Shown here: positions 1 through 64,000 of the stretch, piece by piece
How positions within the stretch are numbered: the stretch's first letter is position 1
How the letters are laid out: every line of letters begins with the position of its first letter
Assembly (NCBI GenBank): GCA_963827235.1
Contig: CAWHAE010000012.1
Location: forward strand, 1,280,001-1,344,000
From: an uncultured bacterium
GTDB taxonomy: Bacteria; Chloroflexota; UBA5177; JANWHV01
Reading direction: 5' to 3'
DNA length: 64,000 nucleotides
The notes under the pieces: generated by a model
Told to the model about the DNA's origin: nothing
The model's database searches: none
The model's input: the letters and a program-made list of their open reading frames with translations, nothing else
Position numbers and translations under genes: made by a program

Positions 1-1049
1 CCCGCTTTGTCCGTGGCGCGGCCCTGAAACCAACCGTCGTCCATGACGAACGTCTCCACGCCCAAACCGGCCGCGATCTGCGCCAGCTCTGCCTGGCTTT
101 GTTCGTCGACGTTGAACGTCGTAGCTTCCCACGAGTTGTAGAGCACGTTGTGCGAACGCCCACCATGCGGCAGGATCGTCGCGCGAATGAAGTCGTGCAG
201 CAGGCGGCTGGCAGTGCCGAAGCCCGCGTCGCTGTACCCGCCGAAAGAGGACGGCGTGGTCAGGGTCTGTCCGCCTTCGAGACGCCAGGCGAAGTCCCAG
301 TCGTTGAGTCCGATCGACACGCCGGCGGCCGACGAGTCGGTGACCTCGGCAAGCATGACCCAGTTGCCGCTCCAGGCGAGCGTTCCAAACCACACGTTGC
401 CGTGTTGCTCGCCGGCATGGCCCAGGTCCAGGGCGAACCAGGGTCCGTGCTGGTGGCTGGTAGCCATCCGCCTGCTTTCCAGGCGCTTGACGCCGCGCAG
501 CAGTGGCTCGCGCAGCAGGTGGCCTTCGTCAGACCAGCGGCCGGCCAGATGGGTGAGCCGGTAGTGGTCGCCGTACGGCAGCTGCCAGGCGGCCGACAGC
601 ACGCGCTCGACCGTCAGCGGCGTACTGCCCTCGTTGCGCAGAGAGACCGACCGCTCGATCAGATCGTAGGCTTCATGCACGCGGTAGTGCAGCACCACCG
701 CGAGCGGGTAGTGTTCATCGCGCAGAGACACGTCCAGGGCGTCCGGGTCGTCGCCGGGATGGCAGGCCGACTCGAAACGAAGCACGATGTCTCGCGTCCC
801 GTCGGCGAAACCTACTTTCAGGCAGGGCTCGCCGTACTGTATGCCGCCGTGGCCCGGAAACTCCTGCGCCGCCGTCGAGGTGTCCGAGAACGGCCAGGCT
901 CGCGGATCCGGGGTGTCATAGTCCTCGGCGGCACGGAGCTTGCTTCCCCAGTAACGGTGAATGAGCCGCCCGGCCGGGTCTCTATCGAACGCGTACGCAG
1001 CGTGCCGGGTTTCCAGAATCCATCGGTGCTCAGCGTGGTGGATCGACAC
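1..1049 (-). CDS. Alpha-galactosidase, GH36 family (5' part; runs off the left edge)
   Basis: Not in the ORF track. Manual translation gives GTG at 1049 after an AGGAGG RBS, VSIHHAEHRWILETRHAAYAF...HRYWG, and in the same frame the GH36 motifs VLYNSWEATTFN and ETFVMDDGWF near 30-150. Confidence 0.9.
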   Translation of the reverse strand, partial: MSIHHAEHRWILETRHAAYAFDRDPAGRLIHRYWGSKLRAAEDYDTPDPRAWPFSDTSTAAQEFPGHGGIQYGEPCLKVGFADGTRDIVLRFESACHPGDDPDALDVSLRDEHYPLAVVLHYRVHEAYDLIERSVSLRNEGSTPLTVERVLSAAWQLPYGDHYRLTHLAGRWSDEGHLLREPLLRGVKRLESRRMATSHQHGPWFALDLGHAGEQHGNVWFGTLAWSGNWVMLAEVTDSSAAGVSIGLNDWDFAWRLEGGQTLTTPSSFGGYSDAGFGTASRLLHDFIRATILPHGGRSHNVLYNSWEATTFNVDEQSQAELAQIAAGLGVETFVMDDGWFQGRATDKA

Positions 1050-1086
1050 GGCGAGCGGTCTCCCTCCTGTGAGCGCGGTGTGCGGA

Positions 1087-2550
1087 CTACCAGTTCCAGG
1101 TGCCGTACTGCTGCTCAATGTAGCGCTCCTGGGCCAGCACTTTGCTCTGCACGGTGCTCAGGGCGGCCCGGGCCGTCTCGTGACCCTCGAGAACGCGGAT
1201 CGTCTCCTGGAGCAGCTGCTGCTGGTAGTAGGGGTCGACCGGGTTGATGGGACTCGCGGCCTGGCTCACGAGACCGAGCTCCGGCTGCAGCCTCAGACCC
1301 TGCAGGCTGGCGGCCGGATTGCCGGGCAGTCCCGCCGCTCGCCGTAGCGCCGCCTCACCGGCGATGGCCTGTCCGAGCCACTGCTGCTGGTTGCGCACGA
1401 CGGGCGAGCCGCTAAGCGATCGACCGAGCACGTCTCCGCCGTCCCAGAAGGTGGCCTTGCCGACGGCGAAGGCGAGGCCGGCATGCGCGGCGCCGGGCGG
1501 GATCACGACTTCCTGCATCGTGCTGGGGTAGCTGGCCACGTTCGTTTCGCTTCCGTCGGGGGTTGGCGGGAGCGGAGTGAGCTGGTAGGTCAGGCCACCC
1601 TTGACGCCGAAGGTGTTCGCGTCGATCGGCGACAGGTTCCAGTAAGCGCCGCCCGAGGGCACGATCACGGCTTTCCCCGTGGCCAGGTAGCTGCGCGGGC
1701 TACCGCTCAGGAAATCGGGATCGGCGGCCAGGAACCGCGACAGCTTCTTGTACCCGCCATAGAGTGTAGATAGTGACTTCAGATACTGCAGGTAGGCCAC
1801 GTTGCAGGGGTCGGTAGCGGTCGGCCTGCTCGCCGCGTCATAGAGTCCGTGGCCGGGCGGGCACATGAGCGTCCCCGTGGACTGCCAGGAGTCGATTCCC
1901 GGCCAGAATCCTATGCGCACGAGGTTCGCGTTGGCGTCGAACTGCACGGCCTGTTGCGACATGGCGTAGTAGTCGGCGAACGTCCGCAGCGTGCTATTGT
2001 CGTAGCCCAGAGGCGTCATGTACTTCGGCAGGTAGATCTCCTGGCCGCCAAGCGGACCGCTCACTGCCGGGATCGCCCACCAGTGGCCGCCAAAATGCGC
2101 CCAGCGCGCCATGCCGGGCAGAAAGCTGCCGGCGGTCACGTGGGCGCCGGTGTAGAAACCGTCCAGCGACCGCGCCAGGTGGCTCAGCACGATCTCGCCC
2201 ATCCAGCCACCCTGCACGAAGACCATGTCCGGCGGCTTTCCGGCCGACACGGCGGCCGCGAGCCGAGTCACCATGGCCTGCTGGTCGGTGAAGGCGGTCT
2301 CGTTCCAGCGCAGCCCCGGGAACAGCTTCGACCAGCGGGCGGCGTAGAGATGATACATAGAGGTCAGGTCGTCGGGGTTCGTATCGTCGAAACCGGCCAG
2401 CGATCCGCAGCAGGTGTAGACGGCCAGTGTCTCCGGCGCGGCCACGGCGGCCCGGATCGGTCCGGCACCCTGGCCGAACCCCGATAGTGCCAGCAAGGCC
2501 GCGCCCAGCAGGCGCGGCACCATCCCTGTCCACGAGGAAAGTCGCCTCAT
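1087..2550 (-). CDS. Extracellular carbohydrate ABC solute-binding protein
   Basis: Signal peptide MRRLSSW...IRAAVA; AVSAGKPPDMVFV; FLPGM...GHWWAIP typical of the SBP_bac_1 family. Start moved to the ATG at 2550. Confidence 0.75.
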   Translation of the reverse strand: MRRLSSWTGMVPRLLGAALLALSGFGQGAGPIRAAVAAPETLAVYTCCGSLAGFDDTNPDDLTSMYHLYAARWSKLFPGLRWNETAFTDQQAMVTRLAAAVSAGKPPDMVFVQGGWMGEIVLSHLARSLDGFYTGAHVTAGSFLPGMARWAHFGGHWWAIPAVSGPLGGQEIYLPKYMTPLGYDNSTLRTFADYYAMSQQAVQFDANANLVRIGFWPGIDSWQSTGTLMCPPGHGLYDAASRPTATDPCNVAYLQYLKSLSTLYGGYKKLSRFLAADPDFLSGSPRSYLATGKAVIVPSGGAYWNLSPIDANTFGVKGGLTYQLTPLPPTPDGSETNVASYPSTMQEVVIPPGAAHAGLAFAVGKATFWDGGDVLGRSLSGSPVVRNQQQWLGQAIAGEAALRRAAGLPGNPAASLQGLRLQPELGLVSQAASPINPVDPYYQQQLLQETIRVLEGHETARAALSTVQSKVLAQERYIEQQYGTWNW

Positions 2551-2619
2551 TGCATGCCCCTTCACACCCTCTACTCGGCTCGATCCTGTGTACCGTGGCG
2601 GCCGCCGGCAGCCCGGCAT

Positions 2620-5040
2620 TCAGCACACGGGCCGTGCAAGCAGGCACTCCGCCAGCGCGCCTGCCTCCGCCACCGACCGTTCTTCGGAGAGCGCCAGCCC
2701 TATTGCCCATGCCTGGGCAAACGCCAAACTGCCCAGCGCGGTTTCGACCGACGCAGTCGTACGGTCGAATGCCCTGCGACCGGCCGGCGAAAGGGCCGCG
2801 CCGATCGCGTCTCGCAGCGCGCTCGCCGCGGCGCAGAGCTGCGCGGCGCGTTCCGGCTCCTGACGAGCGGCTGCTACCGCGGCGATGCCTTCGAGACAGC
2901 CGGCAATGCCGTCGGTGCTGCCGGTCGACTGGAACAGCGGCAGGGCGGCGGCGTAATGCGAGAGAGCCTGTGCCTGTTCTCCCTGCTCGCGGGCCGCGTC
3001 GCCGAGATTGCTCAGCGCGTAACCCATGCCGAGGTTGTCGTGCAGCTCACGAGCCAGGTTCAGGCTTTCTTCGCACAGCGCCGTCGCGGGCGCGTAGCTG
3101 CCCATCTGGATCAGGATGAAGCCGAGATTGTTGAGCGCGGGTGCGATCCGCTGCTTGTTCCCGATCCGGCGCTGCACGTCAAGGCTCTCCTCCGAGAGTT
3201 GCAGCGCCCGCGCGAAATCGCCCTGGTTCATGGCCAGGTTGCCCAGCGTGTTGAGGGCACTGGCCACGCCCTGCCGATCGCCCAGCGCGCGATAGAGCGC
3301 CAGGCTCTGCTCGCAGTGCTCCGTTGCCCGCGCGTACTCGCCCTGCATATTGGCCAGCACGCCCGCCACGATGCATGCCTTCGCCAGCGCCGGCGTGGGA
3401 ACCGGCCGATCGGAGCGCTCGGCAAGATCGAGCAGGCTCTCGAGCCAGGATCGTCCTTCGCGGAGATGCCCACGCGCGTACCAGAAGCGCCAGAGCGTGC
3501 CGGCCAGGTGCAATCCGCGCGCCGGATCGCCGGAATCGCGCGCCCGCTGGAGGACCGCGCGCAGGTTGTTGTGCTCCCGCTCGAGGCGGGCGAGCCAGAG
3601 CTCCTGCTCGGGGCCGGTCAGCGCCGGCTCCGCTTCCTCGGCAAGGGCCTGGAAATAAACGGCGTGCGCCTGCTCGAGGACGGCGCGCTCGCCGCCGGCT
3701 TCCAGCCGCTCGGCCGCGTAGATGTGAATGGTCTCCAGCATGCCAAAACGCGGCTCCCCGGTGCCCACGACCTCCACGCGAAGCAGGCTGTTGTCGACCA
3801 GGGACGCCATGCAGCTCAGCGTGTCCTCGCCGCCCGGCTGTACCGCGCACACCGCTTCCACGGCCTCCAGCGCGCAGCCGCCCACGAATACGGCAAGCCG
3901 GCTCAGCAGTTTCTGCTCCTCGGCGGTAAGGAGGTCGAAGCTCCAGTCGAAGGCCGCGCGCAGCGTCTGTTGCCGCGCGGGAAGGTCGCGCGGTCCGCTG
4001 GCGAGCAGGCGGGCGCTCGCGGCAGCGGTATCGATCTGGGCAAGAATCGCGGCCGGCGGCAGGAGTGCGATGCGGGCGGCTGCGAGCTCAATAGCCAGCG
4101 GCAAGCCGTCGAGCCGGGCACAGATCTCGGCGACCGGCCCGGCATGCCTGTCGTCGAGCTCGAAGTCGGGCCGCACGGCGCGAGCGCGGTCTACGAACAG
4201 GGCCACCGCCGCGTAGCCGGCCAGCTCGTCCGGCGAAGCAACGATGCCGGCGGGCGGCACGACGAGCGGAGGCACCGCAAACCGTTGCTCGGCAGTAACG
4301 TGCAGCGCCGTTCTGCTGGTCGCGAGCACGACGAGCCGCGGACAGGCGGCAAGCAGCTCGGCTATCTCCTGGGCTGCTTCGACGACCTGCTCGAAGTTGT
4401 CGAGCACGAGTAGCAGGCTACGGGCGCGCAGATAGGCGGTGAGCTGCTGCCTAGCGCTCTGATCCGGCGCCTCGCGCAGATCGAGCGTCTGCGCGATGGT
4501 CAGGGGCACGAGGGCCGCTTCGCGCAGGGTCGAGAGATCGACGAAGATCGCGCCATCCGCAAAGGAGCTTTGCAGGGCCAAGGCGGCAGCAATGGCCAGG
4601 CGCGTCTTGCCCACACCCCCCGGACCGGTGAGGGTGATCAGACGCGCCCCCTCGGCCGCGACGGAGCGCTGCAGCAGCCGCTGCAGGCCGGCTTTCTCCT
4701 GATCCCGCCCCATGAGCACCGTCGGCGGGAGCGGCAGGGAGGAATGGTGGACCGTACCGGGCGGCGCGGGCGCACGTGCTGGAGCCTGCTCTGTGCCGCC
4801 GGTCAACGAGGTACCCACCGCCGCAGCAAGCAATGCCGAGCGATCCAGCGGGCCAAGGCCGAGCGCAGCCGCCAGGCGGGCCGTCGTATCCATCCGCGGG
4901 GCGAGGCGACGGCCACGCTCGAGAGCGGAGATCGCCTCTACGCTGAGCTCGGCACGCTCGGCGAGCACCTGTTGCGAGAGACCGGCGGCCCAGCGATACT
5001 TCCGCAGCAGCGGGCCAAACGCCACGATCTCGGTCCTCAC
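2620..5040 (-). CDS. XRE-HTH / P-loop ATPase / TPR transcriptional regulator
   Basis: FGPLLRKYRWAAGLSQQVLAERAELSVEAISALERG (XRE HTH), Walker A GPGGVGKT, Walker B LLVLDNFE, LDGLPLAIELAAAR, C-terminal TPRs; GTG start after GGGAGG. Confidence 0.9.
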   Translation of the reverse strand: MRTEIVAFGPLLRKYRWAAGLSQQVLAERAELSVEAISALERGRRLAPRMDTTARLAAALGLGPLDRSALLAAAVGTSLTGGTEQAPARAPAPPGTVHHSSLPLPPTVLMGRDQEKAGLQRLLQRSVAAEGARLITLTGPGGVGKTRLAIAAALALQSSFADGAIFVDLSTLREAALVPLTIAQTLDLREAPDQSARQQLTAYLRARSLLLVLDNFEQVVEAAQEIAELLAACPRLVVLATSRTALHVTAEQRFAVPPLVVPPAGIVASPDELAGYAAVALFVDRARAVRPDFELDDRHAGPVAEICARLDGLPLAIELAAARIALLPPAAILAQIDTAAASARLLASGPRDLPARQQTLRAAFDWSFDLLTAEEQKLLSRLAVFVGGCALEAVEAVCAVQPGGEDTLSCMASLVDNSLLRVEVVGTGEPRFGMLETIHIYAAERLEAGGERAVLEQAHAVYFQALAEEAEPALTGPEQELWLARLEREHNNLRAVLQRARDSGDPARGLHLAGTLWRFWYARGHLREGRSWLESLLDLAERSDRPVPTPALAKACIVAGVLANMQGEYARATEHCEQSLALYRALGDRQGVASALNTLGNLAMNQGDFARALQLSEESLDVQRRIGNKQRIAPALNNLGFILIQMGSYAPATALCEESLNLARELHDNLGMGYALSNLGDAAREQGEQAQALSHYAAALPLFQSTGSTDGIAGCLEGIAAVAAARQEPERAAQLCAAASALRDAIGAALSPAGRRAFDRTTASVETALGSLAFAQAWAIGLALSEERSVAEAGALAECLLARPVC

Positions 5041-5307
5041 GCCGTATTGGCCTCCCGCATGTCGTCGTCTGCCTCGCCTAGACGCCCTTACTGGGATAGT
5101 AGCAGGCGTCGATGAACGCGGCGGCACCCGGTCACGACCGGCAGACTGCATCGAGATACAGCGGTCATGCGGCTATCATCGAGCCCCACCAGGTCCGATG
5201 GGTTCGCGGGCTTCCGGAATCGCCTGTCTCCCCGCATCGGCGAGGTGCTTATTGACCCGCGTCCGATGCAGTGAGTACACGGCTGCCCGATCCGCCGCGT
5301 GCAGGAC

Positions 5308-6564
5308 TCATTCCGAGGCACCGCGCAGGACGCGAGCGAGCGTCAGGGTGCATGCCAGGCCTACCAGGCAGAGCGCGGCCAGCAGGTAAAGTCCGTCGCT
5401 GAACGATCCCGTCGCATCCTTGAACGCGCCGAGAGCGTAGGCAAAGGTGACGCTGCCCAGGTTGGCGAACAGGTTGCCGAAGCCGCTCGTCATGCCGGCG
5501 GAACGCGGGCCCAGCAGCCGGATCGGCACGTCGAAGATCGGGCCGAAATAGAGCTGGACGAAGAGGCCGTTCACCACGATCACGACAATCAGCGCGGCCG
5601 GATGTGTGACCTCCACGAGGAGCAGGGTGGTAAGAGCGAGCATGACCTGCGAGCCACCGATCACCAGCAGCGGATTGCGCAGTCGATCCGAGATATAGCC
5701 GCCCAGAAAGTTGGCCGGTGCCGTGATCGTGAGGCCGAGTGCTACCATCAGACCGGCGGCGTGCAGCGAATAGCCCCTCGCTACCAGCACCGAGGGCAGC
5801 CAGAATTGCAGGCCACCCGCCACGGCGAGGCGGACGTACTGGATGACGGCCACCAGCAGCATCACCTTTCGGCGAAACAGCCCCACGATGTCCCGCACCG
5901 TGAGAGTGGCGCCGCCAGTATTGACTCGTCCCTGCACGCCGAAGGCGCGGTAGAGCAGGGCCACTGCCAGCCCTCCGAGCGAGAAGACGACAAAAAGTGG
6001 ACGCCAGCCCACCGGCCCCACCAGTACGGGCCCCACGGCGTTGAGCAGGATGTTCGACGACGAGCCGCCGGCTACGAAGAGGCCCATGGCCGTGGCGCGA
6101 CGCTGAGGTGGAAAGAGCGCGCTAATCAGCAGCAGGCCGGGAGCGAACAGGAAGGCGCGGAACAATCCCGACACCGCCTGATTCACCACCAGCAGCCAGT
6201 AGGCATGCAGAAACGCGAAGCTCAGGGACAGGCATGCGGTGCCGATCAGCCCGACCAGAAACAGGCGCCTCGGTCCGAACCGATCGGCCAGAAAGCCTGA
6301 CGGGAGCTGCATCAACGCGTAGACCAGCGTGGACGCCGCCGAGAGCGTGCCGCCCTGCGCGAAGCTCAGACCCACGTCGCCGCGGATCACGGGCAGGAAC
6401 AGCGAGATGCCGCCCGACGCCAGCATCTGCACGCTCTGGCACAACACCAGCAAGGCGATGGTCAGTCCCACGCCGCGGCCCGTTGCGCGCCAATCCGTGT
6501 CCTGCGCCGAACCAGTGCCCGGCGTCGGGCCGGCGCTCTCGAGCGGATCAGTGCGCAACGCCAC
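5308..6564 (-). CDS. MFS transporter
   Basis: About 12 hydrophobic segments; motif A SGFLADRFGPRR and repeat GGYISDRLRN. Confidence 0.88.
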   Translation of the reverse strand: MALRTDPLESAGPTPGTGSAQDTDWRATGRGVGLTIALLVLCQSVQMLASGGISLFLPVIRGDVGLSFAQGGTLSAASTLVYALMQLPSGFLADRFGPRRLFLVGLIGTACLSLSFAFLHAYWLLVVNQAVSGLFRAFLFAPGLLLISALFPPQRRATAMGLFVAGGSSSNILLNAVGPVLVGPVGWRPLFVVFSLGGLAVALLYRAFGVQGRVNTGGATLTVRDIVGLFRRKVMLLVAVIQYVRLAVAGGLQFWLPSVLVARGYSLHAAGLMVALGLTITAPANFLGGYISDRLRNPLLVIGGSQVMLALTTLLLVEVTHPAALIVVIVVNGLFVQLYFGPIFDVPIRLLGPRSAGMTSGFGNLFANLGSVTFAYALGAFKDATGSFSDGLYLLAALCLVGLACTLTLARVLRGASE

Positions 6565-6689
6565 GCACGAGCCGGCCGTCCGCCAGGCTACCTCTGCTAT
6601 CGCTGGACAATCTGAGTTCCCCTAGGCATTCGTCGAGTCCGCATGCTAGCGTACCGCGGATCGGCTGCCTCTGGGCGCTTGGCTCCTGC

Positions 6690-7577
6690 CTAGCCGTATG
6701 TCTGGCCCGTCACCTTGTCGAGCTGCTGAGCCAGCCCCTGCAGGCGGGCGGTAAGGTCGTGTATCCCGGTAACGGCTCGCGATTGGTCGCTCACGGTTCC
6801 ATTCAGCGTCGTGATCTCGGGATCCAAGCGGGCAAGCGTGGTGCTGAGGGCCGAAAGCTTGACGTTCAGCTCGGTGATGCTCGTCTTCGTGCTTTCTGAG
6901 AGCTTCCGGATCTCCCGGGCAACCACCATGAAGCCTGCACCGGACGCCCCGGCACGCGCCGCTTCAATCGACGCGTTGAGCCCCAGCAGGTTGGTCTGGT
7001 CGGCCACGCCCCGGATGAAGCTGATCACGTCGACGATCACGTCGACGCCGCTGCGCGCCTCGGTTGCGATCTCGGCCAGCACGCTCATGGTCTCTCCAAT
7101 GCGCACCGTGGTCTTGGAGAGATCCTCGGCGGTAGACGTCGCGTCGGCGGCCATCGACACGATATCCGTCGTCACTTGCTGCACCTCGTTCAGGTGCAGA
7201 GCGATCGTAGTCGTCAGCACGGCGGCGAGCGAGCCGTCGCCGGCAAAGATCGGCAGACTAATGGCTGTATAGGGAAAGCCGAAGACGGACTGCTTCTCGC
7301 TCACTATCTGCATTGTGCGGGCACGCGATTGCAGCGCCCGGTGCGTGATCGAGCCCTCCTTGATCGGTGTGCCGGGCACCTGGCCGAAGGGCATGCTCGG
7401 TACGTCCCACGTTCGCGTGACGATGCCGTCGGCGTCGACGACTATCACGTAGTTCTCGCCGTTGAACAGCCTGAAGATCAGGTCTGCCGCCAGCTCGGTA
7501 CTCCGGATGCCATCGCTACGTGCGTTCGTGCTCGATGCCGGGGATAACCCGCCGCCGGTCGAAACATGGTCCGCCAT
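6690..7577 (-). CDS. Soluble methyl-accepting chemotaxis protein (YfmS-like)
   Basis: MCP hairpin tip [39 protein letters not shown]; N-terminal PAS/Cache-like domain; no TM helix; GGAGGA RBS. Confidence 0.88.
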
Positions 7578-7903
7578 ATGTTTCCTCCACCGCCGCCCAG
7601 CGGTAGCCGCAGCGCGCTGGCCTCCAGTCAACAGGGTGATCATTGCCGGTCAACGTAACGGCAGATCAGCACGCGCCGATCATACCAGTTTCGCTCTGCG
7701 ATGGCCGCACGGCCCCAGCGGACCCCTGGCGGGCAGGCCCGTGGCTCGCGATCCGCGGCAGGAAACGGCGATCCGGAGGGAGCGGTTCAAGAGGGCCGCC
7801 TCCTCACAGCGCGCGTGGACCTGACTGGAGGAGAGAGCAATCCGCCGGTAGGGCGCGGACGGTCAGGCGCGAGGGGACCGTAACCGCGTCCGTAGGGATC
7901 AAC

Positions 7904-9403
7904 ATGATACGGCAGCTTGCGCGACGTGGATCCGATTGGGAAGAAGCGGCTAACGGCGCTGCTTGGCGGCACCTCCAGGCAGCAGCGCCGTTACCGGCGC
8001 GAGCACTGTTGCCGCTTAGCATGCCGCGCATAGCCGCCGGCTGCTGGCTGCTGGCGATGCTGAGTGTCACGCTGAACACTGGGTGGCACCTGCAGGCGGC
8101 CGGCGGTCTGCGGCTGGATCTCCATGTCTACCTGTTCGACGTGGCCATGATCGCCGCGGTCGGATTCTGGGCGCTCAGCCTGTTGCTCGGCGAAACGGAG
8201 GTGCCGCGACTTGGTCCGAGGTTGCCGGCATGCGCGCTGGCCGGCTTGGTCGTCCTCTCCATGCTTGGCACGCTCGTCGCCACACACGCGGACGTGGCCC
8301 TGGGGATGAGTGCCAGGCTCTGGCTGTTGTTCTTGTTCTACCTCTATACCGTCAACCACCCGCCGTCGTTCCGCTCCCTGGCCGTGGCGCTGTGCCTGGG
8401 CGCCTTCCTGCAGCTTCCGGTCGCGCTCCTCCAGGTAGTACGGCAGCATTCGCTGGGCCTGGGGTGGATCGGGGAGCGTGCAATCAATCCCGGCGTACAC
8501 GGCATCGCCGTGGTGGCCGTCGACGGGCACCGCTGGCTGCGCCCCTATGGGCTGACGGTGCATCCCAACGTGCTCGGTGGCCTCGCCGCCTGCACGCTGG
8601 GCGTGGTCGCCACCGGCCTTCCACGCCGCTGGGCAGTGCCTGCGACACTCTGCTGCCTGGCCGTGATCGCTCTGGCGCTTTCGCGCAGTGCCATGGTCGC
8701 CGCTGCCGTTGCCGTGCTCGTCTATCGGCTGGGTGCTGGGCGGCCGATCGGCCTCTCCGCACGCCACAGGCGGGTTCTGATCCCGATTGCCGTCCTGGGC
8801 GTCGCCTTGCTTGCCGCTACGCCAGCCGGCACGGTGCTCGCCACGCGGTTCGATCCCGGCAATGCGCTCGAACAGCAGTCCATCCATGCCAGGCTGACGG
8901 AGATGACGGAGGCGTGGCCGCTGATCGCCGCTCACCCGGTTCTGGGTGTGGGGGCCAACTGCTACCTTGCCGCCATCGAGCCTCTTCTCCCGCTGGGCAT
9001 AGCTCACGGCAGCCAGGTGCCCATCGTGCACGATGCCTATCTGCTGGCACTTGCCGAGATTGGCTTCCTCGGCCCTCTCTTGCTGGCCCTGGCTCTGCTA
9101 TGGCCGGTCTGGATCACGCTCCGCTCCGGCGCAAACTCCGCGACCGCGGCGCTCGCGGCCGCGCTGGCAGCCTGCGCCGTGTTGGGACTCACCGACTACT
9201 ACATTTGGTCGCTGCCGTCATTCCGGCTCCTGTGGGTAACCACACTTGCCCTGTGGGCGGCCGGCAGGAAAACACGGGACGCCGCCGAAGATCAGCCGGC
9301 TAGGTTGGCGTCGCGGCTCCGCGCTTGCGAGAACGGAGCCACCGGGGGAGAGATGCAGGCTGAGCCACAGCATAGACATAGAGGGGTATGTGAGGATGCG
9401 TAG
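7904..9403 (+). CDS. O-antigen ligase (Wzy_C/WaaL-like) family membrane protein
   Basis: Multi-TM; RPYGLTVHPNVLGG, HPVLGVGANCY, VHDAYLLALAEIGFLG motifs. Confidence 0.8.
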   Translation: MIRQLARRGSDWEEAANGAAWRHLQAAAPLPARALLPLSMPRIAAGCWLLAMLSVTLNTGWHLQAAGGLRLDLHVYLFDVAMIAAVGFWALSLLLGETEVPRLGPRLPACALAGLVVLSMLGTLVATHADVALGMSARLWLLFLFYLYTVNHPPSFRSLAVALCLGAFLQLPVALLQVVRQHSLGLGWIGERAINPGVHGIAVVAVDGHRWLRPYGLTVHPNVLGGLAACTLGVVATGLPRRWAVPATLCCLAVIALALSRSAMVAAAVAVLVYRLGAGRPIGLSARHRRVLIPIAVLGVALLAATPAGTVLATRFDPGNALEQQSIHARLTEMTEAWPLIAAHPVLGVGANCYLAAIEPLLPLGIAHGSQVPIVHDAYLLALAEIGFLGPLLLALALLWPVWITLRSGANSATAALAAALAACAVLGLTDYYIWSLPSFRLLWVTTLALWAAGRKTRDAAEDQPARLASRLRACENGATGGEMQAEPQHRHRGVCEDA

Positions 9404-10382
9404 AAAGTCAGTTGGTCCCTCGCGACGCATACGAAGGGCAGTGGGTCTTGGCATTCTGGTCACGCTGCTGGCTCCGGCGCTCGTGATCGTCACGGCGCTG
9501 CACGCCGGTGGAATCGTCCAGGGCACGAGCGAGGCGGTGGGATACCCTGCTCCGCCGACCCCGGTTCCGCCGACTCCGATGCCGGCGCTTGCCACCAGTA
9601 CGTTCACCCCTGTGCCCACAGCGACGACGGCACCACCCGCTACAAGCACGCTTCTGCCCTCGCCGACTACAGTGCCGCCGACACCCACAATGCCGCCGAC
9701 TGCCACCGGCACGCCGGCGCCTATAAGCACGGTCGCGCCCACGGCAACGAGCTCCGCGACAGCGACGGCCACCGCGACACCGGCGATCGCGCTCGTCAAG
9801 CTGTCTCTCGTGTTGAACAGGACCAGGATAGCCCAGGGCCAGACCATGATCGTCACCGTGCACGCCGCGGCGAGGCGACATATCGCCCTGGCCGTACGCT
9901 ACGCGGGGACGGCAGGCACGGCCACCGTGCCGGGCGTCGCACAGGCGAATGCCCAGGGCATGGCGACCTTCTCGTTCACGGTGCTGCCCGGCCCGGCCAA
10001 AGGGGCATCCTCCCTGGCAGCGACCGTCACGGTCCAGGTGATCGATCCCAACACTCGCGGCACGGCCACCGCGCGCTTCACCGTCTTCCCGGCCTTGCGC
10101 CTAACGGTGCATACACGGGAAATCGGCTTGGCTCGTTCGAGGGTGCTCGACGTGACCGTGCAGCTTGCGGTACGCGCCCAGGTTGTGGCCACCGTGGCCG
10201 TATCGTCGACACCGCGCATGGTTCTGACCGCCCGCGGCACAGCCGGCGGCGCGCACCAGCTGGACATGCGTTTCTCACTTGGCCCAATGGACGGCGCGAC
10301 GGTGGCGCACGTCACCGTGACCGTTACCACTAAAGACGGCGTGACGGACACGAGAAGCCTATCACTACTATTGCAGCCTTGA
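9396..10382 (+). CDS. Exported Pro/Thr-rich linker protein with beta-sandwich-like C-terminal domains
   Basis: Basic N-terminus plus hydrophobic helix, long PT/AT-rich stretch, beta-rich C-terminus; 8-nt overlap with the ligase gene. Confidence 0.7.
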   Translation: MRRKSVGPSRRIRRAVGLGILVTLLAPALVIVTALHAGGIVQGTSEAVGYPAPPTPVPPTPMPALATSTFTPVPTATTAPPATSTLLPSPTTVPPTPTMPPTATGTPAPISTVAPTATSSATATATATPAIALVKLSLVLNRTRIAQGQTMIVTVHAAARRHIALAVRYAGTAGTATVPGVAQANAQGMATFSFTVLPGPAKGASSLAATVTVQVIDPNTRGTATARFTVFPALRLTVHTREIGLARSRVLDVTVQLAVRAQVVATVAVSSTPRMVLTARGTAGGAHQLDMRFSLGPMDGATVAHVTVTVTTKDGVTDTRSLSLLLQP

Positions 10383-10620
10383 CCGTGTGACGGCGGGCCC
10401 CGCCCCAGCGCCCGGACGCGGCCCCGCCGCGTTGCCGCCGCCCATCCGTCGCATGACAAGAGTGGACCAACGGCCCCTGCAAGACAGGTCGCAACGGCCT
10501 ATCCAGGGTCCTTCCTGTTCGATATACAGGAAGGCGAACCGGAGTATTGCCGATGCGCTGTCTTGCCGTGGCCGTTCCTTCTCCACAGCCTTCACCGAGC
10601 CCAAGACCGGGCAGTTCCCA

Positions 10621-11178
10621 TTGAACCTCGGCGCGCTTATCCTGATCAGCATTACCGTTGGTCTCGACAATTCGGCAGTCGCGGTCGCTTTCGGCATCAG
10701 CGGCATTCCACGGCGCGAACGGGTCAGGATCGCGCTGACGTTCGGTCTCTTCGAGTTTCTCATGCCCATCGCCGGCCTGTGGCTGGGCAGCGGGGTCGCC
10801 GAAGAAGTGGGGTCGGTTGGACGCCTTGGCGGTGCATTGCTGCTGATCGCCACCGGTCTCTATGCCTATTGGAAGACCTGGACGGAGGAACGCGAGCCTG
10901 GAACGCGGGGCGCGCAGGCCATGGCCGGGCCGCGGCTCATGCTCACCGCATTTGCCCTCAGCCTCGACAACCTGGTCGTGGGCTTCGCGCTCAGTATGGC
11001 CGATACGCCCCCGCTGCTGGCCGGCGTGACGATGATCTCCGCCAGCGTGGTGATGACGCTATTGGCGCTTGAGCTGGGCCACCAGCTGGGCAGGCGAATC
11101 GAGCAGTGCAGCGAGGAGATCAGCGCCGTCGTCCTCATCCTTGTCGGCGTGGCGCTCGCCACCGGAATTCTGGGCTGA
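10621..11178 (+). CDS. mntP: Manganese efflux pump MntP family protein
   Basis: Duplicated motifs VGLDNSAVA and ALSLDNLVVG; FEFLMPIAGLWLG. Start (TTG 10621) uncertain. Confidence 0.75.
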   Translation: MNLGALILISITVGLDNSAVAVAFGISGIPRRERVRIALTFGLFEFLMPIAGLWLGSGVAEEVGSVGRLGGALLLIATGLYAYWKTWTEEREPGTRGAQAMAGPRLMLTAFALSLDNLVVGFALSMADTPPLLAGVTMISASVVMTLLALELGHQLGRRIEQCSEEISAVVLILVGVALATGILG

Positions 11179-11277
11179 GACACTGGACGGCGCGGGGTGC
11201 CGTGGTGTAGGCAGGTCGTTGCCGGGCGGCGACCGCACGCACAAGGGTGCGACCGAGGCAGCGCGGCTGTTACCGGG

Positions 11278-12519
11278 TCAGTCACGCCTGCTCAGAGCAG
11301 GGTAGCCGAGCCGCGAAAGAAAGGGGGCGGTCATCATCGTCGTCACCAGCGCCATGATGACGAGCATGGTAAAGCAGCGAGGGGTAAGGAGTCCATCCGC
11401 CAGGCCGATATTGAGCACGATCAACTCCACAAGCCCGCGCGTGTTCATGAGCGCGCCAAGAGCCAGGGCCTCGCGCCAGTCCGCACGCATTGTTCGCATA
11501 GCCAGCGCGCAGCACACGAGCTTGCCGGACACCGCCGTGAGTATGATCGCCGCGCACACCAGCCACAAACCCGGTGTGTCGACGAGCCCAAGGCGCGTCT
11601 GCAACCCGCTTGCGACGAAGAAGAGCGGCAGGAAGGTTACGGTGTTGACGGCGTCGATACTGCGGGCCTGTTCGACGGCGGCAGGCGAGCGCGGCGTCAC
11701 CGCACCCAGCATGAAGGCGCCGAAGACCGGGTGCACCCCAATCAGCGAGGTCGTGTCCGCCGCCAGCCAGAGCGTGGCCATGATCAATACCAGCCGGAGC
11801 CGTGGCGAGAAAACGAGCTGATGCGCGCGCGCGAGGGCCGGGCGGACGAAGACCAGCATGCAGGCGAAAAACGCCACGGTCTCGAACGGCGGAGCCACGG
11901 CGGACGCCCCCGCCGAGCTCGCCAGCGCGACAACCAGCGCCAGGAGGCACCAGGCCAGAATATCACTGCTGGCCGCGCAGGCCAGGGCGAGCGCGCCCAG
12001 CTGCGTGCCGGCCAGTCCTCTCTCGAACAGGATGCGTGCCAGCACGGGAAAGGCAGTTATCGCCATCGCCGTGCCCACCAGCAGCATGAACTCGCCTCTG
12101 CTTGATGCACGCGGGCCGGCATATCCGGCCGAGGAGAAGAGGAAGTAGGCTAGCGCGGCGCCCAGGGCCAGCGGCGTCAAGGTGCCGCACGCCGAAACCA
12201 CCGTCGCGCGCCGGCCCTGCCGGCGCAGGTGATCCGTGTCGAATCGCAGGCCGACCGTGAACATGTAGAGCACAAGCCCGAGGTCGCCCAATGACTGCAA
12301 CGCCGGCATGGCACTGGCCGGAAAGACCGTGGTACTGACGCCGGGCAGGAGCGCACCGAACACGCTCGGTCCCAGGACGATACCCGCGACCACCTCGCCG
12401 ATCACCCAGGGCTGGCCGACCAGCCCGCACAGCAGACCGCAGCCGTGCACCACGATCAGCACGACGGCGAGCTCGAGCAGCAGATGCTGGGTCAGCATGG
12501 GCAGGCCTGCACTCTTCAC
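11278..12519 (-). CDS. Cation:proton antiporter (CPA2/Kef-type)
   Basis: GQPWVIGEVVAGIVLGPS, AITAFPVLARIL, LMNTRGLVELIVLNIG. Confidence 0.92.
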   Translation of the reverse strand: MKSAGLPMLTQHLLLELAVVLIVVHGCGLLCGLVGQPWVIGEVVAGIVLGPSVFGALLPGVSTTVFPASAMPALQSLGDLGLVLYMFTVGLRFDTDHLRRQGRRATVVSACGTLTPLALGAALAYFLFSSAGYAGPRASSRGEFMLLVGTAMAITAFPVLARILFERGLAGTQLGALALACAASSDILAWCLLALVVALASSAGASAVAPPFETVAFFACMLVFVRPALARAHQLVFSPRLRLVLIMATLWLAADTTSLIGVHPVFGAFMLGAVTPRSPAAVEQARSIDAVNTVTFLPLFFVASGLQTRLGLVDTPGLWLVCAAIILTAVSGKLVCCALAMRTMRADWREALALGALMNTRGLVELIVLNIGLADGLLTPRCFTMLVIMALVTTMMTAPFLSRLGYPALSRRD

Positions 12520-12885
12520 CTCTCTTGCTTACGCTCACCGATCGAACGTGGCTGCCCGGGCACCGGCCGGCGGAATGCGGCGCGGGCGCCGGGCGAGGCC
12601 AGCCACATACGCACAGGTTACATGGTCCGGCGTCACCGCCACGATATCGCACAGCTCGCCAAGAAACGGGCAACTCGTGGCGGGAGATCTTTGGCAGCCG
12701 ATCGGCCTCGTTCGGCGCACGCGCGAGACACGGTATGACAGCATGACGTCCACCGGCCTGGACGCCGGCTAGCTCGATGCCGGCAGGAGCTGGCCGGCGG
12801 CCACTTGGGCGATGGGTGCAGGCGCACATACAATGAAGGGATGTTGCCCGGTGTTGGCCGGGATCCATGGCAGTCACTGGAGTCG

Positions 12886-13230
12886 ATGACAATGCCTGTA
12901 ACCAGCTCAGGGCTCGAATATGAGGATACGACCGTAGGTACTGGGGCGAGCCCGCAAAAAGGCCAAAAGGTGAGTGTTCACTATACAGGCCGCCTGAGCA
13001 ACGGCACGAAGTTCGATTCGAGCCGCGACCGGGGCCAACCGTTCACCTTCGTGATCGGGCGAGGCCAGGTTATCGCTGGCTGGGATGAAGGTGTCGGCAC
13101 GATGCAGGTTGGCGGCCAGCGAGTGTTGACCATACCGTCAAACCTTGCATACGGGGCTCGGGGCGTGCCCGGGGTTATTCCGTCCGGAGCTACCCTCGTC
13201 TTCGACGTGGAGTTGCTTGAGATCCTGTAG
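12886..13230 (+). CDS. FKBP-type peptidyl-prolyl cis-trans isomerase
   Basis: VHYTGRLSNGTKFDSSRDRGQPF, VIAGWDEG, LAYGARGVPGVIP, LVFDVELL. Confidence 0.97.
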   Translation: MTMPVTSSGLEYEDTTVGTGASPQKGQKVSVHYTGRLSNGTKFDSSRDRGQPFTFVIGRGQVIAGWDEGVGTMQVGGQRVLTIPSNLAYGARGVPGVIPSGATLVFDVELLEIL

Positions 13231-13442
13231 CGGCCTCTTCGCACACACCGTCCCGAGCCCTTTGACGGCTAACCGGCGCCCCTGTACGCTCATCACAGGG
13301 CAACATGAACCACCGATGAATCGCGGTGGCAGGTGGTGATCCACGCGATTGACCCGATTCGTTGACTGAGGGCCTCGCCCTGGATACGCGCTGAACAGCA
13401 TCTTGCGCCCAGGCTCGACACAAGGGGGTATGGGACCGGTCG

Positions 13443-15002
13443 ATGAGCGCCTTTTCGCGTGTCCGGTTCGTCATGGGCTTGGTGGCGGCAGAGCCACGCG
13501 CCGGGGCCGGGCGGGGCGGGGCGCGTGAGGCGTTCGGGTCGCGCGCGCAGGATGACGGGCAGCAGGCAGGCCTCTGGCCGAGCATGCGGCGCGCCACCCG
13601 CGCGGTGACCCGTATCCCGCTTCCCACCTGGGCTACACCCGTGTCGATCGCCTCCCTGGGCATGTACATCGTGGAGACGCTGGATCATGGCGTTTACCGG
13701 GTTCAGATTCCCTTTGCCATCCTGCTGACGGGCGCCCTGGTCGTCATGCTCGCCGCGCTCTACTTCGCCTTGGCCCAGCCGCCGGCCCGCCTCGTCACCG
13801 TCGGCGAGCGTCCCAAGACGGCGCTGCTCATGACGGTCCTGCTCGGCATCACCATCGCGCAAATGCTTATCGCCGTTCCTCATCTGATGCAGGTTCAGCG
13901 CTACACGAACGACGCCGTCGCAGTCACCGACTGCGCGGCGCAGATGGTCATGCATGGCCAGAATCCATACAAGAACGTGCACATGCTGACCTGCCTGCAG
14001 GATCACGGCCTGAATTCGGGCTCGACGACACCCAAGACCGTCGGCGCGTTCAAGGATTTTCGCAGCTACCCGTCGCCCGCGGCGGCTACCTTCAAGTGGA
14101 AGCAGTACATCACCTTCATCAACGATCTCAAGCAAGAACGCCGGAATCCCTCGTACATGACGCCCGACTTCGAGAACCGCTTCAACTATCCGGGCGCCGC
14201 GATCACGATGGCCATCCCCGTACTGCTGCTCGGCGTGCGCGACCTCATTCCCCTCTATCTCGGCTTCATGGTCCTGACCGGTATCCAGATCTGGCGGCGC
14301 GCCAACCCCAGAATCCGCCTCGCCGTCACCTGCCTGTTACTCGGCAACGCTCCCCTGGTCGTGGACGGAGTGGGGGGACTGACCGACGCCTCATACGCGT
14401 TCTTCCTCGTGCTCTACTGGTTCAATCGCGGCCGCACCTGGCCGGCGGGTCTGCTGCTCGGCCTGGCCATCGCCAGCCGGCAGCAAGCCTGGTTCTTCGT
14501 GCCGTTCCTGCTGTTCCTGTCCTGGCGCGAATCCGGCTTTCGCGAGGCCTGCAAGCTCTCCGCCATCATGACGCTGGTGTTTATCGGCCTCAACCTGCAA
14601 TTCATTCTCATGTCGCCCGCGGACTGGCTGACCGGAATGCTCGGGCCCATGCGCGATCCCATGTTCGCGCTCGGCGTGGGCCTGGTCGATCTGTCGATCG
14701 CCAAGGCCCTGCCGCTCTTCCCGGCGGCCGTCTACCTCGTGCTCGAGGTACTGGCTTACGCCGGCGTATTCGCCTTCTATGTGCGTCGCTGGGCGACCGC
14801 GCCGGCGCTCGCCTTGTTGCTGCCGCTGATTCCTATGTTCTTTGCATGGCGCAGTCTGCACACGTACTTCATGTTCCTGCCGGTTCTGGCAGTCGCCGCT
14901 CTCGTCATCACGACACCGCGTATCGTCGGCCCCGACATCGTGGCGGGCACGCGGTTCGACCACGCCGGACGATCGCGCGGCAGCCACGGCGTCGCGAGCT
15001 GA
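13443..15002 (+). CDS. GT-C fold membrane glycosyltransferase (GT87-like)
   Basis: Multi-TM; YTNDA...HGQNPY, FNYP, D in GGLTDASY, LAIASRQQAWF. True start may lie downstream (about 13584). Confidence 0.6.
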   Translation: MSAFSRVRFVMGLVAAEPRAGAGRGGAREAFGSRAQDDGQQAGLWPSMRRATRAVTRIPLPTWATPVSIASLGMYIVETLDHGVYRVQIPFAILLTGALVVMLAALYFALAQPPARLVTVGERPKTALLMTVLLGITIAQMLIAVPHLMQVQRYTNDAVAVTDCAAQMVMHGQNPYKNVHMLTCLQDHGLNSGSTTPKTVGAFKDFRSYPSPAAATFKWKQYITFINDLKQERRNPSYMTPDFENRFNYPGAAITMAIPVLLLGVRDLIPLYLGFMVLTGIQIWRRANPRIRLAVTCLLLGNAPLVVDGVGGLTDASYAFFLVLYWFNRGRTWPAGLLLGLAIASRQQAWFFVPFLLFLSWRESGFREACKLSAIMTLVFIGLNLQFILMSPADWLTGMLGPMRDPMFALGVGLVDLSIAKALPLFPAAVYLVLEVLAYAGVFAFYVRRWATAPALALLLPLIPMFFAWRSLHTYFMFLPVLAVAALVITTPRIVGPDIVAGTRFDHAGRSRGSHGVAS

Positions 15003-15021
15003 CCGGCGCCCTCGGCCCTGC

Positions 15022-16605
15022 CTACTGGCAACGCTGCTGCACGACTTCCGTGTGAGACAGGAGGTTGTCCAGCGTGGTAGAGCCGGACGGCAGCCGGCGG
15101 TTCTGCACGACGGACACGGTGAAGCGCCCCACCACTCGCGATCCGGACTGGATGGGCAGGCTGGCAAACACGCTTGGCGGTCCGGGCGGCGGCACCGGCG
15201 CGCCGGCCGGCGGATCGGTGGCTACATACACGATGGTCGTGGCCCGCTTCGGCGGCGGCCAGAGCTTGTACTGATTCGCATCGCTGTAGACGTGCGGATG
15301 GCCCGGTAGGTAGAACGCCATCTCCGCCGCCGTGCCGTAGGAATCGGCGACGAGGACATACGACCGGCGTGCGACCGGGCTCGGCGGCGTCACGATCGAT
15401 GCCACCAGTTTGGCCGCGTCAGGCCAACGAGGCTGCGGCCGCAGCAGGGAGGAGTCGACGCGCGCGGCGTTGTCGACCAGCGGACCCCCCTGAGCCACCG
15501 TTTGCTGGATGTATCCGGCCTGGATGCCGGCAAACTCGATCGCTCCGGTCAGGACCGTGGCGCCCAGGAGGGTGCGCGAGCGGCAGGGTGCAATCCGCCG
15601 CCACCACGGATACCGCTCGGCCAGCACGCCGGCGCAGATAATGCCGGAGAAGTAGCCGGGAGCCGCCCATTGGCGCACGCCGTGCGCCACGAGAAAGGCT
15701 CCGGCAATAGGGACGGTACAGCAGGCCAGAAGCAAGAGGGGATCGTCGCCGCGCAAGCCGCGCGTGCAGGCAATAAGCGTGCTGGCCGCGACGACGACGG
15801 CGAGCAGCGGTCCCAGCAGCGTGACTTGGTTCTGCGCGTATAGCCACGTCTGGTACAGGTAGTTGGATCCCCGGGCGCCGATCACGCAAGCGCCGTGTGC
15901 CGTCTGGAAGCCGAGGCTGACCCAGCCATGGTGGGCATTCCACCAGAGATTGGGGCTGAAGACGACCAGCGCCAGGAGGGCGGCAAGATAGGGCTCGCGC
16001 CTGGCCTGCCATCGCCGGCACGAGAGCATGGCGTAGAGCACCAGCGATGCCACCAGGAAGAAGGCCGTGTACTTTGCCAGCAGCGCCACTCCAACGAGCG
16101 CCCCTGCCGGGTACCAGTAGCGACCATCGCCGGTCCGGGCGGCAAGCACCATCACGTACACCACGCCGGCCCAGGCAAGCAGCAATGGGGCGTCGGGCCC
16201 GGCAAAGTCGAACAGGATGCCGAACAAGGGACACGTCGCCGCCAGGAGGAGGCACGACCAGCCGGCTCGCGCGCCGCCCAGCGTGTTCCCTGTCCGCGCC
16301 GCCACTGCCAGGGTTCCCAGACCGCACAGCACCATTCCCAAGCGAACGCCGAGCTCGCTCGAACCGGCCACAGCGGTGGCCAGCCGGACGAGCACCGCCA
16401 CCAGCGGCGGATGGTCGTAGTAGCCAAGGTCCAGCCGCCGAGACCAGTCCCAGTAGTACGCCTCATCGAAGAAGAGGGTCGAGCGCCCGACCCACTGGAG
16501 CCACCAGATGCTGACCAGTACGAGCGCCGCCAGGAGAGCAGGCCCCTGAGGTCGCGGGATATCGCCGGCCGGCGACTTGACACTCCGGTCAGCCCGGTAC
16601 ACCAT
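15022..16605 (-). CDS. Glycosyltransferase family 39/83 (PMT_2/ArnT-like)
   Basis: FFDEAYYWDWSRRLDLGYYDHPPLV, PDAPLL, LLAKYT, PNLWWN. Alternative start at 16668. Confidence 0.88.
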   Translation of the reverse strand: MVYRADRSVKSPAGDIPRPQGPALLAALVLVSIWWLQWVGRSTLFFDEAYYWDWSRRLDLGYYDHPPLVAVLVRLATAVAGSSELGVRLGMVLCGLGTLAVAARTGNTLGGARAGWSCLLLAATCPLFGILFDFAGPDAPLLLAWAGVVYVMVLAARTGDGRYWYPAGALVGVALLAKYTAFFLVASLVLYAMLSCRRWQARREPYLAALLALVVFSPNLWWNAHHGWVSLGFQTAHGACVIGARGSNYLYQTWLYAQNQVTLLGPLLAVVVAASTLIACTRGLRGDDPLLLLACCTVPIAGAFLVAHGVRQWAAPGYFSGIICAGVLAERYPWWRRIAPCRSRTLLGATVLTGAIEFAGIQAGYIQQTVAQGGPLVDNAARVDSSLLRPQPRWPDAAKLVASIVTPPSPVARRSYVLVADSYGTAAEMAFYLPGHPHVYSDANQYKLWPPPKRATTIVYVATDPPAGAPVPPPGPPSVFASLPIQSGSRVVGRFTVSVVQNRRLPSGSTTLDNLLSHTEVVQQRCQ

Positions 16606-16768
16606 CACTGCATCCCCGTTGCTGCCGCGATTTCGGACACGACCCCGAGTATACCAGGGCAACCGCATTCCGCCTCCCCATAGACCGTGGGATGGTGCCG
16701 CTCGGCCCGTCCCGAGCACGGCCGCAGCGCCGCACACCGCTGGCGCGACTCCGGGCCGCGCCACTACC

Positions 16769-18463
16769 ATGGGCTTGGACAGTCCTGCCGTCAGCGTTCA
16801 AAGGAGAGCTTGGGCAGTGCCACGATACGCGCCGGAGCCCGGCGCCCGCCTCCGCCAAACACTGCCGTTCGGGCTCGTCGCCTTCTGCCTGCTCTGGCGA
16901 TTGCCTACGTTGGGCGACCCGCCATGGCTCAATGACGAGGGCGTCTACGCCAACGTTGGAAAGGCGATTCTGCAGGGCGAGGCGTTGTACCGGCAGGTAT
17001 GGGAGAACAAGCCCCCGGCCATCTACCTGCTCTACGGCACCGCCCAGGCCGTGGCCGGCTCCGCGAACGTGCTCTTTGCCGTTCGCCTGCTCGCCCTGGC
17101 AGCGGCACTGATCGCCCAGACGGCGATATTCCGGCTGGTGCGTAGCCACGCCGGGTACTGGGCGGCCCTGCTCGGCACGGCGTGCGCGGGGGCGGCGCTC
17201 GACCTCCCACTGCTCGACGGCACGACCGCCAACGCCGAGATATACCTGATCGCTGCCACCACACCTGCCATGGCTACACTGTGGAAGACCTTCTCCCGGG
17301 CCGGCGCGGCACCGGCGCGCCGGGTCGATGCCGCGCCAATTGCCGCGGCCGGCGTGGCGTTCGGCGTCGCCATCCTCTTCAAGCTGGTCGCGGGCACCGA
17401 TCTTGTCGCCGCCCTTGCCGTCGTCGCGCTCGCCTGTCCCGCAGAGCGACGACTGCGTGCCGGTTGCATTCTGCTCGCCGGTACCGCCCTGCCTATTGCC
17501 GCCGCCTTGCTCTGGCTGGCCGGCCGCGGCCTGCTCGGCGACGCGCTGTACGCCACCGTCGGGTACAACGAGGGCTACGTCTCCACCGGCCAGAGCATGC
17601 ACGCGCCCCTGGTCAGCATCGGGCTGCTTGCCGCCCCGCTCATGCTGCTGCTCCTCGGCATCTGGGTGCTGCGCCGGACGGCTGCCCGGCGCACCTGGCA
17701 GGCCGCAGCTCCCGCGTTGTCCACGAACACGATCCCGCCTGGCGCGTTCGCCGCCGGCTCGCTGTGGTGGCTTGGCCTGGCCCTGCTCGGCGCCCTGGCG
17801 AGCGGCCGTTCGTACCTCCACTACTACCTGCAGGCCGTGCCGCCCGCCGCGATTTGCCTGGCGCTGCTCGCCGGCGGCATCGGCGCGAGCCGCGAGCGCC
17901 TGGCTCGCCGGTTGCTCGCCGGTGTCTTTGCAACCTGGATCGTCGCCATCCCAGCGATATCCGTACAGGCAGTGAGCGCCACGCGCCCCACCGACCCACT
18001 CGCCAATCGCATATACGGATACTACGGCTATGCCTGGCAGCATCTGACAGGGGCCATCAGCGACAGCGAGCTCGGAGATCGCATGGACGCCCGCGTCGAG
18101 CGCAACGTGGCCACCGCGAGATACCTGCGCGGCCACCCTGCCCTACCTCGGCGCCTCTATGTGTGGGGAAACGCACCATGGATCTACTACCTCTCCGGCT
18201 ACGAGCATGCGACGCGGTACTTCTCGGCGTACTACAGACCGCCCATTCCGGGCGGCATGGATCAGGTCGCCGCCGGCCTGCGAGCCGATCCGCCGCCCTA
18301 CATCGTGGTCATCGAGCCCGAGCTACCCACCTCGGCCTCCCTCGAAGCCCTCCTGCGCAGCCGTTACCATGTCGTGTGGCGATACCGCCAGGCGGTGGTC
18401 TTCCGGCTGCGCACGACGGTCCGGCGCCCGAATGCGCACGGCAGTGAGACCAAGGCCCCGTGA
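16769..18463 (+). CDS. Glycosyltransferase family 39-like membrane protein
   Basis: NDEGVYA...LYRQVWENKPPAIY, ANAEIY, HYYLQAVPP, C-terminal LYVWGNAPWIYY domain. Confidence 0.8.
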   Translation: MGLDSPAVSVQRRAWAVPRYAPEPGARLRQTLPFGLVAFCLLWRLPTLGDPPWLNDEGVYANVGKAILQGEALYRQVWENKPPAIYLLYGTAQAVAGSANVLFAVRLLALAAALIAQTAIFRLVRSHAGYWAALLGTACAGAALDLPLLDGTTANAEIYLIAATTPAMATLWKTFSRAGAAPARRVDAAPIAAAGVAFGVAILFKLVAGTDLVAALAVVALACPAERRLRAGCILLAGTALPIAAALLWLAGRGLLGDALYATVGYNEGYVSTGQSMHAPLVSIGLLAAPLMLLLLGIWVLRRTAARRTWQAAAPALSTNTIPPGAFAAGSLWWLGLALLGALASGRSYLHYYLQAVPPAAICLALLAGGIGASRERLARRLLAGVFATWIVAIPAISVQAVSATRPTDPLANRIYGYYGYAWQHLTGAISDSELGDRMDARVERNVATARYLRGHPALPRRLYVWGNAPWIYYLSGYEHATRYFSAYYRPPIPGGMDQVAAGLRADPPPYIVVIEPELPTSASLEALLRSRYHVVWRYRQAVVFRLRTTVRRPNAHGSETKAP

Positions 18464-18469
18464 GCTCGC

Positions 18470-19687
18470 CTAGATCTGCTTGAGGTCCAGCACCAGGATC
18501 TTGCCCGGCACCAGCCGGGCCGGTGGGCTGCCGGTCGAGAAAGGCAGATGCTGCCTGATACCGTCCGGTACCCAGCCCCACGGATTGGTTGCCGGCACTC
18601 GACCGCCGCTATCAACCACCACCGCATGGCCGGCCTGCGCGTCGACGAAGACCGCGCTCGGCCGCAGGCCGACCTGGAGCGTCCGCAGCACCGCGCCTGT
18701 TCGTGCATCCATGACCAGCAGCTTGCCGCTCTGCTGGTTGGCGGCACCCGCGATGCCTCTGACCCCTCCGCTCACCATCAACAGATGCCCGCGAGCGGCA
18801 TCGACTGCGAGTCCGGCCATTCCCTGGCCCACCGCGATTCGCTGCTGTATCCGGCCGGTGCTCCCGTCGACCGAGAACAGCGTGCCCATATCGAGGGCGT
18901 ATACACGCCCGCTCGTCTCGTCGACGGCGAGGCGGCTGGCGGCAAAGAACTGCTGCTGCGCCGCATCGGACTGCAGTGACGTGGTCGTGATCGGCGTGCC
19001 GTCTCGCGCGTTGAGCGCGACGAGTGTGGCTCCGGCGGCCACGTAGACTCTGCCCAGCTTCTCGTCCACGGCCACTGACGGGGCGCTCTGCCCGAGGGAC
19101 AGGTGGATCGTGCGCAACAGGGCTCCGTCCGCAGCGTCGAGCACGCGTACCGTGCCGTCGCCATCGTCGACCACGAAGGCGCGCTTCGTGACCTCATCGA
19201 CGGCAACGGCGCGCGGGCTGGTGCCCACCGCCGTCCTGCTCTGGAACGCGCCGCTGCGCGAGTTCACCATGCGGACGTCGGCATTCGCCGTGGCAACGTA
19301 GGCCGTGCTGGTTTGCGCGTCGACCGCGACCGCCCTGGGTGCCGCACCCAGGCTGAGCGTGCTCACCGGCGAATGGCCTCGCGTATCCACCACCGTCAGG
19401 GCCGCGGGCCTCGAGGCATAGCTCGACACGCTGCTGATCGAGCCGGCTCCGTAGTAGTAGTTGCTGCTGCCGCCGTAGAAGTACCCGAACCCCCCGAAGG
19501 GCCGATCGAGCACGTACAGACGCCCCGTACGCTGGTCCAGCGCACCGCCGCCTGGAAACGACTGCAAGGCGACTGTGGACAAAACGTAGCCGTCCGCAGT
19601 GCGGCCGAGAACCACTCGGCCTGCCTGCACGCCGGCCGCAACCATGAGCACCAACACTACTACGAGCACCCGCGCGCGCATGACCAT
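18470..19687 (-). CDS. Exported YncE/YVTN beta-propeller protein
   Basis: Signal/TM segment, repeated VGxxPRAVAVD / AVDExxGRVYV blades. Confidence 0.85.
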   Translation of the reverse strand: MVMRARVLVVVLVLMVAAGVQAGRVVLGRTADGYVLSTVALQSFPGGGALDQRTGRLYVLDRPFGGFGYFYGGSSNYYYGAGSISSVSSYASRPAALTVVDTRGHSPVSTLSLGAAPRAVAVDAQTSTAYVATANADVRMVNSRSGAFQSRTAVGTSPRAVAVDEVTKRAFVVDDGDGTVRVLDAADGALLRTIHLSLGQSAPSVAVDEKLGRVYVAAGATLVALNARDGTPITTTSLQSDAAQQQFFAASRLAVDETSGRVYALDMGTLFSVDGSTGRIQQRIAVGQGMAGLAVDAARGHLLMVSGGVRGIAGAANQQSGKLLVMDARTGAVLRTLQVGLRPSAVFVDAQAGHAVVVDSGGRVPATNPWGWVPDGIRQHLPFSTGSPPARLVPGKILVLDLKQI

Positions 19688-19935
19688 CCCTCCCGTCTCT
19701 AGAGCGCATCGTAGCGCGCTCACGCCTTAGATGGAACCCTTCGCGGACGCCAATACGCCCGCTTGCCGGCACCGCTGTGCCCGGACGGCTCTCATCCTCT
19801 CGAACCTTCGGCAGAGCGGCAAAGCGGGGTGCGGCAGACCCGGACCACGGCCGGAGAAGCTCGCTATCCACCGCCAAATCGCGAAGAACCGGGCAAAACC
19901 GGGGCCAAATAGCACATCAAAGGAGGCGGACGACC

Positions 19936-20148
19936 ATGGCGCGAGCATGGGAGCACAATCGCGACAGTATTCGCGCAGACATGCTATGGTGGTGTTGGAC
20001 GAGCCGATCCCGGCGACGACGTTGTGTCGCTCGCGATACGTCGTCCCGGAGGCACCGCGCCACGGCGGCACGGGTATGGCGCCGCCGAGGTGAGAGATAT
20101 GACTTCCGTACGGACGACAGGCCGCCGGGCACGTGCCGCGGTGGATGA
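19936..20148 (+). CDS. Possible small hypothetical protein
   Basis: Strong AAAGGAGG RBS before the ATG, but an Arg-rich, unconvincing product. Confidence 0.2.
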   Translation: MARAWEHNRDSIRADMLWWCWTSRSRRRRCVARDTSSRRHRATAARVWRRRGERYDFRTDDRPPGTCRGG

Positions 20149-20346
20149 GACTGAGAGGTCGTAGCTGACCGGCCTGTGCCGGCGATCGAGAACGAACGAT
20201 CGGAGCGCATGGTCGACCTCTTGTGGAGGTGCAGTCTACATCGTCGTCCGGCGTATTCGCAGCAATCGCTAGTATGAATCAGCAGACGCCCGCTCCGCGC
20301 GAGAGCCTCGCGCGCTTGCCGGCACTACCTTGGGAGGTACCATCCA

Positions 20347-20805
20347 ATGACAGAAGAGTTTGGCGAGGCCACCATTGCCGTGCCGCCTTCGCTGCTCGAT
20401 CAGCTTCACGCGGTCGCCAGGCAGGAAGGGTTGACGACGGCGAACGCCGCCGCTGCCGCCATCCATGAGTGGCTGGACCGTCACGCTCGTCCATGGGAGC
20501 CCGAACTGCGGCCGAAGCAGCCGCTTCGTTTCGATGGCCGTGACGGCCGTTATCACGGAAAGCAGAGCGACGGCACGTCGATCGTGATCGATGCGGACGC
20601 CTACGCCGAGGTGCTTCGGCAGCACGAGCGAGACGGCATGGGGCGGGACCAGGCGGAGCTGGTGACGGCCGACGCGGATAGCTGGGCGCCGGATATGAAA
20701 GGCTGGATCGACTCCTATCCGCCCAAGCGGAGCAGCGCAGGAGCATTCGCCTCCCGCTGGGCGGCGCCCAGCCTGGCCGGCCTGGGCGTGATGCGCACCG
20801 GCTAG
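20347..20805 (+). CDS. Hypothetical protein with N-terminal ribbon-helix-helix (CopG-like) segment
   Basis: GGAGG RBS; ATIAVPPSLLDQLHAVARQEGLTTANAAAAAIHEWLD fits the RHH beta-alpha-alpha pattern. Confidence 0.65.
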   Translation: MTEEFGEATIAVPPSLLDQLHAVARQEGLTTANAAAAAIHEWLDRHARPWEPELRPKQPLRFDGRDGRYHGKQSDGTSIVIDADAYAEVLRQHERDGMGRDQAELVTADADSWAPDMKGWIDSYPPKRSSAGAFASRWAAPSLAGLGVMRTG

Positions 20806-20977
20806 GTCTTTTTCGAACCGCAGCCGCGGCCGGGGGTGCCGCGGCCGGGCCTCATGGGCAGGAACCATAGATACTGCCGGAGAACGCCGCCTTTGCCGTC
20901 CGTATTGCTGGGGTCGTAGACTAGCAGATATGGACTCCCACCATCGTGTGGCGGAATAGCGAAGGCAGTTGAAGCAC

Positions 20978-21508
20978 ATGGATATCCAGAATCCCGTCAT
21001 AGAAAGCATACTCAGCCGGCGCAGCATCCGTTCCTTCACCGGCGAGCAGGTGAAGGAAGAGGCCCTGCTCGCGATCGCGCGGGCCGGACTGGCTGCGCCT
21101 TCCGCCACCAACGCGCGACCCCGTGCCCTGGTCCTGGTGCGCCGCCGCGATTTGCTCGATCGTCTGTACGAGACCCTCCCGTACGCGAAAATGCTCTCGA
21201 AGGCCGCGGCGGCGTTCGTCGTCTGCGGTCTGCCCGCGAAGAACACTGACAGCGCGCCGCGGTTCTGGACCGTCGATTGCGCGGCGACCACCGAGAATAT
21301 CCTGCTGGCAGCCAATAGCCTGGGTCTCGGCGCGGTCTGGACGGCGGTGCACCCAATGGAACCGCTCGTGCGCGCGGTGCGCGAGATATTGGCTCTCCCC
21401 AAGGACGTGATCCCGCTGAACGTGGTACCGGTCGGCGTGCCGGCGGCAAAGCCCGAGCATCGCGCGCTGGATTCGCTCGACGAGTACCTGCACCTGGAGA
21501 CCTGGTAG
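20978..21508 (+). CDS. Nitroreductase family protein
   Basis: ILSRRSIRSFT, APSATNARP, DCAATTENILLAANSLGLGAVWT. Confidence 0.93.
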   Translation: MDIQNPVIESILSRRSIRSFTGEQVKEEALLAIARAGLAAPSATNARPRALVLVRRRDLLDRLYETLPYAKMLSKAAAAFVVCGLPAKNTDSAPRFWTVDCAATTENILLAANSLGLGAVWTAVHPMEPLVRAVREILALPKDVIPLNVVPVGVPAAKPEHRALDSLDEYLHLETW

Positions 21509-21768
21509 CTTCGGGCACATTTCCCGAATGTGCCGCTCCGCCGGCCGGAGCCGCCGTGCCCCGGCGCGCGCTGCCTGAGAATAGACCACGGCTTCTCCCT
21601 CGTGGCCGGTGCATGCCTCGCGTGCAGGGCTGTTCACCTCTTGAAACGGACCATGGAACAGCCCTGCGGCGTGTGCCGCGAGCGTCTCGAGAGACACGCG
21701 TTACCCGGGTTCGTAGCCTGCGACCGCGGACCCACTTCTTGCCCGCCTCTCAGCCATCCCTCTTCGAT

Positions 21769-21811
21769 TTCTTAGGTCTTCCTTACGCAGTCCTTAGGAG
21801 CCGTCCCTAGG
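21769..21811 (+). promoter_or_regulatory. Tandem direct repeats, likely OmpR/PhoB-family response-regulator site
   Basis: CTTAGG (21771), CTTACG (21782), CTTAGG (21793), CCTAGG (21806); 11/11/13-bp spacing upstream of the YkcB-like gene. Confidence 0.55.
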
Positions 21812-21985
21812 ATGAAATCATGAGACGGTTCTGCTCCGACTCATCCCATTCAGGACGGCGGTCCCGGCGCCTCGCCGGTCGTTCTCTTCCACGCGCCGGT
21901 CGGGGCGCCGGGACTGTGGACCCGTCGATGGGGACCGCGAGACTCCGAGTCCGGTCCATGCGAGAAAGCTAGAGGTCGTACATAC

Positions 21986-24295
21986 ATGGCAGTTACAGTC
22001 CACGAGCGGTCGTTCTTGCCGCTTCTCGACGCGCGCATTGCGGCGCGAAGCCGGGTGAGAGCCCTCTGGTGGCCCCACCTGGCATTGGTGCCGATCCTCG
22101 TGCTCTCGGGCATCCTTGAGTTCGCCGGATTGATGAGCGAGGGCTACGCCAACACCTACTATGCGGCAGCCGTCAAAAGCATGCTCACGAGCTGGCACAA
22201 CTTCTTCTACGCGTCCTTCGACGCCGGCGGCTTCGTCAGCGTCGACAAGTCGCCGCTCGGACTCTGGGTGCAGGCGGCGAGCGCGAAGCTGCTGGGATTC
22301 AGCGGCCTCAGCTTACTGCTGCCGGAAGCACTTGCCGGAGTTGCCTCCGTTGCCCTGCTCTATCACCTTGTATCACGTGCTTACGGCCCGGTCGCCGGCC
22401 TGGTGGCCGCGCTCGCACTGGCCGTGACGCCGATCTCGGCGGTGACCGAGCGCAACAACACGTCGGACAGCCTGCTCATACTGGTACTGCTATTCGGCGT
22501 CTACGCGGTCAGCCGTGCCGCGGATACAGGACGGCTCCGCCTCCTGCTCCTGTCCGCGCTGCTGATCGGACTCGGATTCAACATCAAGATGATGCAGGCC
22601 TACCTCGTCGTGCCTGCCTTCGGCCTGGCCTATTACCTGGGAGCACCGCTCCGGCGCCGGGTTCGCGTCGCGCATCTCCTCACGGCTGCGCTGGTCGTGT
22701 TAGCCGTCTCGCTTGCCTGGCTGATTGCCGTCGACCTGACGCCGGCAGCCGACAGGCCGTACGTAAGTGACAGCGGCACCAATTCCGCGCTGAGCCTTGC
22801 CCTGGGCTACAACGGCCTGGGCCGGGTAACCCAGGCGCTGTTCTCCGGCCTCTCGAGCGTGCATCTCTTTGGCATCAGCATCGACCTCACGTTGGTGCCC
22901 GCTTTCGCCGCGGACATAGGTAATCCCAGTCTCCTGCGGCTGGTGAGCCCGGTGCTGGCGGAGCAGGTGAGCTGGCTCCTGCCGCTTGCCCTGATCGGCC
23001 TGATTGGCGCATTGATCGAGCTTCCGAAGCACCTGCCGCTCGACCGTCGAGGCAAAGCGCTGGTTATCTGGGGCGGCTGGCTGGCCGGGGCGGGCGCGTT
23101 CTTCAGCACGGGCCGCTTCTACCACCTGTACTACCTGGTCATGCTCTCGCCTGCCATCGCCGCCCTGGCCGGCATCGGCGTAGTCTCGCTGTGGCGGCTC
23201 TACGTGCGAGCCGGCAGCTCCGCCGGATGGCCGGCACGGGCGCAAGGGCTGCTGCTGCCCGCGGCGCTCCTCGCCACGGCGTACGTGCAGGTGCAGATTC
23301 TGCAGGCGTATTCGGACTGGGGAAGCTGGCTGCTGCCGATCGCCGTCGCCGTGCCAATGACCGCTTCCCTGGTGCTGATCGCCGGTCTCCTGCGTATTCA
23401 GGTTCGCCTGGCCGAGGAGATCGTCGTGGGTGCCGGCAAACGGGTTGCCGCCGGCGCACTGGTGCTCGCCGCGGTCGCCTTGCTGCTCTCCCCCGGCGTG
23501 TGGTCGGCAAAGTCGGTAGCGGCAGGCAACGGCAGCGCATGGCTGCCCCAGGCCGGGCCGAGCCAGGGCGCGGGCGGCGGCTTCGGCGGCGGGGCAGGCG
23601 GTGGGCCGCGCGGCGGCTCCGGCAACAGGCCCAACGGTTTCGGCGCGGGTGCCGCCCCGACCAACGGCCAGAGCGGCAGTCAGGGATCGCAGCCCGGCGG
23701 CAGGATGCAAACCGGGAGCAGCCTGCCCGGCGGCGCCGGTTCTCGGGGTGAGCGCATGGGTTTCGGCAGCCAGGGCGTCGGCGGCGCAGGCGGAGGAATA
23801 CTGACGTTCAGCGGCAGCAACGCGCAGACGCTGGACAGCAAGCTCATCTCGTACCTGCTGGCCAATCAGCAAGGCGCCAAGTTCCTGGTGGCCACCACTA
23901 CTTCTTCGTACGCGAGCCTGTTCATCTTGCAGACCAACCAGACCGCCATGGCCCTGGGCGGCTACCAGGGATGGGATCGCATCGTGACGCCGAGCCAGCT
24001 CGCCAAGCTCGTCGCCAACAACACTGTCCGCTACTTCTATATCTCGGCCGGCCAGTCCACTGGCACCAGCGCAGCTTCCGGCGGCCGGTCATCGAGCACC
24101 ACGGCGGCGGCCGATAATCTGTTGGGTCCTGGTGCGGCCACGACGGTGGGCAGCGGCACCGATCAGACCACGGACCTCACCCAGTGGGTGCGCGCGCATT
24201 GCAGCGCCGTCTCGTCTTCTCTCTGGTCAAGCTCGTCCTCGGGCAATGGCCAGATGCAGCTCTATAACTGCGCGAGCCTCGTCAAGGCTCGCTAA
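21986..24295 (+). CDS. YkcB/YycA-like GT39 family glycosyltransferase with Gly-rich linker
   Basis: GYANTYYAAAVKSMLTSWHNFFYASFD...VDKSPLGLWVQA, GFNIKMMQAYLV, GYNGLGR, C-terminal MALGGYQGWD domain. Confidence 0.88.
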   Translation: MAVTVHERSFLPLLDARIAARSRVRALWWPHLALVPILVLSGILEFAGLMSEGYANTYYAAAVKSMLTSWHNFFYASFDAGGFVSVDKSPLGLWVQAASAKLLGFSGLSLLLPEALAGVASVALLYHLVSRAYGPVAGLVAALALAVTPISAVTERNNTSDSLLILVLLFGVYAVSRAADTGRLRLLLLSALLIGLGFNIKMMQAYLVVPAFGLAYYLGAPLRRRVRVAHLLTAALVVLAVSLAWLIAVDLTPAADRPYVSDSGTNSALSLALGYNGLGRVTQALFSGLSSVHLFGISIDLTLVPAFAADIGNPSLLRLVSPVLAEQVSWLLPLALIGLIGALIELPKHLPLDRRGKALVIWGGWLAGAGAFFSTGRFYHLYYLVMLSPAIAALAGIGVVSLWRLYVRAGSSAGWPARAQGLLLPAALLATAYVQVQILQAYSDWGSWLLPIAVAVPMTASLVLIAGLLRIQVRLAEEIVVGAGKRVAAGALVLAAVALLLSPGVWSAKSVAAGNGSAWLPQAGPSQGAGGGFGGGAGGGPRGGSGNRPNGFGAGAAPTNGQSGSQGSQPGGRMQTGSSLPGGAGSRGERMGFGSQGVGGAGGGILTFSGSNAQTLDSKLISYLLANQQGAKFLVATTTSSYASLFILQTNQTAMALGGYQGWDRIVTPSQLAKLVANNTVRYFYISAGQSTGTSAASGGRSSSTTAAADNLLGPGAATTVGSGTDQTTDLTQWVRAHCSAVSSSLWSSSSSGNGQMQLYNCASLVKAR

Positions 24296-24302
24296 CAACC
24301 GG

Positions 24303-24344
24303 CGGGATCGGAGCTCCCTGCGCTCGCCGGGAGCTCCGATCCCG
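24303..24344 (+). terminator. Perfect 16-bp stem-loop (terminator or RNA-stabilising hairpin)
   Basis: CGGGATCGGAGCTCCC-N10-GGGAGCTCCGATCCCG, 8 nt after the stop codon; no U-tract. Confidence 0.55.
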
Positions 24345-24367
24345 GAATTCAGCAAGGAGAGACACGC

Positions 24368-24586
24368 ATGATTGCCAGCGACCATATCACATCGATCAAG
24401 TCATCGCAGGTCGTCGTCGCCTACCGCCGGCTGTATGTGAGCGGAAGCCTTTCCAGCGCCAAGCCTATTCCCCACGACGAGGCCCAGCGAACACGCGCGT
24501 TCAGTACCGGCCGCTCATGGATCGCCGGCGACCCGCATGCGGCCACGCGGACACGTGCCGGGATGTACCCCGACAAGGATTTGTGA
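24368..24586 (+). CDS. Small hypothetical protein or gene remnant (72 aa)
   Basis: AAGGAGA RBS properly spaced before the ATG; no recognisable motif. Confidence 0.35.
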   Translation: MIASDHITSIKSSQVVVAYRRLYVSGSLSSAKPIPHDEAQRTRAFSTGRSWIAGDPHAATRTRAGMYPDKDL

Positions 24587-24688
24587 TGACTGGCACGCGT
24601 GCCGGATGGGGCTCGACCAGGTGCCGTTGGAGCGTGTGCTATGCTCCGGGCCGCCGAGCCTCGGAGGCTCGCACAGCCCATTGTCTAC

Positions 24689-26188
24689 TCAGAACAGGTC
24701 AAACATTGGGTGGACAATGTACATGTCCAGCGCCCTGTCAATCATGGCGCGCAGGAGAGGATGAGCGTTCAGTGACTTCTGTGGCGCCGCGTCAAGCGAT
24801 GCCGCCGCGGCCAGAGCGAGGTCGCGCGGATCGTTGTCGTGCTGGCGATCGAGCAGCCAGGCCTGCCGGCGCAGGCGCCCGCGCAACACTTCCCGTGCCG
24901 ACTCGCCAAACACGGCAGGCACGATCTGGGAATACTCCGACTTCGACAGGCCCCTCCTGTTGCGCGTGGGCCAGAAATCCAGCGAGTCTACGACCTCGTC
25001 CAGATCGGCAAACCAGGGCGAGAAGGCAGGATGATCCAGAAGCTGTGCCGATCGCGCCACGAGATCGCGGCGTTGCGCGTACGGAGCGTCGTCAAGCTCC
25101 GGCAGTATCGTCTCCTCGTCCGCCGGGGCCGGGAATCGATCGTGGAAGTACGGTTCCCAGAGCTCGTAGTGCAGCGGCAGCTTCTGTCCTTTTCCTACCA
25201 CCGCCTCCCCTGCCGCGAGCGCGCCACGAGCCGCCGGCAGCTCTACGTCGACCAAGAGCGGCGGCTCCGGCATGAGATCGAGCGACTCATCGATGAGATC
25301 GGGCTGCCACTCCCGAAACGTGCCAAGGACATCGCGAATGCCGTCGGCATCGTTCAAATACACCATGACGCTGAGGAGCTGATCCGGTGCCCACTTGCGC
25401 GTCAACACGAGCAGCTGTGAGCCCTCCCCGTCCACCGAGCTCAGCTGTGCTCGCTCGAGCTCCGGTTGCGCCTGCTCGTCGGGTCCTGCCGCGGCGGAGG
25501 CGGGCCGCAGAACCTGGAAGCGCAGGCGGCGGGCCGCAGCGGAAGCCTCGTCCCGGACGGCGGCATTGCGTGATGAGCGCGCCACGCGCTCGAGCGCCCC
25601 GATAGCTCCCGAGTCCGTGCGATTGACCAGCGCCGACACGCAGGCCAGTTGCAGATTCGGATCGCCGTCCAGGTGAATCAGGCAGCGGAGGATCCACGGC
25701 AACGCCGGCACGTCTTGCGCCAGCCCTTGTTGTACAAACGCCATGCGCTCCCCGGGAGCGATGACCTGAAGGTAGGCCAGCACCTCTTGCAGGATCTCGC
25801 CATCCGCGACATGCCCGACCTGCGACTGCGACAGGGCCACGACGAGCGTCGCCAGGGGATCGTTGAGCGAGGCCAGGAACTCCCGGCGCGCCTTCGGCTG
25901 CGCCCGCACGCCCCAGCCGGCCCGCCGGCGCGCGCCCCAGCGCACGATGTCCTCCAGGGCCCGGTCGGCGGCGATGCGTTTCAAGAACGCGGGTGCGCGA
26001 CCGCCTGCCAGGCGTAGAATGAGCTCGAACGCCAGGCGAGGCTGCTTCACACGATCGGCGTGGAATCGCTCCACGATCAGGTCGGGTAGCCGCCGCCGGT
26101 GCTTCCAGAGCCGCTCGCTCAATCCTGCCAACCGGGCCGCGTCACCGCCGGCCATGGTCTCCTCGAACTCGTCCAGCAGAGCCTGCAT
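24689..26188 (-). CDS. Hypothetical protein with HEAT-like helical repeats
   Basis: Protein-like composition from MQALLDEFEE; AIGALERVAR...VRDEASAAARRL is HEAT-like; SVDGEGSQLLV segment. Start uncertain. Confidence 0.65.
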   Translation of the reverse strand: MQALLDEFEETMAGGDAARLAGLSERLWKHRRRLPDLIVERFHADRVKQPRLAFELILRLAGGRAPAFLKRIAADRALEDIVRWGARRRAGWGVRAQPKARREFLASLNDPLATLVVALSQSQVGHVADGEILQEVLAYLQVIAPGERMAFVQQGLAQDVPALPWILRCLIHLDGDPNLQLACVSALVNRTDSGAIGALERVARSSRNAAVRDEASAAARRLRFQVLRPASAAAGPDEQAQPELERAQLSSVDGEGSQLLVLTRKWAPDQLLSVMVYLNDADGIRDVLGTFREWQPDLIDESLDLMPEPPLLVDVELPAARGALAAGEAVVGKGQKLPLHYELWEPYFHDRFPAPADEETILPELDDAPYAQRRDLVARSAQLLDHPAFSPWFADLDEVVDSLDFWPTRNRRGLSKSEYSQIVPAVFGESAREVLRGRLRRQAWLLDRQHDNDPRDLALAAAASLDAAPQKSLNAHPLLRAMIDRALDMYIVHPMFDLF

Positions 26189-26532
26189 GGCCGTCGTCTG
26201 AGGGTCAACTTCCGGAGCCAGATGTAGCTTGCGCTCCTGCCGTCCCGTGCCTCCCTCGGTAGGATCCCTTGGTGCACGCACAATCGTCTCCCTCGCCGTT
26301 CGCATCCTATACTGAGCCAATGTAGCACCGTGCTGTCTTCGGCGTCCCAGCTGCGCCGGCAGGATGGCGCACCCGGCAAACCTCGCCGCAGCGGCGTCGC
26401 GGCGCGCACGCCCGCCGGTGCATGCCGCAGGAGAGCCGGGCGTGCCGCATCGGCGCGTTGACAGCGATCGTCGCCTTGTGCATGGTGGAAGCAGGCCGCG
26501 GAATTCTCGTGGCAGGGAAGGAGGCTCTGCTC

Positions 26533-28620
26533 GTGCCATCGTCATGGCCCGCCGATCGTACGCTCTTCCAGGAGGGCGATCCGTGCGACCCGCGCTTCGA
26601 TCTGCGCACCGACGCCGCCATCACCTACGGCATTAACCGCACGTTGCCTGCAAGAGTGGCAGGCTGGCGCGAACGCGGCTATCGCGTGCACGTGATGACC
26701 GGACTTGCCTGGGGCAACTACCAGGACTATTTGCTCGGCCGGTGGGACGGCCGCGATCATTGGGACGACGCTCAGCGCCAGGCGGACGGCAAACCCAGGC
26801 AGCACGGTCCGGATATCCCCTACATGGTGCCGAGCGATGCGTACGCGGCCTACCTCGAGTCGCTCCTGCGAACGGCAATCGAGGCGGGAGTCGAAGGCGT
26901 ATTCCTCGAGGAGCCCGAGTTCTGGGCCTCCACCGGCTACGGGCGTACCCTCGAGCGCGCCTGGCTTGCGCGCTACGACACGCCGTACCGCGATCCGGCC
27001 CTGGACCCGCAGGCATTCGCCCTCGCCGCCGAGCTCAAGCATGAACTCTACCGGGCCTTGATCGATCGGCTCTGCAATGCGGTGAGCAGGATGAGCGCAG
27101 GCCGTGATGGCGGCTCGATTCCCTGCCACGTGGCTACACACAGTCTCATGAGCTACGCCTACAACAACATCGTCAGCCCGGTGTCGGCCCTGCGCGCGGT
27201 GGACGACTGCCGAGGCGTCATTCTCCAGGTCTGGAGCCACACCGCTCGCTGCCAGGTCATGTATGAGGGGCAGCGGTGCGAGAAGCTTCTCGAGGTGGGA
27301 TTCCTGGAATATGCCTCGGGCCTCGAGCTGGTGCGCGGGACCGATCGGCACCTGTGGTTCCTGGCCGACCCGGTCGAGGACCGGCCGGACTTCGGCTGGG
27401 CTCGCTACCGGTCCGATTATCATGCCACGATCGTCGCCTCCCTCTTTCACCCCAGCGTCTGCGCCTTCGAGGTGATGCCCTGGCCGATGCGGGTGTTCAC
27501 CGGCTTGTATCCGCGCCGCGCGGACGGGCCGCCCGGTGACCCAATCCCGGAAGCCTACGCATCCGAGCTGCTGGCCATCGCCAACGCCTTGAGCGCCATG
27601 CCCTCCGAGCCGGTCGCCTGGGACTGCGGCACGCGGGGCGTCGGCGTGCTGACGGCCGACAGCCTGATGTTTCGCCGGCGCGGCCCGGCGCACGACGACC
27701 CGGAGCTGTCCGCGTTTTTCGGCCTGGCACTGCCGCCGATATGCGCCGCCATGACCGTACAACCGGTAAGCCTGGAGACGGTTGGCGTGATCGGCGTGCC
27801 GGAGGATGTGCGCGTGCTGCTACTCAGCTACGACGGCATGACGCCACCCAGCGCCGCCGCGCACGAGGGGCTGGCCGCCTGGGTCCGGGCCGGCAACGCC
27901 CTGGTCCTCTTCGGATCCGCCGACGGCCCCTATGAGCGCGTGCCGGCCTGGTGGAACGACGGTGTCGGCGGGCGCGGTCCATTGCCGCACCTCGCCGGCC
28001 TGCTGGGTGTGACGCTGCAGCCGGGGATGCACCGCGCCGGCAAGGGCGTGGTGTGCATCGAGCTCGAGGGACCGGTCTCCCTGGCGCGCCGACCCGAAGG
28101 CGCCGGTATCGTACGCACGCTGCTGCGCCGGACGCTGGATGCCCTGGGAGCTGATGCGCCGGCATATCGCGAACAGCGCTACATGGTCCTGCGGCGCGGC
28201 CCCTACGTGATCGCCGCCGCGCCGGGCGAGTGGCAGCGCGATCCGGCGCCGGCGCTGAGTCTCGAAGGGTGCTTCGTCGACATGCTGGACGGCAGCCTGC
28301 CGGTCCGGCGGACTCTCGAGCTCCACTCCGGCGAGCACGCCTTCCTTCTCGACGTCGAGCACCGCCGTCCGGAGCGCGCAGCCGTGCTGGCGGCATCGGG
28401 CCGCGTGCGGGACGTCGTGATCGAAGGGAGCCGCCTGAGCTTCCGCCTCAGCGGGCCGTCCAACACGGGTGCCGCGGTGCGTCTGCTGCTGCCCTCGGGA
28501 CCACGGTCGGCCACGGCCGGCGGCGAGCAGGTGGGCTTCGCCTGGGATGCCGGCAGCCGCACCGCGCTGCTACGCCACGAGAACCAGCCTGGCGGCGTAG
28601 AGTATAGGGTTGAGTGGTAG
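26533..28620 (+). CDS. Uncharacterised glycoside-hydrolase-like protein (TIM barrel plus glutamine-amidotransferase-like trimerisation domain)
   Basis: GTG after AAGGAGG; HVMTGLAWGNYQDY, GVFLEEPEFW, LADPVEDRP, EVMPWP, VLLLSYDGMTPP...WVRAGNALV (GH42-like domain order). Confidence 0.6.
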   Translation: MPSSWPADRTLFQEGDPCDPRFDLRTDAAITYGINRTLPARVAGWRERGYRVHVMTGLAWGNYQDYLLGRWDGRDHWDDAQRQADGKPRQHGPDIPYMVPSDAYAAYLESLLRTAIEAGVEGVFLEEPEFWASTGYGRTLERAWLARYDTPYRDPALDPQAFALAAELKHELYRALIDRLCNAVSRMSAGRDGGSIPCHVATHSLMSYAYNNIVSPVSALRAVDDCRGVILQVWSHTARCQVMYEGQRCEKLLEVGFLEYASGLELVRGTDRHLWFLADPVEDRPDFGWARYRSDYHATIVASLFHPSVCAFEVMPWPMRVFTGLYPRRADGPPGDPIPEAYASELLAIANALSAMPSEPVAWDCGTRGVGVLTADSLMFRRRGPAHDDPELSAFFGLALPPICAAMTVQPVSLETVGVIGVPEDVRVLLLSYDGMTPPSAAAHEGLAAWVRAGNALVLFGSADGPYERVPAWWNDGVGGRGPLPHLAGLLGVTLQPGMHRAGKGVVCIELEGPVSLARRPEGAGIVRTLLRRTLDALGADAPAYREQRYMVLRRGPYVIAAAPGEWQRDPAPALSLEGCFVDMLDGSLPVRRTLELHSGEHAFLLDVEHRRPERAAVLAASGRVRDVVIEGSRLSFRLSGPSNTGAAVRLLLPSGPRSATAGGEQVGFAWDAGSRTALLRHENQPGGVEYRVEW

Positions 28621-28738
28621 CGTCTGGACCCGGTAGCAGCGGCGCTCGTGCTCAGCGTGCTCGGCGACGGAGGAACAGAGCGTCTCCGTGCCGTGTATGG
28701 ACCTCCCACGGTGCGCGACCCGCGGCCGGCAACCGTGC

Positions 28739-30649
28739 TCAGGACGTGGTCAAGGCAAAGACCACCAACTGCTTGTTGTCTGGACTTGTGATTTGCAGCG
28801 TCGATCCGCCTGCCAGGCTGATAGCCGCGCGGCGTGGGCCGTAGCCCGTGCGGGCCACGAACGTCGCCTGGCGCACCGCCTTCCCTTTCGCGTTCAGCAC
28901 GGTGAGCTGGAGGTGCGCGATCAGGGTGGAGACGTCCTGGAGAGCAATGCCATACAGGGCGCTGAACGTGCCGTGCCGGCCATGCAGGGAAGCGATGTTC
29001 AGCGTCGCGGAGCCGCACCCGTTCACGTACAGCGACCACTGCTCGAGCGCGACCTCATGGATCAGCTCGAAGTCCTGCGTGGCCACTCCCACGTTGCAGG
29101 ACACCTTGAAGATACGTGGATCGACGGCGGTGCCCCCAGTAGTGCTGACGGGCGGCTCGCTGGGCGGGAACACGCGGTCGTAGAGCGTGGCGTGCCCGGT
29201 CAACCGCAGATCATAGAGAATGGCGTTCGCGTTGCTGGTGAATGTGATCTGCACGATGCTGGCTCCGTCGATGCCGGCGCCGATAGTCACGGCGGGCTGA
29301 CCGAGGCTGGCAGTCACGTTCTTGATCGTCAGCGGCTTGCTGTTCTGGTCGAATACCACCAGGCGAGCGGCCATCGTCTTGCCGCCGCTGGCGTCCGATA
29401 CGCCGATTTTCGCCGAGAACGTGCCGTTGGCGTTGGTCATGATCAGCTCAGCCACGCCGCAGCCCTCGACGGCAATGTAGTTGTCGCGCAGGACCGGCTG
29501 ATGGTCTACCGTGGTGTCCGAGGTGCCCAGGCCGGCGTTGCAGATGCCGACCACTGAGTCCGGCGCGATGGGAATCGACCCGCCGCTCGGGCTGCCGAAC
29601 TCCTGATGATCGGGATTGTGATGCGGCGCCACCGCGGACGGCAGGAAACTGATCCCGGTCACGACGAGCTGCACGTTGGTGTCGCCGCCGTCCATGGTGA
29701 AGGTCGCGGTGCTGCCGCCTTGCAGGTTGACCCATATCGGCTGCAACCCGCCACCGAGATAATCGAGGCCGATCGACTTGCGCAGCAAATGGCCGGTTGC
29801 ATCCAGCACGCGCAACCCCACCTGGGTGGGAAGGCTGCTATACACCGAAGTATCGTTCAAGCCGTAGCGCAGGGCCAGCGCACCCTTCTCAGACGCGGGT
29901 ATCTGCACCGTCACCTTGCCGCAGCCTTCCATCTGCAGCGAGCCGGTCGACGTGATAGCCACCGCGCTGACCGTGCTTTGAGTAGTCGAGGCTCCCGCGT
30001 TGCACTCCAGCTTCACGTCCCCGCTCGGCACGGCCGTCCCGCCGGAGGGGAGGCCCTGGCCCGTCAGAGGCGCCGGCGCAAGCGCGCGTGCCAGGCCGGT
30101 CAGCTTCATCCCGAAGACGAAGCTGTCGACCGGTATGGGAAAGGTGAGCGCCAGCGTGACGCCGCCGGACAAATCGAAGTCGACATGGGCGGCGGCGCCC
30201 TTCGTCGCCTTGACGTCCATCGTGCGAAGGAGGAAGCCACCGGACGCGAGCAGGAAGAGGCGCAGAACGGCGGACGTGCCCGAGGCCGCGTCGGAGACGG
30301 CGAACGACGCCTGGAAGTGCCCGCTTGCCGGATCGTTCAGGTAGAGCACTGACTGGCCGCAGCCGCCGACGTTGCCGATCGCCGTGCCTGCTGCCAGCGC
30401 CGTACCGGCAGCTTTCGCGGCACTGCCGTTCGGCCCTGTGTTGCAGGTGGAGACGAAACTGGCCGGTACCGGCGCCGCAGCGGTCGGCATGCCGAGCAGC
30501 GGCCCGGGGAAAGCCGGCGTAGGAAGCGCGGCCGGGTCACCTGCCGATGCCGCACGCGCACTCGCAGTGGAGAGACTGGAGAAGACGATCAGTGCAAGCG
30601 CGGACAAGCACCTCACGAGTGCCGGTCGGCCGAAAAGCGAGCCAGCCAT
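28739..30649 (-). CDS. Exported protein with four tandem NPCBM-like repeats
   Basis: Signal peptide ending ASARA; four ~150-aa repeats each with CN.G...GCG and F.A..G..D strands. Confidence 0.65.
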   Translation of the reverse strand: MAGSLFGRPALVRCLSALALIVFSSLSTASARAASAGDPAALPTPAFPGPLLGMPTAAAPVPASFVSTCNTGPNGSAAKAAGTALAAGTAIGNVGGCGQSVLYLNDPASGHFQASFAVSDAASGTSAVLRLFLLASGGFLLRTMDVKATKGAAAHVDFDLSGGVTLALTFPIPVDSFVFGMKLTGLARALAPAPLTGQGLPSGGTAVPSGDVKLECNAGASTTQSTVSAVAITSTGSLQMEGCGKVTVQIPASEKGALALRYGLNDTSVYSSLPTQVGLRVLDATGHLLRKSIGLDYLGGGLQPIWVNLQGGSTATFTMDGGDTNVQLVVTGISFLPSAVAPHHNPDHQEFGSPSGGSIPIAPDSVVGICNAGLGTSDTTVDHQPVLRDNYIAVEGCGVAELIMTNANGTFSAKIGVSDASGGKTMAARLVVFDQNSKPLTIKNVTASLGQPAVTIGAGIDGASIVQITFTSNANAILYDLRLTGHATLYDRVFPPSEPPVSTTGGTAVDPRIFKVSCNVGVATQDFELIHEVALEQWSLYVNGCGSATLNIASLHGRHGTFSALYGIALQDVSTLIAHLQLTVLNAKGKAVRQATFVARTGYGPRRAAISLAGGSTLQITSPDNKQLVVFALTTS

Positions 30650-30835
30650 GCGGACCACCCCTTCTTCACAACGCTGGGCAGACACGCAACATGCCTGCCA
30701 ACCACAACACCGTGAGCGTCCACAGCAGGTAGCCGCTCTCTTCAGACTACCAGGTGAGCTAGAGTTGCCCACGTTCTCGCCTTCGAAGGGTGCCGGCACC
30801 GTAGATGATTCGGGCAGCGGGCTGTTCCTATCTGC

Positions 30836-31453
30836 CTATACGGCGAGCAGCGCCGCGAGATCTTGCGCCGCCTGCCCGGGGTCGTATGCCTGGTCGAGCA
30901 GCTCGCGCTCCTTGCCCTGACGGTCGACGAGATAGGTGATGATCGTGTGCTCGACATCGCCGGTTTTCGACGGTCGCACGAGGATGTGATAGGCTCGCCA
31001 GAGCGGCGCCAGGTCTCGCTGCGCGCCGAGCAGCACGTGCAGAGGCACGGTGACGCGGTTCGTGCGCACGAAGGCCAAGGCCTGGGCGCGAGTGTTCTGC
31101 GGATTCACGCTGAGGGCAAGCCAGGTGATCTGGCCGGCCCTGGCGCCCAGCGCCTGCGCCGTGCGATCCAGATACCGAGCCGTGACCGGACATTCAGTGG
31201 TGCACGTCGCATCCAGGAACGTGAGCACGACCGGTCGGCCGGCAAGGCGCGCCAGGGACACCCGATCGCCACGCTGGTCGCGCAGGTCGAAAGCGGGCGC
31301 GGCGTTCCCGTCTAGAACCGTCCCGGCTACCAGATGCACCTGCGCGCCGGCGCTGTTCGCCGGGACGATCAGCAGCCGCGTCGCCACGAACAGGCCGGCG
31401 GCGAACAGCGCCACTATCGCCGCGATCCGGCGGGCAGAGGGTGTGAAGGTCAC
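30836..31453 (-). CDS. SCO1/SenC family copper chaperone
   Basis: APAFDLRDQRG, CTTEC (CxxxC), VEHT, YLVDRQG. Confidence 0.9.
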   Translation of the reverse strand: MTFTPSARRIAAIVALFAAGLFVATRLLIVPANSAGAQVHLVAGTVLDGNAAPAFDLRDQRGDRVSLARLAGRPVVLTFLDATCTTECPVTARYLDRTAQALGARAGQITWLALSVNPQNTRAQALAFVRTNRVTVPLHVLLGAQRDLAPLWRAYHILVRPSKTGDVEHTIITYLVDRQGKERELLDQAYDPGQAAQDLAALLAV

Positions 31454-31699
31454 GGCACTCGCTCCTCGAGACTCGGTATGCGATCGGTCCCTCTATAGCC
31501 AACATACCTGGAGCATCGATGGACGGCGGCGCGGATCGAGGTCATGTCTCCGGCAAGGGCGCGCGGCGTCTGCAACGCCAGCATTCGCCGCGAGGAGCCT
31601 CCCCTCCTGGTCTCGGGGTACGCGTGCGCGGGGCCAGTCGTGGGCTCAGCCCGCCTTCCTCGGCCGGCGGGTGTGGTGCGGAGCCGGCCGATGCGCCTC

Positions 31700-32512
31700 T
31701 CAGACGCCGCGCCGAGCCTGCTGAAACCAGCCGACGGCAAAGTCGACCGCGGCACACTGGCGGAAAAGTCGCGCCTCGGCTGCTCCCACTCGGCCGAGGT
31801 GCACGGCGCCTGTCTCCTCAAACGCAGCGCCCAGCGCCACGAAGTCCCCGTCGTCCAGCGCGATCTCCTGGTGCCGGCGCCAGACTCGCTCGCCGTCCTC
31901 GTCGACCGCGGCCGCCTGCGTCGTGGCGGGCGATCGCCGCGTGCGATACTCTGCCAGATGAAAGGACGTGTTCCTGTCGTGGCCGACGCCGAGCAGCAAC
32001 ACGCGGCCGTCCAGGTCGTAGATCCGCGCGAGCGGTGAGCCCTCTCCCAACCCGTTGTCCAGGGTATGGCCGTCGACCACAGTACGAGCGCATCGACCCC
32101 AGGCGGCGAAGGACACTGCGGGATGGTCGCTCCGCCGCACGTCGGGCCAGGTGCGAAAGAGCTCGGCGATCCGGCCCATCCCGCGCGTCGGCGTGCGACG
32201 CGCGTCGAAGGCCGGCCAAGTGGCACGGATGGTATCGACCCAGCCGGCCGGCACGGGAGGGTCCTGCCAGCTCGCCGGGTCCGAGTTGTCGGCGGAATGG
32301 GCAGGCATCACCAGCGTGCCCGACGGCGTGAGGACATCCTGCAGCGCGTGGAGCACAGAAACCGGTCCGCCGCTAATCCAGCCGAGAGCACTGAGCGATG
32401 AGTGCACGAGCACGACCATATCCTCGCGCAAGCCAAGCTCGCGCAGGTTCTCCGCCAGACTCGTACGCGTGCCCGGCGACGATGAACGGGCGATGGCATC
32501 CGCTTCGCTCAT
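31700..32512 (-). CDS. AAC(3)/YokD family N-acetyltransferase (Antibiotic_NAT)
   Basis: VLVHSSLSALGWISGG, GTLVMPAH, RSDHPAVSFAAWG, LLLGVGHDRNTSFHLAE. Confidence 0.92.
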   Translation of the reverse strand: MSEADAIARSSSPGTRTSLAENLRELGLREDMVVLVHSSLSALGWISGGPVSVLHALQDVLTPSGTLVMPAHSADNSDPASWQDPPVPAGWVDTIRATWPAFDARRTPTRGMGRIAELFRTWPDVRRSDHPAVSFAAWGRCARTVVDGHTLDNGLGEGSPLARIYDLDGRVLLLGVGHDRNTSFHLAEYRTRRSPATTQAAAVDEDGERVWRRHQEIALDDGDFVALGAAFEETGAVHLGRVGAAEARLFRQCAAVDFAVGWFQQARRGV

Positions 32513-32645
32513 GGCAACGGCTTTCACTCAGCGTCGGACCCTACCGGCAGCCGAGTGCTCCTTCCCGACAGCCGTCGAGTGCAGTATAGCGGTGCGGGCG
32601 GAGCGGACACGGCAGCCGCGTACCCGAGAGCAGCACGGTGGCCGG

Positions 32646-33632
32646 CTAAATCCATCTCCGGCGACGGTAGTACGTGAGCTGCGCCAGACTCAGCAGAAGC
32701 ATGCCGGAGAGAGCGAGCCACCAGAGGTAGCCGGTGTCGTGCTGAACTTGCGGCATATTGCCGAAGTTCTGGCCGAACACTCCGGTGATGAACGTGATCG
32801 GCATGAAGATCGAAGCAAAGATAGTCAGCCGCTTCATCACTTCGTTCTGGCGGTTGGACACCATCGACAGGTAGGCATCCATTGCGCTGCTCATCAGGTC
32901 GCGGTAAGAATCGATCACTTCGAAGGTGCGAACGAGGTGGTCGTAGATATCGCGGAAGTAGATGGTGTACTGCGGATCGATGATCTCGTCCTGGCGTGCA
33001 ATCAAGCGATTGAACACTTCGAGCTGGGGGCTGACTACCTTGCGCAGCAGACCGAGCGAATGCTTCAAGGTAAAGATCTCCTGCAGCTCGGCAGGGATAG
33101 GGTTGTCGAGGATGCGCACTTCCAGGTCGTCAATGGCATCGTCGATGACGTCTAGAACCGGATAATAGGAATCGACCAGCCGGTCGACCACCTCGTAGAG
33201 CGCCAGCACGGGGCTCTTCCCGAGCTGGGCGCACGCGTGCTCCGGCCCCTGCGGATCCTTGAGGATCTCGGGGAGAGAGCCATCGTGGTTGGTGATCAGG
33301 AAGCTCTTGCCGATCACGATGTCAAGCTCCGGCACCGCAACCTGCTTCGTGTGGCTGTCGAAGGTCATGCCGTGCATGATCAGGACGTTGTAGCCGTCAA
33401 ACGCCTCGAGTTTCGCACGCTGTCCGCGAACCAGCAGATCCTCGACCGTCAGATCCAGCAGGCCGAACACTCTGGCGACGAAATCCAGCTCATCGCTCGT
33501 GACCGATTCCAGGTCGATCCAGACCGAGGACTGCGCGTCACGGTGGTGCTGCTCAATCTCTTCGCGGGACGGATTGACGAGCGGCCGGCCGTCACCGGCA
33601 TGGATACGGGCATACAGCATACGGAGCCTCAC
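32646..33632 (-). CDS. corA: CorA family Mg/Co transporter
   Basis: VWIDLES, QRAKLE, NEVMKRLTIFASIFMPITFITGVFGQNF (GQN variant of the GMN motif). Confidence 0.9.
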   Translation of the reverse strand: MRLRMLYARIHAGDGRPLVNPSREEIEQHHRDAQSSVWIDLESVTSDELDFVARVFGLLDLTVEDLLVRGQRAKLEAFDGYNVLIMHGMTFDSHTKQVAVPELDIVIGKSFLITNHDGSLPEILKDPQGPEHACAQLGKSPVLALYEVVDRLVDSYYPVLDVIDDAIDDLEVRILDNPIPAELQEIFTLKHSLGLLRKVVSPQLEVFNRLIARQDEIIDPQYTIYFRDIYDHLVRTFEVIDSYRDLMSSAMDAYLSMVSNRQNEVMKRLTIFASIFMPITFITGVFGQNFGNMPQVQHDTGYLWWLALSGMLLLSLAQLTYYRRRRWI

Positions 33633-33786
33633 TCATTTTGCGCGATCGTCGCGGTGTGGCGCCGCAGGATGGCTACACATCGCACCGCCCGGGTCATGAT
33701 TATCCTTGCCTGCCGCTCCCCAGTGGGGATGGCGGGCGGCCGACCGTCCACCAGATCGCTGCTCTGTAGGGTCAAGTCGCGCGCCG

Positions 33787-36153
33787 TCACTGCAGATAGA
33801 GACGATACTCGTTTGCCGTGAGGATAGCGCCTTTGCCGACCACTGCAATACCCGCCGCCGGTTTCAGGCCGGGGATCGCCCTGGTGTAAAGCACCGGCTT
33901 GCTGCCGTTAACGGCGATGCGGGCTGCCAGCGCCTTCGTGCCCAGCGTCACGCCGACATGCACGACGTTCAACCCGCTGCCTCGACGCACACTCTTGCTG
34001 CCCAGCGGACCCAGCACGGCTTTGCTGTGTCCCGGCGTCAGCTCCAGGACCGTGATCCTGCCGATTGTGTCGACCACCGCCGCCAGTACCAGCGTCGCAG
34101 TGTGCTGCCGCCCATGTACGACGGTCTTCGTCGTCTCACGCGCGAACACTACCCCACCCATGGGAGGTGCCGACATCTTGCTGGATAAGGCGAGCATAAC
34201 GTCTTCGGAGAATGCTTTTGTGCCGGCCAGCGTGGCATACTGTGGAATGCCGGCCACGGCCCACGGACCGTTCTTCGTCGCCCGCAGCGCCATCAGGTCG
34301 TTGGCAATCAGCGGAGTAGCGCCGCCCGACCAGCCCAGCGCATTGTCCAGGAAGTATTCGTCGACCACGGGCTTCTGACCGGCTGCCGGGTTCACGCTGA
34401 GGCCGTCGCATACCACCTGTGCGCCCGGATCGGCTTGCAGACCTATGCTGCCGGTCGGCGCCGCGCTCCAGGCCTGGGCAGTGACAAACGTGGGCTGGCC
34501 GTTGAGCGACACCGAGAACACGCCGGGCTTATGACCAATACCGGGCACGAGGGTGAGCTGCAACTCGTTGACCGTGTTGTGGCCGAGCCTGATCGCGGCA
34601 GAGGGACGCCAGTTAATCAGCATGGACGTGTGCCCGGCCTGCGTCTTCTGCAGGGCCCACGCGCCGCTGCCACGCACCACCAGCGACACGCCGACCGGCG
34701 ATGGGCCAGCGACGCTTGCCGCCACGATGCCATAGCTTGCCGAGCTCGGTCCTTTGACCAGGCGCAGAATCCCTCTCAGGACGAACCCGCTGCGTCCGGT
34801 CGTATATCCCTTACGCAGGGCCTGCAGCGGGTGAGCGCCCTTGGTGTCGTCCAGCCAGAGATCGCCGCCGCGCCTGTAGACGGTAACGGAGTTGCTCCAG
34901 GCGGTTGTCGGAGGAATGAACGTCTCGGCAACCGGCGTCGTGTGTAGCGGCGGTGTCGCGGTAGCGATCACGGTCGGCACGGGAGTGTTGCCCACCACGG
35001 GCGTGACGGCCGGCTCCTTTGCCGTCTTCGACGACGACGTGAGGAAGACGTAGAGCAGCGCGGCAATGGCCGCGATCACCACGATCACCATGATCCCGAT
35101 CCCGGCCACGGACCACCAGCGGGTTGTCGTGCCCTCCTGCTCCTGCTCCTGCGCCTGCGCCGGCGCGCGTGCCTGCATCGCCGTGCCGAGCAAGGGCGTC
35201 AGGGCGGCGCGCATGGCCACGCCCGAGGAAAAGGCGACCGACGGATCGCTTGACACCGCGCGATTGACGAAGTCGGCGATGCCCACGCTGGTGCGCGGCG
35301 ACCACTCGCGCACGGGCGGGAACGGCCGGTCCGGCTCGTCGACGCCGGCAAAGACATCGCGGCCGGTGAGCGCGGCATGAAGCGTCGCTCCCACGCCGTA
35401 GACGTCATCACGTATACCCACGAGGCCAAGCCGGCCGCTCTTGCCGCGCTTCGCCGCTTTCGCGGACGCAGCCGCCGACGGCGCCAGCGTGCTTGGCTGG
35501 CCGGGCAGCTCCAGGTAGGATCGCAGGCCGAGCCGCGGCGCCAGTCCGAAGCCGATCACGCGCGGCCGGCCGTCTTCCGACGCCATCACATGTGCGGGCT
35601 GGATCTCTCCGTGCACGAAGGGTGGATTCCGCTCCTGCAGATACTCGAGCAAGCCCACCAGCATGCCGGCCCAATCGCGCGCTTGCTGTTCCGCGTAACC
35701 CCGGCCGCGATCCACGAGTGCCGTCTCGAGATTCTTGCCCGGCAGCATGGCCATCACCAGGTAGTGGCGGCCGCCGGTGGAGAAGCCGGCGTAGATCTCG
35801 GGTAGGCACGGGTGTTTGAGGTGCTGCACGATCTTGACTTCACGGGCGAAGCGCTCTCGCAACGCGTCGCGATCGCCTGCCGCGCTTCCAGGTGGTGCCA
35901 GCAGCTCTTTGATTGCAACATCTCGCCTGCGGCGCTCGTCAACCGCCCGGTACACGGCGCCGGTGCTGCTGACGCTCAGCGTCGCGGCGATACGGTAGGC
36001 CCCGCTCAGCAACGCACCCTCGTGCAGCGGGGTCCCCGGCTGGCCACAGACGCTACAGAAGGTTTGCTCGCCGGAGATGGGCGCACCACAGAATGGACAG
36101 GAGGCAGGTTCCTGAGAAGAATCCGATGCGACCGGCAGTTCGGCTGTGCTCAT
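33787..36153 (-). CDS. Membrane Ser/Thr kinase-like protein (probable pseudokinase) with zinc ribbon and extracellular beta domains
   Basis: CPFC...CSVC ribbon, VAIKE, RFARE, catalytic loop HGEIQPAH, IGFG, DDVYGVG, TM helix, PT linker, duplicated extracellular domain. Confidence 0.8.
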   Translation of the reverse strand: MSTAELPVASDSSQEPASCPFCGAPISGEQTFCSVCGQPGTPLHEGALLSGAYRIAATLSVSSTGAVYRAVDERRRRDVAIKELLAPPGSAAGDRDALRERFAREVKIVQHLKHPCLPEIYAGFSTGGRHYLVMAMLPGKNLETALVDRGRGYAEQQARDWAGMLVGLLEYLQERNPPFVHGEIQPAHVMASEDGRPRVIGFGLAPRLGLRSYLELPGQPSTLAPSAAASAKAAKRGKSGRLGLVGIRDDVYGVGATLHAALTGRDVFAGVDEPDRPFPPVREWSPRTSVGIADFVNRAVSSDPSVAFSSGVAMRAALTPLLGTAMQARAPAQAQEQEQEGTTTRWWSVAGIGIMVIVVIAAIAALLYVFLTSSSKTAKEPAVTPVVGNTPVPTVIATATPPLHTTPVAETFIPPTTAWSNSVTVYRRGGDLWLDDTKGAHPLQALRKGYTTGRSGFVLRGILRLVKGPSSASYGIVAASVAGPSPVGVSLVVRGSGAWALQKTQAGHTSMLINWRPSAAIRLGHNTVNELQLTLVPGIGHKPGVFSVSLNGQPTFVTAQAWSAAPTGSIGLQADPGAQVVCDGLSVNPAAGQKPVVDEYFLDNALGWSGGATPLIANDLMALRATKNGPWAVAGIPQYATLAGTKAFSEDVMLALSSKMSAPPMGGVVFARETTKTVVHGRQHTATLVLAAVVDTIGRITVLELTPGHSKAVLGPLGSKSVRRGSGLNVVHVGVTLGTKALAARIAVNGSKPVLYTRAIPGLKPAAGIAVVGKGAILTANEYRLYLQ

Positions 36154-36335
36154 ACTCAGACTCCCAGCGCACGCTCCGTCTGTGCAGCGTAGCTGCAGGC
36201 AGGGGATGGTCCTATGCACCATTATGGCAGAGTCACCGGACGCGTGGATGGCCGGTCTCACCGGAGAACCGCAGCAGAGTGCTGACACAAGCGGCATGCT
36301 GTGCGACAATCGCACCTGAGTATCGGGGGAATGGA

Positions 36336-36626
36336 ATGACGCGCTACGAGTACGAGCACGCTTTTCTCCAGCATCTGACCAATCACGAGCAAACCACCGG
36401 GATCCCGATCGACGTGGCCGAGGGCCTGAACGCCTGGGGGGCGGATGGCTGGGAGATCGTGCACATGGAGGCGGTCTGGGTGTGGCAGAAAGGCGACCAT
36501 GGCGCCTGCTGGCCGGAGGCACTGCGCGGATATTATGTCACGTTCAGGCGTGAGGTGGGCGCTCACCATGCCGGGTCTCGCGCCGTTGCCGAAGCGGAGG
36601 AACCGTTGGCGGACGTGCCGCTATGA
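36336..36626 (+). CDS. DUF4177-like small protein
   Basis: MTRYEY...LNAWGADGWEIV...YYVTFRR pattern. Confidence 0.75.
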   Translation: MTRYEYEHAFLQHLTNHEQTTGIPIDVAEGLNAWGADGWEIVHMEAVWVWQKGDHGACWPEALRGYYVTFRREVGAHHAGSRAVAEAEEPLADVPL

Positions 36627-37999
36627 GCGGCGGGCGCGTTGCCTGGTCGCCGGCGCCCGTCCGCATCACGCTGGCACTGCTCCTTGCCTTGCTGTCTCTG
36701 GCTCCCGCGCCGGCGGGCGCCATGCTCGAGCAGCAAGCGATTACCATGTGGACGCGCTACTGGCAGTGCCGGGTACGTGCAACGCCCGGCGGCACGATCC
36801 TGACCGAGCTCGATCGCGATCAAGAGGTCCGGGTGATTGGCAGTGCACTGGCCGGGGGAAAGGTTCGCTGGGATCGGGTGCGGCTCTGGGGCGCTCTGGA
36901 CGGCTGGATGGAGGCGGATCTGCTCTCTGCCACACCGCTCGCCGTGTCTTTTACCTCCGGAGGATCGATCTCCCCCAGTCCCGTCGGACGGCACTCGCCG
37001 ATGCCGCTCCACGCCACGGCAGTAGCGAGCGGGCCGGCGATGCTGCGCAAGGCGGCCAGCACATCGGCCGCCGTGATACGCGTGGTACACGCGGGCACCA
37101 AGCTCACCATCGCACGTTGGGCCACCGATAGCCGGGGCCGGGCCTGGTACGGCACCAGTACTCCCGCCGGTGCCTGGGTCGATGCCGACCAGGTAGACCT
37201 GGCCGGCGGCCGCGGCGTAGCCGGTCTCACCGCACTGCGCGGGGTGGGCATGTGGCTGACCCCGGCGGTACTGAACATTGCCTCGGCCCAATCGATCGTC
37301 AGCGCCGCGGTCGCAAGCCACGTCACCCACCTCTACGTGGAAGTAGCCGGCACCCACGCGTTCTACGGGGCCGACGTGCTGGAGCACCTGCTGCCCGTGG
37401 CGCACAAGGCCCATATCGCCGTGCTGGCCTGGGTCTATCCCTACCTGAACGACGTGCCGACGGACGTGGCCATCGCCGTCCAGGCCGCGGGCTTTGTAGC
37501 CAGCACCGGCGACCGGCCCGACGGCATTGCCGCCGACGTCGAGCAGAACATGGAGGAGCCGTACGTGCGCGCCTACAGTCAGGTCCTGCGCGCCCGCCTC
37601 GGCCCGAATGCCCTGATGATCATCGCTATCTACCCGCCGCAGAGCTATTGGGGCGAGCGCTTTCCCCTGCATATCGCCATGCAAAGCTGGAACGTCGCCG
37701 CGCCCATGGATTACTGGGATGTCACGCACACGCGCTTGTCGGAGGCCGAGACGTACGACTACGTGGCAGCCAGCATCAGGGGCATTCGCACCGCTACGCA
37801 CGACGCCAAGACGGCCGTCGAGCCGGTCGGCCAGATGTTCGACGTATTCAGCGACGGCCGGCACAGTCCCACCAGTGCGGAAGTACGAGGCGCCATCCGC
37901 GCCGCCGAAGCGGAGAAGGCTACGGGCATCAGCTTCTTCGAGTGGAACCATGCCACGCCCGGCGAGTGGGACGCGCTGCAAACGCCGTACGAATTCTAG
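36623..37999 (+). CDS. Exported SH3b-domain protein with putative glycoside hydrolase TIM barrel
   Basis: Signal peptide; two SH3b-like modules (VRATPGG...GWMEADLL; LRKAAS...AWVDADQV); GVGMW, DGIAADVE, APMDYW, GISFFEW. Confidence 0.65.
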   Translation: MSGGRVAWSPAPVRITLALLLALLSLAPAPAGAMLEQQAITMWTRYWQCRVRATPGGTILTELDRDQEVRVIGSALAGGKVRWDRVRLWGALDGWMEADLLSATPLAVSFTSGGSISPSPVGRHSPMPLHATAVASGPAMLRKAASTSAAVIRVVHAGTKLTIARWATDSRGRAWYGTSTPAGAWVDADQVDLAGGRGVAGLTALRGVGMWLTPAVLNIASAQSIVSAAVASHVTHLYVEVAGTHAFYGADVLEHLLPVAHKAHIAVLAWVYPYLNDVPTDVAIAVQAAGFVASTGDRPDGIAADVEQNMEEPYVRAYSQVLRARLGPNALMIIAIYPPQSYWGERFPLHIAMQSWNVAAPMDYWDVTHTRLSEAETYDYVAASIRGIRTATHDAKTAVEPVGQMFDVFSDGRHSPTSAEVRGAIRAAEAEKATGISFFEWNHATPGEWDALQTPYEF

Positions 38000-38042
38000 C
38001 CGGGGCACGTCCGGTCAAGCGAGCACCGGAGCGCCGGGCGCG

Positions 38043-38582
38043 TTAGCGCACGGTCACCGTCTGGCCGCGCGCAATGCGGCCCCCGCGCACGACACGGGCT
38101 AGTGCACCCTGCTCTCCGTTCTTCATAGCCTCGCGCAGACCGGGCGAAATGAGATCCATCTCCTCGCAAGGATCGCGCCGGATGGTGAGCTCGAGCACGG
38201 CGACCTCCTCGCCGTCGCCGAAGACGAGGACGCGGCCGAGCAGGCTCGGCAGGTGCACGTCGCCTGCCAGCACCACCTGCGACTTTACGAACTCCGTGGG
38301 AAACTCGCCGAAGCGCGCGTGGAGGCGCCGCAGCGTTCCTTCGTCGATCAGGCTGACCTGCCGCTTGCTCTCCTGCCCTTCAAATCGTTCGCGCAAGTGG
38401 CGCGGTGGCGACCCGGCGAGGCCAATCTGGGCCAGTGCCAGCACGTCTTCCACCGGAATCATCGGCGTCGGCGCCGTATCTTCGGGTCTCGAGGGCTGTG
38501 GCCCATGCAGATAGAGCGCGGCCACCAAAGTCCTGATACCATCCGGGACCGGGGTGTCGTCGATAGTGTCGCTTACCGTCAT
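38043..38582 (-). CDS. MOSC domain protein
   Basis: RQVSLI, DPCEEMD..SPGLREAM, GALARVVRGGRIARGQ. Confidence 0.75.
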   Translation of the reverse strand: MTVSDTIDDTPVPDGIRTLVAALYLHGPQPSRPEDTAPTPMIPVEDVLALAQIGLAGSPPRHLRERFEGQESKRQVSLIDEGTLRRLHARFGEFPTEFVKSQVVLAGDVHLPSLLGRVLVFGDGEEVAVLELTIRRDPCEEMDLISPGLREAMKNGEQGALARVVRGGRIARGQTVTVR

Positions 38583-38712
38583 GCTCTGGCGGACTTTCTG
38601 AATCAGCGCTCCGCGCCGTCTTTGGCCGGGCACCATCCGGCCGTCTCTGCCCAGCATAGCACATGGCATGCCGCCGAGGCCCGGCCGGAAGGCGCCCTCT
38701 CACGGCCTCAGC

Positions 38713-39681
38713 TCAAGCCAGGACCCGCCGTAGAAACTGCAGCTTGGCCTGCGTCTGGAAGCTCTGTCCGCTCTCGTGCCCGTTGAACGGGTACACCTTG
38801 ATCTCTTTCGGACCGGCGAAGTGATTGTAGGCCGCGTAGACCGTGGAGGGCGGGCAGATGTCGTCCATCAGGCCAACCGAGAACAAGCCGGTAGCGCGAC
38901 AGCGCGCGGCAAAGTTCACGCCGTCAAAGTAGGAGAGCGTCTCGAACACCCGATCGATCTTGTCTCGGTGGATGTGGCAGTAGCGAACGATCTCTTGGTA
39001 GGGATGCGTATCGACGAGCTCGCAGGCACGCCGGTAATAGCAGAGAAACGGCACGTCCGGCATCGCAGCCAGAACGTCGGGCACGAGTCCTGCCGCCGCC
39101 AGCGTGATGCCGCCGCCTTGACTGCCGCCGCCCACCACGATCTTGGCCGGATCGACCTCCGGTCTGGCCCTGGCCACCTCGATCGCGCGCACGGCGTCGG
39201 TAAACACGCGCCGGTAGTAGTACGTCTGCGGCGAAAGCACGCCCCGCGTCATGAAACCGGGAAACTGGGGGTTGCCGCCGTCGGGCTCGTTATCGGCGGT
39301 GTCGCCCGGGCCCCAGGCACTGCCCTGACCGCGGGTATCCATGACGAAGTGCGCGTACCCCGCGCTGGCAAACAGCAGCCAATCGAACGGCAGCCCGCGC
39401 CCGCCGCCATAGCCGATGAACTCAACCACGCAGGGCAGCGGCGCGGCGTGCTCCTTGGGAACTACGAACCAGCCCCTGATGGGCTGTCCGGCGTATCCGG
39501 CGAAGGTGACGTCGTAGAAGGCCAGCGAGGGGAAGCGAAGGTCCACTGGATCGAAGCGCGCGGTCTGCGGATGCGACCGGCTTTCCGCGAGCGTACCGCG
39601 CCAGAACTCGTCGAAATCCGGCGGTTCCACGCGCGCGGGCTTGTATTCAACCAGTTCCTCGTAGGGCAGATCCACCAGCAT
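38713..39681 (-). CDS. Acetyl xylan esterase / cephalosporin-C deacetylase (CE7)
   Basis: PPDFDEFW, GYGGGRG, DTRGQG, GGSQGGG nucleophile, GLMDDICPPST, FNGHE. Confidence 0.95.
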   Translation of the reverse strand: MLVDLPYEELVEYKPARVEPPDFDEFWRGTLAESRSHPQTARFDPVDLRFPSLAFYDVTFAGYAGQPIRGWFVVPKEHAAPLPCVVEFIGYGGGRGLPFDWLLFASAGYAHFVMDTRGQGSAWGPGDTADNEPDGGNPQFPGFMTRGVLSPQTYYYRRVFTDAVRAIEVARARPEVDPAKIVVGGGSQGGGITLAAAGLVPDVLAAMPDVPFLCYYRRACELVDTHPYQEIVRYCHIHRDKIDRVFETLSYFDGVNFAARCRATGLFSVGLMDDICPPSTVYAAYNHFAGPKEIKVYPFNGHESGQSFQTQAKLQFLRRVLA

Positions 39682-40131
39682 ACGGCCTCCCAAAGTCTCC
39701 GTCACGAGGCGCGGATCGGAATCCGCGCGGACGCATACGACAACGCCGAGCGCCGGTCCCCAGCCCGAAGCATGTCCCGGCGAGACCGCCCGGCCCACAG
39801 TCCATAGTATCTCGGGTAGACGACCGCCGGGTACGCACAGCGCGGTGGATGGAGCGGGTCTGCACCCGAATGAACGCCCGCGAGCCCATGCCGTTGGCAC
39901 TATCGTCTGCCGCACGCTGGCCGAACGTGCTCGGCTTATGGATGTGCTCACGCGACGGCATTCTGGACTTTCACCTGGTGAAGCTCCTCGGCGCACGATG
40001 GCCACGGTTCGCCGTATCAGGCGGGCGCCGCGGCTCAGGCTGGGGCGGATCGGTTGGCACGATACCGTGTCCCGGCGTTCCCGGCCCGGGCACCCGCGAG
40101 CGTACTACCGTCAAGCGAATGGCACTGACTA

Positions 40132-40161
40132 GTATCTATCTGCACCGGTGCAGATAGATAC
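40132..40161. repeat. Perfect 30-bp palindrome
   Basis: GTATCTATCTGCACCGGTGCAGATAGATAC equals its own reverse complement; related 17-mers at 40375-40391 and 40485-40501. Confidence 0.9.
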
Positions 40162-40969
40162 ATTATGCTGATAGGGCGGCGTGTGGGTATGCCGACGTCG
40201 GTGACCGGTCCCGGCTTTGGCGCCCGCCTCGTGCCGGTGGTTGCCGAAGGTCGCAACCTTTCACCCCACCGCAAAAAGATAACCAGAGCTGTGACTGCGG
40301 CGGCGGTGACGCGGGGGGAACTGCCGGCCACGTCGCCGCCTGCCCGGCACATCTCCTGAGCACCAGAGTGATAGGTATCTATTTGCATCGGGTATCTTCG
40401 AGCCGGAGACGGATCGAGCGGCCCTTGCTGCCACATGCGTGCCACTCGCTCCGCCGCTTCTTCCCCTCGAGAGCATCCACCATTGAACCTATTTGCGCCG
40501 GGCGCCGCGCCACCGTCCAGAATGGCGGCGTGCCAAGCCATCGTGCATATCGTTGGGCCAGACAGTCGCCCCAGCTCGCGAGCGGTCAGCCGATGGCGGG
40601 CACAACCGGACCGTGACGCGGCCGCCTGTCGTTACACGACAATCGCAGCCATGCCGGGTATATCCGGAGACTGCCGCGGCCCAGGGCTCGCCCGGCCCAA
40701 GCTTTCGGCCATGCCGTGCGGGTCCGGCCGCCGATGGCAGGCACATGGTGCTGTGACAGCGCGGGCGCCTACAATAGTGAGCAGCCGGCCAGGGACGAGA
40801 CGGCCTTGAGGACGGCCACGACTGGCGGCGGCAGGACGAGGATGTCCCGCCACTATTGGCAGCGGAAACGCGCCGAACCGGTCCTGCTCGGTCGCGCGCG
40901 GCACGCCCGACAGCTCCGGCGCGGGAACCGCAGGGGCAGGATAGCGCAGAGATTGGAGGAGCGACCGAC

Positions 40970-42421
40970 ATGGGCACCGAAGGGCAGACGGCAATCGACA
41001 TCGTGCGCGGCACGCCGCTCAGCGGCACCGGCTTCAACCCGCTGTCGGCCAGGGCAGTACGGAGGTTGGCGGAGCTGCTCGGCCCTGAGCGCGTGTTGCG
41101 CTCGCCCGAGGATCTCCAGGTGTATGCCTACGACGGCACCTTCCTCGAGCACCGGCCCGACGTGGTCGTGCTGCCACGGACGACGGCCGATGTGCAGGCG
41201 GTGCTCAAGCTCGCCGGCGCGGAGCGCGTGCCCGTCATCGCGCGCGGGGCGGGTACCGGCCTCGCCGGGGGTTCCGTACCCCTCGCGGGAGGCATCGTGC
41301 TGGCCTTCACGCAGATGAACCGGGTGATTGAGCTGGACGAGGTGAACATGCTCGTGCGCGTGCAGCCGGGCATGGTGACCGCCGACCTGCAGGCGATGGT
41401 GCTCACGCACGGACTGTACTATCCGCCCGACCCGGCGAGTCAGAAGCAGTGCACGATCGGCGGCAACGTGGCCATGTGCGCGGGCGGACCGCACGGTCTC
41501 AAGTACGGGGTGACCAAGGACTACGTGCTCGGGCTTGAGGCGGTGACCGCCGACGGCAGCGTGATGCGCACGGGCGGCAAGATGATCAAGAACGTCACCG
41601 GCTACAACCTGACCCAGCTCATCGTCGGCTCGGAGGGCACGCTGGCGGTGATCACCGAGATCACTCTTCGCCTCCTGCCGAAGCCGCGCGCCGACCGCAC
41701 GGCAATGGCCGTGTTCGACGACATCGACGTGGCGAGCAAGATGATCACGGCCATACTCAACGCCGGTGTCGTGCCGGCCACGATCGAAATCATGGACCAG
41801 GATTCCGTTCGCCTGGTCGAGGAATGGCTCCATGCCGGGCTGCCCGTCGACGCCCAGGCGATATTGCTGATCGAGTGCGATGGGGAACCGTCGGCCGTGG
41901 AGAGCGAGCTCCGTGACGTCGAACGCCTCTGCCTGGAGGCCGGGGCGCGTGAGGTCCGCGTGGCCAGGGATGCTGCGGAGAGCGAGAAGCTCTGGACGGG
42001 CCGGCGCGCGGTGTCGGCGTCCATGGCCCGCGCACGGCCGACCAAGCTGGGCGAGGATATCTCCGTGCCGCGTAGCGCCATCCCGGAGATGCTGCGCGCC
42101 ATCCGCGCGATCGCCGCGAAGTACCGGCTGCCTATCCCTGTATTCGGGCACATCAGCGACGGCAACCTGCACCCCGAGGTGCTGTTTGACCGCCACGACG
42201 AGGAAGAAGTCTCCCGAGTGAACCTGGCCGCCGGAGAGATCTTCGACGCCGCGATTCGCCTGGGCGGCACGCTGACCGGCGAGCATGGCATCGGCGCCCT
42301 GAAGAAGGAGTTCATGGGCAGAGCACTGGATCCGGTGGAGCTGGAGCTCATGCGCCGGGTGAAGAAGGTCTTCGACCCGCAGGGCATCCTCAATCCGGGC
42401 AAGGTGTTCGGCACCAGGTAG
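40970..42421 (+). CDS. FAD-linked oxidase, GlcD / D-lactate dehydrogenase family
   Basis: ARGAGTGLAGG, YPPDPAS, TIGGNVA..AGG...KYGVT, GSEGTL, GHISDGNLH, TGEHGIG, FDPQGILNPGK. Confidence 0.92.
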   Translation: MGTEGQTAIDIVRGTPLSGTGFNPLSARAVRRLAELLGPERVLRSPEDLQVYAYDGTFLEHRPDVVVLPRTTADVQAVLKLAGAERVPVIARGAGTGLAGGSVPLAGGIVLAFTQMNRVIELDEVNMLVRVQPGMVTADLQAMVLTHGLYYPPDPASQKQCTIGGNVAMCAGGPHGLKYGVTKDYVLGLEAVTADGSVMRTGGKMIKNVTGYNLTQLIVGSEGTLAVITEITLRLLPKPRADRTAMAVFDDIDVASKMITAILNAGVVPATIEIMDQDSVRLVEEWLHAGLPVDAQAILLIECDGEPSAVESELRDVERLCLEAGAREVRVARDAAESEKLWTGRRAVSASMARARPTKLGEDISVPRSAIPEMLRAIRAIAAKYRLPIPVFGHISDGNLHPEVLFDRHDEEEVSRVNLAAGEIFDAAIRLGGTLTGEHGIGALKKEFMGRALDPVELELMRRVKKVFDPQGILNPGKVFGTR

Positions 42422-42469
42422 GATCCGGCACGTGGGCGCCTGCCGGGGAAGTGCACCGGTGCGGCGACC

Positions 42470-43462
42470 TCAGCCGGCGCCGAATGCACCCGACAGATTC
42501 GTCCACGCTTCCGGCGGCACGCCGCCGGGCAAGCTCTTCAAGGCCAGAAAGGCGGCGCCGGCGGCAGGTGAGAGCCTTGGCGGGCCCACGCGGGCCCCCG
42601 GCAACGCGTCGAGGACGCGTTGCCGGAAGGGTTCGGCGATCAGCTCTCCGGCCTGCCAAACACCGCCGTGGCAGGCAACGGGAAACGCCTTGCCGCCGAG
42701 CCCGAGACGGCTGCCCAGAGCGATCACCATCGCGGCCAGGCAATCCGCGGCGGCCGCCAGCACGCCGGCGGCGGCGCTATCGCCGGCAAGCGCGCATTGG
42801 GTAACCACCGGCGCCAGGCGCGCGATCTGGTCGCGAGTCATGGCCGGCGGGCCGTAGAGCGGGCGAAGCAGGTCGTCGAAGCCGGGCACGTCCACTGCAC
42901 GCGAGAACGCGCCGGCGAGACTGGAGGAAGGCAAGCGCCCGTCCAGCCCGAGCGAGGCCACGCGCAGGCCCTCGCGCGCGATCGCGTAGGCACTGCCCTC
43001 GTCGCCGATCAGGTAGCCCCAGCCGCCGCAGCGACCCGTGTTGCCCTGGTGGTCCCGCCCCAGGGCGATCGAGCCCGTGCCGGCGATCACCACGATGCCA
43101 GCGTCGTCGCCGCACGCCGCGGCCAGCGCAACGTCCGCGTCCGTCCACAGGCCGACGCGGCTGGCCGGATAGGCGCCGGCCACCTGGCGAGTCAGGCGAT
43201 CCTTGTCGGCGGCCGTGTGCAGGCCTGCCAGGCCCACGGCGATCGCCGCGACCTCGTACTCGGGCACGTGCGGGGAGGCTGCTCGGTGCAGGGCCATGCC
43301 GACTGCCTCCACGATGGACCGCAGTGTTTGCGGCTCGCCGACCGCCTGGAAATTCGCCGGTCCGCCCGAACCGGCCGACACCAGCCGCCCTCCGCCGGAC
43401 ACGAGGACGGCGCTCGTGCCGGTGCCGCCACCGTCGACGCCGATCACGTAGCGAGCGCTCAA
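42470..43462 (-). CDS. BadF/BadG/BcrA/BcrD-type N-acetyl-amino-sugar kinase (MurK/GlcNAc-kinase-like)
   Basis: IGVDGGGT, GPANF, VIAGTGSIA, RCGGWGYLIGDEGSAY; 4-nt overlap with the GntR gene. Confidence 0.88.
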   Translation of the reverse strand: MSARYVIGVDGGGTGTSAVLVSGGGRLVSAGSGGPANFQAVGEPQTLRSIVEAVGMALHRAASPHVPEYEVAAIAVGLAGLHTAADKDRLTRQVAGAYPASRVGLWTDADVALAAACGDDAGIVVIAGTGSIALGRDHQGNTGRCGGWGYLIGDEGSAYAIAREGLRVASLGLDGRLPSSSLAGAFSRAVDVPGFDDLLRPLYGPPAMTRDQIARLAPVVTQCALAGDSAAAGVLAAAADCLAAMVIALGSRLGLGGKAFPVACHGGVWQAGELIAEPFRQRVLDALPGARVGPPRLSPAAGAAFLALKSLPGGVPPEAWTNLSGAFGAG

Positions 43463-44202
43463 CGCGGCACGACCATGCGGAAACGGTAGCGATCGGCCCG
43501 GTAGAGCGTATGCCCATAGATCGCCGGCCCGCTGTTGTTTCCGACCTGCACGTAGGTGGTCTGGCTGATCATCAGCGTGGCATCGCGCTTGGAGAGGCCC
43601 AGCAACTGCGCGTCGCCGGCCGTGGGCAGCACGACGGAGAACTCCTGCGAAGCATGCGTGAGCCGTAGTGCAAGCGTGGCTTGAATGAACTCGTACAGCG
43701 AGCCGGTAGACAGGTCGGCATCCAGGATGGGGCGGAACAAGGCGTAATTGAAGTAGGAGGTCTCAAGTGCCATCGGCGACGCGTCCGCGAGACGCAGGCG
43801 CTTGAGGTAAATCACCGCCTCCCGGACCCCCAGGCCGAGGTGCTCGGTGGCGTCCGGCGGAGCCGGAACGACCTCGCGCGCGATCAGCCGGGCCGTGGGC
43901 ACCATGTGTCGAGCATGCATGTCCTCGCTGAAGCTGCGCAGCCTGCTCAGCTCGCGCTCGACCCATTGCTGCGCCACGAACGTGCCGCGCCCACGCTCGC
44001 GTCGAAGCAGCCCTTCTCGAATGAGACCGTCCAGGGCCTGGCGCACGGTCATGCGCGCTATGCCGAATTGCTGGCCGAGCGCCTGTTCCGACGGTATTGC
44101 CTTGCCTACCTCCCAGACACCCGAAGCAATGTTCTCGCGAACCAGTGCCTGAAGCTGGCGGTATACCGGCACACCGGTGTTCTTCTGGAGTGTGGTCACC
44201 AT
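43459..44202 (-). CDS. GntR/HutC-subfamily regulator with UTRA domain (NagR/DasR-like)
   Basis: PVYRQL, IPSEQAL...IARMTVRQAL, RGRGTFV, SFSEDM, YRADRYRF. Confidence 0.93.
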   Translation of the reverse strand: MVTTLQKNTGVPVYRQLQALVRENIASGVWEVGKAIPSEQALGQQFGIARMTVRQALDGLIREGLLRRERGRGTFVAQQWVERELSRLRSFSEDMHARHMVPTARLIAREVVPAPPDATEHLGLGVREAVIYLKRLRLADASPMALETSYFNYALFRPILDADLSTGSLYEFIQATLALRLTHASQEFSVVLPTAGDAQLLGLSKRDATLMISQTTYVQVGNNSGPAIYGHTLYRADRYRFRMVVPR

Positions 44203-44292
44203 CGCTCCCAACCTCCTCCGGTATCAGCGTATCAGCACCCAGGGTCGCACAGATCGCGTCCGCGGTACGGCTCGGTACACCCAGGCATGGAC

Positions 44293-44304
44293 ACGTCTAG
44301 ACAT
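44293..44304. promoter_or_regulatory. GntR operator 1 (ACGTCTAGACAT)
   Basis: GTCTAGAC palindromic core like dre sites; just downstream of the leftward promoter; identical to operator 2. Confidence 0.75.
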
Positions 44305-44323
44305 CTTCCGCCGCGCTGGCTCG

Positions 44324-44352
44324 ATTCTACCGGTGTCCTCATGCAATGTCAA
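44324..44352 (-). promoter_or_regulatory. Sigma70-type promoter for gntR-kinase
   Basis: Minus strand TTGACA-N17-TAGAAT. Confidence 0.8.
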
Positions 44353-44478
44353 CCGGCGGGCGGCAGCGCACGGGGACGAAACCATCGCCCTAAACCAGCG
44401 AAAACCGGTCTATTCTCCGCTCATGCCACGGCCACGGGGCGCTCCAGCGCATGAGCCCGATGGAGCTGCCGGCCCGTA

Positions 44479-44507
44479 TTGACAAGCCCTAGGGGCGATG
44501 ATATACT
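44479..44507 (+). promoter_or_regulatory. Sigma70-type promoter for the GNAT-ABC-namZ/murQ operon
   Basis: TTGACA-N17-TATACT with extended TGn. Confidence 0.82.
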
Positions 44508-44523
44508 TCTCGCATTCTGCAGG

Positions 44524-44535
44524 ACGTCTAGACAT
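44524..44535. promoter_or_regulatory. GntR operator 2 (ACGTCTAGACAT)
   Basis: Identical 12-mer 17 nt downstream of the -10 box. Confidence 0.75.
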
Positions 44536-44777
44536 GTGACCCTGAATTGCGTGCTTGATCGGCGTCGACTTGCCGCTCCAGCCGCGCGGAAAGCGAAGTT
44601 CAGCGCACCGGCGCGCTGTCGTTCGAGCCCCTTGAGCGGCGCTTCCGCCACTCCGCGGGCCTATACGTCGCGCGTGACACCGTCGTACCGTCGGGGCGTC
44701 GCCGACCCGTGATTGCCATTCTGCCTCTACCGCGTTGATCCGTTAGCTACTAACCACGATCAGTGAAGGGAAGAGCG

Positions 44778-45749
44778 ATGCAGCAGGCTTCAATTAGAGG
44801 GTACCTGCCCGGTGACGAGCAGGCGGTTGTCGCTCTTTGGAACCGCTGCTTGCCGGCCGATCCGATCGCGCTCGATCGCTTCGCGCTGCAAGTGCTGCTC
44901 GACGTCAATTTCGATTCCGGCGGCTTTCTGGTGGCCGAGCACGAGGGCGCGATAATCGGCTTCTTGCTGGCCGTCACGCGCAAGACGCCCATGTATGGCC
45001 TCGACGACGATCCCGAAGACGGATGGATCACGGTGTTCTTCGTCCATCCGGCGCACCGCGGCCGGGGAGTGGGCCGGGCACTGCTCGATCGCGGTCGCTC
45101 TCACGTAGCCGCGCGCGGCCGCAGCTGGGTCAGCGTCTCGCCCTATGCGCCCAACTACTTCTGGCCCGGCGTGGACGGCTCGCGGTACGCGCCGGCGGAA
45201 GCCTTCCTCAGGAAGCACGGCTTCGAGACGATCGAGACACCGGTTTCCATGACCTCGAGCCTCGTCGGCTTCAGCATTCCGGAGAGCGTGCACGATCTGC
45301 GGCACCGGCGAGAGCAGGAGGGATACACCTTCGGCACTCTGCGAGATGACCAGATCGTGGGCGTGCTCGACTTCAACATGCAGCATTTCACGGCCGACTG
45401 GGCCCGCTCCATTCGGGAGGCGCTGATCCGCGGCGTGCCGCGCGAGCGCGTGCTTGTTGCCGCGCGTGGCGCCGAGATTGCCGGCTTCTGCATGTATGGC
45501 GGCTACGACCGCGTTGCCGAGCGGTTCGGGCCCTTTGGCGTCCGTCCCGACCTGCGACGCCTGGGCTTGGGGCGGATCTTGCTCTATCTGTGCCTCGAGC
45601 GTATGCATGGCACGGGGCTTCAAAATGCCTGGTTTCTGTGGACGGGTCTCGACGATCCCGCCGGCCATCTCTACTCCAGCGCAGGATTCCAGGTCAGTCG
45701 CCAATACGCGGTCTTGAGAGCGCCTGCGGCGACCGCCGAGAGGAGGTGA
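44778..45749 (+). CDS. Tandem GNAT N-acetyltransferase (GlmA-like glucosamine/glucosaminide acetyltransferase)
   Basis: Two acetyl-CoA motifs VHPAHRGRGVG and FGVRPDLRRLGLG; YAPNYFWPGVD; context next to a MurK-like kinase. Confidence 0.75.
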   Translation: MQQASIRGYLPGDEQAVVALWNRCLPADPIALDRFALQVLLDVNFDSGGFLVAEHEGAIIGFLLAVTRKTPMYGLDDDPEDGWITVFFVHPAHRGRGVGRALLDRGRSHVAARGRSWVSVSPYAPNYFWPGVDGSRYAPAEAFLRKHGFETIETPVSMTSSLVGFSIPESVHDLRHRREQEGYTFGTLRDDQIVGVLDFNMQHFTADWARSIREALIRGVPRERVLVAARGAEIAGFCMYGGYDRVAERFGPFGVRPDLRRLGLGRILLYLCLERMHGTGLQNAWFLWTGLDDPAGHLYSSAGFQVSRQYAVLRAPAATAERR

Positions 45750-45913
45750 AGCCACAGAAGCACCCGTCGCTCGTGCTGTAAGACCACGTCGCAAGACATA
45801 GAAGGCGGGCCCGGGCGCGAACAACCGCGAGCGCTGCAGTGCAGTGCTCGACGCCGGCACGCCGCAGTTACACACCTGTATAGATCAACTACCCAAGCTA
45901 AGGAGGCTGCCCA

Positions 45914-47215
45914 ATGCATGCTCGCCGAATGCTGGCTGCAGTGACACTTATTGCCCTCGCCAGCGCGACCCTTGGCGGCGCCGCACAGTCCCGCGTCTCT
46001 GCAGCAGATCAAGTGACAGTCACCTACTGGACACACGTGAATGCACCGGCGCAGACCGTAGAGAAGAAGCTGATCGCCGAGTACGAGGCCGCCAACCCCA
46101 ACGTCAAGATCAATTACGTGGTGATCGACTTCAACAGCCTGCCGACCAAGCTCACCACTGCCCTGGCGGGCGGCGCCGGCCCGGACATCTTCAACTACTT
46201 CCGCTCCTTTGCGCCGGCTCTCGTGCAGCGCGGCCTCATCGTCCCGGTCGATTTCAAGGCGTTCGGCGTCGCCAATCAGAAAGCGTTCACCGATCGCTAT
46301 CTGCCATCGATCATCGGCGGCTACACCTTCGGCAACGGCGTCTACGGCGTGCCTCACGAGGTGTCGAACTTCGCCTTCTGGGTAAACGGGACCGAGTTCA
46401 AGGCCGCCGGCCTCGACCCGGTCAAGGACTTCCCGAAGACGTGGGCCGACGTGGCGCGGCTCGGCGCCAAGCTGACCATTCGCAAGGGCGGCAAGGTGGT
46501 GCAGGAAGGCATCTCGCTGCCGCTCTATAACGTCATCCGCGACACGCTTACCCTGGATTCCATGGCCCGCCAGGCGGGCGGCGGCCTGTTCAGCGCCGAC
46601 GGCAAGAAGGCACTGCTCAACAGTGCGCCCGCGATCAAGGCACTGCAAACGTGGTCGGACATGGTACACGTACAGAAGATCAACGACCCGGCACTTGGCC
46701 CCACGGCCTCGACCGACAATACCGATCTCTTCGGCAACGGCACCGCGGCTATGATCAACGTCGGCGGCTCCTGGCTAACCAGCATCCTGCAGCAGACCTA
46801 TCCGAAGGTCTACGCCAACTACAACGTGGGACCCGAACCGCGCTTCGATCCCACGACCAAGATCGGCTCCGACATGTACGGCTTCGGTCTGTTCGTGCCC
46901 AAGAGCTCGCAGCACCAAGCCGCGGCATGGCAGTTCGCACGATTCCTGGCCGATCACGGTGACGACTACTTCTCGGGCGCCGGGATCTGGTTGGGAGACA
47001 AGACGCCGTTGAGCACCAATCTTACCAAGACACTGAAGAAGTGGAGCGTGTTCCAGAACACGTTTGCCGAAGGCTCGTTCCTGCCTCCGGTCACCAACTA
47101 CAACGAGCTTGCCAATATCGTCGAGCGGGCGATCGAGCGTGCGGTACTGAACGGCCAGAGCCCGCAGTCGTCCCTCAACCAGGCACAACAAGAGGCCCAG
47201 CCCCTGATGCAATAG
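45914..47215 (+). CDS. Carbohydrate ABC transporter solute-binding protein
   Basis: AAGGAGG RBS, signal peptide, YEAANPNVKI, LAGGAGPDIF, FKAAGLDP...PKTW. Confidence 0.93.
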   Translation: MHARRMLAAVTLIALASATLGGAAQSRVSAADQVTVTYWTHVNAPAQTVEKKLIAEYEAANPNVKINYVVIDFNSLPTKLTTALAGGAGPDIFNYFRSFAPALVQRGLIVPVDFKAFGVANQKAFTDRYLPSIIGGYTFGNGVYGVPHEVSNFAFWVNGTEFKAAGLDPVKDFPKTWADVARLGAKLTIRKGGKVVQEGISLPLYNVIRDTLTLDSMARQAGGGLFSADGKKALLNSAPAIKALQTWSDMVHVQKINDPALGPTASTDNTDLFGNGTAAMINVGGSWLTSILQQTYPKVYANYNVGPEPRFDPTTKIGSDMYGFGLFVPKSSQHQAAAWQFARFLADHGDDYFSGAGIWLGDKTPLSTNLTKTLKKWSVFQNTFAEGSFLPPVTNYNELANIVERAIERAVLNGQSPQSSLNQAQQEAQPLMQ

Positions 47216-47259
47216 CGCTGAGATCTGGGATCATTCATCCGGACCGCCACGACGCGGTG

Positions 47260-47295
47260 TTGGCCGCCACGCGCTTGGAAGCGCGTGGCGGCCAA
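47260..47295 (+). other. 16-bp intercistronic stem-loop after the SBP gene
   Basis: TTGGCCGCCACGCGCT-TGGA-AGCGCGTGGCGGCCAA; typical position for an mRNA-stabilising or partial-termination hairpin. Confidence 0.65.
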
Positions 47296-47410
47296 TGCGA
47301 GAGCCCCTGGCGAGCCGGTTGCCGGTCGCGGACCGTTCACGGCCAGGCGACCCAGATGAGGCCGAGCCGTGCACGGGGATCCGGCACATTCTGCGAGAAC
47401 GGAAGAAGGC

Positions 47411-48286
47411 GTGCGAGAGAAGCGCTTGAGGCTGACGCTGGCGCAGCGACGTTCGTTATTCGGCTTTCTATTCGTCCTGCCCGGCATCGTGCCGCTGCTG
47501 ATCTTCGTCATCTACCCGATGGGCAGCGCGCTCTATCTGAGCTTCACCAACTGGCAACTCATGGGCACGCCTCAACTGCAGGGTGTTTCCAACTATACGG
47601 AGCTATGGTCGGATCTGCAGTTCCGTTCTGCACTCACCGTGACGCTCGAGTTTGCCCTCGGCACCGCCATCCCGTGCTGCGTGCTGTCGACCGCCGTCGC
47701 CGTTTTGCTCAACGCGCGAGTGCGCTTCACCGCCTGGTATCAGCCCCTGTTCTTTCTGCCTGCCGTCTTGCCGACGGTCGTGACCAGCCTGGTATGGGGC
47801 ATCCTGTACCAGGGCAACGGCGTGATCAACAACATCTTCGGCCTGAACATCGGCTGGCTCATCGACCAGAGCTGGGCCCTGCCGGCCCTGATGATCATGT
47901 TGATCTGGACCAACCTCGGCTACTACGCCGTGATCATGCTGGCAGGCATCCGCGAGATTCCCGAGGACTATTACGAGGCGGCGCGGCTCGACGGCGCCGG
48001 CACGCCTGCCTTGCTGTTCCACATCACCCTGCCGCTGGTGCGGCCCACGCTGCTCTTTGTAGTGGTCATCGCGACATCCAACGCCCTGACCCTGTTTATC
48101 CAACCTTATCTGTTGACACAGGGCGGCCCGGGCGATGCCACGCGCACGCTCTCCGAGCTGATCTACGACACGGCTTTCAGCTTCCTCAACATCGGCAAGG
48201 CATCGGCAATGTCGTTCATTTTGTTGGCTATCTCGCTGATCCTGGCCTTCATTCAGTTCAGCATGCTGCGGTCTGGAGACGCCTGA
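47411..48286 (+). CDS. Carbohydrate ABC transporter permease 1
   Basis: EAA loop IPEDYYEAARLDGAG; LYLSFTNW; LTQGGPG. Confidence 0.94.
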   Translation: MREKRLRLTLAQRRSLFGFLFVLPGIVPLLIFVIYPMGSALYLSFTNWQLMGTPQLQGVSNYTELWSDLQFRSALTVTLEFALGTAIPCCVLSTAVAVLLNARVRFTAWYQPLFFLPAVLPTVVTSLVWGILYQGNGVINNIFGLNIGWLIDQSWALPALMIMLIWTNLGYYAVIMLAGIREIPEDYYEAARLDGAGTPALLFHITLPLVRPTLLFVVVIATSNALTLFIQPYLLTQGGPGDATRTLSELIYDTAFSFLNIGKASAMSFILLAISLILAFIQFSMLRSGDA

Positions 48287-48287
48287 G

Positions 48288-49133
48288 ATGAATACGAGGG
48301 ACGCCTATAAGCGGCCGAGCCTGTTGCGGTCGGCGTTCATCCACCTGACGCTCGCGGCGCTCGGACTCGTAGTAGCCATCCCACTCTACTGGACGGTGAT
48401 TTCCTCGATCACCACGAATACCGCCATTTTCGCTACGCCGGTGCAATGGATCCCGCCGGCGCTGCACTGGGAGAACTATCCGCAGGCCATAAACGCGGCG
48501 CCCTTTGGGCGGTACTTCTTCAACAGCTTCGTGGTCGGCGTGTCCGTGACCTTCACCACGCTGGTCTCCTCGGCCCTGGCCGGATACGGGTTCGCGAAGT
48601 TCAGGTTCCCCGGCAAGCGGATTCTGTTCGTGGTCGTTCTCATCGCGCTGATGGTGCCGTTCCAGGCGATCATGATTCCGCTCTTCGTGCTGACGCGCCA
48701 GCTGGGCTGGCTCAACTCGTATGCCGGGCTGATCGTGCCCGGTGCCGTCAGCGGGTTCGGCATCTTTCTCATGCGGCAGTTCATGCTCAAGGTGCCGGAT
48801 GCCCTGCTGGAGGCGGCAACGCTCGACGGCTGCGGGGAGATCAGCCTGTTTGTGCGCATCGTGCTCCCGCTGTCGCGCTCGGCCCTGGCGGCCCTTGCCG
48901 TGCTCACCTTCCTGGCGAGCTGGAACAACTTCCTCTGGCCGCTGATCGTGGCCCAGAATCCCGACGTCATGACCGTGCCCCTGGGCATCGTGCAGTTCCG
49001 CGGCTCCTATTTCACTAACTACACGCAGATCCTGGCAGTGTCGATCCTGGCCGCCGCCCCGGTAATCGTGCTCTATCTGCTCATGCAGCGCCAGATCATT
49101 GCGACGTTCGCTTCGAGCGGCCTCAAAGGGTAA
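48288..49133 (+). CDS. Carbohydrate ABC transporter permease 2
   Basis: LAGYGFAKFRFPG, VPDALLEAATLDGCG, WNNFLWPLI. Confidence 0.94.
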   Translation: MNTRDAYKRPSLLRSAFIHLTLAALGLVVAIPLYWTVISSITTNTAIFATPVQWIPPALHWENYPQAINAAPFGRYFFNSFVVGVSVTFTTLVSSALAGYGFAKFRFPGKRILFVVVLIALMVPFQAIMIPLFVLTRQLGWLNSYAGLIVPGAVSGFGIFLMRQFMLKVPDALLEAATLDGCGEISLFVRIVLPLSRSALAALAVLTFLASWNNFLWPLIVAQNPDVMTVPLGIVQFRGSYFTNYTQILAVSILAAAPVIVLYLLMQRQIIATFASSGLKG

Positions 49134-49143
49134 GGAGAGTCTC

Positions 49144-49845
49144 ATGCCATCAGTCAAGCGCATCCTGGCCATAGGCGGTCACGCGGCAGACATGGAGTTC
49201 AGCGCCGGTGCAGCGATTGCCAAATACACCGCCGCGGGGGCTCAGGCGGTCTTGCTGCACCTCACGGCCGGCGAAATGGGCCATCCCAGGCTCTCCGGCG
49301 AAGAGTACGCCAAGCAGAAGATCGACGAAGCGCACCGTGCCGCGAAGATCCTCGGCGGAGAGGCGCGCTTCCTTCCCTATCCCGACGCGGGGCTGCCCCG
49401 AAACGACGAAGTGGCCTACGCCATCATGGACGTGATTCGCGAGGTGCGCCCGGACGTGGTGATCACGCACTGGCGCGGCAGCTTCCATTCCGACCACAAT
49501 AACACCCATTACAACACGCTGCAGGCCCTATTCTACGCCGCCTTGCCCTCAATCAAGCGCGCGCATCCGGCCCACACTCCGTCTCAGTTGTTCTTCGCCG
49601 AGAACTGGGAAGACATGGACGACTACGTGCCCGACGTCTACCTGAACACCGAGGACGTGTACGATCGTTGGGTGCAGGCAGCCAACCAGTACGAGCTATT
49701 CAGCGGCTCCGTTTCCGGCTTCCGCTACCGCGACTACTACGAGGCGCTGGCCACCATGCGCGGCTGCCTGGCCGGCTACCGACGTGCCGTGACGCTCATG
49801 CGGCCGGCCGACGCGCGAATCAGCTACTGGAAGGAACTGCCCTAG
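49144..49845 (+). CDS. PIG-L/LmbE family deacetylase-like protein
   Basis: LAIGGHAADME, LTAGEMG, EAHRAAKILG, IREVRPDVVITHW...HSDH. Confidence 0.85.
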   Translation: MPSVKRILAIGGHAADMEFSAGAAIAKYTAAGAQAVLLHLTAGEMGHPRLSGEEYAKQKIDEAHRAAKILGGEARFLPYPDAGLPRNDEVAYAIMDVIREVRPDVVITHWRGSFHSDHNNTHYNTLQALFYAALPSIKRAHPAHTPSQLFFAENWEDMDDYVPDVYLNTEDVYDRWVQAANQYELFSGSVSGFRYRDYYEALATMRGCLAGYRRAVTLMRPADARISYWKELP

Positions 49846-51924
49846 ATGGCACGCGAGCATTCCCGGGTGCTGCCCGGAATCGACGTCTTGCTCGAGGACG
49901 ACGACGAGCAGCTTCGTAGCCGCTCGCTGGCCGTGCTCACGGGTTCGGGGGCTACAACGAGCGATCTGATCCCCACGATCTCCGCGCTGCGCGCCAGCAA
50001 GCGCTACCGGATTGTGGCGCTCTTCGGCGCCGAGCATGGCGTTACCGGCGCGGAACAGGCGGGCGTGCAGGTAGAGTCGAAGCGCGACCCGGAGACCGCG
50101 CTGCCGGTCTACAGCCTGTACGGCGAGCACCGGGAACCCACGGCCGAGATGCTCGACGGCGTCGACGTCCTGCTCATCGATTTCGTCGACGCCGGACTGC
50201 GCTACTACACCTATGCCGCCACGGTGCGCGCCGTTCTCCAGGCCGCGGCCCGCTTCGACATCCAGGTCGTGCTGCTCGACCGGCCGAACCCGCTCGACGG
50301 CGTCACTCTGGAGGGTCCCGTGACCGAGCCTGCCTCGATCAATTTCGTGAGCGCCGCGCAGGTGCCTATCCGCCACGGCCTTACCCTGGGCGAGCTGGCC
50401 CGCTGGATGAATGAGCGGGAGCATCTCGGCGCGCGGCTGCGAGTCATCCCCATGCACGGATGGCGGCGATCGTACTCGTTCGACGACACCGGGCTGCGCT
50501 GGACGCTACCGTCGCCCAACATCCCCACCGCGGATACGTGCCTGACCTATGCCGCTACTTGCCTGATGGAAGGCACCCCGGTCTCGGAAGGCAGGGGCAC
50601 CGCGCAGCCTTTCTCCGTGCTCGGAGCCCCCTGGATCGACGGCGGAGAGCTGGCCAACTATCTCAACGCGCGCGCTCTGCCCGGAGTGCGATTCCAGCCC
50701 ACCTGGTTTCTGCCGTCGACGAGCAAGCACGCCGGCCAGATGTGCGGCGGCGTGCAGCTTCACATCCACGCCAAGCAGGCATTCCCCGGCGTGCGCACGG
50801 GCCTGCACATTCTTGCCGGCCTGCGGCAGCTCTATCCACGTGAGATGTCCTGGACATGCGAGACGCCCGGCGACTACTATATCGACCGGTTGTTCGGTAC
50901 GCCGGTCCCCCGGCTGGCCCTGGAGCGCGGCGACTCCCCGGACAGCATCGTCACGTCGTGGCAGGCAGGACTCGACGCGTTCGCTGAGGAGCGCAAGGCC
51001 TACTTGCTCTACGAGCCTGCGGTGGGCCCCCGGCGCACCACCGGCGCCATCTCCCAGACCGAGGCAATCAACGCGCGTACGGCCGACCTGGATACGTTGA
51101 CCCCTCTGGAGATCCTCCGGCTGATCAGCGCGGAAGATGCCACCGTGCCCGGCGCGATAGCCCGCGAGCTGCCCGCCATAGCCGTCGCGGTCGAGCACGT
51201 GGTCGGCGCATTCCGTTTACAAGGCAGGCTGATCTACGCCGGCGCCGGCACAAGCGGGCGGTTGGGCGTGCTCGACGCAGCGGAATGCCCTCCGACCTAC
51301 GGCACCGATCCGTCGCAGGTGGTGGCGCTGATCGCCGGCGGTCCGGCCGCCGTGACCCGATCGGTGGAGCAGGCTGAAGACGACGAGAGTCACGGCGAAA
51401 ACGACGTCGAAGCGCTGCAGATCAGCGAGAGCGACGTGTTGGTCGGCATCGCCGCCAGCGGGCGCACGCCCTACGTGGTCGGCGCCATTCGCCGTGCCCG
51501 CAGCCGCGGCGCCTATACCGTAGCGCTGGTCGGCAACGCCGACGGCCCGGTAGCGGCTGCCGCGGACCTGGTCATCGCGCCGCAAACCGGTCCGGAAGTG
51601 GTAGCTGGATCGACGCGGATGAAGGCGGGCACCGCCCAGAAACTGATTCTCAACATGATCTCCACCACCTCCATGGTCTGCACCGGGCACACCTACGGGA
51701 ATCTGATGGTGAACATGCGGGCCAGCAACCGCAAGCTGCAGGCCCGCACGCACCGGATCGTCGCTCAAGCCACGGGCGCCAGCCTCGAGGAGGCCAGGCA
51801 GGCACTCGACGCATCGGGCGGCGAGATGAAGACTGCCATCGTCATGCTGCGGGCCGGCCTGGACGCGGCCGAAGCTCGCGTTCGGCTCGAGCGAGCCCAC
51901 GGCCAGGTGCGTGGCGCGGTGTAG
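49846..51924 (+). CDS. murQ: NamZ (DUF1343 exo-beta-N-acetylmuramidase) - MurQ (MurNAc-6-phosphate etherase) fusion
   Basis: N-half: FGAEHG, VYSLYG, LDRPNPL, RHGLTLGELA, PSPNIPT, SEGRGT, ending YLLY. C-half: GAGTSGRLGVLDAAECPPTYG, GIAASGRTPYV, GPEVVAGSTRMKAGTAQK. Confidence 0.92.
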   Translation: MAREHSRVLPGIDVLLEDDDEQLRSRSLAVLTGSGATTSDLIPTISALRASKRYRIVALFGAEHGVTGAEQAGVQVESKRDPETALPVYSLYGEHREPTAEMLDGVDVLLIDFVDAGLRYYTYAATVRAVLQAAARFDIQVVLLDRPNPLDGVTLEGPVTEPASINFVSAAQVPIRHGLTLGELARWMNEREHLGARLRVIPMHGWRRSYSFDDTGLRWTLPSPNIPTADTCLTYAATCLMEGTPVSEGRGTAQPFSVLGAPWIDGGELANYLNARALPGVRFQPTWFLPSTSKHAGQMCGGVQLHIHAKQAFPGVRTGLHILAGLRQLYPREMSWTCETPGDYYIDRLFGTPVPRLALERGDSPDSIVTSWQAGLDAFAEERKAYLLYEPAVGPRRTTGAISQTEAINARTADLDTLTPLEILRLISAEDATVPGAIARELPAIAVAVEHVVGAFRLQGRLIYAGAGTSGRLGVLDAAECPPTYGTDPSQVVALIAGGPAAVTRSVEQAEDDESHGENDVEALQISESDVLVGIAASGRTPYVVGAIRRARSRGAYTVALVGNADGPVAAAADLVIAPQTGPEVVAGSTRMKAGTAQKLILNMISTTSMVCTGHTYGNLMVNMRASNRKLQARTHRIVAQATGASLEEARQALDASGGEMKTAIVMLRAGLDAAEARVRLERAHGQVRGAV

Positions 51925-52169
51925 AGCGCCGGCCGCGTAACCGGCTCGTTCTCCGCGAAGCAGCCCACGTCGGCACGGCTGGCGAGTTCGCTCAAGAATG
52001 GCTTCCTCCCGGGACCACGGGTATCTTGCCTGCCCCGCTCGCCGGCCCCAGGAGCTCCGCCATACCCGCGGCCCTCTATGCCGCGGCGACGTCATGATCG
52101 GCCCGCCCCTTTGACCGCGGGCGTCTCGCCGTCTCGTGTCTCACACTTCCGCAAGCGGCCCGGACGGGG

Positions 52170-52385
52170 TCACACGCGCGGTTTGCGGTGGGGCAACACC
52201 AGGAACCACAAGATGGCGCCGATCACCACGATCACTGCGGCGGCGATCACCATGGTGAAGACGGCCTGCAGAAGGAAATACACGGCTGCTACCGCGATGA
52301 CGGTGACCGCGCCGCCGGCAACCGCTTCCCTGCCCGCACGCGTCACGCGGCTCTCGCCATCAGGCACGCGTATGAGATCGCTCAT
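52170..52385 (-). CDS. Small two-TM membrane protein
   Basis: GAGGAG RBS; two hydrophobic helices followed by a basic tail. Confidence 0.6.
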   Translation of the reverse strand: MSDLIRVPDGESRVTRAGREAVAGGAVTVIAVAAVYFLLQAVFTMVIAAAVIVVIGAILWFLVLPHRKPRV

Positions 52386-52646
52386 CTGTCTACTCTCCTC
52401 GACACCATCATATAGCCGCGCAGACCTCACCGCCTCAGTGACCGCTCAACCGCGATCCATCACATTCCACCAGACGCGGTCTCCGATAGCGCCGGGGCAC
52501 AGGCGAGGCGGGTCCAACGCCATCCAGTCGGACGGAATGCCGATCGCGACCGCCAACCGGACGCTGCAGCCGCTGTCCCGTCCATCAGCGACCCACCGCG
52601 GCCGAAGCCCGGCTGGACGTCACTCTCGTACAGGCCGCCATTCTCG

Positions 52647-55100
52647 TCAGTCTCCATGCGGCACCCAGATGTTCTTCACGTGCGTCGCCTCGCGGAGGAA
52701 CTCGCCGGCAGTGCCGGAGGTATCCAGCCAGTCGATCTCGTCGCCGGGCACAGCCCAGGTGCGTTTCAGATTCCCCGCCGACGCCAGCTCCACCTCTTTA
52801 ATGCCCTCCGCCGTGCCGAAATACCAGACCGACTGCACGTCGTCGTGCGCCGCAAGCACCGGAGCCAGCACGTCGCGCTTGCCGGTAACCACGTTCACCA
52901 CGCCGGCCGGCACGTCGGACGTCTCCAGCACCTGGTAGAAGTCGGTCGCGCTCAACGGGTAGACCTGCGACGGCACGATCACCAGCGTGTTCCCCACGGC
53001 GATCGCCGGCGCCATCAACGCCACGAAGCCCAGGAGCGGGTACTCGTCCGCACAGAGGGCTCCGATCACGCCGATCGGCTCCGGCACGGCAAGGGTCAGC
53101 CCGCGCATCGGCGTGTGCGCCACCCTGCCGTCGTACTTGTCTGCCCAGGCGCCGTAGGTGAACAGGCGCTCGATTGCCAGGTCGACCTCGGTCAGGGCCG
53201 ATATGCGCGCGAGCGGCTGCCCGATGCCGGCAGCCCCGTCCCGCAGGGTACAGCCGGTCATCGCCGAGATGCGGCGGCCGAACTCCAGTCTGCGCTCCGA
53301 GAGATTCTCCGCCAGGTAGTAGAGGATCTGCGCGCGGTTGTAGCTCGTAGTCAGGCTCCAAGCCGCTGCCTTCTGCGCCGCTTCCACCGCGTTGCGTATG
53401 TCCTTGCGATTGCCGTCGCCGGCCTCGCCAACCAGGGATCCACCCGGCGCGCGAATGAGCAGGCTGTAGCCGGAATCAGGGCGCGACTGCTTCCCCCCGA
53501 CATACAGCTTCGGCGTCCGATCGATCGGCGGGTAGCCGGCGCTCTCCGCATCGGCCGCTCCGTTGCCGGCCTCAGACTCTTCCCCGCCGGGCAAGTCCGC
53601 CGAGGCCGCGGGCACGGGGCGTTCGCGTGTAACGCTGCCGACGCGCTTTACGTACTCGTAGAGCCCCTCCTTGCCGCCTTCGCGGCCGAATCCGCTCTCA
53701 CGGTAGCCGCCGAAGCCGGAGGCGGCGTCGAGGAGGTTGGTGCAGTTCACCCATATGGTGCCGGCCTTGATGCGCCTGGCCACATCCAGAGACAGGTTGA
53801 CGTTCTCGCTCCACACGCTGGCCGCAAGCCCATACGGCGTGTTGTTGGCAAGCTCGACCGCTTCGCCGGCGCTGCGAAACGTCATCGCCACCAGCACCGG
53901 CCCGAAGATCTCAACCTGCGCGATCGTGGCCGCGGGTGTCACGTCGGTAAACAGCGTCGGCGGATAGAAGTAGCCGTCGGCCGGGCAGGACCAGGTCGGC
54001 TGCCACAGCGTGGCGCCTTCCGCGATTCCCTTCTCTACCAGGCTGCGCACCCGTTCCAGCTGCACGCGAGCGATGATGGCGCCGATATCCACCGCCTTAT
54101 CCAGCGGATCGCCCACGCGCAGTGTCTCCATTCGAGCCCGCAGCTTCTTCAGCAGCGTGCCGGCAATGTTCTCTTGCATGAGCAGCCGCGATCCGGCGCA
54201 GCACACCTGGCCCTGGTTGAACCAGATGGCATCCACGATGCCTTCCACGGCGCTGTCCAGGTCGGCGTCGTCGAATACCAGGAACGGAGACTTGCCACCC
54301 AGCTCCAGAGAAAGCCGCTTCCCGGTGCCAGCGGTCGCACGCCGGATGGCGCGGCCCACTTCGGTCGAGCCGGTGAACGCTATCTTGTCCACGTCCGGGT
54401 GATTCACGAGCGCCTCACCCGTGCGGCCGTCGCCGGTCACGATGTTGACCACGCCGGGCGGCAAGTTGACCGACTCCACGATCTCGGCAAAGAGCAGCGC
54501 CGTCAACGGTGTGAACTCGGCGGGCTTCAGCACGACCGTATTGCCCATTGCCAACGCGGGCGCGACCTTCCAGGCCAGCATGAGCAGCGGGAAGTTCCAG
54601 GGGATGATCTGCCCGGCCACGCCCACGCTCTCGTAGCCCTGGAGCTCTTCGTCCATGAGCTGAGCCCAGCCGGCATGGTAGGCGAAGTGCCGAGCTACCA
54701 GAGGAATGTCGATATCGCGTGTCTCGCGAATGCACTTACCGTTGTCGAGCGTCTCCAGCACGGCGAACAGTCTGCTGTGCTTCTGTACCCGGCGTGCAAG
54801 CGCATAGAGGTAGCGTGCACGCGCGTGCCCGGGCAGAGCTCGCCACTGCGGGAGAGCGGCGCGCGCTGCGCCGACCGCGGCGTCGACATCCTCGGGCGCC
54901 CCCTGGGCCACGCGGGCCAGGAATTTGCCTGTCGCCGGGTTGATCGAGTCAAAGTACTCACCAACCCGAGGCGCTACCCACGCGTTGCCGATGAAAAGGT
55001 CAAAGCGATTGTCGTGCTCCGCCAGCCAGGCCAGCGCCGGGCCGGCCACTTCAGGCGCCGGGCCGTAGGTCATCGTCTCGAATAGCTCCGCGACACTCAT
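52647..55100 (-). CDS. Extended aldehyde dehydrogenase (ALDH16-like, with second degenerate domain)
   Basis: IIPWNFP, FTGSTEVG, LELGGKSP, QVCCAG, EIFGPV, then a second Rossmann-like domain lacking the catalytic domain. Confidence 0.92.
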   Translation of the reverse strand: MSVAELFETMTYGPAPEVAGPALAWLAEHDNRFDLFIGNAWVAPRVGEYFDSINPATGKFLARVAQGAPEDVDAAVGAARAALPQWRALPGHARARYLYALARRVQKHSRLFAVLETLDNGKCIRETRDIDIPLVARHFAYHAGWAQLMDEELQGYESVGVAGQIIPWNFPLLMLAWKVAPALAMGNTVVLKPAEFTPLTALLFAEIVESVNLPPGVVNIVTGDGRTGEALVNHPDVDKIAFTGSTEVGRAIRRATAGTGKRLSLELGGKSPFLVFDDADLDSAVEGIVDAIWFNQGQVCCAGSRLLMQENIAGTLLKKLRARMETLRVGDPLDKAVDIGAIIARVQLERVRSLVEKGIAEGATLWQPTWSCPADGYFYPPTLFTDVTPAATIAQVEIFGPVLVAMTFRSAGEAVELANNTPYGLAASVWSENVNLSLDVARRIKAGTIWVNCTNLLDAASGFGGYRESGFGREGGKEGLYEYVKRVGSVTRERPVPAASADLPGGEESEAGNGAADAESAGYPPIDRTPKLYVGGKQSRPDSGYSLLIRAPGGSLVGEAGDGNRKDIRNAVEAAQKAAAWSLTTSYNRAQILYYLAENLSERRLEFGRRISAMTGCTLRDGAAGIGQPLARISALTEVDLAIERLFTYGAWADKYDGRVAHTPMRGLTLAVPEPIGVIGALCADEYPLLGFVALMAPAIAVGNTLVIVPSQVYPLSATDFYQVLETSDVPAGVVNVVTGKRDVLAPVLAAHDDVQSVWYFGTAEGIKEVELASAGNLKRTWAVPGDEIDWLDTSGTAGEFLREATHVKNIWVPHGD

Positions 55101-55111
55101 GGGCGCGGCCC

Positions 55112-56461
55112 TCACTTCCCATAGCCCGTCATACCTGCGAGCCGACCACGTGGATTGAGTCGAGGCTCTGCTGCACCTGTTCGTATTCTTGAGCCAGGTC
55201 CGGCGTGCGGGCGTTGACGCTGAGCTTCGCCCAAGCTCACGATCCCGGCCACAACGCTCATGCCGCTGCTATCGGACCGCACGCGTACCTCGCACTGCGC
55301 TTCCAGCGGCTGACCCGTCAGGCGAAGCACGGCATCGGCAATGCCGTACTGCTGGCCATCCACGGTGCGCACCTCATTGGTAATGGTACCGATCGGCGTA
55401 CCCAGCGTGCGCAAGAATGCCGAGACATAGCTCGGATTGGAGATATCGCCCGTCGTGGTCGCTCGGGAGCCGAGGATAATGGCCGTCTTGTCCGGCGACG
55501 CGATCTGATAGTTGCCGCCGGTGCCGTTGGTCACGGTCCAGGCGGATGGATAGACAATGCTATAGTCGGCTCCGGTCGGCGACGCGCTCGCCGTCGTATA
55601 TGCCTTGCCCAGCGCCTGTGCCGGGCCGGAGCGCGTGGAAAGCAGCTGCATGAGGGTCTCGATCGTCTCGTTCTGAGACAGCGCGTGCGTGCCATTGCCG
55701 TCGGTGACGGTGCCGCTGCTCGACACAGTCTGGCGCAGATGCTCGTTCAGGAAGACGCCACTTTCGACACCGATACCCCAGGTTCCGCTCTCGCTCACCT
55801 TGGTCGTCGTCACGTAGTGCTTACCCGCGCTCGTGGTCGACGACTTGCCGCTCGTCTGCATGGTCGTGGTCACCGTCGCCACGCGTCCGAACTGGCCGCT
55901 AGCGATCTTGCTCAAGGTGTTGACCAGGGTCACCGGCGAGGCGCCGCCGAACCAGGTATTGTCTATCGAGCTGTTCCACTTGCCGGAAAGCGCAACCGGC
56001 TTCAGCGACACCTGACCCACGTCGTTCAGCCCATAGGCGCCGCGGTACACGCAGTACTGGGTGCCGTCATTCTCCTGAATGCAGGCATTTGCCGGGCTGC
56101 TGAGCTTGTCCGCCGGAACGGTGGTGTGAGTCGTCTTGCCGTTATGAACGTCGGTCTCCTGGCCGGGGTTGAAGTCGATGGAGAGCGTCGCGTTACCGGC
56201 TGAGTCGACGCCGTGCACGACGTAGCGGGCCTCGTAGAGCACGGTGCTGGTCAGGGCATCTGCCGGCTGCCCGGCAATATTCGTCTTGATCGTCTCCACG
56301 GTCTTCATGGAGTAGGTGAGCACCTCGCCGGCCTTGAAGCGGTAGCGCAGCGTCACCGCGGCACTGGAATCGGCGCGGGCGGCGGGCAGAGACCCGCCTC
56401 CCAGGGCGAGCGCGCCGGCGATCATCAAGACAACTTTGTAGGAAACACCATAGCGAGCCAT
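55112..56461 (-). CDS. Exported two-domain hypothetical protein, probable frameshift near the 3' end
   Basis: Signal peptide ending PAARA; LRYRFKAGEVLTY domain; YSIVYPSAWTV PsbP-like domain; a better C-terminus exists in another frame ending at 55129. Confidence 0.65.
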   Translation of the reverse strand: MARYGVSYKVVLMIAGALALGGGSLPAARADSSAAVTLRYRFKAGEVLTYSMKTVETIKTNIAGQPADALTSTVLYEARYVVHGVDSAGNATLSIDFNPGQETDVHNGKTTHTTVPADKLSSPANACIQENDGTQYCVYRGAYGLNDVGQVSLKPVALSGKWNSSIDNTWFGGASPVTLVNTLSKIASGQFGRVATVTTTMQTSGKSSTTSAGKHYVTTTKVSESGTWGIGVESGVFLNEHLRQTVSSSGTVTDGNGTHALSQNETIETLMQLLSTRSGPAQALGKAYTTASASPTGADYSIVYPSAWTVTNGTGGNYQIASPDKTAIILGSRATTTGDISNPSYVSAFLRTLGTPIGTITNEVRTVDGQQYGIADAVLRLTGQPLEAQCEVRVRSDSSGMSVVAGIVSLGEAQRQRPHAGPGSRIRTGAAEPRLNPRGRLAGMTGYGK

Positions 56462-56566
56462 CCATGCCTCCAAGTGCAGTCTTTTCTCCGTGCGGCACCA
56501 TGGTATCTGGTTTTCGACTTGCGGGGTATGCCGCGGGCCCCTGGCGCGAGAGCCCGGTAGAGGGGC

Positions 56567-56593
56567 TCAAGATCCGGCCAAATGTGCCGATTG
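56567..56593 (+). promoter_or_regulatory. Sigma28 (FliA/SigD)-type promoter
   Basis: TCAA-N15-GCCGATTG versus consensus TAAA-N15-GCCGATAA, directly upstream of the yjfB-like gene. Confidence 0.65.
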
Positions 56594-56652
56594 GTATGGA
56601 AGGGCGGCAGCACGCTGGCCGCCGCATGGAATCGGAAAGTCGAGAGGCGCTC

Positions 56653-56868
56653 ATGGACTCCTTGACCACTTCGCTCGCGGCGGCGTCGATCGGCAACGCC
56701 ACAGCCGGCCTTCAGCAGTCGGCAGGAATCAGCATGCTCAAGAAGGCCGAGGACAACCAGGCGGCGACCATGGCGCGCATCCTGAGCAGCGTCCCGGCGC
56801 CCGCAGCGGCACCTGCCCAGGCACCGTCTCCTCCGGGTGTCGGCAGCCAGGTCGACGTCAACGCCTGA
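56653..56868 (+). CDS. yjfB: YjfB family putative motility protein
   Basis: LQQSAGISMLKKAEDNQ...ILSS...PGVGSQVDVNA matches the YjfB pattern. Confidence 0.8.
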   Translation: MDSLTTSLAAASIGNATAGLQQSAGISMLKKAEDNQAATMARILSSVPAPAAAPAQAPSPPGVGSQVDVNA

Positions 56869-56875
56869 AGGAGCG

Positions 56876-57163
56876 CTACGCGCCGTCGACCAGGATGAAC
56901 TGGCCAGTCGCGGCGCGGCGGCGAATGAGCTTGGCGGCCTCATACTCGGGTGAGTTCCACCACAGCAGAGCCTTGTCGCGCGTCTCGAACTCGAGCACCA
57001 CCACGCGGCTCGCCTCGATGGACCCCTCCAGAACGGCCATCTGGCCGCCGCGCACCACGAACCGCCCACCATACTTCTCGGCCGCCAGGCTCGAGGCCTT
57101 GACGTACTCTGCATAGGTGTCCGGGTCGTGCACGCGAATCGTGGCAATGATATAGGAAGCCAT
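56876..57163 (-). CDS. DUF1330 family protein
   Basis: YGGRFVVRGG, VVLEFE, WWNSPEYEAAK..RR. Confidence 0.92.
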   Translation of the reverse strand: MASYIIATIRVHDPDTYAEYVKASSLAAEKYGGRFVVRGGQMAVLEGSIEASRVVVLEFETRDKALLWWNSPEYEAAKLIRRRAATGQFILVDGA

Positions 57164-57246
57164 GCTCTCCTCCACTGCCGCCACGAGTGCATGGCGCACC
57201 TGCCGGCAGAACGCCACTACCGTGTGCCTCCTAGGCCAGCGGACGC

Positions 57247-57564
57247 TCAGCGCAGGTTCAGCGGGTTTCCGTAGCGGCGAATGGCAAAGGCGACGGCCGC
57301 GACGCCGACGGCAAAGAACACCACCCCGCGAAGCGCCCTGGGTGCAAACTGCAGCGTGACGGCATGCACCCAGTCAACCGCCCAGGATGGGAACCGGAAG
57401 TCGCGATAGAGGGCAACCAGCAGGTAGTCGACGCCCATCACACCGACGATGAGCCCGACCACGAGCAAGACGACCCAGCGCCTGGCATGACTGCCCGGCA
57501 CGAACCTGGCTGGCGTTCCCACGCGACGCTCCTGCAAACGGCGAAAACCAGTCGACCGCCGCAT
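57247..57564 (-). CDS. Small membrane protein resembling the N-terminal membrane extension of long-form YvcK/GlmR
   Basis: FVPGSHARRWVVLL...YR...TLQFAPRALRGVVF resembles, from recall, the PG..KRW...LRFLPR..R segment of long YvcK proteins; no catalytic domain follows. Confidence 0.5.
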   Translation of the reverse strand: MRRSTGFRRLQERRVGTPARFVPGSHARRWVVLLVVGLIVGVMGVDYLLVALYRDFRFPSWAVDWVHAVTLQFAPRALRGVVFFAVGVAAVAFAIRRYGNPLNLR

Positions 57565-58013
57565 CCTCCGCAATCCGCAGTCTACCCCACCAGTTTGACA
57601 CGTTCGACGTCTCGGCGCCAGCCGTGCCGAAGCTGAAGTCCGCGATCCAGCGCTTCGGTCCGCCGATCCTGGGACCGCGGCCGTCTCGGCAGCCACCGGA
57701 CGCGCACGGCATCGCTTCCATCGTCGCCGGGCAACAAAGCGCTGCGTCACGATCTCCAGCCGTGCCGTCGAGTGCACTCTCACAGCCTGTACCCGCAGCC
57801 AAAGGGCACGGGCGCCGAGCGCCACGACGGACTCGCTGTTACCGCAGTATACGCCGAACCTGCAACCCGTGCAGCACGCGCTCCTGCCGAAGGCTGGATC
57901 TCACCAGGCGAGTGAGCAAGTGCCCGGCCCGGTTTCAGGCGGACGAACCCGATTCGTCTCCCTACCCAGAGGCACGGGGACCTGCCATGCTTCCGGCAGC
58001 GCGCCTCTCGCGC

Positions 58014-59408
58014 TCAGAGCACCTGAAGGAACACCACCGCACCCGAGGTAGGTGCACCGGTATTCACGTCGATGCGGGAAACGGTGCGGAACAGCACCAG
58101 GGTCGAATGCTTCCCGGACTGCATGAGCGCCACCGGGGCACTGGTCTGCGAGGTTCCGATGCCGGTGCGAGGCGTGATCGCCGTCTGCGAGAGAACCTTC
58201 CCCCTGGTCGACAACAGGGTGATTCCGGTTTGGCCCGCCATCTCCACGGTCCCCGTCGCCTCGTTCACCGCCATGGCCAGAACATAGTCGGAGTACACGT
58301 TGAAGCACGACGAGAAGTGATCCTGATAGATCACGCCGCGCGTGCCGTTGGACTGTATCGCGGCGTCCACCGAGCAGTAGTTGCCGGCGACCCAGCGGAG
58401 GTAGCCCACGTTGCGCGTGGTATCCACCACGAAGCCCGTCGCATCGCCCAGCCCCGTCGCGGTCGTGTAGCTCATCTGGATCTGCTTGTTCAGCTTGCCC
58501 GTGCCGGCATTGAAGATGGTGATCAGCCCGCCGGGTGCGGCATACCAGATCTGTTGCCTGCGGGCGCTGTAGGTCACCGAAAAGGCTCGCAGGCGATACG
58601 GAAAACCGCGATACCAGGTGCGGTGCGCGGTACGGGTATCCAAGGCGACAAAGCGGCTCGAGCCCGGCGCCGGCGTGGCCATCTGCAAGGCCACGATCGC
58701 GCGGTGTGCCTGTGCGTCCATGAACAGGTCGTTCGGGACGCCCTCCAGGCTCGCCAGGTGCAGGGACTGCGAGACCGGGTCGACCACGAGGAGGTCGTTG
58801 GTGGCGTCGTTCTGCGACGTGGCCAGCACGACCCGATTCGCGGCGGAGTCGATGGCAATGCCCGAGACGGTGATCGGGCCGCCCTCGAACACCAGTACCT
58901 TGTTCACCACACGGCCCGTGCGGAGGTTCACCACCCAGAGCTCGAGATGATAGGAGGTGTACGGGTCGCTCGGACTGAGCGCTACCGCGGTATCCACTGC
59001 CACGTAGGCCAGCCAACGGTCCTCGTCGATGGTCACGCCACCTATCGAGCCGGTGGTCGTGACGCGCGAGAGCACGTTGTAGGACCTGGTGTCGATAACG
59101 GCGAAGATGTTCGAGACCGGGTTGATCTGTCGCGTGGCAGTCAGATCGACACCCGCTTCGATTAGGCGCTGGTCCTTGACGTTGGAAGCCAGGAGCGTGC
59201 CGGAAATCGAGGTGATCACCGTGTGCGGGCGCAGTACGGCCGTGCTTTGCGTCGCCGCCGCGGAGGGCGCCGCGCGCGCGACCAAGAACGTGCCCGGGCT
59301 GGGCCACGATGCGGCTCCCGCGCCGGCAATCGGCCCGGCGCTCGCCGCCAGAGAGATCAGGCTGCAGGCTGCAACACCGGCCAGGCCGGCCAGGCGCCTA
59401 TTCCTCAT
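58014..59408 (-). CDS. Exported beta-propeller (YncE-like) protein
   Basis: GGAGG RBS, signal peptide, repeated IDE/IDS/VDT/VNE blade motifs. Confidence 0.7.
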   Translation of the reverse strand: MRNRRLAGLAGVAACSLISLAASAGPIAGAGAASWPSPGTFLVARAAPSAAATQSTAVLRPHTVITSISGTLLASNVKDQRLIEAGVDLTATRQINPVSNIFAVIDTRSYNVLSRVTTTGSIGGVTIDEDRWLAYVAVDTAVALSPSDPYTSYHLELWVVNLRTGRVVNKVLVFEGGPITVSGIAIDSAANRVVLATSQNDATNDLLVVDPVSQSLHLASLEGVPNDLFMDAQAHRAIVALQMATPAPGSSRFVALDTRTAHRTWYRGFPYRLRAFSVTYSARRQQIWYAAPGGLITIFNAGTGKLNKQIQMSYTTATGLGDATGFVVDTTRNVGYLRWVAGNYCSVDAAIQSNGTRGVIYQDHFSSCFNVYSDYVLAMAVNEATGTVEMAGQTGITLLSTRGKVLSQTAITPRTGIGTSQTSAPVALMQSGKHSTLVLFRTVSRIDVNTGAPTSGAVVFLQVL

Positions 59409-59554
59409 CCGTCGGGACCTCCTCTCTGAGACAGTGTATCCGTGTGACCTCGCCCTGCCCCAAGCCGATCATCTGCCGCACTGCCCACCCGGCTCGGTCG
59501 GCTGTCCACGCCGCGATCGTCACGCTCGCCGGCGCGACCTGCCCGATGGCGGAG

Positions 59555-62008
59555 TCACGAGGCGCGACGCACGGCCTTGCGCGGTGGCTTTGGACCTTCC
59601 ACGGCTCGCAACCCGCGGACCGCCTCGCCCCCAGTCTCCGAGGCGTCGCCGGTGAGCTGCAAAGCCGCCGTCAGAGCGCGCGCGGCAGCTTGCAGATCTT
59701 CTGCCGTCGCCACCGCCATGGTCTCCTGCCCGGAGGCCCGCTCTACCTCGAGCGCACGGGCATCTTCGACGGCTGCCGTGGTAGCCTCCCCAGCCGCGGC
59801 CAGATCGCCCATCACGTGGCGCGCCGACTCGATTGCTTTATGTACACTACAGTCCGCCTGCGCGTACAGGGCGGCCGCTTGCGGGGCTCTGCCGAAGCCG
59901 GCGTCCGCGGCCTGCGTGCGATCGATGAGCCGATCCATGGCCCCGCGGGCCACGGCAGCCCTGCCGGTTACCTCCGCCGTTGCCGCCACCACAACGTCCA
60001 CCGTCTCGCGAGCACGAGCGCCGAGCGCGCTGCTCTGAGCTACCGTGGCGCTGCCTGCCTGCATCGCCGCCGCCACATCTGCCGTTCGCTCCTGGATGGC
60101 GCGGACGCGAGAGGCGATCTCGCGCGTCTCTTTTCCCGTACGCGTCGCCAGGCCGCGCACTTCCGTAGCTACGATCGCGAAGCCCTTTCCGCGCTCGCCT
60201 GCGTGTGCCGCCTCGATGGCAGCGTTGAGGGCCAGCAGATTGGTCTGCTCCGCGATCTCGTCGATTGCCTCGACGATGGCGCCGATCTCGCGCGAATGCT
60301 CGCCCAGAGAGGCAACCGCGCCGGCGCCTGCCAGAACTGCCGCGCGCGCTTGCTCGATGCTCTGCGCCGTCTCCGATACGGCGGCGGCACTACCTCTGGC
60401 CACCGCCGCGGCATGGCCGGCGGCATCCGCTACTGCCGAGACATCAATACTTGTCGCAGGCAGCGATCGCCGCAGCTGCGCCTCATCCTCCTCGGCCCGC
60501 GCGAGCATCCTGGCCTGACCGCGCAGGGCTTCCAGCAGCTCGGAGGCTGTCCTGTCCAGAGTCTGAAGGTATCCGGCTGCCAGGCCGGATTGCCGCCGGT
60601 GTTCGCGGCAGGTCTCGGCGGCGTGATCGAGCATCCGGGCAAGTCTGGCTCCCGTGGTCTGCAGCCCGCGCGCCGCGTCCGCGGCGCGGCCGGCGCCCGC
60701 GTCCAGGCGAAGCGCGGTGGCTGCAACCTCCTCGAATCCGGCCTGCCTGCTCTCCCGCAGAGTCCGCAACGCCTGCTCGACCGGGCCTTGGCCGGACTCC
60801 GGCATGCCGGCCGTCCAGTTGCCTTCCGCCATGGCCAGAATGGTGCGGGCAACGTCGCGCTGATAGAGCGCGATGCTCCGCAGCGCGTCGGCCAGGGCAC
60901 CGAGCTCGCCGCTCGAAGGCGTGGGATTAGCCGCTGTCTCGCCGCCCAGGAGCGCGGTGGCGTATGCCGCCAGGCTGCGGAGCGGGCGCACGATGCCGCC
61001 CATGAGCCAGTAGGTCAGGACAATGGTAACCAGGAATGCCGCCAGAGACGCGATCACGGCCTGCGTGCGCAGCCGGTCGAGCGGCGCCTCGATCAGTGCC
61101 CGCGGCACAACGTAGTCCAAGGTCCAGCCTGCCACGGGCACCACCGCCTGAAAAGCCAGGGCCGGCGACCCGTCGGCGCTACGCAGGTCCAGGACCCGGC
61201 CCGCATGGACGCCAGACAATACGGCGAAACGCCCGCCGGCCACGGCGTCCAACGTCGCCGTGCGCGTGCCAGCGCCGGCAAGCTGTCCGGAATCCGTGTA
61301 GCTCACCAGGTTGCCCCGGCCGGTGACCAGGAGTGCAGTGCTCCCGTCACGCGAACCGGCCGTGAAGTGTAGTGCGCTGACGATGCCGGCCATGCCGCTC
61401 ACCGGCGTATCGCTCCCGGCGACCCCGAAGTCGACGTTGCCGGGCCTGATGATCGGTGCCGTCACGCTGACCAGGTACGTGCCGGCAGCTGCGTCGAAGA
61501 ACGGCTCGCCGACATACGCCTTGTGTTCGTGCTCGGAGACCCAGTACCTGAGGTCGTCCGATCCGTGGAACTCGCGTGCCATGTATACGGCGTTTGGCCA
61601 TTGCTTGCGGTCGTACCACACCTGCGAGTGCGTGTCCTGGTAGCGCACGAACTCCAGGAGCGCGTACTCACTGTATGCCTCGTCGGCTGGAGTCGCGTGC
61701 AGCAGATCACGGAAGTAGGCATAGAGCTGGCGCGACGACAGGTTGTCGATCGAGGCGACGAACGAGGCCATCTGGGCCGAGCGCGCCTGCACGCGGCGCA
61801 GAAAGCCGTCGATCTGCAGGGCCGCGGCGTTCGCCTGCGCCTGGGCAGTCTGGCGGGCCTGTGCCCTCACGTCTGCCGCCCTCAGATCGTAGCCGACCCA
61901 GGAGCAGGCGGCCACGATGCAGAGCACGGCCGCGCCGAGGCAGGCCGTCATCTTGATACGCAATCCGCCTCGAACCATCCAGCCCTTCGCCGCCGGGAGC
62001 CATGCCAT
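59555..62008 (-). CDS. Methyl-accepting chemotaxis protein (dCache-HAMP-MCP)
   Basis: Two TMs, YVGEPFFD...VSVTAPI Cache motif, HAMP (IVRPL...GELGALA), [28 protein letters not shown]. Confidence 0.92.
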
Positions 62009-62229
62009 AGTGCCAGTACCCCTTCTAGTAGTGGGATAGCCGCGCAAGGCCGCCGGGACCAAGCGCCGTCCAGCTCAAACAGGGCGGCAGGAAGGATTAT
62101 TGACCGCGGCAGCAGAATGACCCGATCGACGCGCGAAGAGGCCGCGACGGCGGAAGGACCCGCCGGGGCGGTAAGAAAGCAGGAGTGCCCGGGCAGGAGC
62201 GCGGGTGAGGGAGCGGGTAGTGCCGCCGG

Positions 62230-62802
62230 CTACGGCCGGGGTACCCGCAGACCGTCGAGCACTACCGCGAGATAGGGCTGCCAGTCCACGTGAAGCTCCT
62301 GGCTGGCTTTCACGGCCCCGGACAGACTGCGCAGCAACACGGGCATTGTATCGACGGGCACGTCGGGACGGGCGACTCCCGCTTCCTGGGCGCGCCGGAA
62401 AAGCTCGTGCAGTGCCTCGTGGAGGCGTCCCGACAGCGGCGGCTTTGGCCGCTCCGCGGTCGAGGCCATCAGAATATCGCAAGCGGCGCGGTGCTCGTCC
62501 TTGATTGTGAAGATGCCGTGCAGCAACATGGTGAAGCCCCGCCAGGGATCTTCGTCCGCCAGGGCCTGCTCCAGCTGCTCCTCGAGGTGCCGCCAGTAGT
62601 CGTCCAGGAGCGCCTGCACGAGCGCCTCCTTGGTAGGGAAGTGGCGGTACACCGTCCCCTTGCCCACGCCGGCCCGCGCGGCCACGTCGGGAATCAGGGC
62701 ATCGAGGCCGTGCTCGGCGAACTCAATCCGCGCCGCCGCCAGGACGCGCGCGCGGTTCGCCACGGCATCGGAGCGCTCCTTGCGATGGTGATCGCCGCCC
62801 AT
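62230..62802 (-). CDS. TetR/AcrR family regulator
   Basis: RSDAVANRARVLAAA...VAARAGVGKGTVYRHFPTKEAL. Confidence 0.94.
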   Translation of the reverse strand: MGGDHHRKERSDAVANRARVLAAARIEFAEHGLDALIPDVAARAGVGKGTVYRHFPTKEALVQALLDDYWRHLEEQLEQALADEDPWRGFTMLLHGIFTIKDEHRAACDILMASTAERPKPPLSGRLHEALHELFRRAQEAGVARPDVPVDTMPVLLRSLSGAVKASQELHVDWQPYLAVVLDGLRVPRP

Positions 62803-62816
62803 CACCAAAAGATCGC

Positions 62817-62846
62817 TTGACAAACGGACCTCCGAGTCCGCATAAT
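62817..62846 (+). promoter_or_regulatory. Sigma70-type promoter for the MFS gene
   Basis: TTGACA-N18-CATAAT with operator 1 filling the spacer. Confidence 0.7.
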
Positions 62847-62892
62847 AAAAGCGGACTACGAAGTCCGGAAAACTACCGGACTCTCTAGTCCG
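62825..62892. promoter_or_regulatory. Three TetR operators CGGAC-N6-GTCCG
   Basis: Palindromes at 62825-62840, 62852-62867 and 62877-62892. Confidence 0.8.
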
Positions 62893-62921
62893 ATTATACG
62901 CCTCTAGCGCCACCGGGACAA
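62893..62921 (-). promoter_or_regulatory. Sigma70-type promoter for tetR
   Basis: Minus strand TTGTCC-N17-TATAAT abutting operator 3. Confidence 0.7.
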
Positions 62922-63035
62922 GCGCACTCGGCGAGCCTGGCCGTCGGTGGTCGCGGCAAGCTCTCGGCATCCCAAGGGGCGAAGAGCTCACAGCAGACGT
63001 CCAGCTAGGAAGTCACCTCTAGGAAGGCCCACATC

Positions 63036-64000
63036 TTGGTTGCAGAACAACGCCTCCTCCCCGTTGAAGACACGGGTTCTCAGTCTGAGCCGGTGACCCA
63101 CGAGCGAGCACGCTGGATAGCGGTGGTCGTGCTCTGCCTGGGCCAGCTCATGCTCACGCTCGACGCCACCGTGGCAAACGTAGCCCTGCCGGCCATCCAG
63201 CGGGATCTCGCCTTCTCGCAGTCCTCGCTCTCCTGGGTGGTCAACGGCTACCTGATCACCTTCGGCGGTCTCTTGTTGCTGGCCGGCCGGCTGGGCGACC
63301 TGCTGGGCAGGCGCAGAGTCTTTCTCGCCGGGCTGGCTCTCTTCACACTCGCCTCGCTGCTCTGTGGTCTGTCCGCATCGCAGGAGCTACTGGTCGCCGC
63401 TCGGTGCCTGCAGGGCGTCGCCGCCGCCTGCGCCTCCTCCATGGTGCTCGGCATCCTCGTCACCCTGTTCGACGATCCGCAGGACACGGCCAGGGCAGTG
63501 GGCATCTACACGTTCGTCGCAGTCAGCGGCGGCTCCATAGGCCTCCTGGCCGGCGGTGCCTTGACCCAGGCGCTGAGCTGGCACTGGATATTCTTCATCA
63601 ACCTGCCGGTAGGCGTCGTCGCCCTGGTGCTCGGGGCACTGCTCATACCCGACCACGACGGTGCCGGACTTGACGGAGGCGTCGACGTGCTGGGCGCCGT
63701 GCTGGTGACCATCGTGCCCGCGCTCGCCGTCTACACCATCGTCCAGGCCAGCAGCAGCGGCTGGGGCTCCGGCCGGACCATCGCGCTCGCTATCGCCACG
63801 CTCGTGCTGCTCCTCGTCTTCGTGCTCGTCGAGACGCGCGTCGCGCAGCCCCTGGTGCCGCTACGCATCTTCCGGCTGCGGAACGCGGCGGGTGCGAACG
63901 CAATCCGGGCGCTCTTTGCCTGCGGCATGTACGGCACGTTCTTCGTGGGCGCGCTCTACATGCAGCACGTGCTCAACTACGGTGCCTTCGAGACCGGTGC
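63036..64000 (+). CDS. DHA2 (EmrB/QacA) MFS efflux transporter, truncated at the right edge
   Basis: Not in the ORF track. TTG after AGGAAGG; RWIAVVVLCLGQLMLTLDATVANVALPAIQRDL, GRLGDLLGRRR, WHWIFFINLPVG. Confidence 0.93.
   Translation, partial: MVAEQRLLPVEDTGSQSEPVTHERARWIAVVVLCLGQLMLTLDATVANVALPAIQRDLAFSQSSLSWVVNGYLITFGGLLLLAGRLGDLLGRRRVFLAGLALFTLASLLCGLSASQELLVAARCLQGVAAACASSMVLGILVTLFDDPQDTARAVGIYTFVAVSGGSIGLLAGGALTQALSWHWIFFINLPVGVVALVLGALLIPDHDGAGLDGGVDVLGAVLVTIVPALAVYTIVQASSSGWGSGRTIALAIATLVLLLVFVLVETRVAQPLVPLRIFRLRNAAGANAIRALFACGMYGTFFVGALYMQHVLNYGAFETG

Follow-up and report, generated by a model that had tools for sequence, protein, structure and literature searches.

A NamZ-MurQ fusion protein of Chloroflexota as a probable bifunctional enzyme of cytoplasmic peptidoglycan-sugar catabolism

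Introduction

In a 64-kb stretch of a draft Chloroflexota genome (in the following, the window) a single open reading frame joins NamZ and MurQ, two enzymes of peptidoglycan-sugar catabolism. Both are normally separate proteins and a kinase step lies between them, as the original prediction had stated correctly. The source annotations label the product just MurQ. The locus raises the question whether such a fusion is genuine, what a protein that skips one step of its pathway may do in the cell and how it arose.

Domain composition and cellular location of the fusion protein

The fusion is composed of the following parts:

49846..51924, + strand: NamZ-MurQ fusion ORF, ATG start, 692 aa, stop codon at 51922-51924
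49846..51012, + strand: GH171/NamZ part, residues 1-389 (NamZ_N and NamZ_C), without signal peptide
51013..51057, + strand: linker E390-Q404, residues 390-404, 15 residues, EPAVGPRRTTGAISQ
51058..51921, + strand: MurQ (MurNAc-6P etherase) part, residues 405-692 (TIGR00274, PDB matches)

Translation of 49846..51924 gave zero internal stops and both domains are complete and above the Pfam and NCBIfam thresholds, which confirms the single 692-aa ORF expected from the sequence. NamZ_N (PF07075) covers residues 29-229 with 236.5 bits (gathering score 26.9) and NamZ_C (PF20732) residues 233-389 with 172.1 bits (gathering score 25); in a PDB sequence search residues 6-389 matched BF0371 of B. fragilis (4k05, 7e-64). 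The MurQ part matches the equivalog TIGR00274 over residues 405-691 (354.5 bits, NCBIfam cut-off 302) and contains a SIS/GKRP domain at residues 439-654 (Pfam). With the MurQ proteins of E. coli, H. influenzae and Yersinia (4lzj, 1nri, 4s12) it aligns over 287 residues (405-691; E 1e-80 to 1e-84, with 1e-84 for 4s12), and both glutamates are present: E480 (AAECPP) and E511 (QAEDDE) lie 31 residues apart and are identical in the 4s12 and 4lzj alignments. The catalytic glutamates of MurQ are Glu83 and Glu114 in E. coli numbering. Known MurQ proteins stand alone and comprise about 300 aa, whereas in this 692-aa protein MurQ makes up the C-terminal half. Genome-wide we found one NamZ match and one MurQ match, both in the fusion.

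As predicted, the NamZ domain ends at YLLY (residues 386-389, nt 51001-51012) and is followed by a short linker, which is poorly conserved and comprises 12-17 residues in fused relatives. In the AlphaFold2 model pLDDT falls below 50 solely at residues 1-3 and 393-400. The pTM of 0.70 neither demonstrates nor excludes a fixed NamZ-MurQ arrangement, and being too ambiguous it led us to drop the claim of a fixed interface. The linker contains one in-frame GTG (V393); read by eye, no Shine-Dalgarno-like purine run precedes it, in agreement with the predicted absence of an obvious internal ribosome binding site.

No signal peptide was found in the fusion, again as predicted: 10 residues precede the first conserved Gly, no hydrophobic stretch is present and the N-terminus has no room for a signal. 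According to PMC8054146 and bioRxiv 10.1101/2021.12.02.470905, the characterized NamZ proteins of B. subtilis and T. forsythia (NamZ1, NamZ2) all carry signal peptides; the fusion lacks a secretion signal of this kind. Among 239 sampled NamZ homologues, 122 have 20 residues or fewer in front of the first conserved Gly.

Gene neighborhood, kinase and putative regulation

The fusion gene belongs to one of two divergent operons, which are listed here together with a flanking gene:

40856..42421, + strand: GlcD-like FAD-linked oxidase, candidate D-lactate dehydrogenase for the MurQ by-product
42470..43462, - strand: BadF/BadG-family sugar kinase (PF01869), start overlapping the gntR stop by 4 nt
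43459..44211, - strand: GntR/HutC-type regulator with UTRA effector domain (Pfam/NCBIfam)
44293..44304, unstranded: ACGTCTAGACAT, a 12-mer resembling an operator, shortly past the leftward promoter-like site
44324..44352, - strand: promoter-like site TTGACA, 17 nt, TAGAAT (11/12), facing gntR-kinase
44479..44507, + strand: promoter-like site TTGACA, 17 nt, TATACT (11/12), facing the operon from GNAT to the fusion
44524..44535, unstranded: the 12-mer again, without mismatch, shortly past the rightward promoter-like site
44763..45749, + strand: first gene in the rightward operon, coding for a protein with a pair of GNAT acetyltransferase domains
45914..47215, + strand: sugar-type extracellular solute-binding protein (SBP_bac_1; weak NgcE likeness)
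47369..48286, + strand: ABC permease (BPD_transp_1, UgpA/MalF-like)
48288..49133, + strand: ABC permease (BPD_transp_1, UgpE/MalG-like)
49099..49845, + strand: PIG-L/LmbE-family de-N-acetylase, start codon uncertain

The ATG of the fusion abuts the stop of the PIG-L gene on its 5' side, and PIG-L lies directly 5' of NamZ also in the related genomes G002 and G004. We found no ABC ATPase gene in the fusion's operon, no PTS domain among the scanned ORFs of the window (Pfam) and no match to the NagA model TIGR00221 in the genome, which is 95.9% complete. Three ORFs at 52078-52938 (+), 51217-52095 (-) and 55112-56473 (-) had no Pfam or NCBIfam match, for Pfam even at E 0.1, and were not counted in the system.

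The "missing" kinase step would be provided by the BadF-type MurNAc/GlcNAc-kinase homologue at 42470-43462, encoded 6.4 kb from the fusion in the divergent gntR-kinase operon. It scores 129.3 bits for PF01869 (cut-off 31.5) and outscores the other of the two PF01869-type genes in the genome. Its best solved relative is 8zo3 (6.4e-32, residues 4-307), deposited as "N-acetylmuramic acid/N-acetylglucosamine kinase". With the NCBIfam NagK model it reaches 98.5 bits, far under the cut-off of 370, and its MurNAc/GlcNAc specificity is thus putative. A complex prediction for the full-length fusion with kinase residues 1-303, each chain entered as an alignment, scored 0.00 (mark 0.32) and, run without controls, speaks neither for nor against the docking of the kinase considered in the original prediction. 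The close kinase homologues P0272 and P0280 lie on contigs as long as those of the fused P0008 and P0009, which is a hint only.

In 7.98 Mb the 12-mer has three exact matches. Two are situated between the divergent promoter-like sites, at a distance of 231 bp from each other; the last one has a partner with one mismatch at a distance of 234 bp, upstream of a second locus coding for a peptide-type ABC importer, AnmK and a beta-lactamase-fold hydrolase, so that the same motif pair precedes this AnmK locus. There is no global enrichment of the motif (11 matches at up to one mismatch, versus 22 for the reversed control pattern). It is likely that the GntR/HutC regulator represses both operons via the two copies of this putative operator. 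A DasR/NagR-type 12-nt operator core was rejected, and the 12-mer taken from the window's own sequence was preferred: with up to 3 mismatches the DasR/NagR-type core gave 34 scattered matches, none in the divergent intergenic region. A generic inverted-repeat search of 44150-45950 yielded nothing convincing.

A proposed pathway and the role of the tether

Judged from domains and gene context, the likeliest function of the locus would be the cytoplasmic breakdown of imported MurNAc-GlcNAc. The sugar-type ABC importer (solute-binding protein and two permeases) would import either short glycan fragments or MurNAc-beta-1,4-GlcNAc that carries no peptide, and the NamZ part would remove the non-reducing MurNAc intracellularly. 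The BadF-type kinase would then phosphorylate MurNAc, and probably GlcNAc too, at O6, and the MurQ part would turn MurNAc-6P into GlcNAc-6P and D-lactate. The PIG-L deacetylase might replace NagA, which is a guess at its role, and the GlcD-like oxidase may take the D-lactate.

MurNAc-6P from the AnmK locus would also have to reach the fused MurQ, since no other MurQ was found in the genome. That the fused MurQ probably serves AnmK-made MurNAc-6P too counts against a dedicated channel. The linker is variable among relatives and modelled as disordered by AlphaFold2. The benefit of the fusion is probably 1:1 co-expression and co-localization by a flexible tether, with no obligatory substrate channel. 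A fusion protein that is truly bifunctional and works on peptidoglycan sugars in the cytoplasm, this pathway and this role of the tether jointly form the reading that we consider reasonably probable.

Comparison with known systems

B. subtilis NamZ (YbbC) is a GH171 member encoded in a murQ-murR-murP-amiE-nagZ-namZ operon (PMC8054146). The fusion resembles it in its NamZ_N and NamZ_C fold, in keeping the conserved Glu and Arg, in the linkage to MurQ and in a putative part in the recovery of MurNAc. According to the same paper B. subtilis secretes NamZ as a separate protein, and the PTS protein MurP takes up and phosphorylates the MurNAc that it releases; in contrast, the NamZ studied here is predicted to be cytoplasmic, is fused to MurQ and would depend on ABC uptake and a soluble kinase. 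Tannerella forsythia (bioRxiv 10.1101/2021.12.02.470905) likewise places a soluble BadF-type kinase (MurK) and no PTS between MurNAc release and MurQ, but its NamZ1 and NamZ2 are predicted to be periplasmic, with signal peptides, and all proteins are separate. Kinase-MurQ fusions pair consecutive steps, whereas NamZ-MurQ skips the kinase step; in secreted NagZ- or amidase-NamZ fusions both partners share one extracellular substrate.

S. aureus MupG is a cytoplasmic 6-phospho-N-acetylmuramidase feeding MurQ. Its family is unrelated to NamZ and its substrate is phosphorylated by the PTS during uptake. MupG occupies the same logical pathway position as the NamZ part, and the Pfam scan found no MupG-type domain in the fusion.

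Could phosphorylation precede cleavage?

The two fused steps would be consecutive if the kinase acted first on the imported disaccharide and the NamZ part were a 6-phospho-N-acetylmuramidase on MurNAc-6P-GlcNAc, an option already raised in the original prediction that would make it a functional analogue of MupG; the fusion could then pass MurNAc-6P directly to MurQ. Consecutive steps would more readily account for the recurrence of NamZ-MurQ fusions in both domain orders and for the frequent adjacency of the genes, the NamZ part differs from every characterized NamZ in being cytoplasmic, and there are clade-wide as well as private changes at conserved NamZ positions. However, the locus has no PTS component, the nearest solved relative of the kinase is named for monosaccharides and the NamZ residues conserved across the family do not differ from those of secreted members. 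We identified no new phosphate-binding residue, and there is no ligand-bound structure to map one. Moreover, MurQ-kinase fusions are at least as frequent as NamZ-MurQ fusions, which fits a kinase followed by MurQ on free MurNAc, and the sole MurQ found must also serve AnmK. Overall we consider this order of steps unlikely. The same caution holds for a wider view of the locus, in which signal-less NamZ proteins would represent an intracellular GH171 branch, forming a three-enzyme unit with MurQ and a BadF-type kinase. In its boldest version the NamZ part studied here would be a 6-phospho-muramidase that cleaves MurNAc-6P-GlcNAc made by the kinase and hands MurNAc-6P straight to the fused MurQ; we regard this view as a doubtful one. 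If true, it would add a third, ABC-and-kinase-based MurNAc-GlcNAc route to those of B. subtilis (extracellular NamZ and PTS) and S. aureus (PTS and MupG).

Conservation of the NamZ part

In the NamZ part the residues E63, H64, D112, D115, G117, R119, D145, R146, E183 and R250 are retained. Of 209 family members, 202 have E at the position of E63 (GxEHG stretch) and 200 have R at that of R250 (SEGRGT stretch). For B. subtilis NamZ PMC8054146 names Glu92, at the tip of beta-strand 2, and Arg279, in the C-terminal domain, as putative catalytic residues; based on this description and on the strand at residues 55-61 of our model, E63 and R250 probably correspond to them. The motif DxQDxG reads D112-F-V114-D115-A-G117 (DFVDAG, 112-117), which corroborates the predicted alteration from DIQDVG and replaces Q114 by V. 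At this position Q is found in 189 of the 209 other family members and in 9/9 fused relatives, and P, V, F or S in 18/209; the motif is thus highly but not invariably conserved.

Altogether the NamZ part has three private changes (G25S, Q114V, S166N) at positions that are at least 80% conserved in 209 members and conserved in 14/14 clade relatives, compared with 0-1 comparable changes in each of these 14 relatives. By their position Q114V, G25S and S166N suggest that the NamZ part could have changed or reduced activity. It deviates in 15 of 105 conserved columns, slightly above the upper quartile of the family (interquartile range 2-14, maximum 36) and inside the clade range of 8-17; the NamZ:MurQ divergence ratio is 1.20-1.44, versus 1.04-1.71 for other fused pairs. 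With these counts and ratios being ordinary, a decaying NamZ half was ruled down. It lives on as a minor rival, in which a weakened or altered NamZ part would mainly serve for binding or as a scaffold, or would cleave another glycoside, while the protein is kept for its MurQ. The three private substitutions, the Q shared by most members at position 114 and the location of the genome's sole MurQ match in the fusion speak for it. Yet the putative catalytic E63 and R250 and other near-invariant residues are unchanged, deviations and divergence ratio lie inside the respective ranges, and some family members have residues other than Q at position 114, so we rate this alternative as distinctly improbable.

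Distribution, origin and authenticity of the fusion

A congener (G002) carries the same fusion with 694 aa, 67% identity and no stop, and nine further 90%-identity metagenomic clusters are fused as well (58-74% identity per domain, 61-67% overall). Relatives are thus not all split, the finding that would have spoken against the original prediction, though G003 and G286 are: in G003 namZ and murQ are adjacent with an 8-nt overlap, and in G286 namZ ends with TAA and 12 nt separate it from murQ, with a BadF kinase gene in the same group and a divergent amidohydrolase gene beside it. The fusion is rare. It is present in 2 of 401 Chloroflexota genomes and in 7 of the best 150 representatives from a search of 1.84 billion proteins; both domains occur in 24 of 120 listed homologues. 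A scan of genome contigs returned one fused locus (L011), on the same contig as that of G002. No fused locus was among the at least 54 metagenome-contig loci listed, nearly all of them stand-alone MurQ found via one conserved peptide pattern. Two "full-length" matches from Pseudoalteromonas in the genome-contig scan are adjacent murQ-namZ genes, hence no fusions.

NamZ and MurQ trees have an identical branching order in clade A, which suggests that both halves of the fusion co-evolve. The fused and unfused states switch at least three times within clade A, as expected for a fusion of convenience and not an obligate machine. The fusion seems to have originated on at least five occasions, with NamZ in front in some cases and MurQ in others. 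It most likely goes back to the loss of a stop codon in a namZ-murQ pair whose genes overlapped and were translationally coupled. Our literature searches found no paper on a NamZ-MurQ fusion, in line with the original prediction; with at least five lineages it is neither unique nor a one-off. Peptidoglycan-recycling enzymes are frequently fused in pairs. Other fusions seen were MurQ-BadF kinase in both orders, AnmK-MurQ, GH3-NamZ and beta-lactamase-fold-NamZ, with MurQ-kinase fusions at least equal in frequency to NamZ-MurQ.

The fusion is not an assembly artefact, because G002 and nine metagenomic clusters share it and the trees of both halves are congruent. At the junction (51000-51060), for which the original prediction had suggested a check of the reads, a contig from a public run agrees as far as it reaches. 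This 151-nt contig is identical to 50893-51043 (zero differences) and spans YLLY and 28 of 42 linker bases; this run is possibly the source sample, hence not independent. None of the exact pieces listed covers bases 51044-51111, so the junction is partly bridged. Among the runs listed, just two DNA runs matched, with 0.11 and 0.05 of the sampled words, and gave short contigs of low depth; no RNA run was listed. An assembly or sequencing error merging two neighboring genes is hardly credible: the genome is a draft with an estimated contamination of 9%, and in close relatives namZ and murQ lie side by side and overlap, so that a single indel could fake a fusion, but the same in-frame fusion with a 12-17-residue linker recurs in G002 and nine clusters from several data sources, and the exact contig spans the NamZ end and most of the linker.

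Conclusions

The fusion is a rare variation on a known recycling pathway and no new kind of enzyme or system. NamZ proteins studied to date all act outside the cytoplasm, and about half of the sampled homologues (122/239) have no room for a signal peptide. Because such signal-less NamZ proteins are repeatedly fused or adjacent to MurQ and a sugar kinase, there is strong genomic evidence that they act intracellularly on MurNAc-containing saccharides after their import. Since it exists in nature both fused and split, the pair also lends itself to the question whether a tether between non-consecutive enzymes brings any kinetic benefit. As a "Rosetta stone" it points to a candidate intracellular ABC-transporter/kinase route for peptidoglycan sugars in Chloroflexota, Bacillota and others, and such a route would bear on how bacterial necromass is turned over in digesters and in soil.

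Domain structure of the fusion protein

The ORF at 49846–51924 (+) starts with ATG, encodes 692 aa and contains no internal stop. Pfam assigns NamZ_N to residues 29–229 (236 bits), NamZ_C to residues 233–389 (172 bits) and SIS/GKRP-type domains to the following part (residues 439–654), while the NCBIfam MurQ equivalog TIGR00274 covers residues 405–691 with 354.5 bits, above its cut-off of 302. The uninterrupted joining of two complete domains, as claimed in the original prediction, is thus confirmed. In sequence searches the N-terminal half matched DUF1343 structures of B. fragilis (4k05, 7e-64, residues 6–389, and 4jja) and the C-terminal half matched solved MurQ proteins over 287 aligned residues (4s12, 1e-84; 4lzj and 1nri, 2e-80). 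The NamZ part ends with YLLY (residues 386–389, nt 51001–51012) and is followed by the linker E390–Q404, EPAVGPRRTTGAISQ.

An AlphaFold2 model based on an alignment of 96 rows reached a mean pLDDT of 95.2, with values below 50 only at residues 1–3 and 393–400, which indicates that the two domains are well folded and flexibly tethered to each other. At 0.70, the pTM is compatible with a fixed or a non-fixed mutual orientation of the domains. The N-terminus has just 10 residues before its first conserved glycine and no hydrophobic stretch; the protein therefore lacks a signal peptide, as had been proposed, and carries the NamZ motif in the altered form DFVDAG (residues 112–117), as had been read. 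Judged by these features, the view that the fusion is a bifunctional cytoplasmic enzyme appears to be right.

Occurrence and origin of the fusion

The same in-frame fusion is present in G002, a genome of the same genus (694 aa, 67% identity, no stop), and in nine further 90%-identity clusters from JGI, NCBI, ENA and Logan (688–704 aa, 61–67% identity), so relatives do not all carry split genes. Exact 151-nt contigs of the fusion gene exist in two public runs. One of them (50893–51043) shows zero differences and runs through YLLY into the linker, of whose 42 bases it includes 28, its run possibly being the source sample itself; bases 51044–51111 lie outside the coverage of these contigs. Of the stretch 51000–51060 named for a read check, this contig covers the part up to 51043. 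With the recurrence in G002 and the nine clusters and the exact contig across YLLY, an assembly or sequencing artefact is very improbable.

Among the 120 top-scoring homologues in the list, 24 contain both domains, the query and two fragments included. When 1.84 billion representatives at 50% identity were searched, 15,879 proteins matched at E≤0.001; 7 of the 150 best have both domains, in the order NamZ-MurQ (P0010, P0042, P0124, P0125 and the partial P0173) or MurQ-NamZ (P0033, P0123). In Chloroflexota at least 89 of 401 genomes have a match at E≤1e-30 and at least about 33 match the NamZ part (counted from the table), both being lower bounds since two candidates were scored per genome. The uninterrupted fusion occurs only in the host genome and G002 among these 401.

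We reconstructed trees for each domain with FastTree, the supports being local values only. The query belongs to clade A (11 fused and 5 unfused rows, support 97), which nests in a 32-row clade (support 100) whose remaining 16 rows are all unfused. Groupings within clade A agree between the NamZ and the MurQ tree, indicating that both halves co-evolved; the linkers of its fused members measure 12–17 residues and are weakly conserved. A second fused clade, clade B, comprises 12 rows and is separately monophyletic (supports 99 and 100); one row is an NCBI "Bacillota bacterium" MAG protein annotated merely as MurQ. Forcing both clades together (IQ-TREE, 64 rows) cost 62.7 log-likelihood units with p-AU 0.016, a value weakened by the group having been chosen after the first tree. 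The fused protein P0011 takes a different position in the NamZ tree, and in the MurQ tree its sister is a kinase-MurQ fusion. The reversed forms P0033 and P0123 are separate from each other, the MurQ half of P0123 being sister to the MurQ of another compared genome (G026), where murQ and namZ adjoin in the same order. The most parsimonious reading of these trees has at least five independent origins of the fusion.

Unfused rows appear in at least three separate places within clade A and end 5–13 residues past LLY, implying that the fused state is readily gained or lost. In the verified unfused case of G004 (same genus), PIG-L is followed by NamZ (394 aa) with a stop and then by convergent unrelated genes; MurQ is located elsewhere in the genome. 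The clade A MurQ half groups (support 97) with the unfused MurQs of its congeners G001 and G003 and is therefore the lineage's own gene. In G003 namZ ends with TAT GAA TAA and the murQ ATG lies inside this stretch (8-nt overlap), in another frame, so that a small frame-shifting indel would be required for fusion. In G286, a 99% complete genome of a different family, namZ ends with TAA and is separated by a 12-nt spacer from murQ, which a BadF-type kinase follows in the same operon, and a divergent amidohydrolase adjoins; here namZ and murQ share the frame and loss of the stop codon would fuse them.

Genomic context of the fusion

The fusion lies in a rightward operon opposite a leftward one.

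Genes of the two operons around the fusion
42470–43462, −, BadF/BadG-family kinase, leftward operon; start overlaps the regulator stop by 4 nt
43459–44211, −, GntR/UTRA regulator, leftward operon
44763–45749, +, double-GNAT protein, first gene of the rightward operon; two GNAT domains, weak MshD likeness
45914–47215, +, sugar-type solute-binding protein, rightward operon
47369–48286, +, ABC permease, rightward operon
48288–49133, +, ABC permease, rightward operon
49099–49845, +, PIG-L/LmbE deacetylase, rightward operon
49846–51924, +, NamZ-MurQ fusion, rightward operon; ATG directly after the PIG-L stop

The top solved relative of the kinase is 8zo3 (6e-32), deposited as "N-acetylmuramic acid/N-acetylglucosamine kinase", and the kinase scores higher than the genome's one other PF01869 gene. 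By homology it is predicted to be the "missing" middle step. The fusion ORF accounts for the single NamZ and the single MurQ match in the host genome (95.9% complete), where the NagA model TIGR00221 gives none. G002 and G004 likewise have PIG-L immediately upstream of NamZ, and in G286 an amidohydrolase stands beside the namZ-murQ-kinase operon instead. This suggests that PIG-L may replace the GlcNAc-6P deacetylase NagA non-orthologously. A GlcD-like FAD oxidase (40856–42421; 519 bits, under the 568-bit cut-off) could oxidise the D-lactate. Two genes from the kinase lies an acetyl-xylan-esterase (AXE1/CE7) family gene (38713–40005, −), whose product could de-O-acetylate sugars. The double-GNAT gene heads an operon that also encodes a de-N-acetylase.

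The 550-bp divergent intergenic region contains two promoter-like sites in opposite directions, each with 11 of 12 consensus positions and each followed just downstream by an exact copy of ACGTCTAGACAT, with the palindromic core GTCTAGAC. This 12-mer has three exact copies in the 7.98-Mb genome. The third lies on another contig (C9), where a fully palindromic copy with one mismatch stands 234 bp away (8827–8838 and 9061–9072 of locus L112, C9:372001–390000). Downstream of this pair an operon encodes a peptide-type solute-binding protein, two Opp-type permeases, AnmK, a beta-lactamase-fold hydrolase and GNAT. At ≤1 mismatch a reversed control pattern outnumbers the motif in the genome (22 vs 11 matches); the case for an operator thus lies in the pairing of exact copies at two loci of related function and not in any overall enrichment. 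The C9 operon resembles one for the uptake and recycling of anhydro-muropeptides, putatively of the same regulon as the fusion locus.

Elsewhere in the window, an 822-aa ORF (52647–55115, −) has a complete aldehyde dehydrogenase domain (residues 46–490) followed by a same-fold N-terminal half only, 31% identical; this is an odd architecture and no recent duplicate. An 843-aa STAND-type protein (2620–5151, −) combines an HTH domain, an NB-ARC/NACHT-like ATPase and TPR repeats. The long ORFs at 52078–52938 (+), 55112–56473 (−) and several in 24689–30799 have no Pfam match; some may be spurious at a G+C of about 65%.

Proposed pathway and alternatives

The best reading of the locus, which we consider fairly probable, is a route of import, NamZ cleavage, separate kinase, MurQ and PIG-L. 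The ABC system would import a MurNAc-GlcNAc-type saccharide, which the cytoplasmic NamZ part would cleave. MurNAc would be phosphorylated by the separate kinase, the MurQ part would remove the lactyl ether and PIG-L would then carry out de-N-acetylation, with a NagR/DasR-like GntR repressor governing the whole locus. Fusion would provide fixed stoichiometry and proximity. Several points argue against an obligatory substrate channel: the intervening step would be run by a separate protein, the sole MurQ found would also have to take the MurNAc-6P made by AnmK, the linker varies and is flexible, and the fused state flips inside clade A.

It is unlikely, though less so than the other alternatives, that the disaccharide is the kinase's substrate and NamZ a MupG-like 6-phospho-muramidase, the fused steps then being consecutive. 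Kinase docking by the fusion, the other suggestion of the original prediction, is likewise hypothetical. Somewhat more doubtful still than the phospho-route is that the NamZ half of this particular genome has been retuned or weakened. Three changes are private to the query (G25S, Q114V, S166N) at sites where ≥80% of 209 family members and every one of the 14 clade relatives agree; these relatives have 0–1 such changes each. However, its 15 deviations in 105 conserved NamZ columns are within the clade range (8–17), slightly exceeding the family interquartile range (2–14), and its NamZ:MurQ divergence ratio (1.20–1.44) is inside that of other fused pairs (1.04–1.71). The putative catalytic E63 and R250 are also kept, as are the near-invariant D112, D115, G117, R119, D145, R146 and E183.

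Comparison with known NamZ proteins

B. subtilis NamZ (PMC8054146) and T. forsythia NamZ1 and NamZ2 (bioRxiv 10.1101/2021.12.02.470905) possess signal peptides, and their site of action is reported or predicted to be extracytoplasmic, in contrast to the signal-less NamZ half described here. Among 239 NamZ homologues, a sample biased to the query's relatives, 122 have at most 20 residues ahead of the conserved glycine, so signal-less NamZ is a large group; 85 have 21–70 residues, with a hydrophobic signal-like stretch in 76. The NamZ papers covered characterise no signal-less member.

Other fusions within the peptidoglycan-sugar module are common: MurQ-BadF kinase (both orders), AnmK-MurQ (holding the AnmK N-terminal part), GH3-NamZ and beta-lactamase-fold-NamZ, besides tandem NamZ with SLH or LysM domains. 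The pairwise ones among these are represented by P0138, P0188, P0215, P0245, P0258, P0263, P0246, P0211, P0249, P0158, P0159 and P0170. Source annotations of the NamZ-MurQ proteins read just "N-acetylmuramic acid 6-phosphate etherase". In agreement with the impression that the fusion was undescribed, it appeared in no title or abstract from full-text searches of the freely accessible literature; in PMC8054146 the word "fused" is absent and "fusion" means a His-tag only. We regard the fusion as a variant of a known pathway with an apparently undescribed architecture. It offers a natural test case of fused versus split enzymes, and its main use is the genomic support that it lends to an intracellular route for NamZ.
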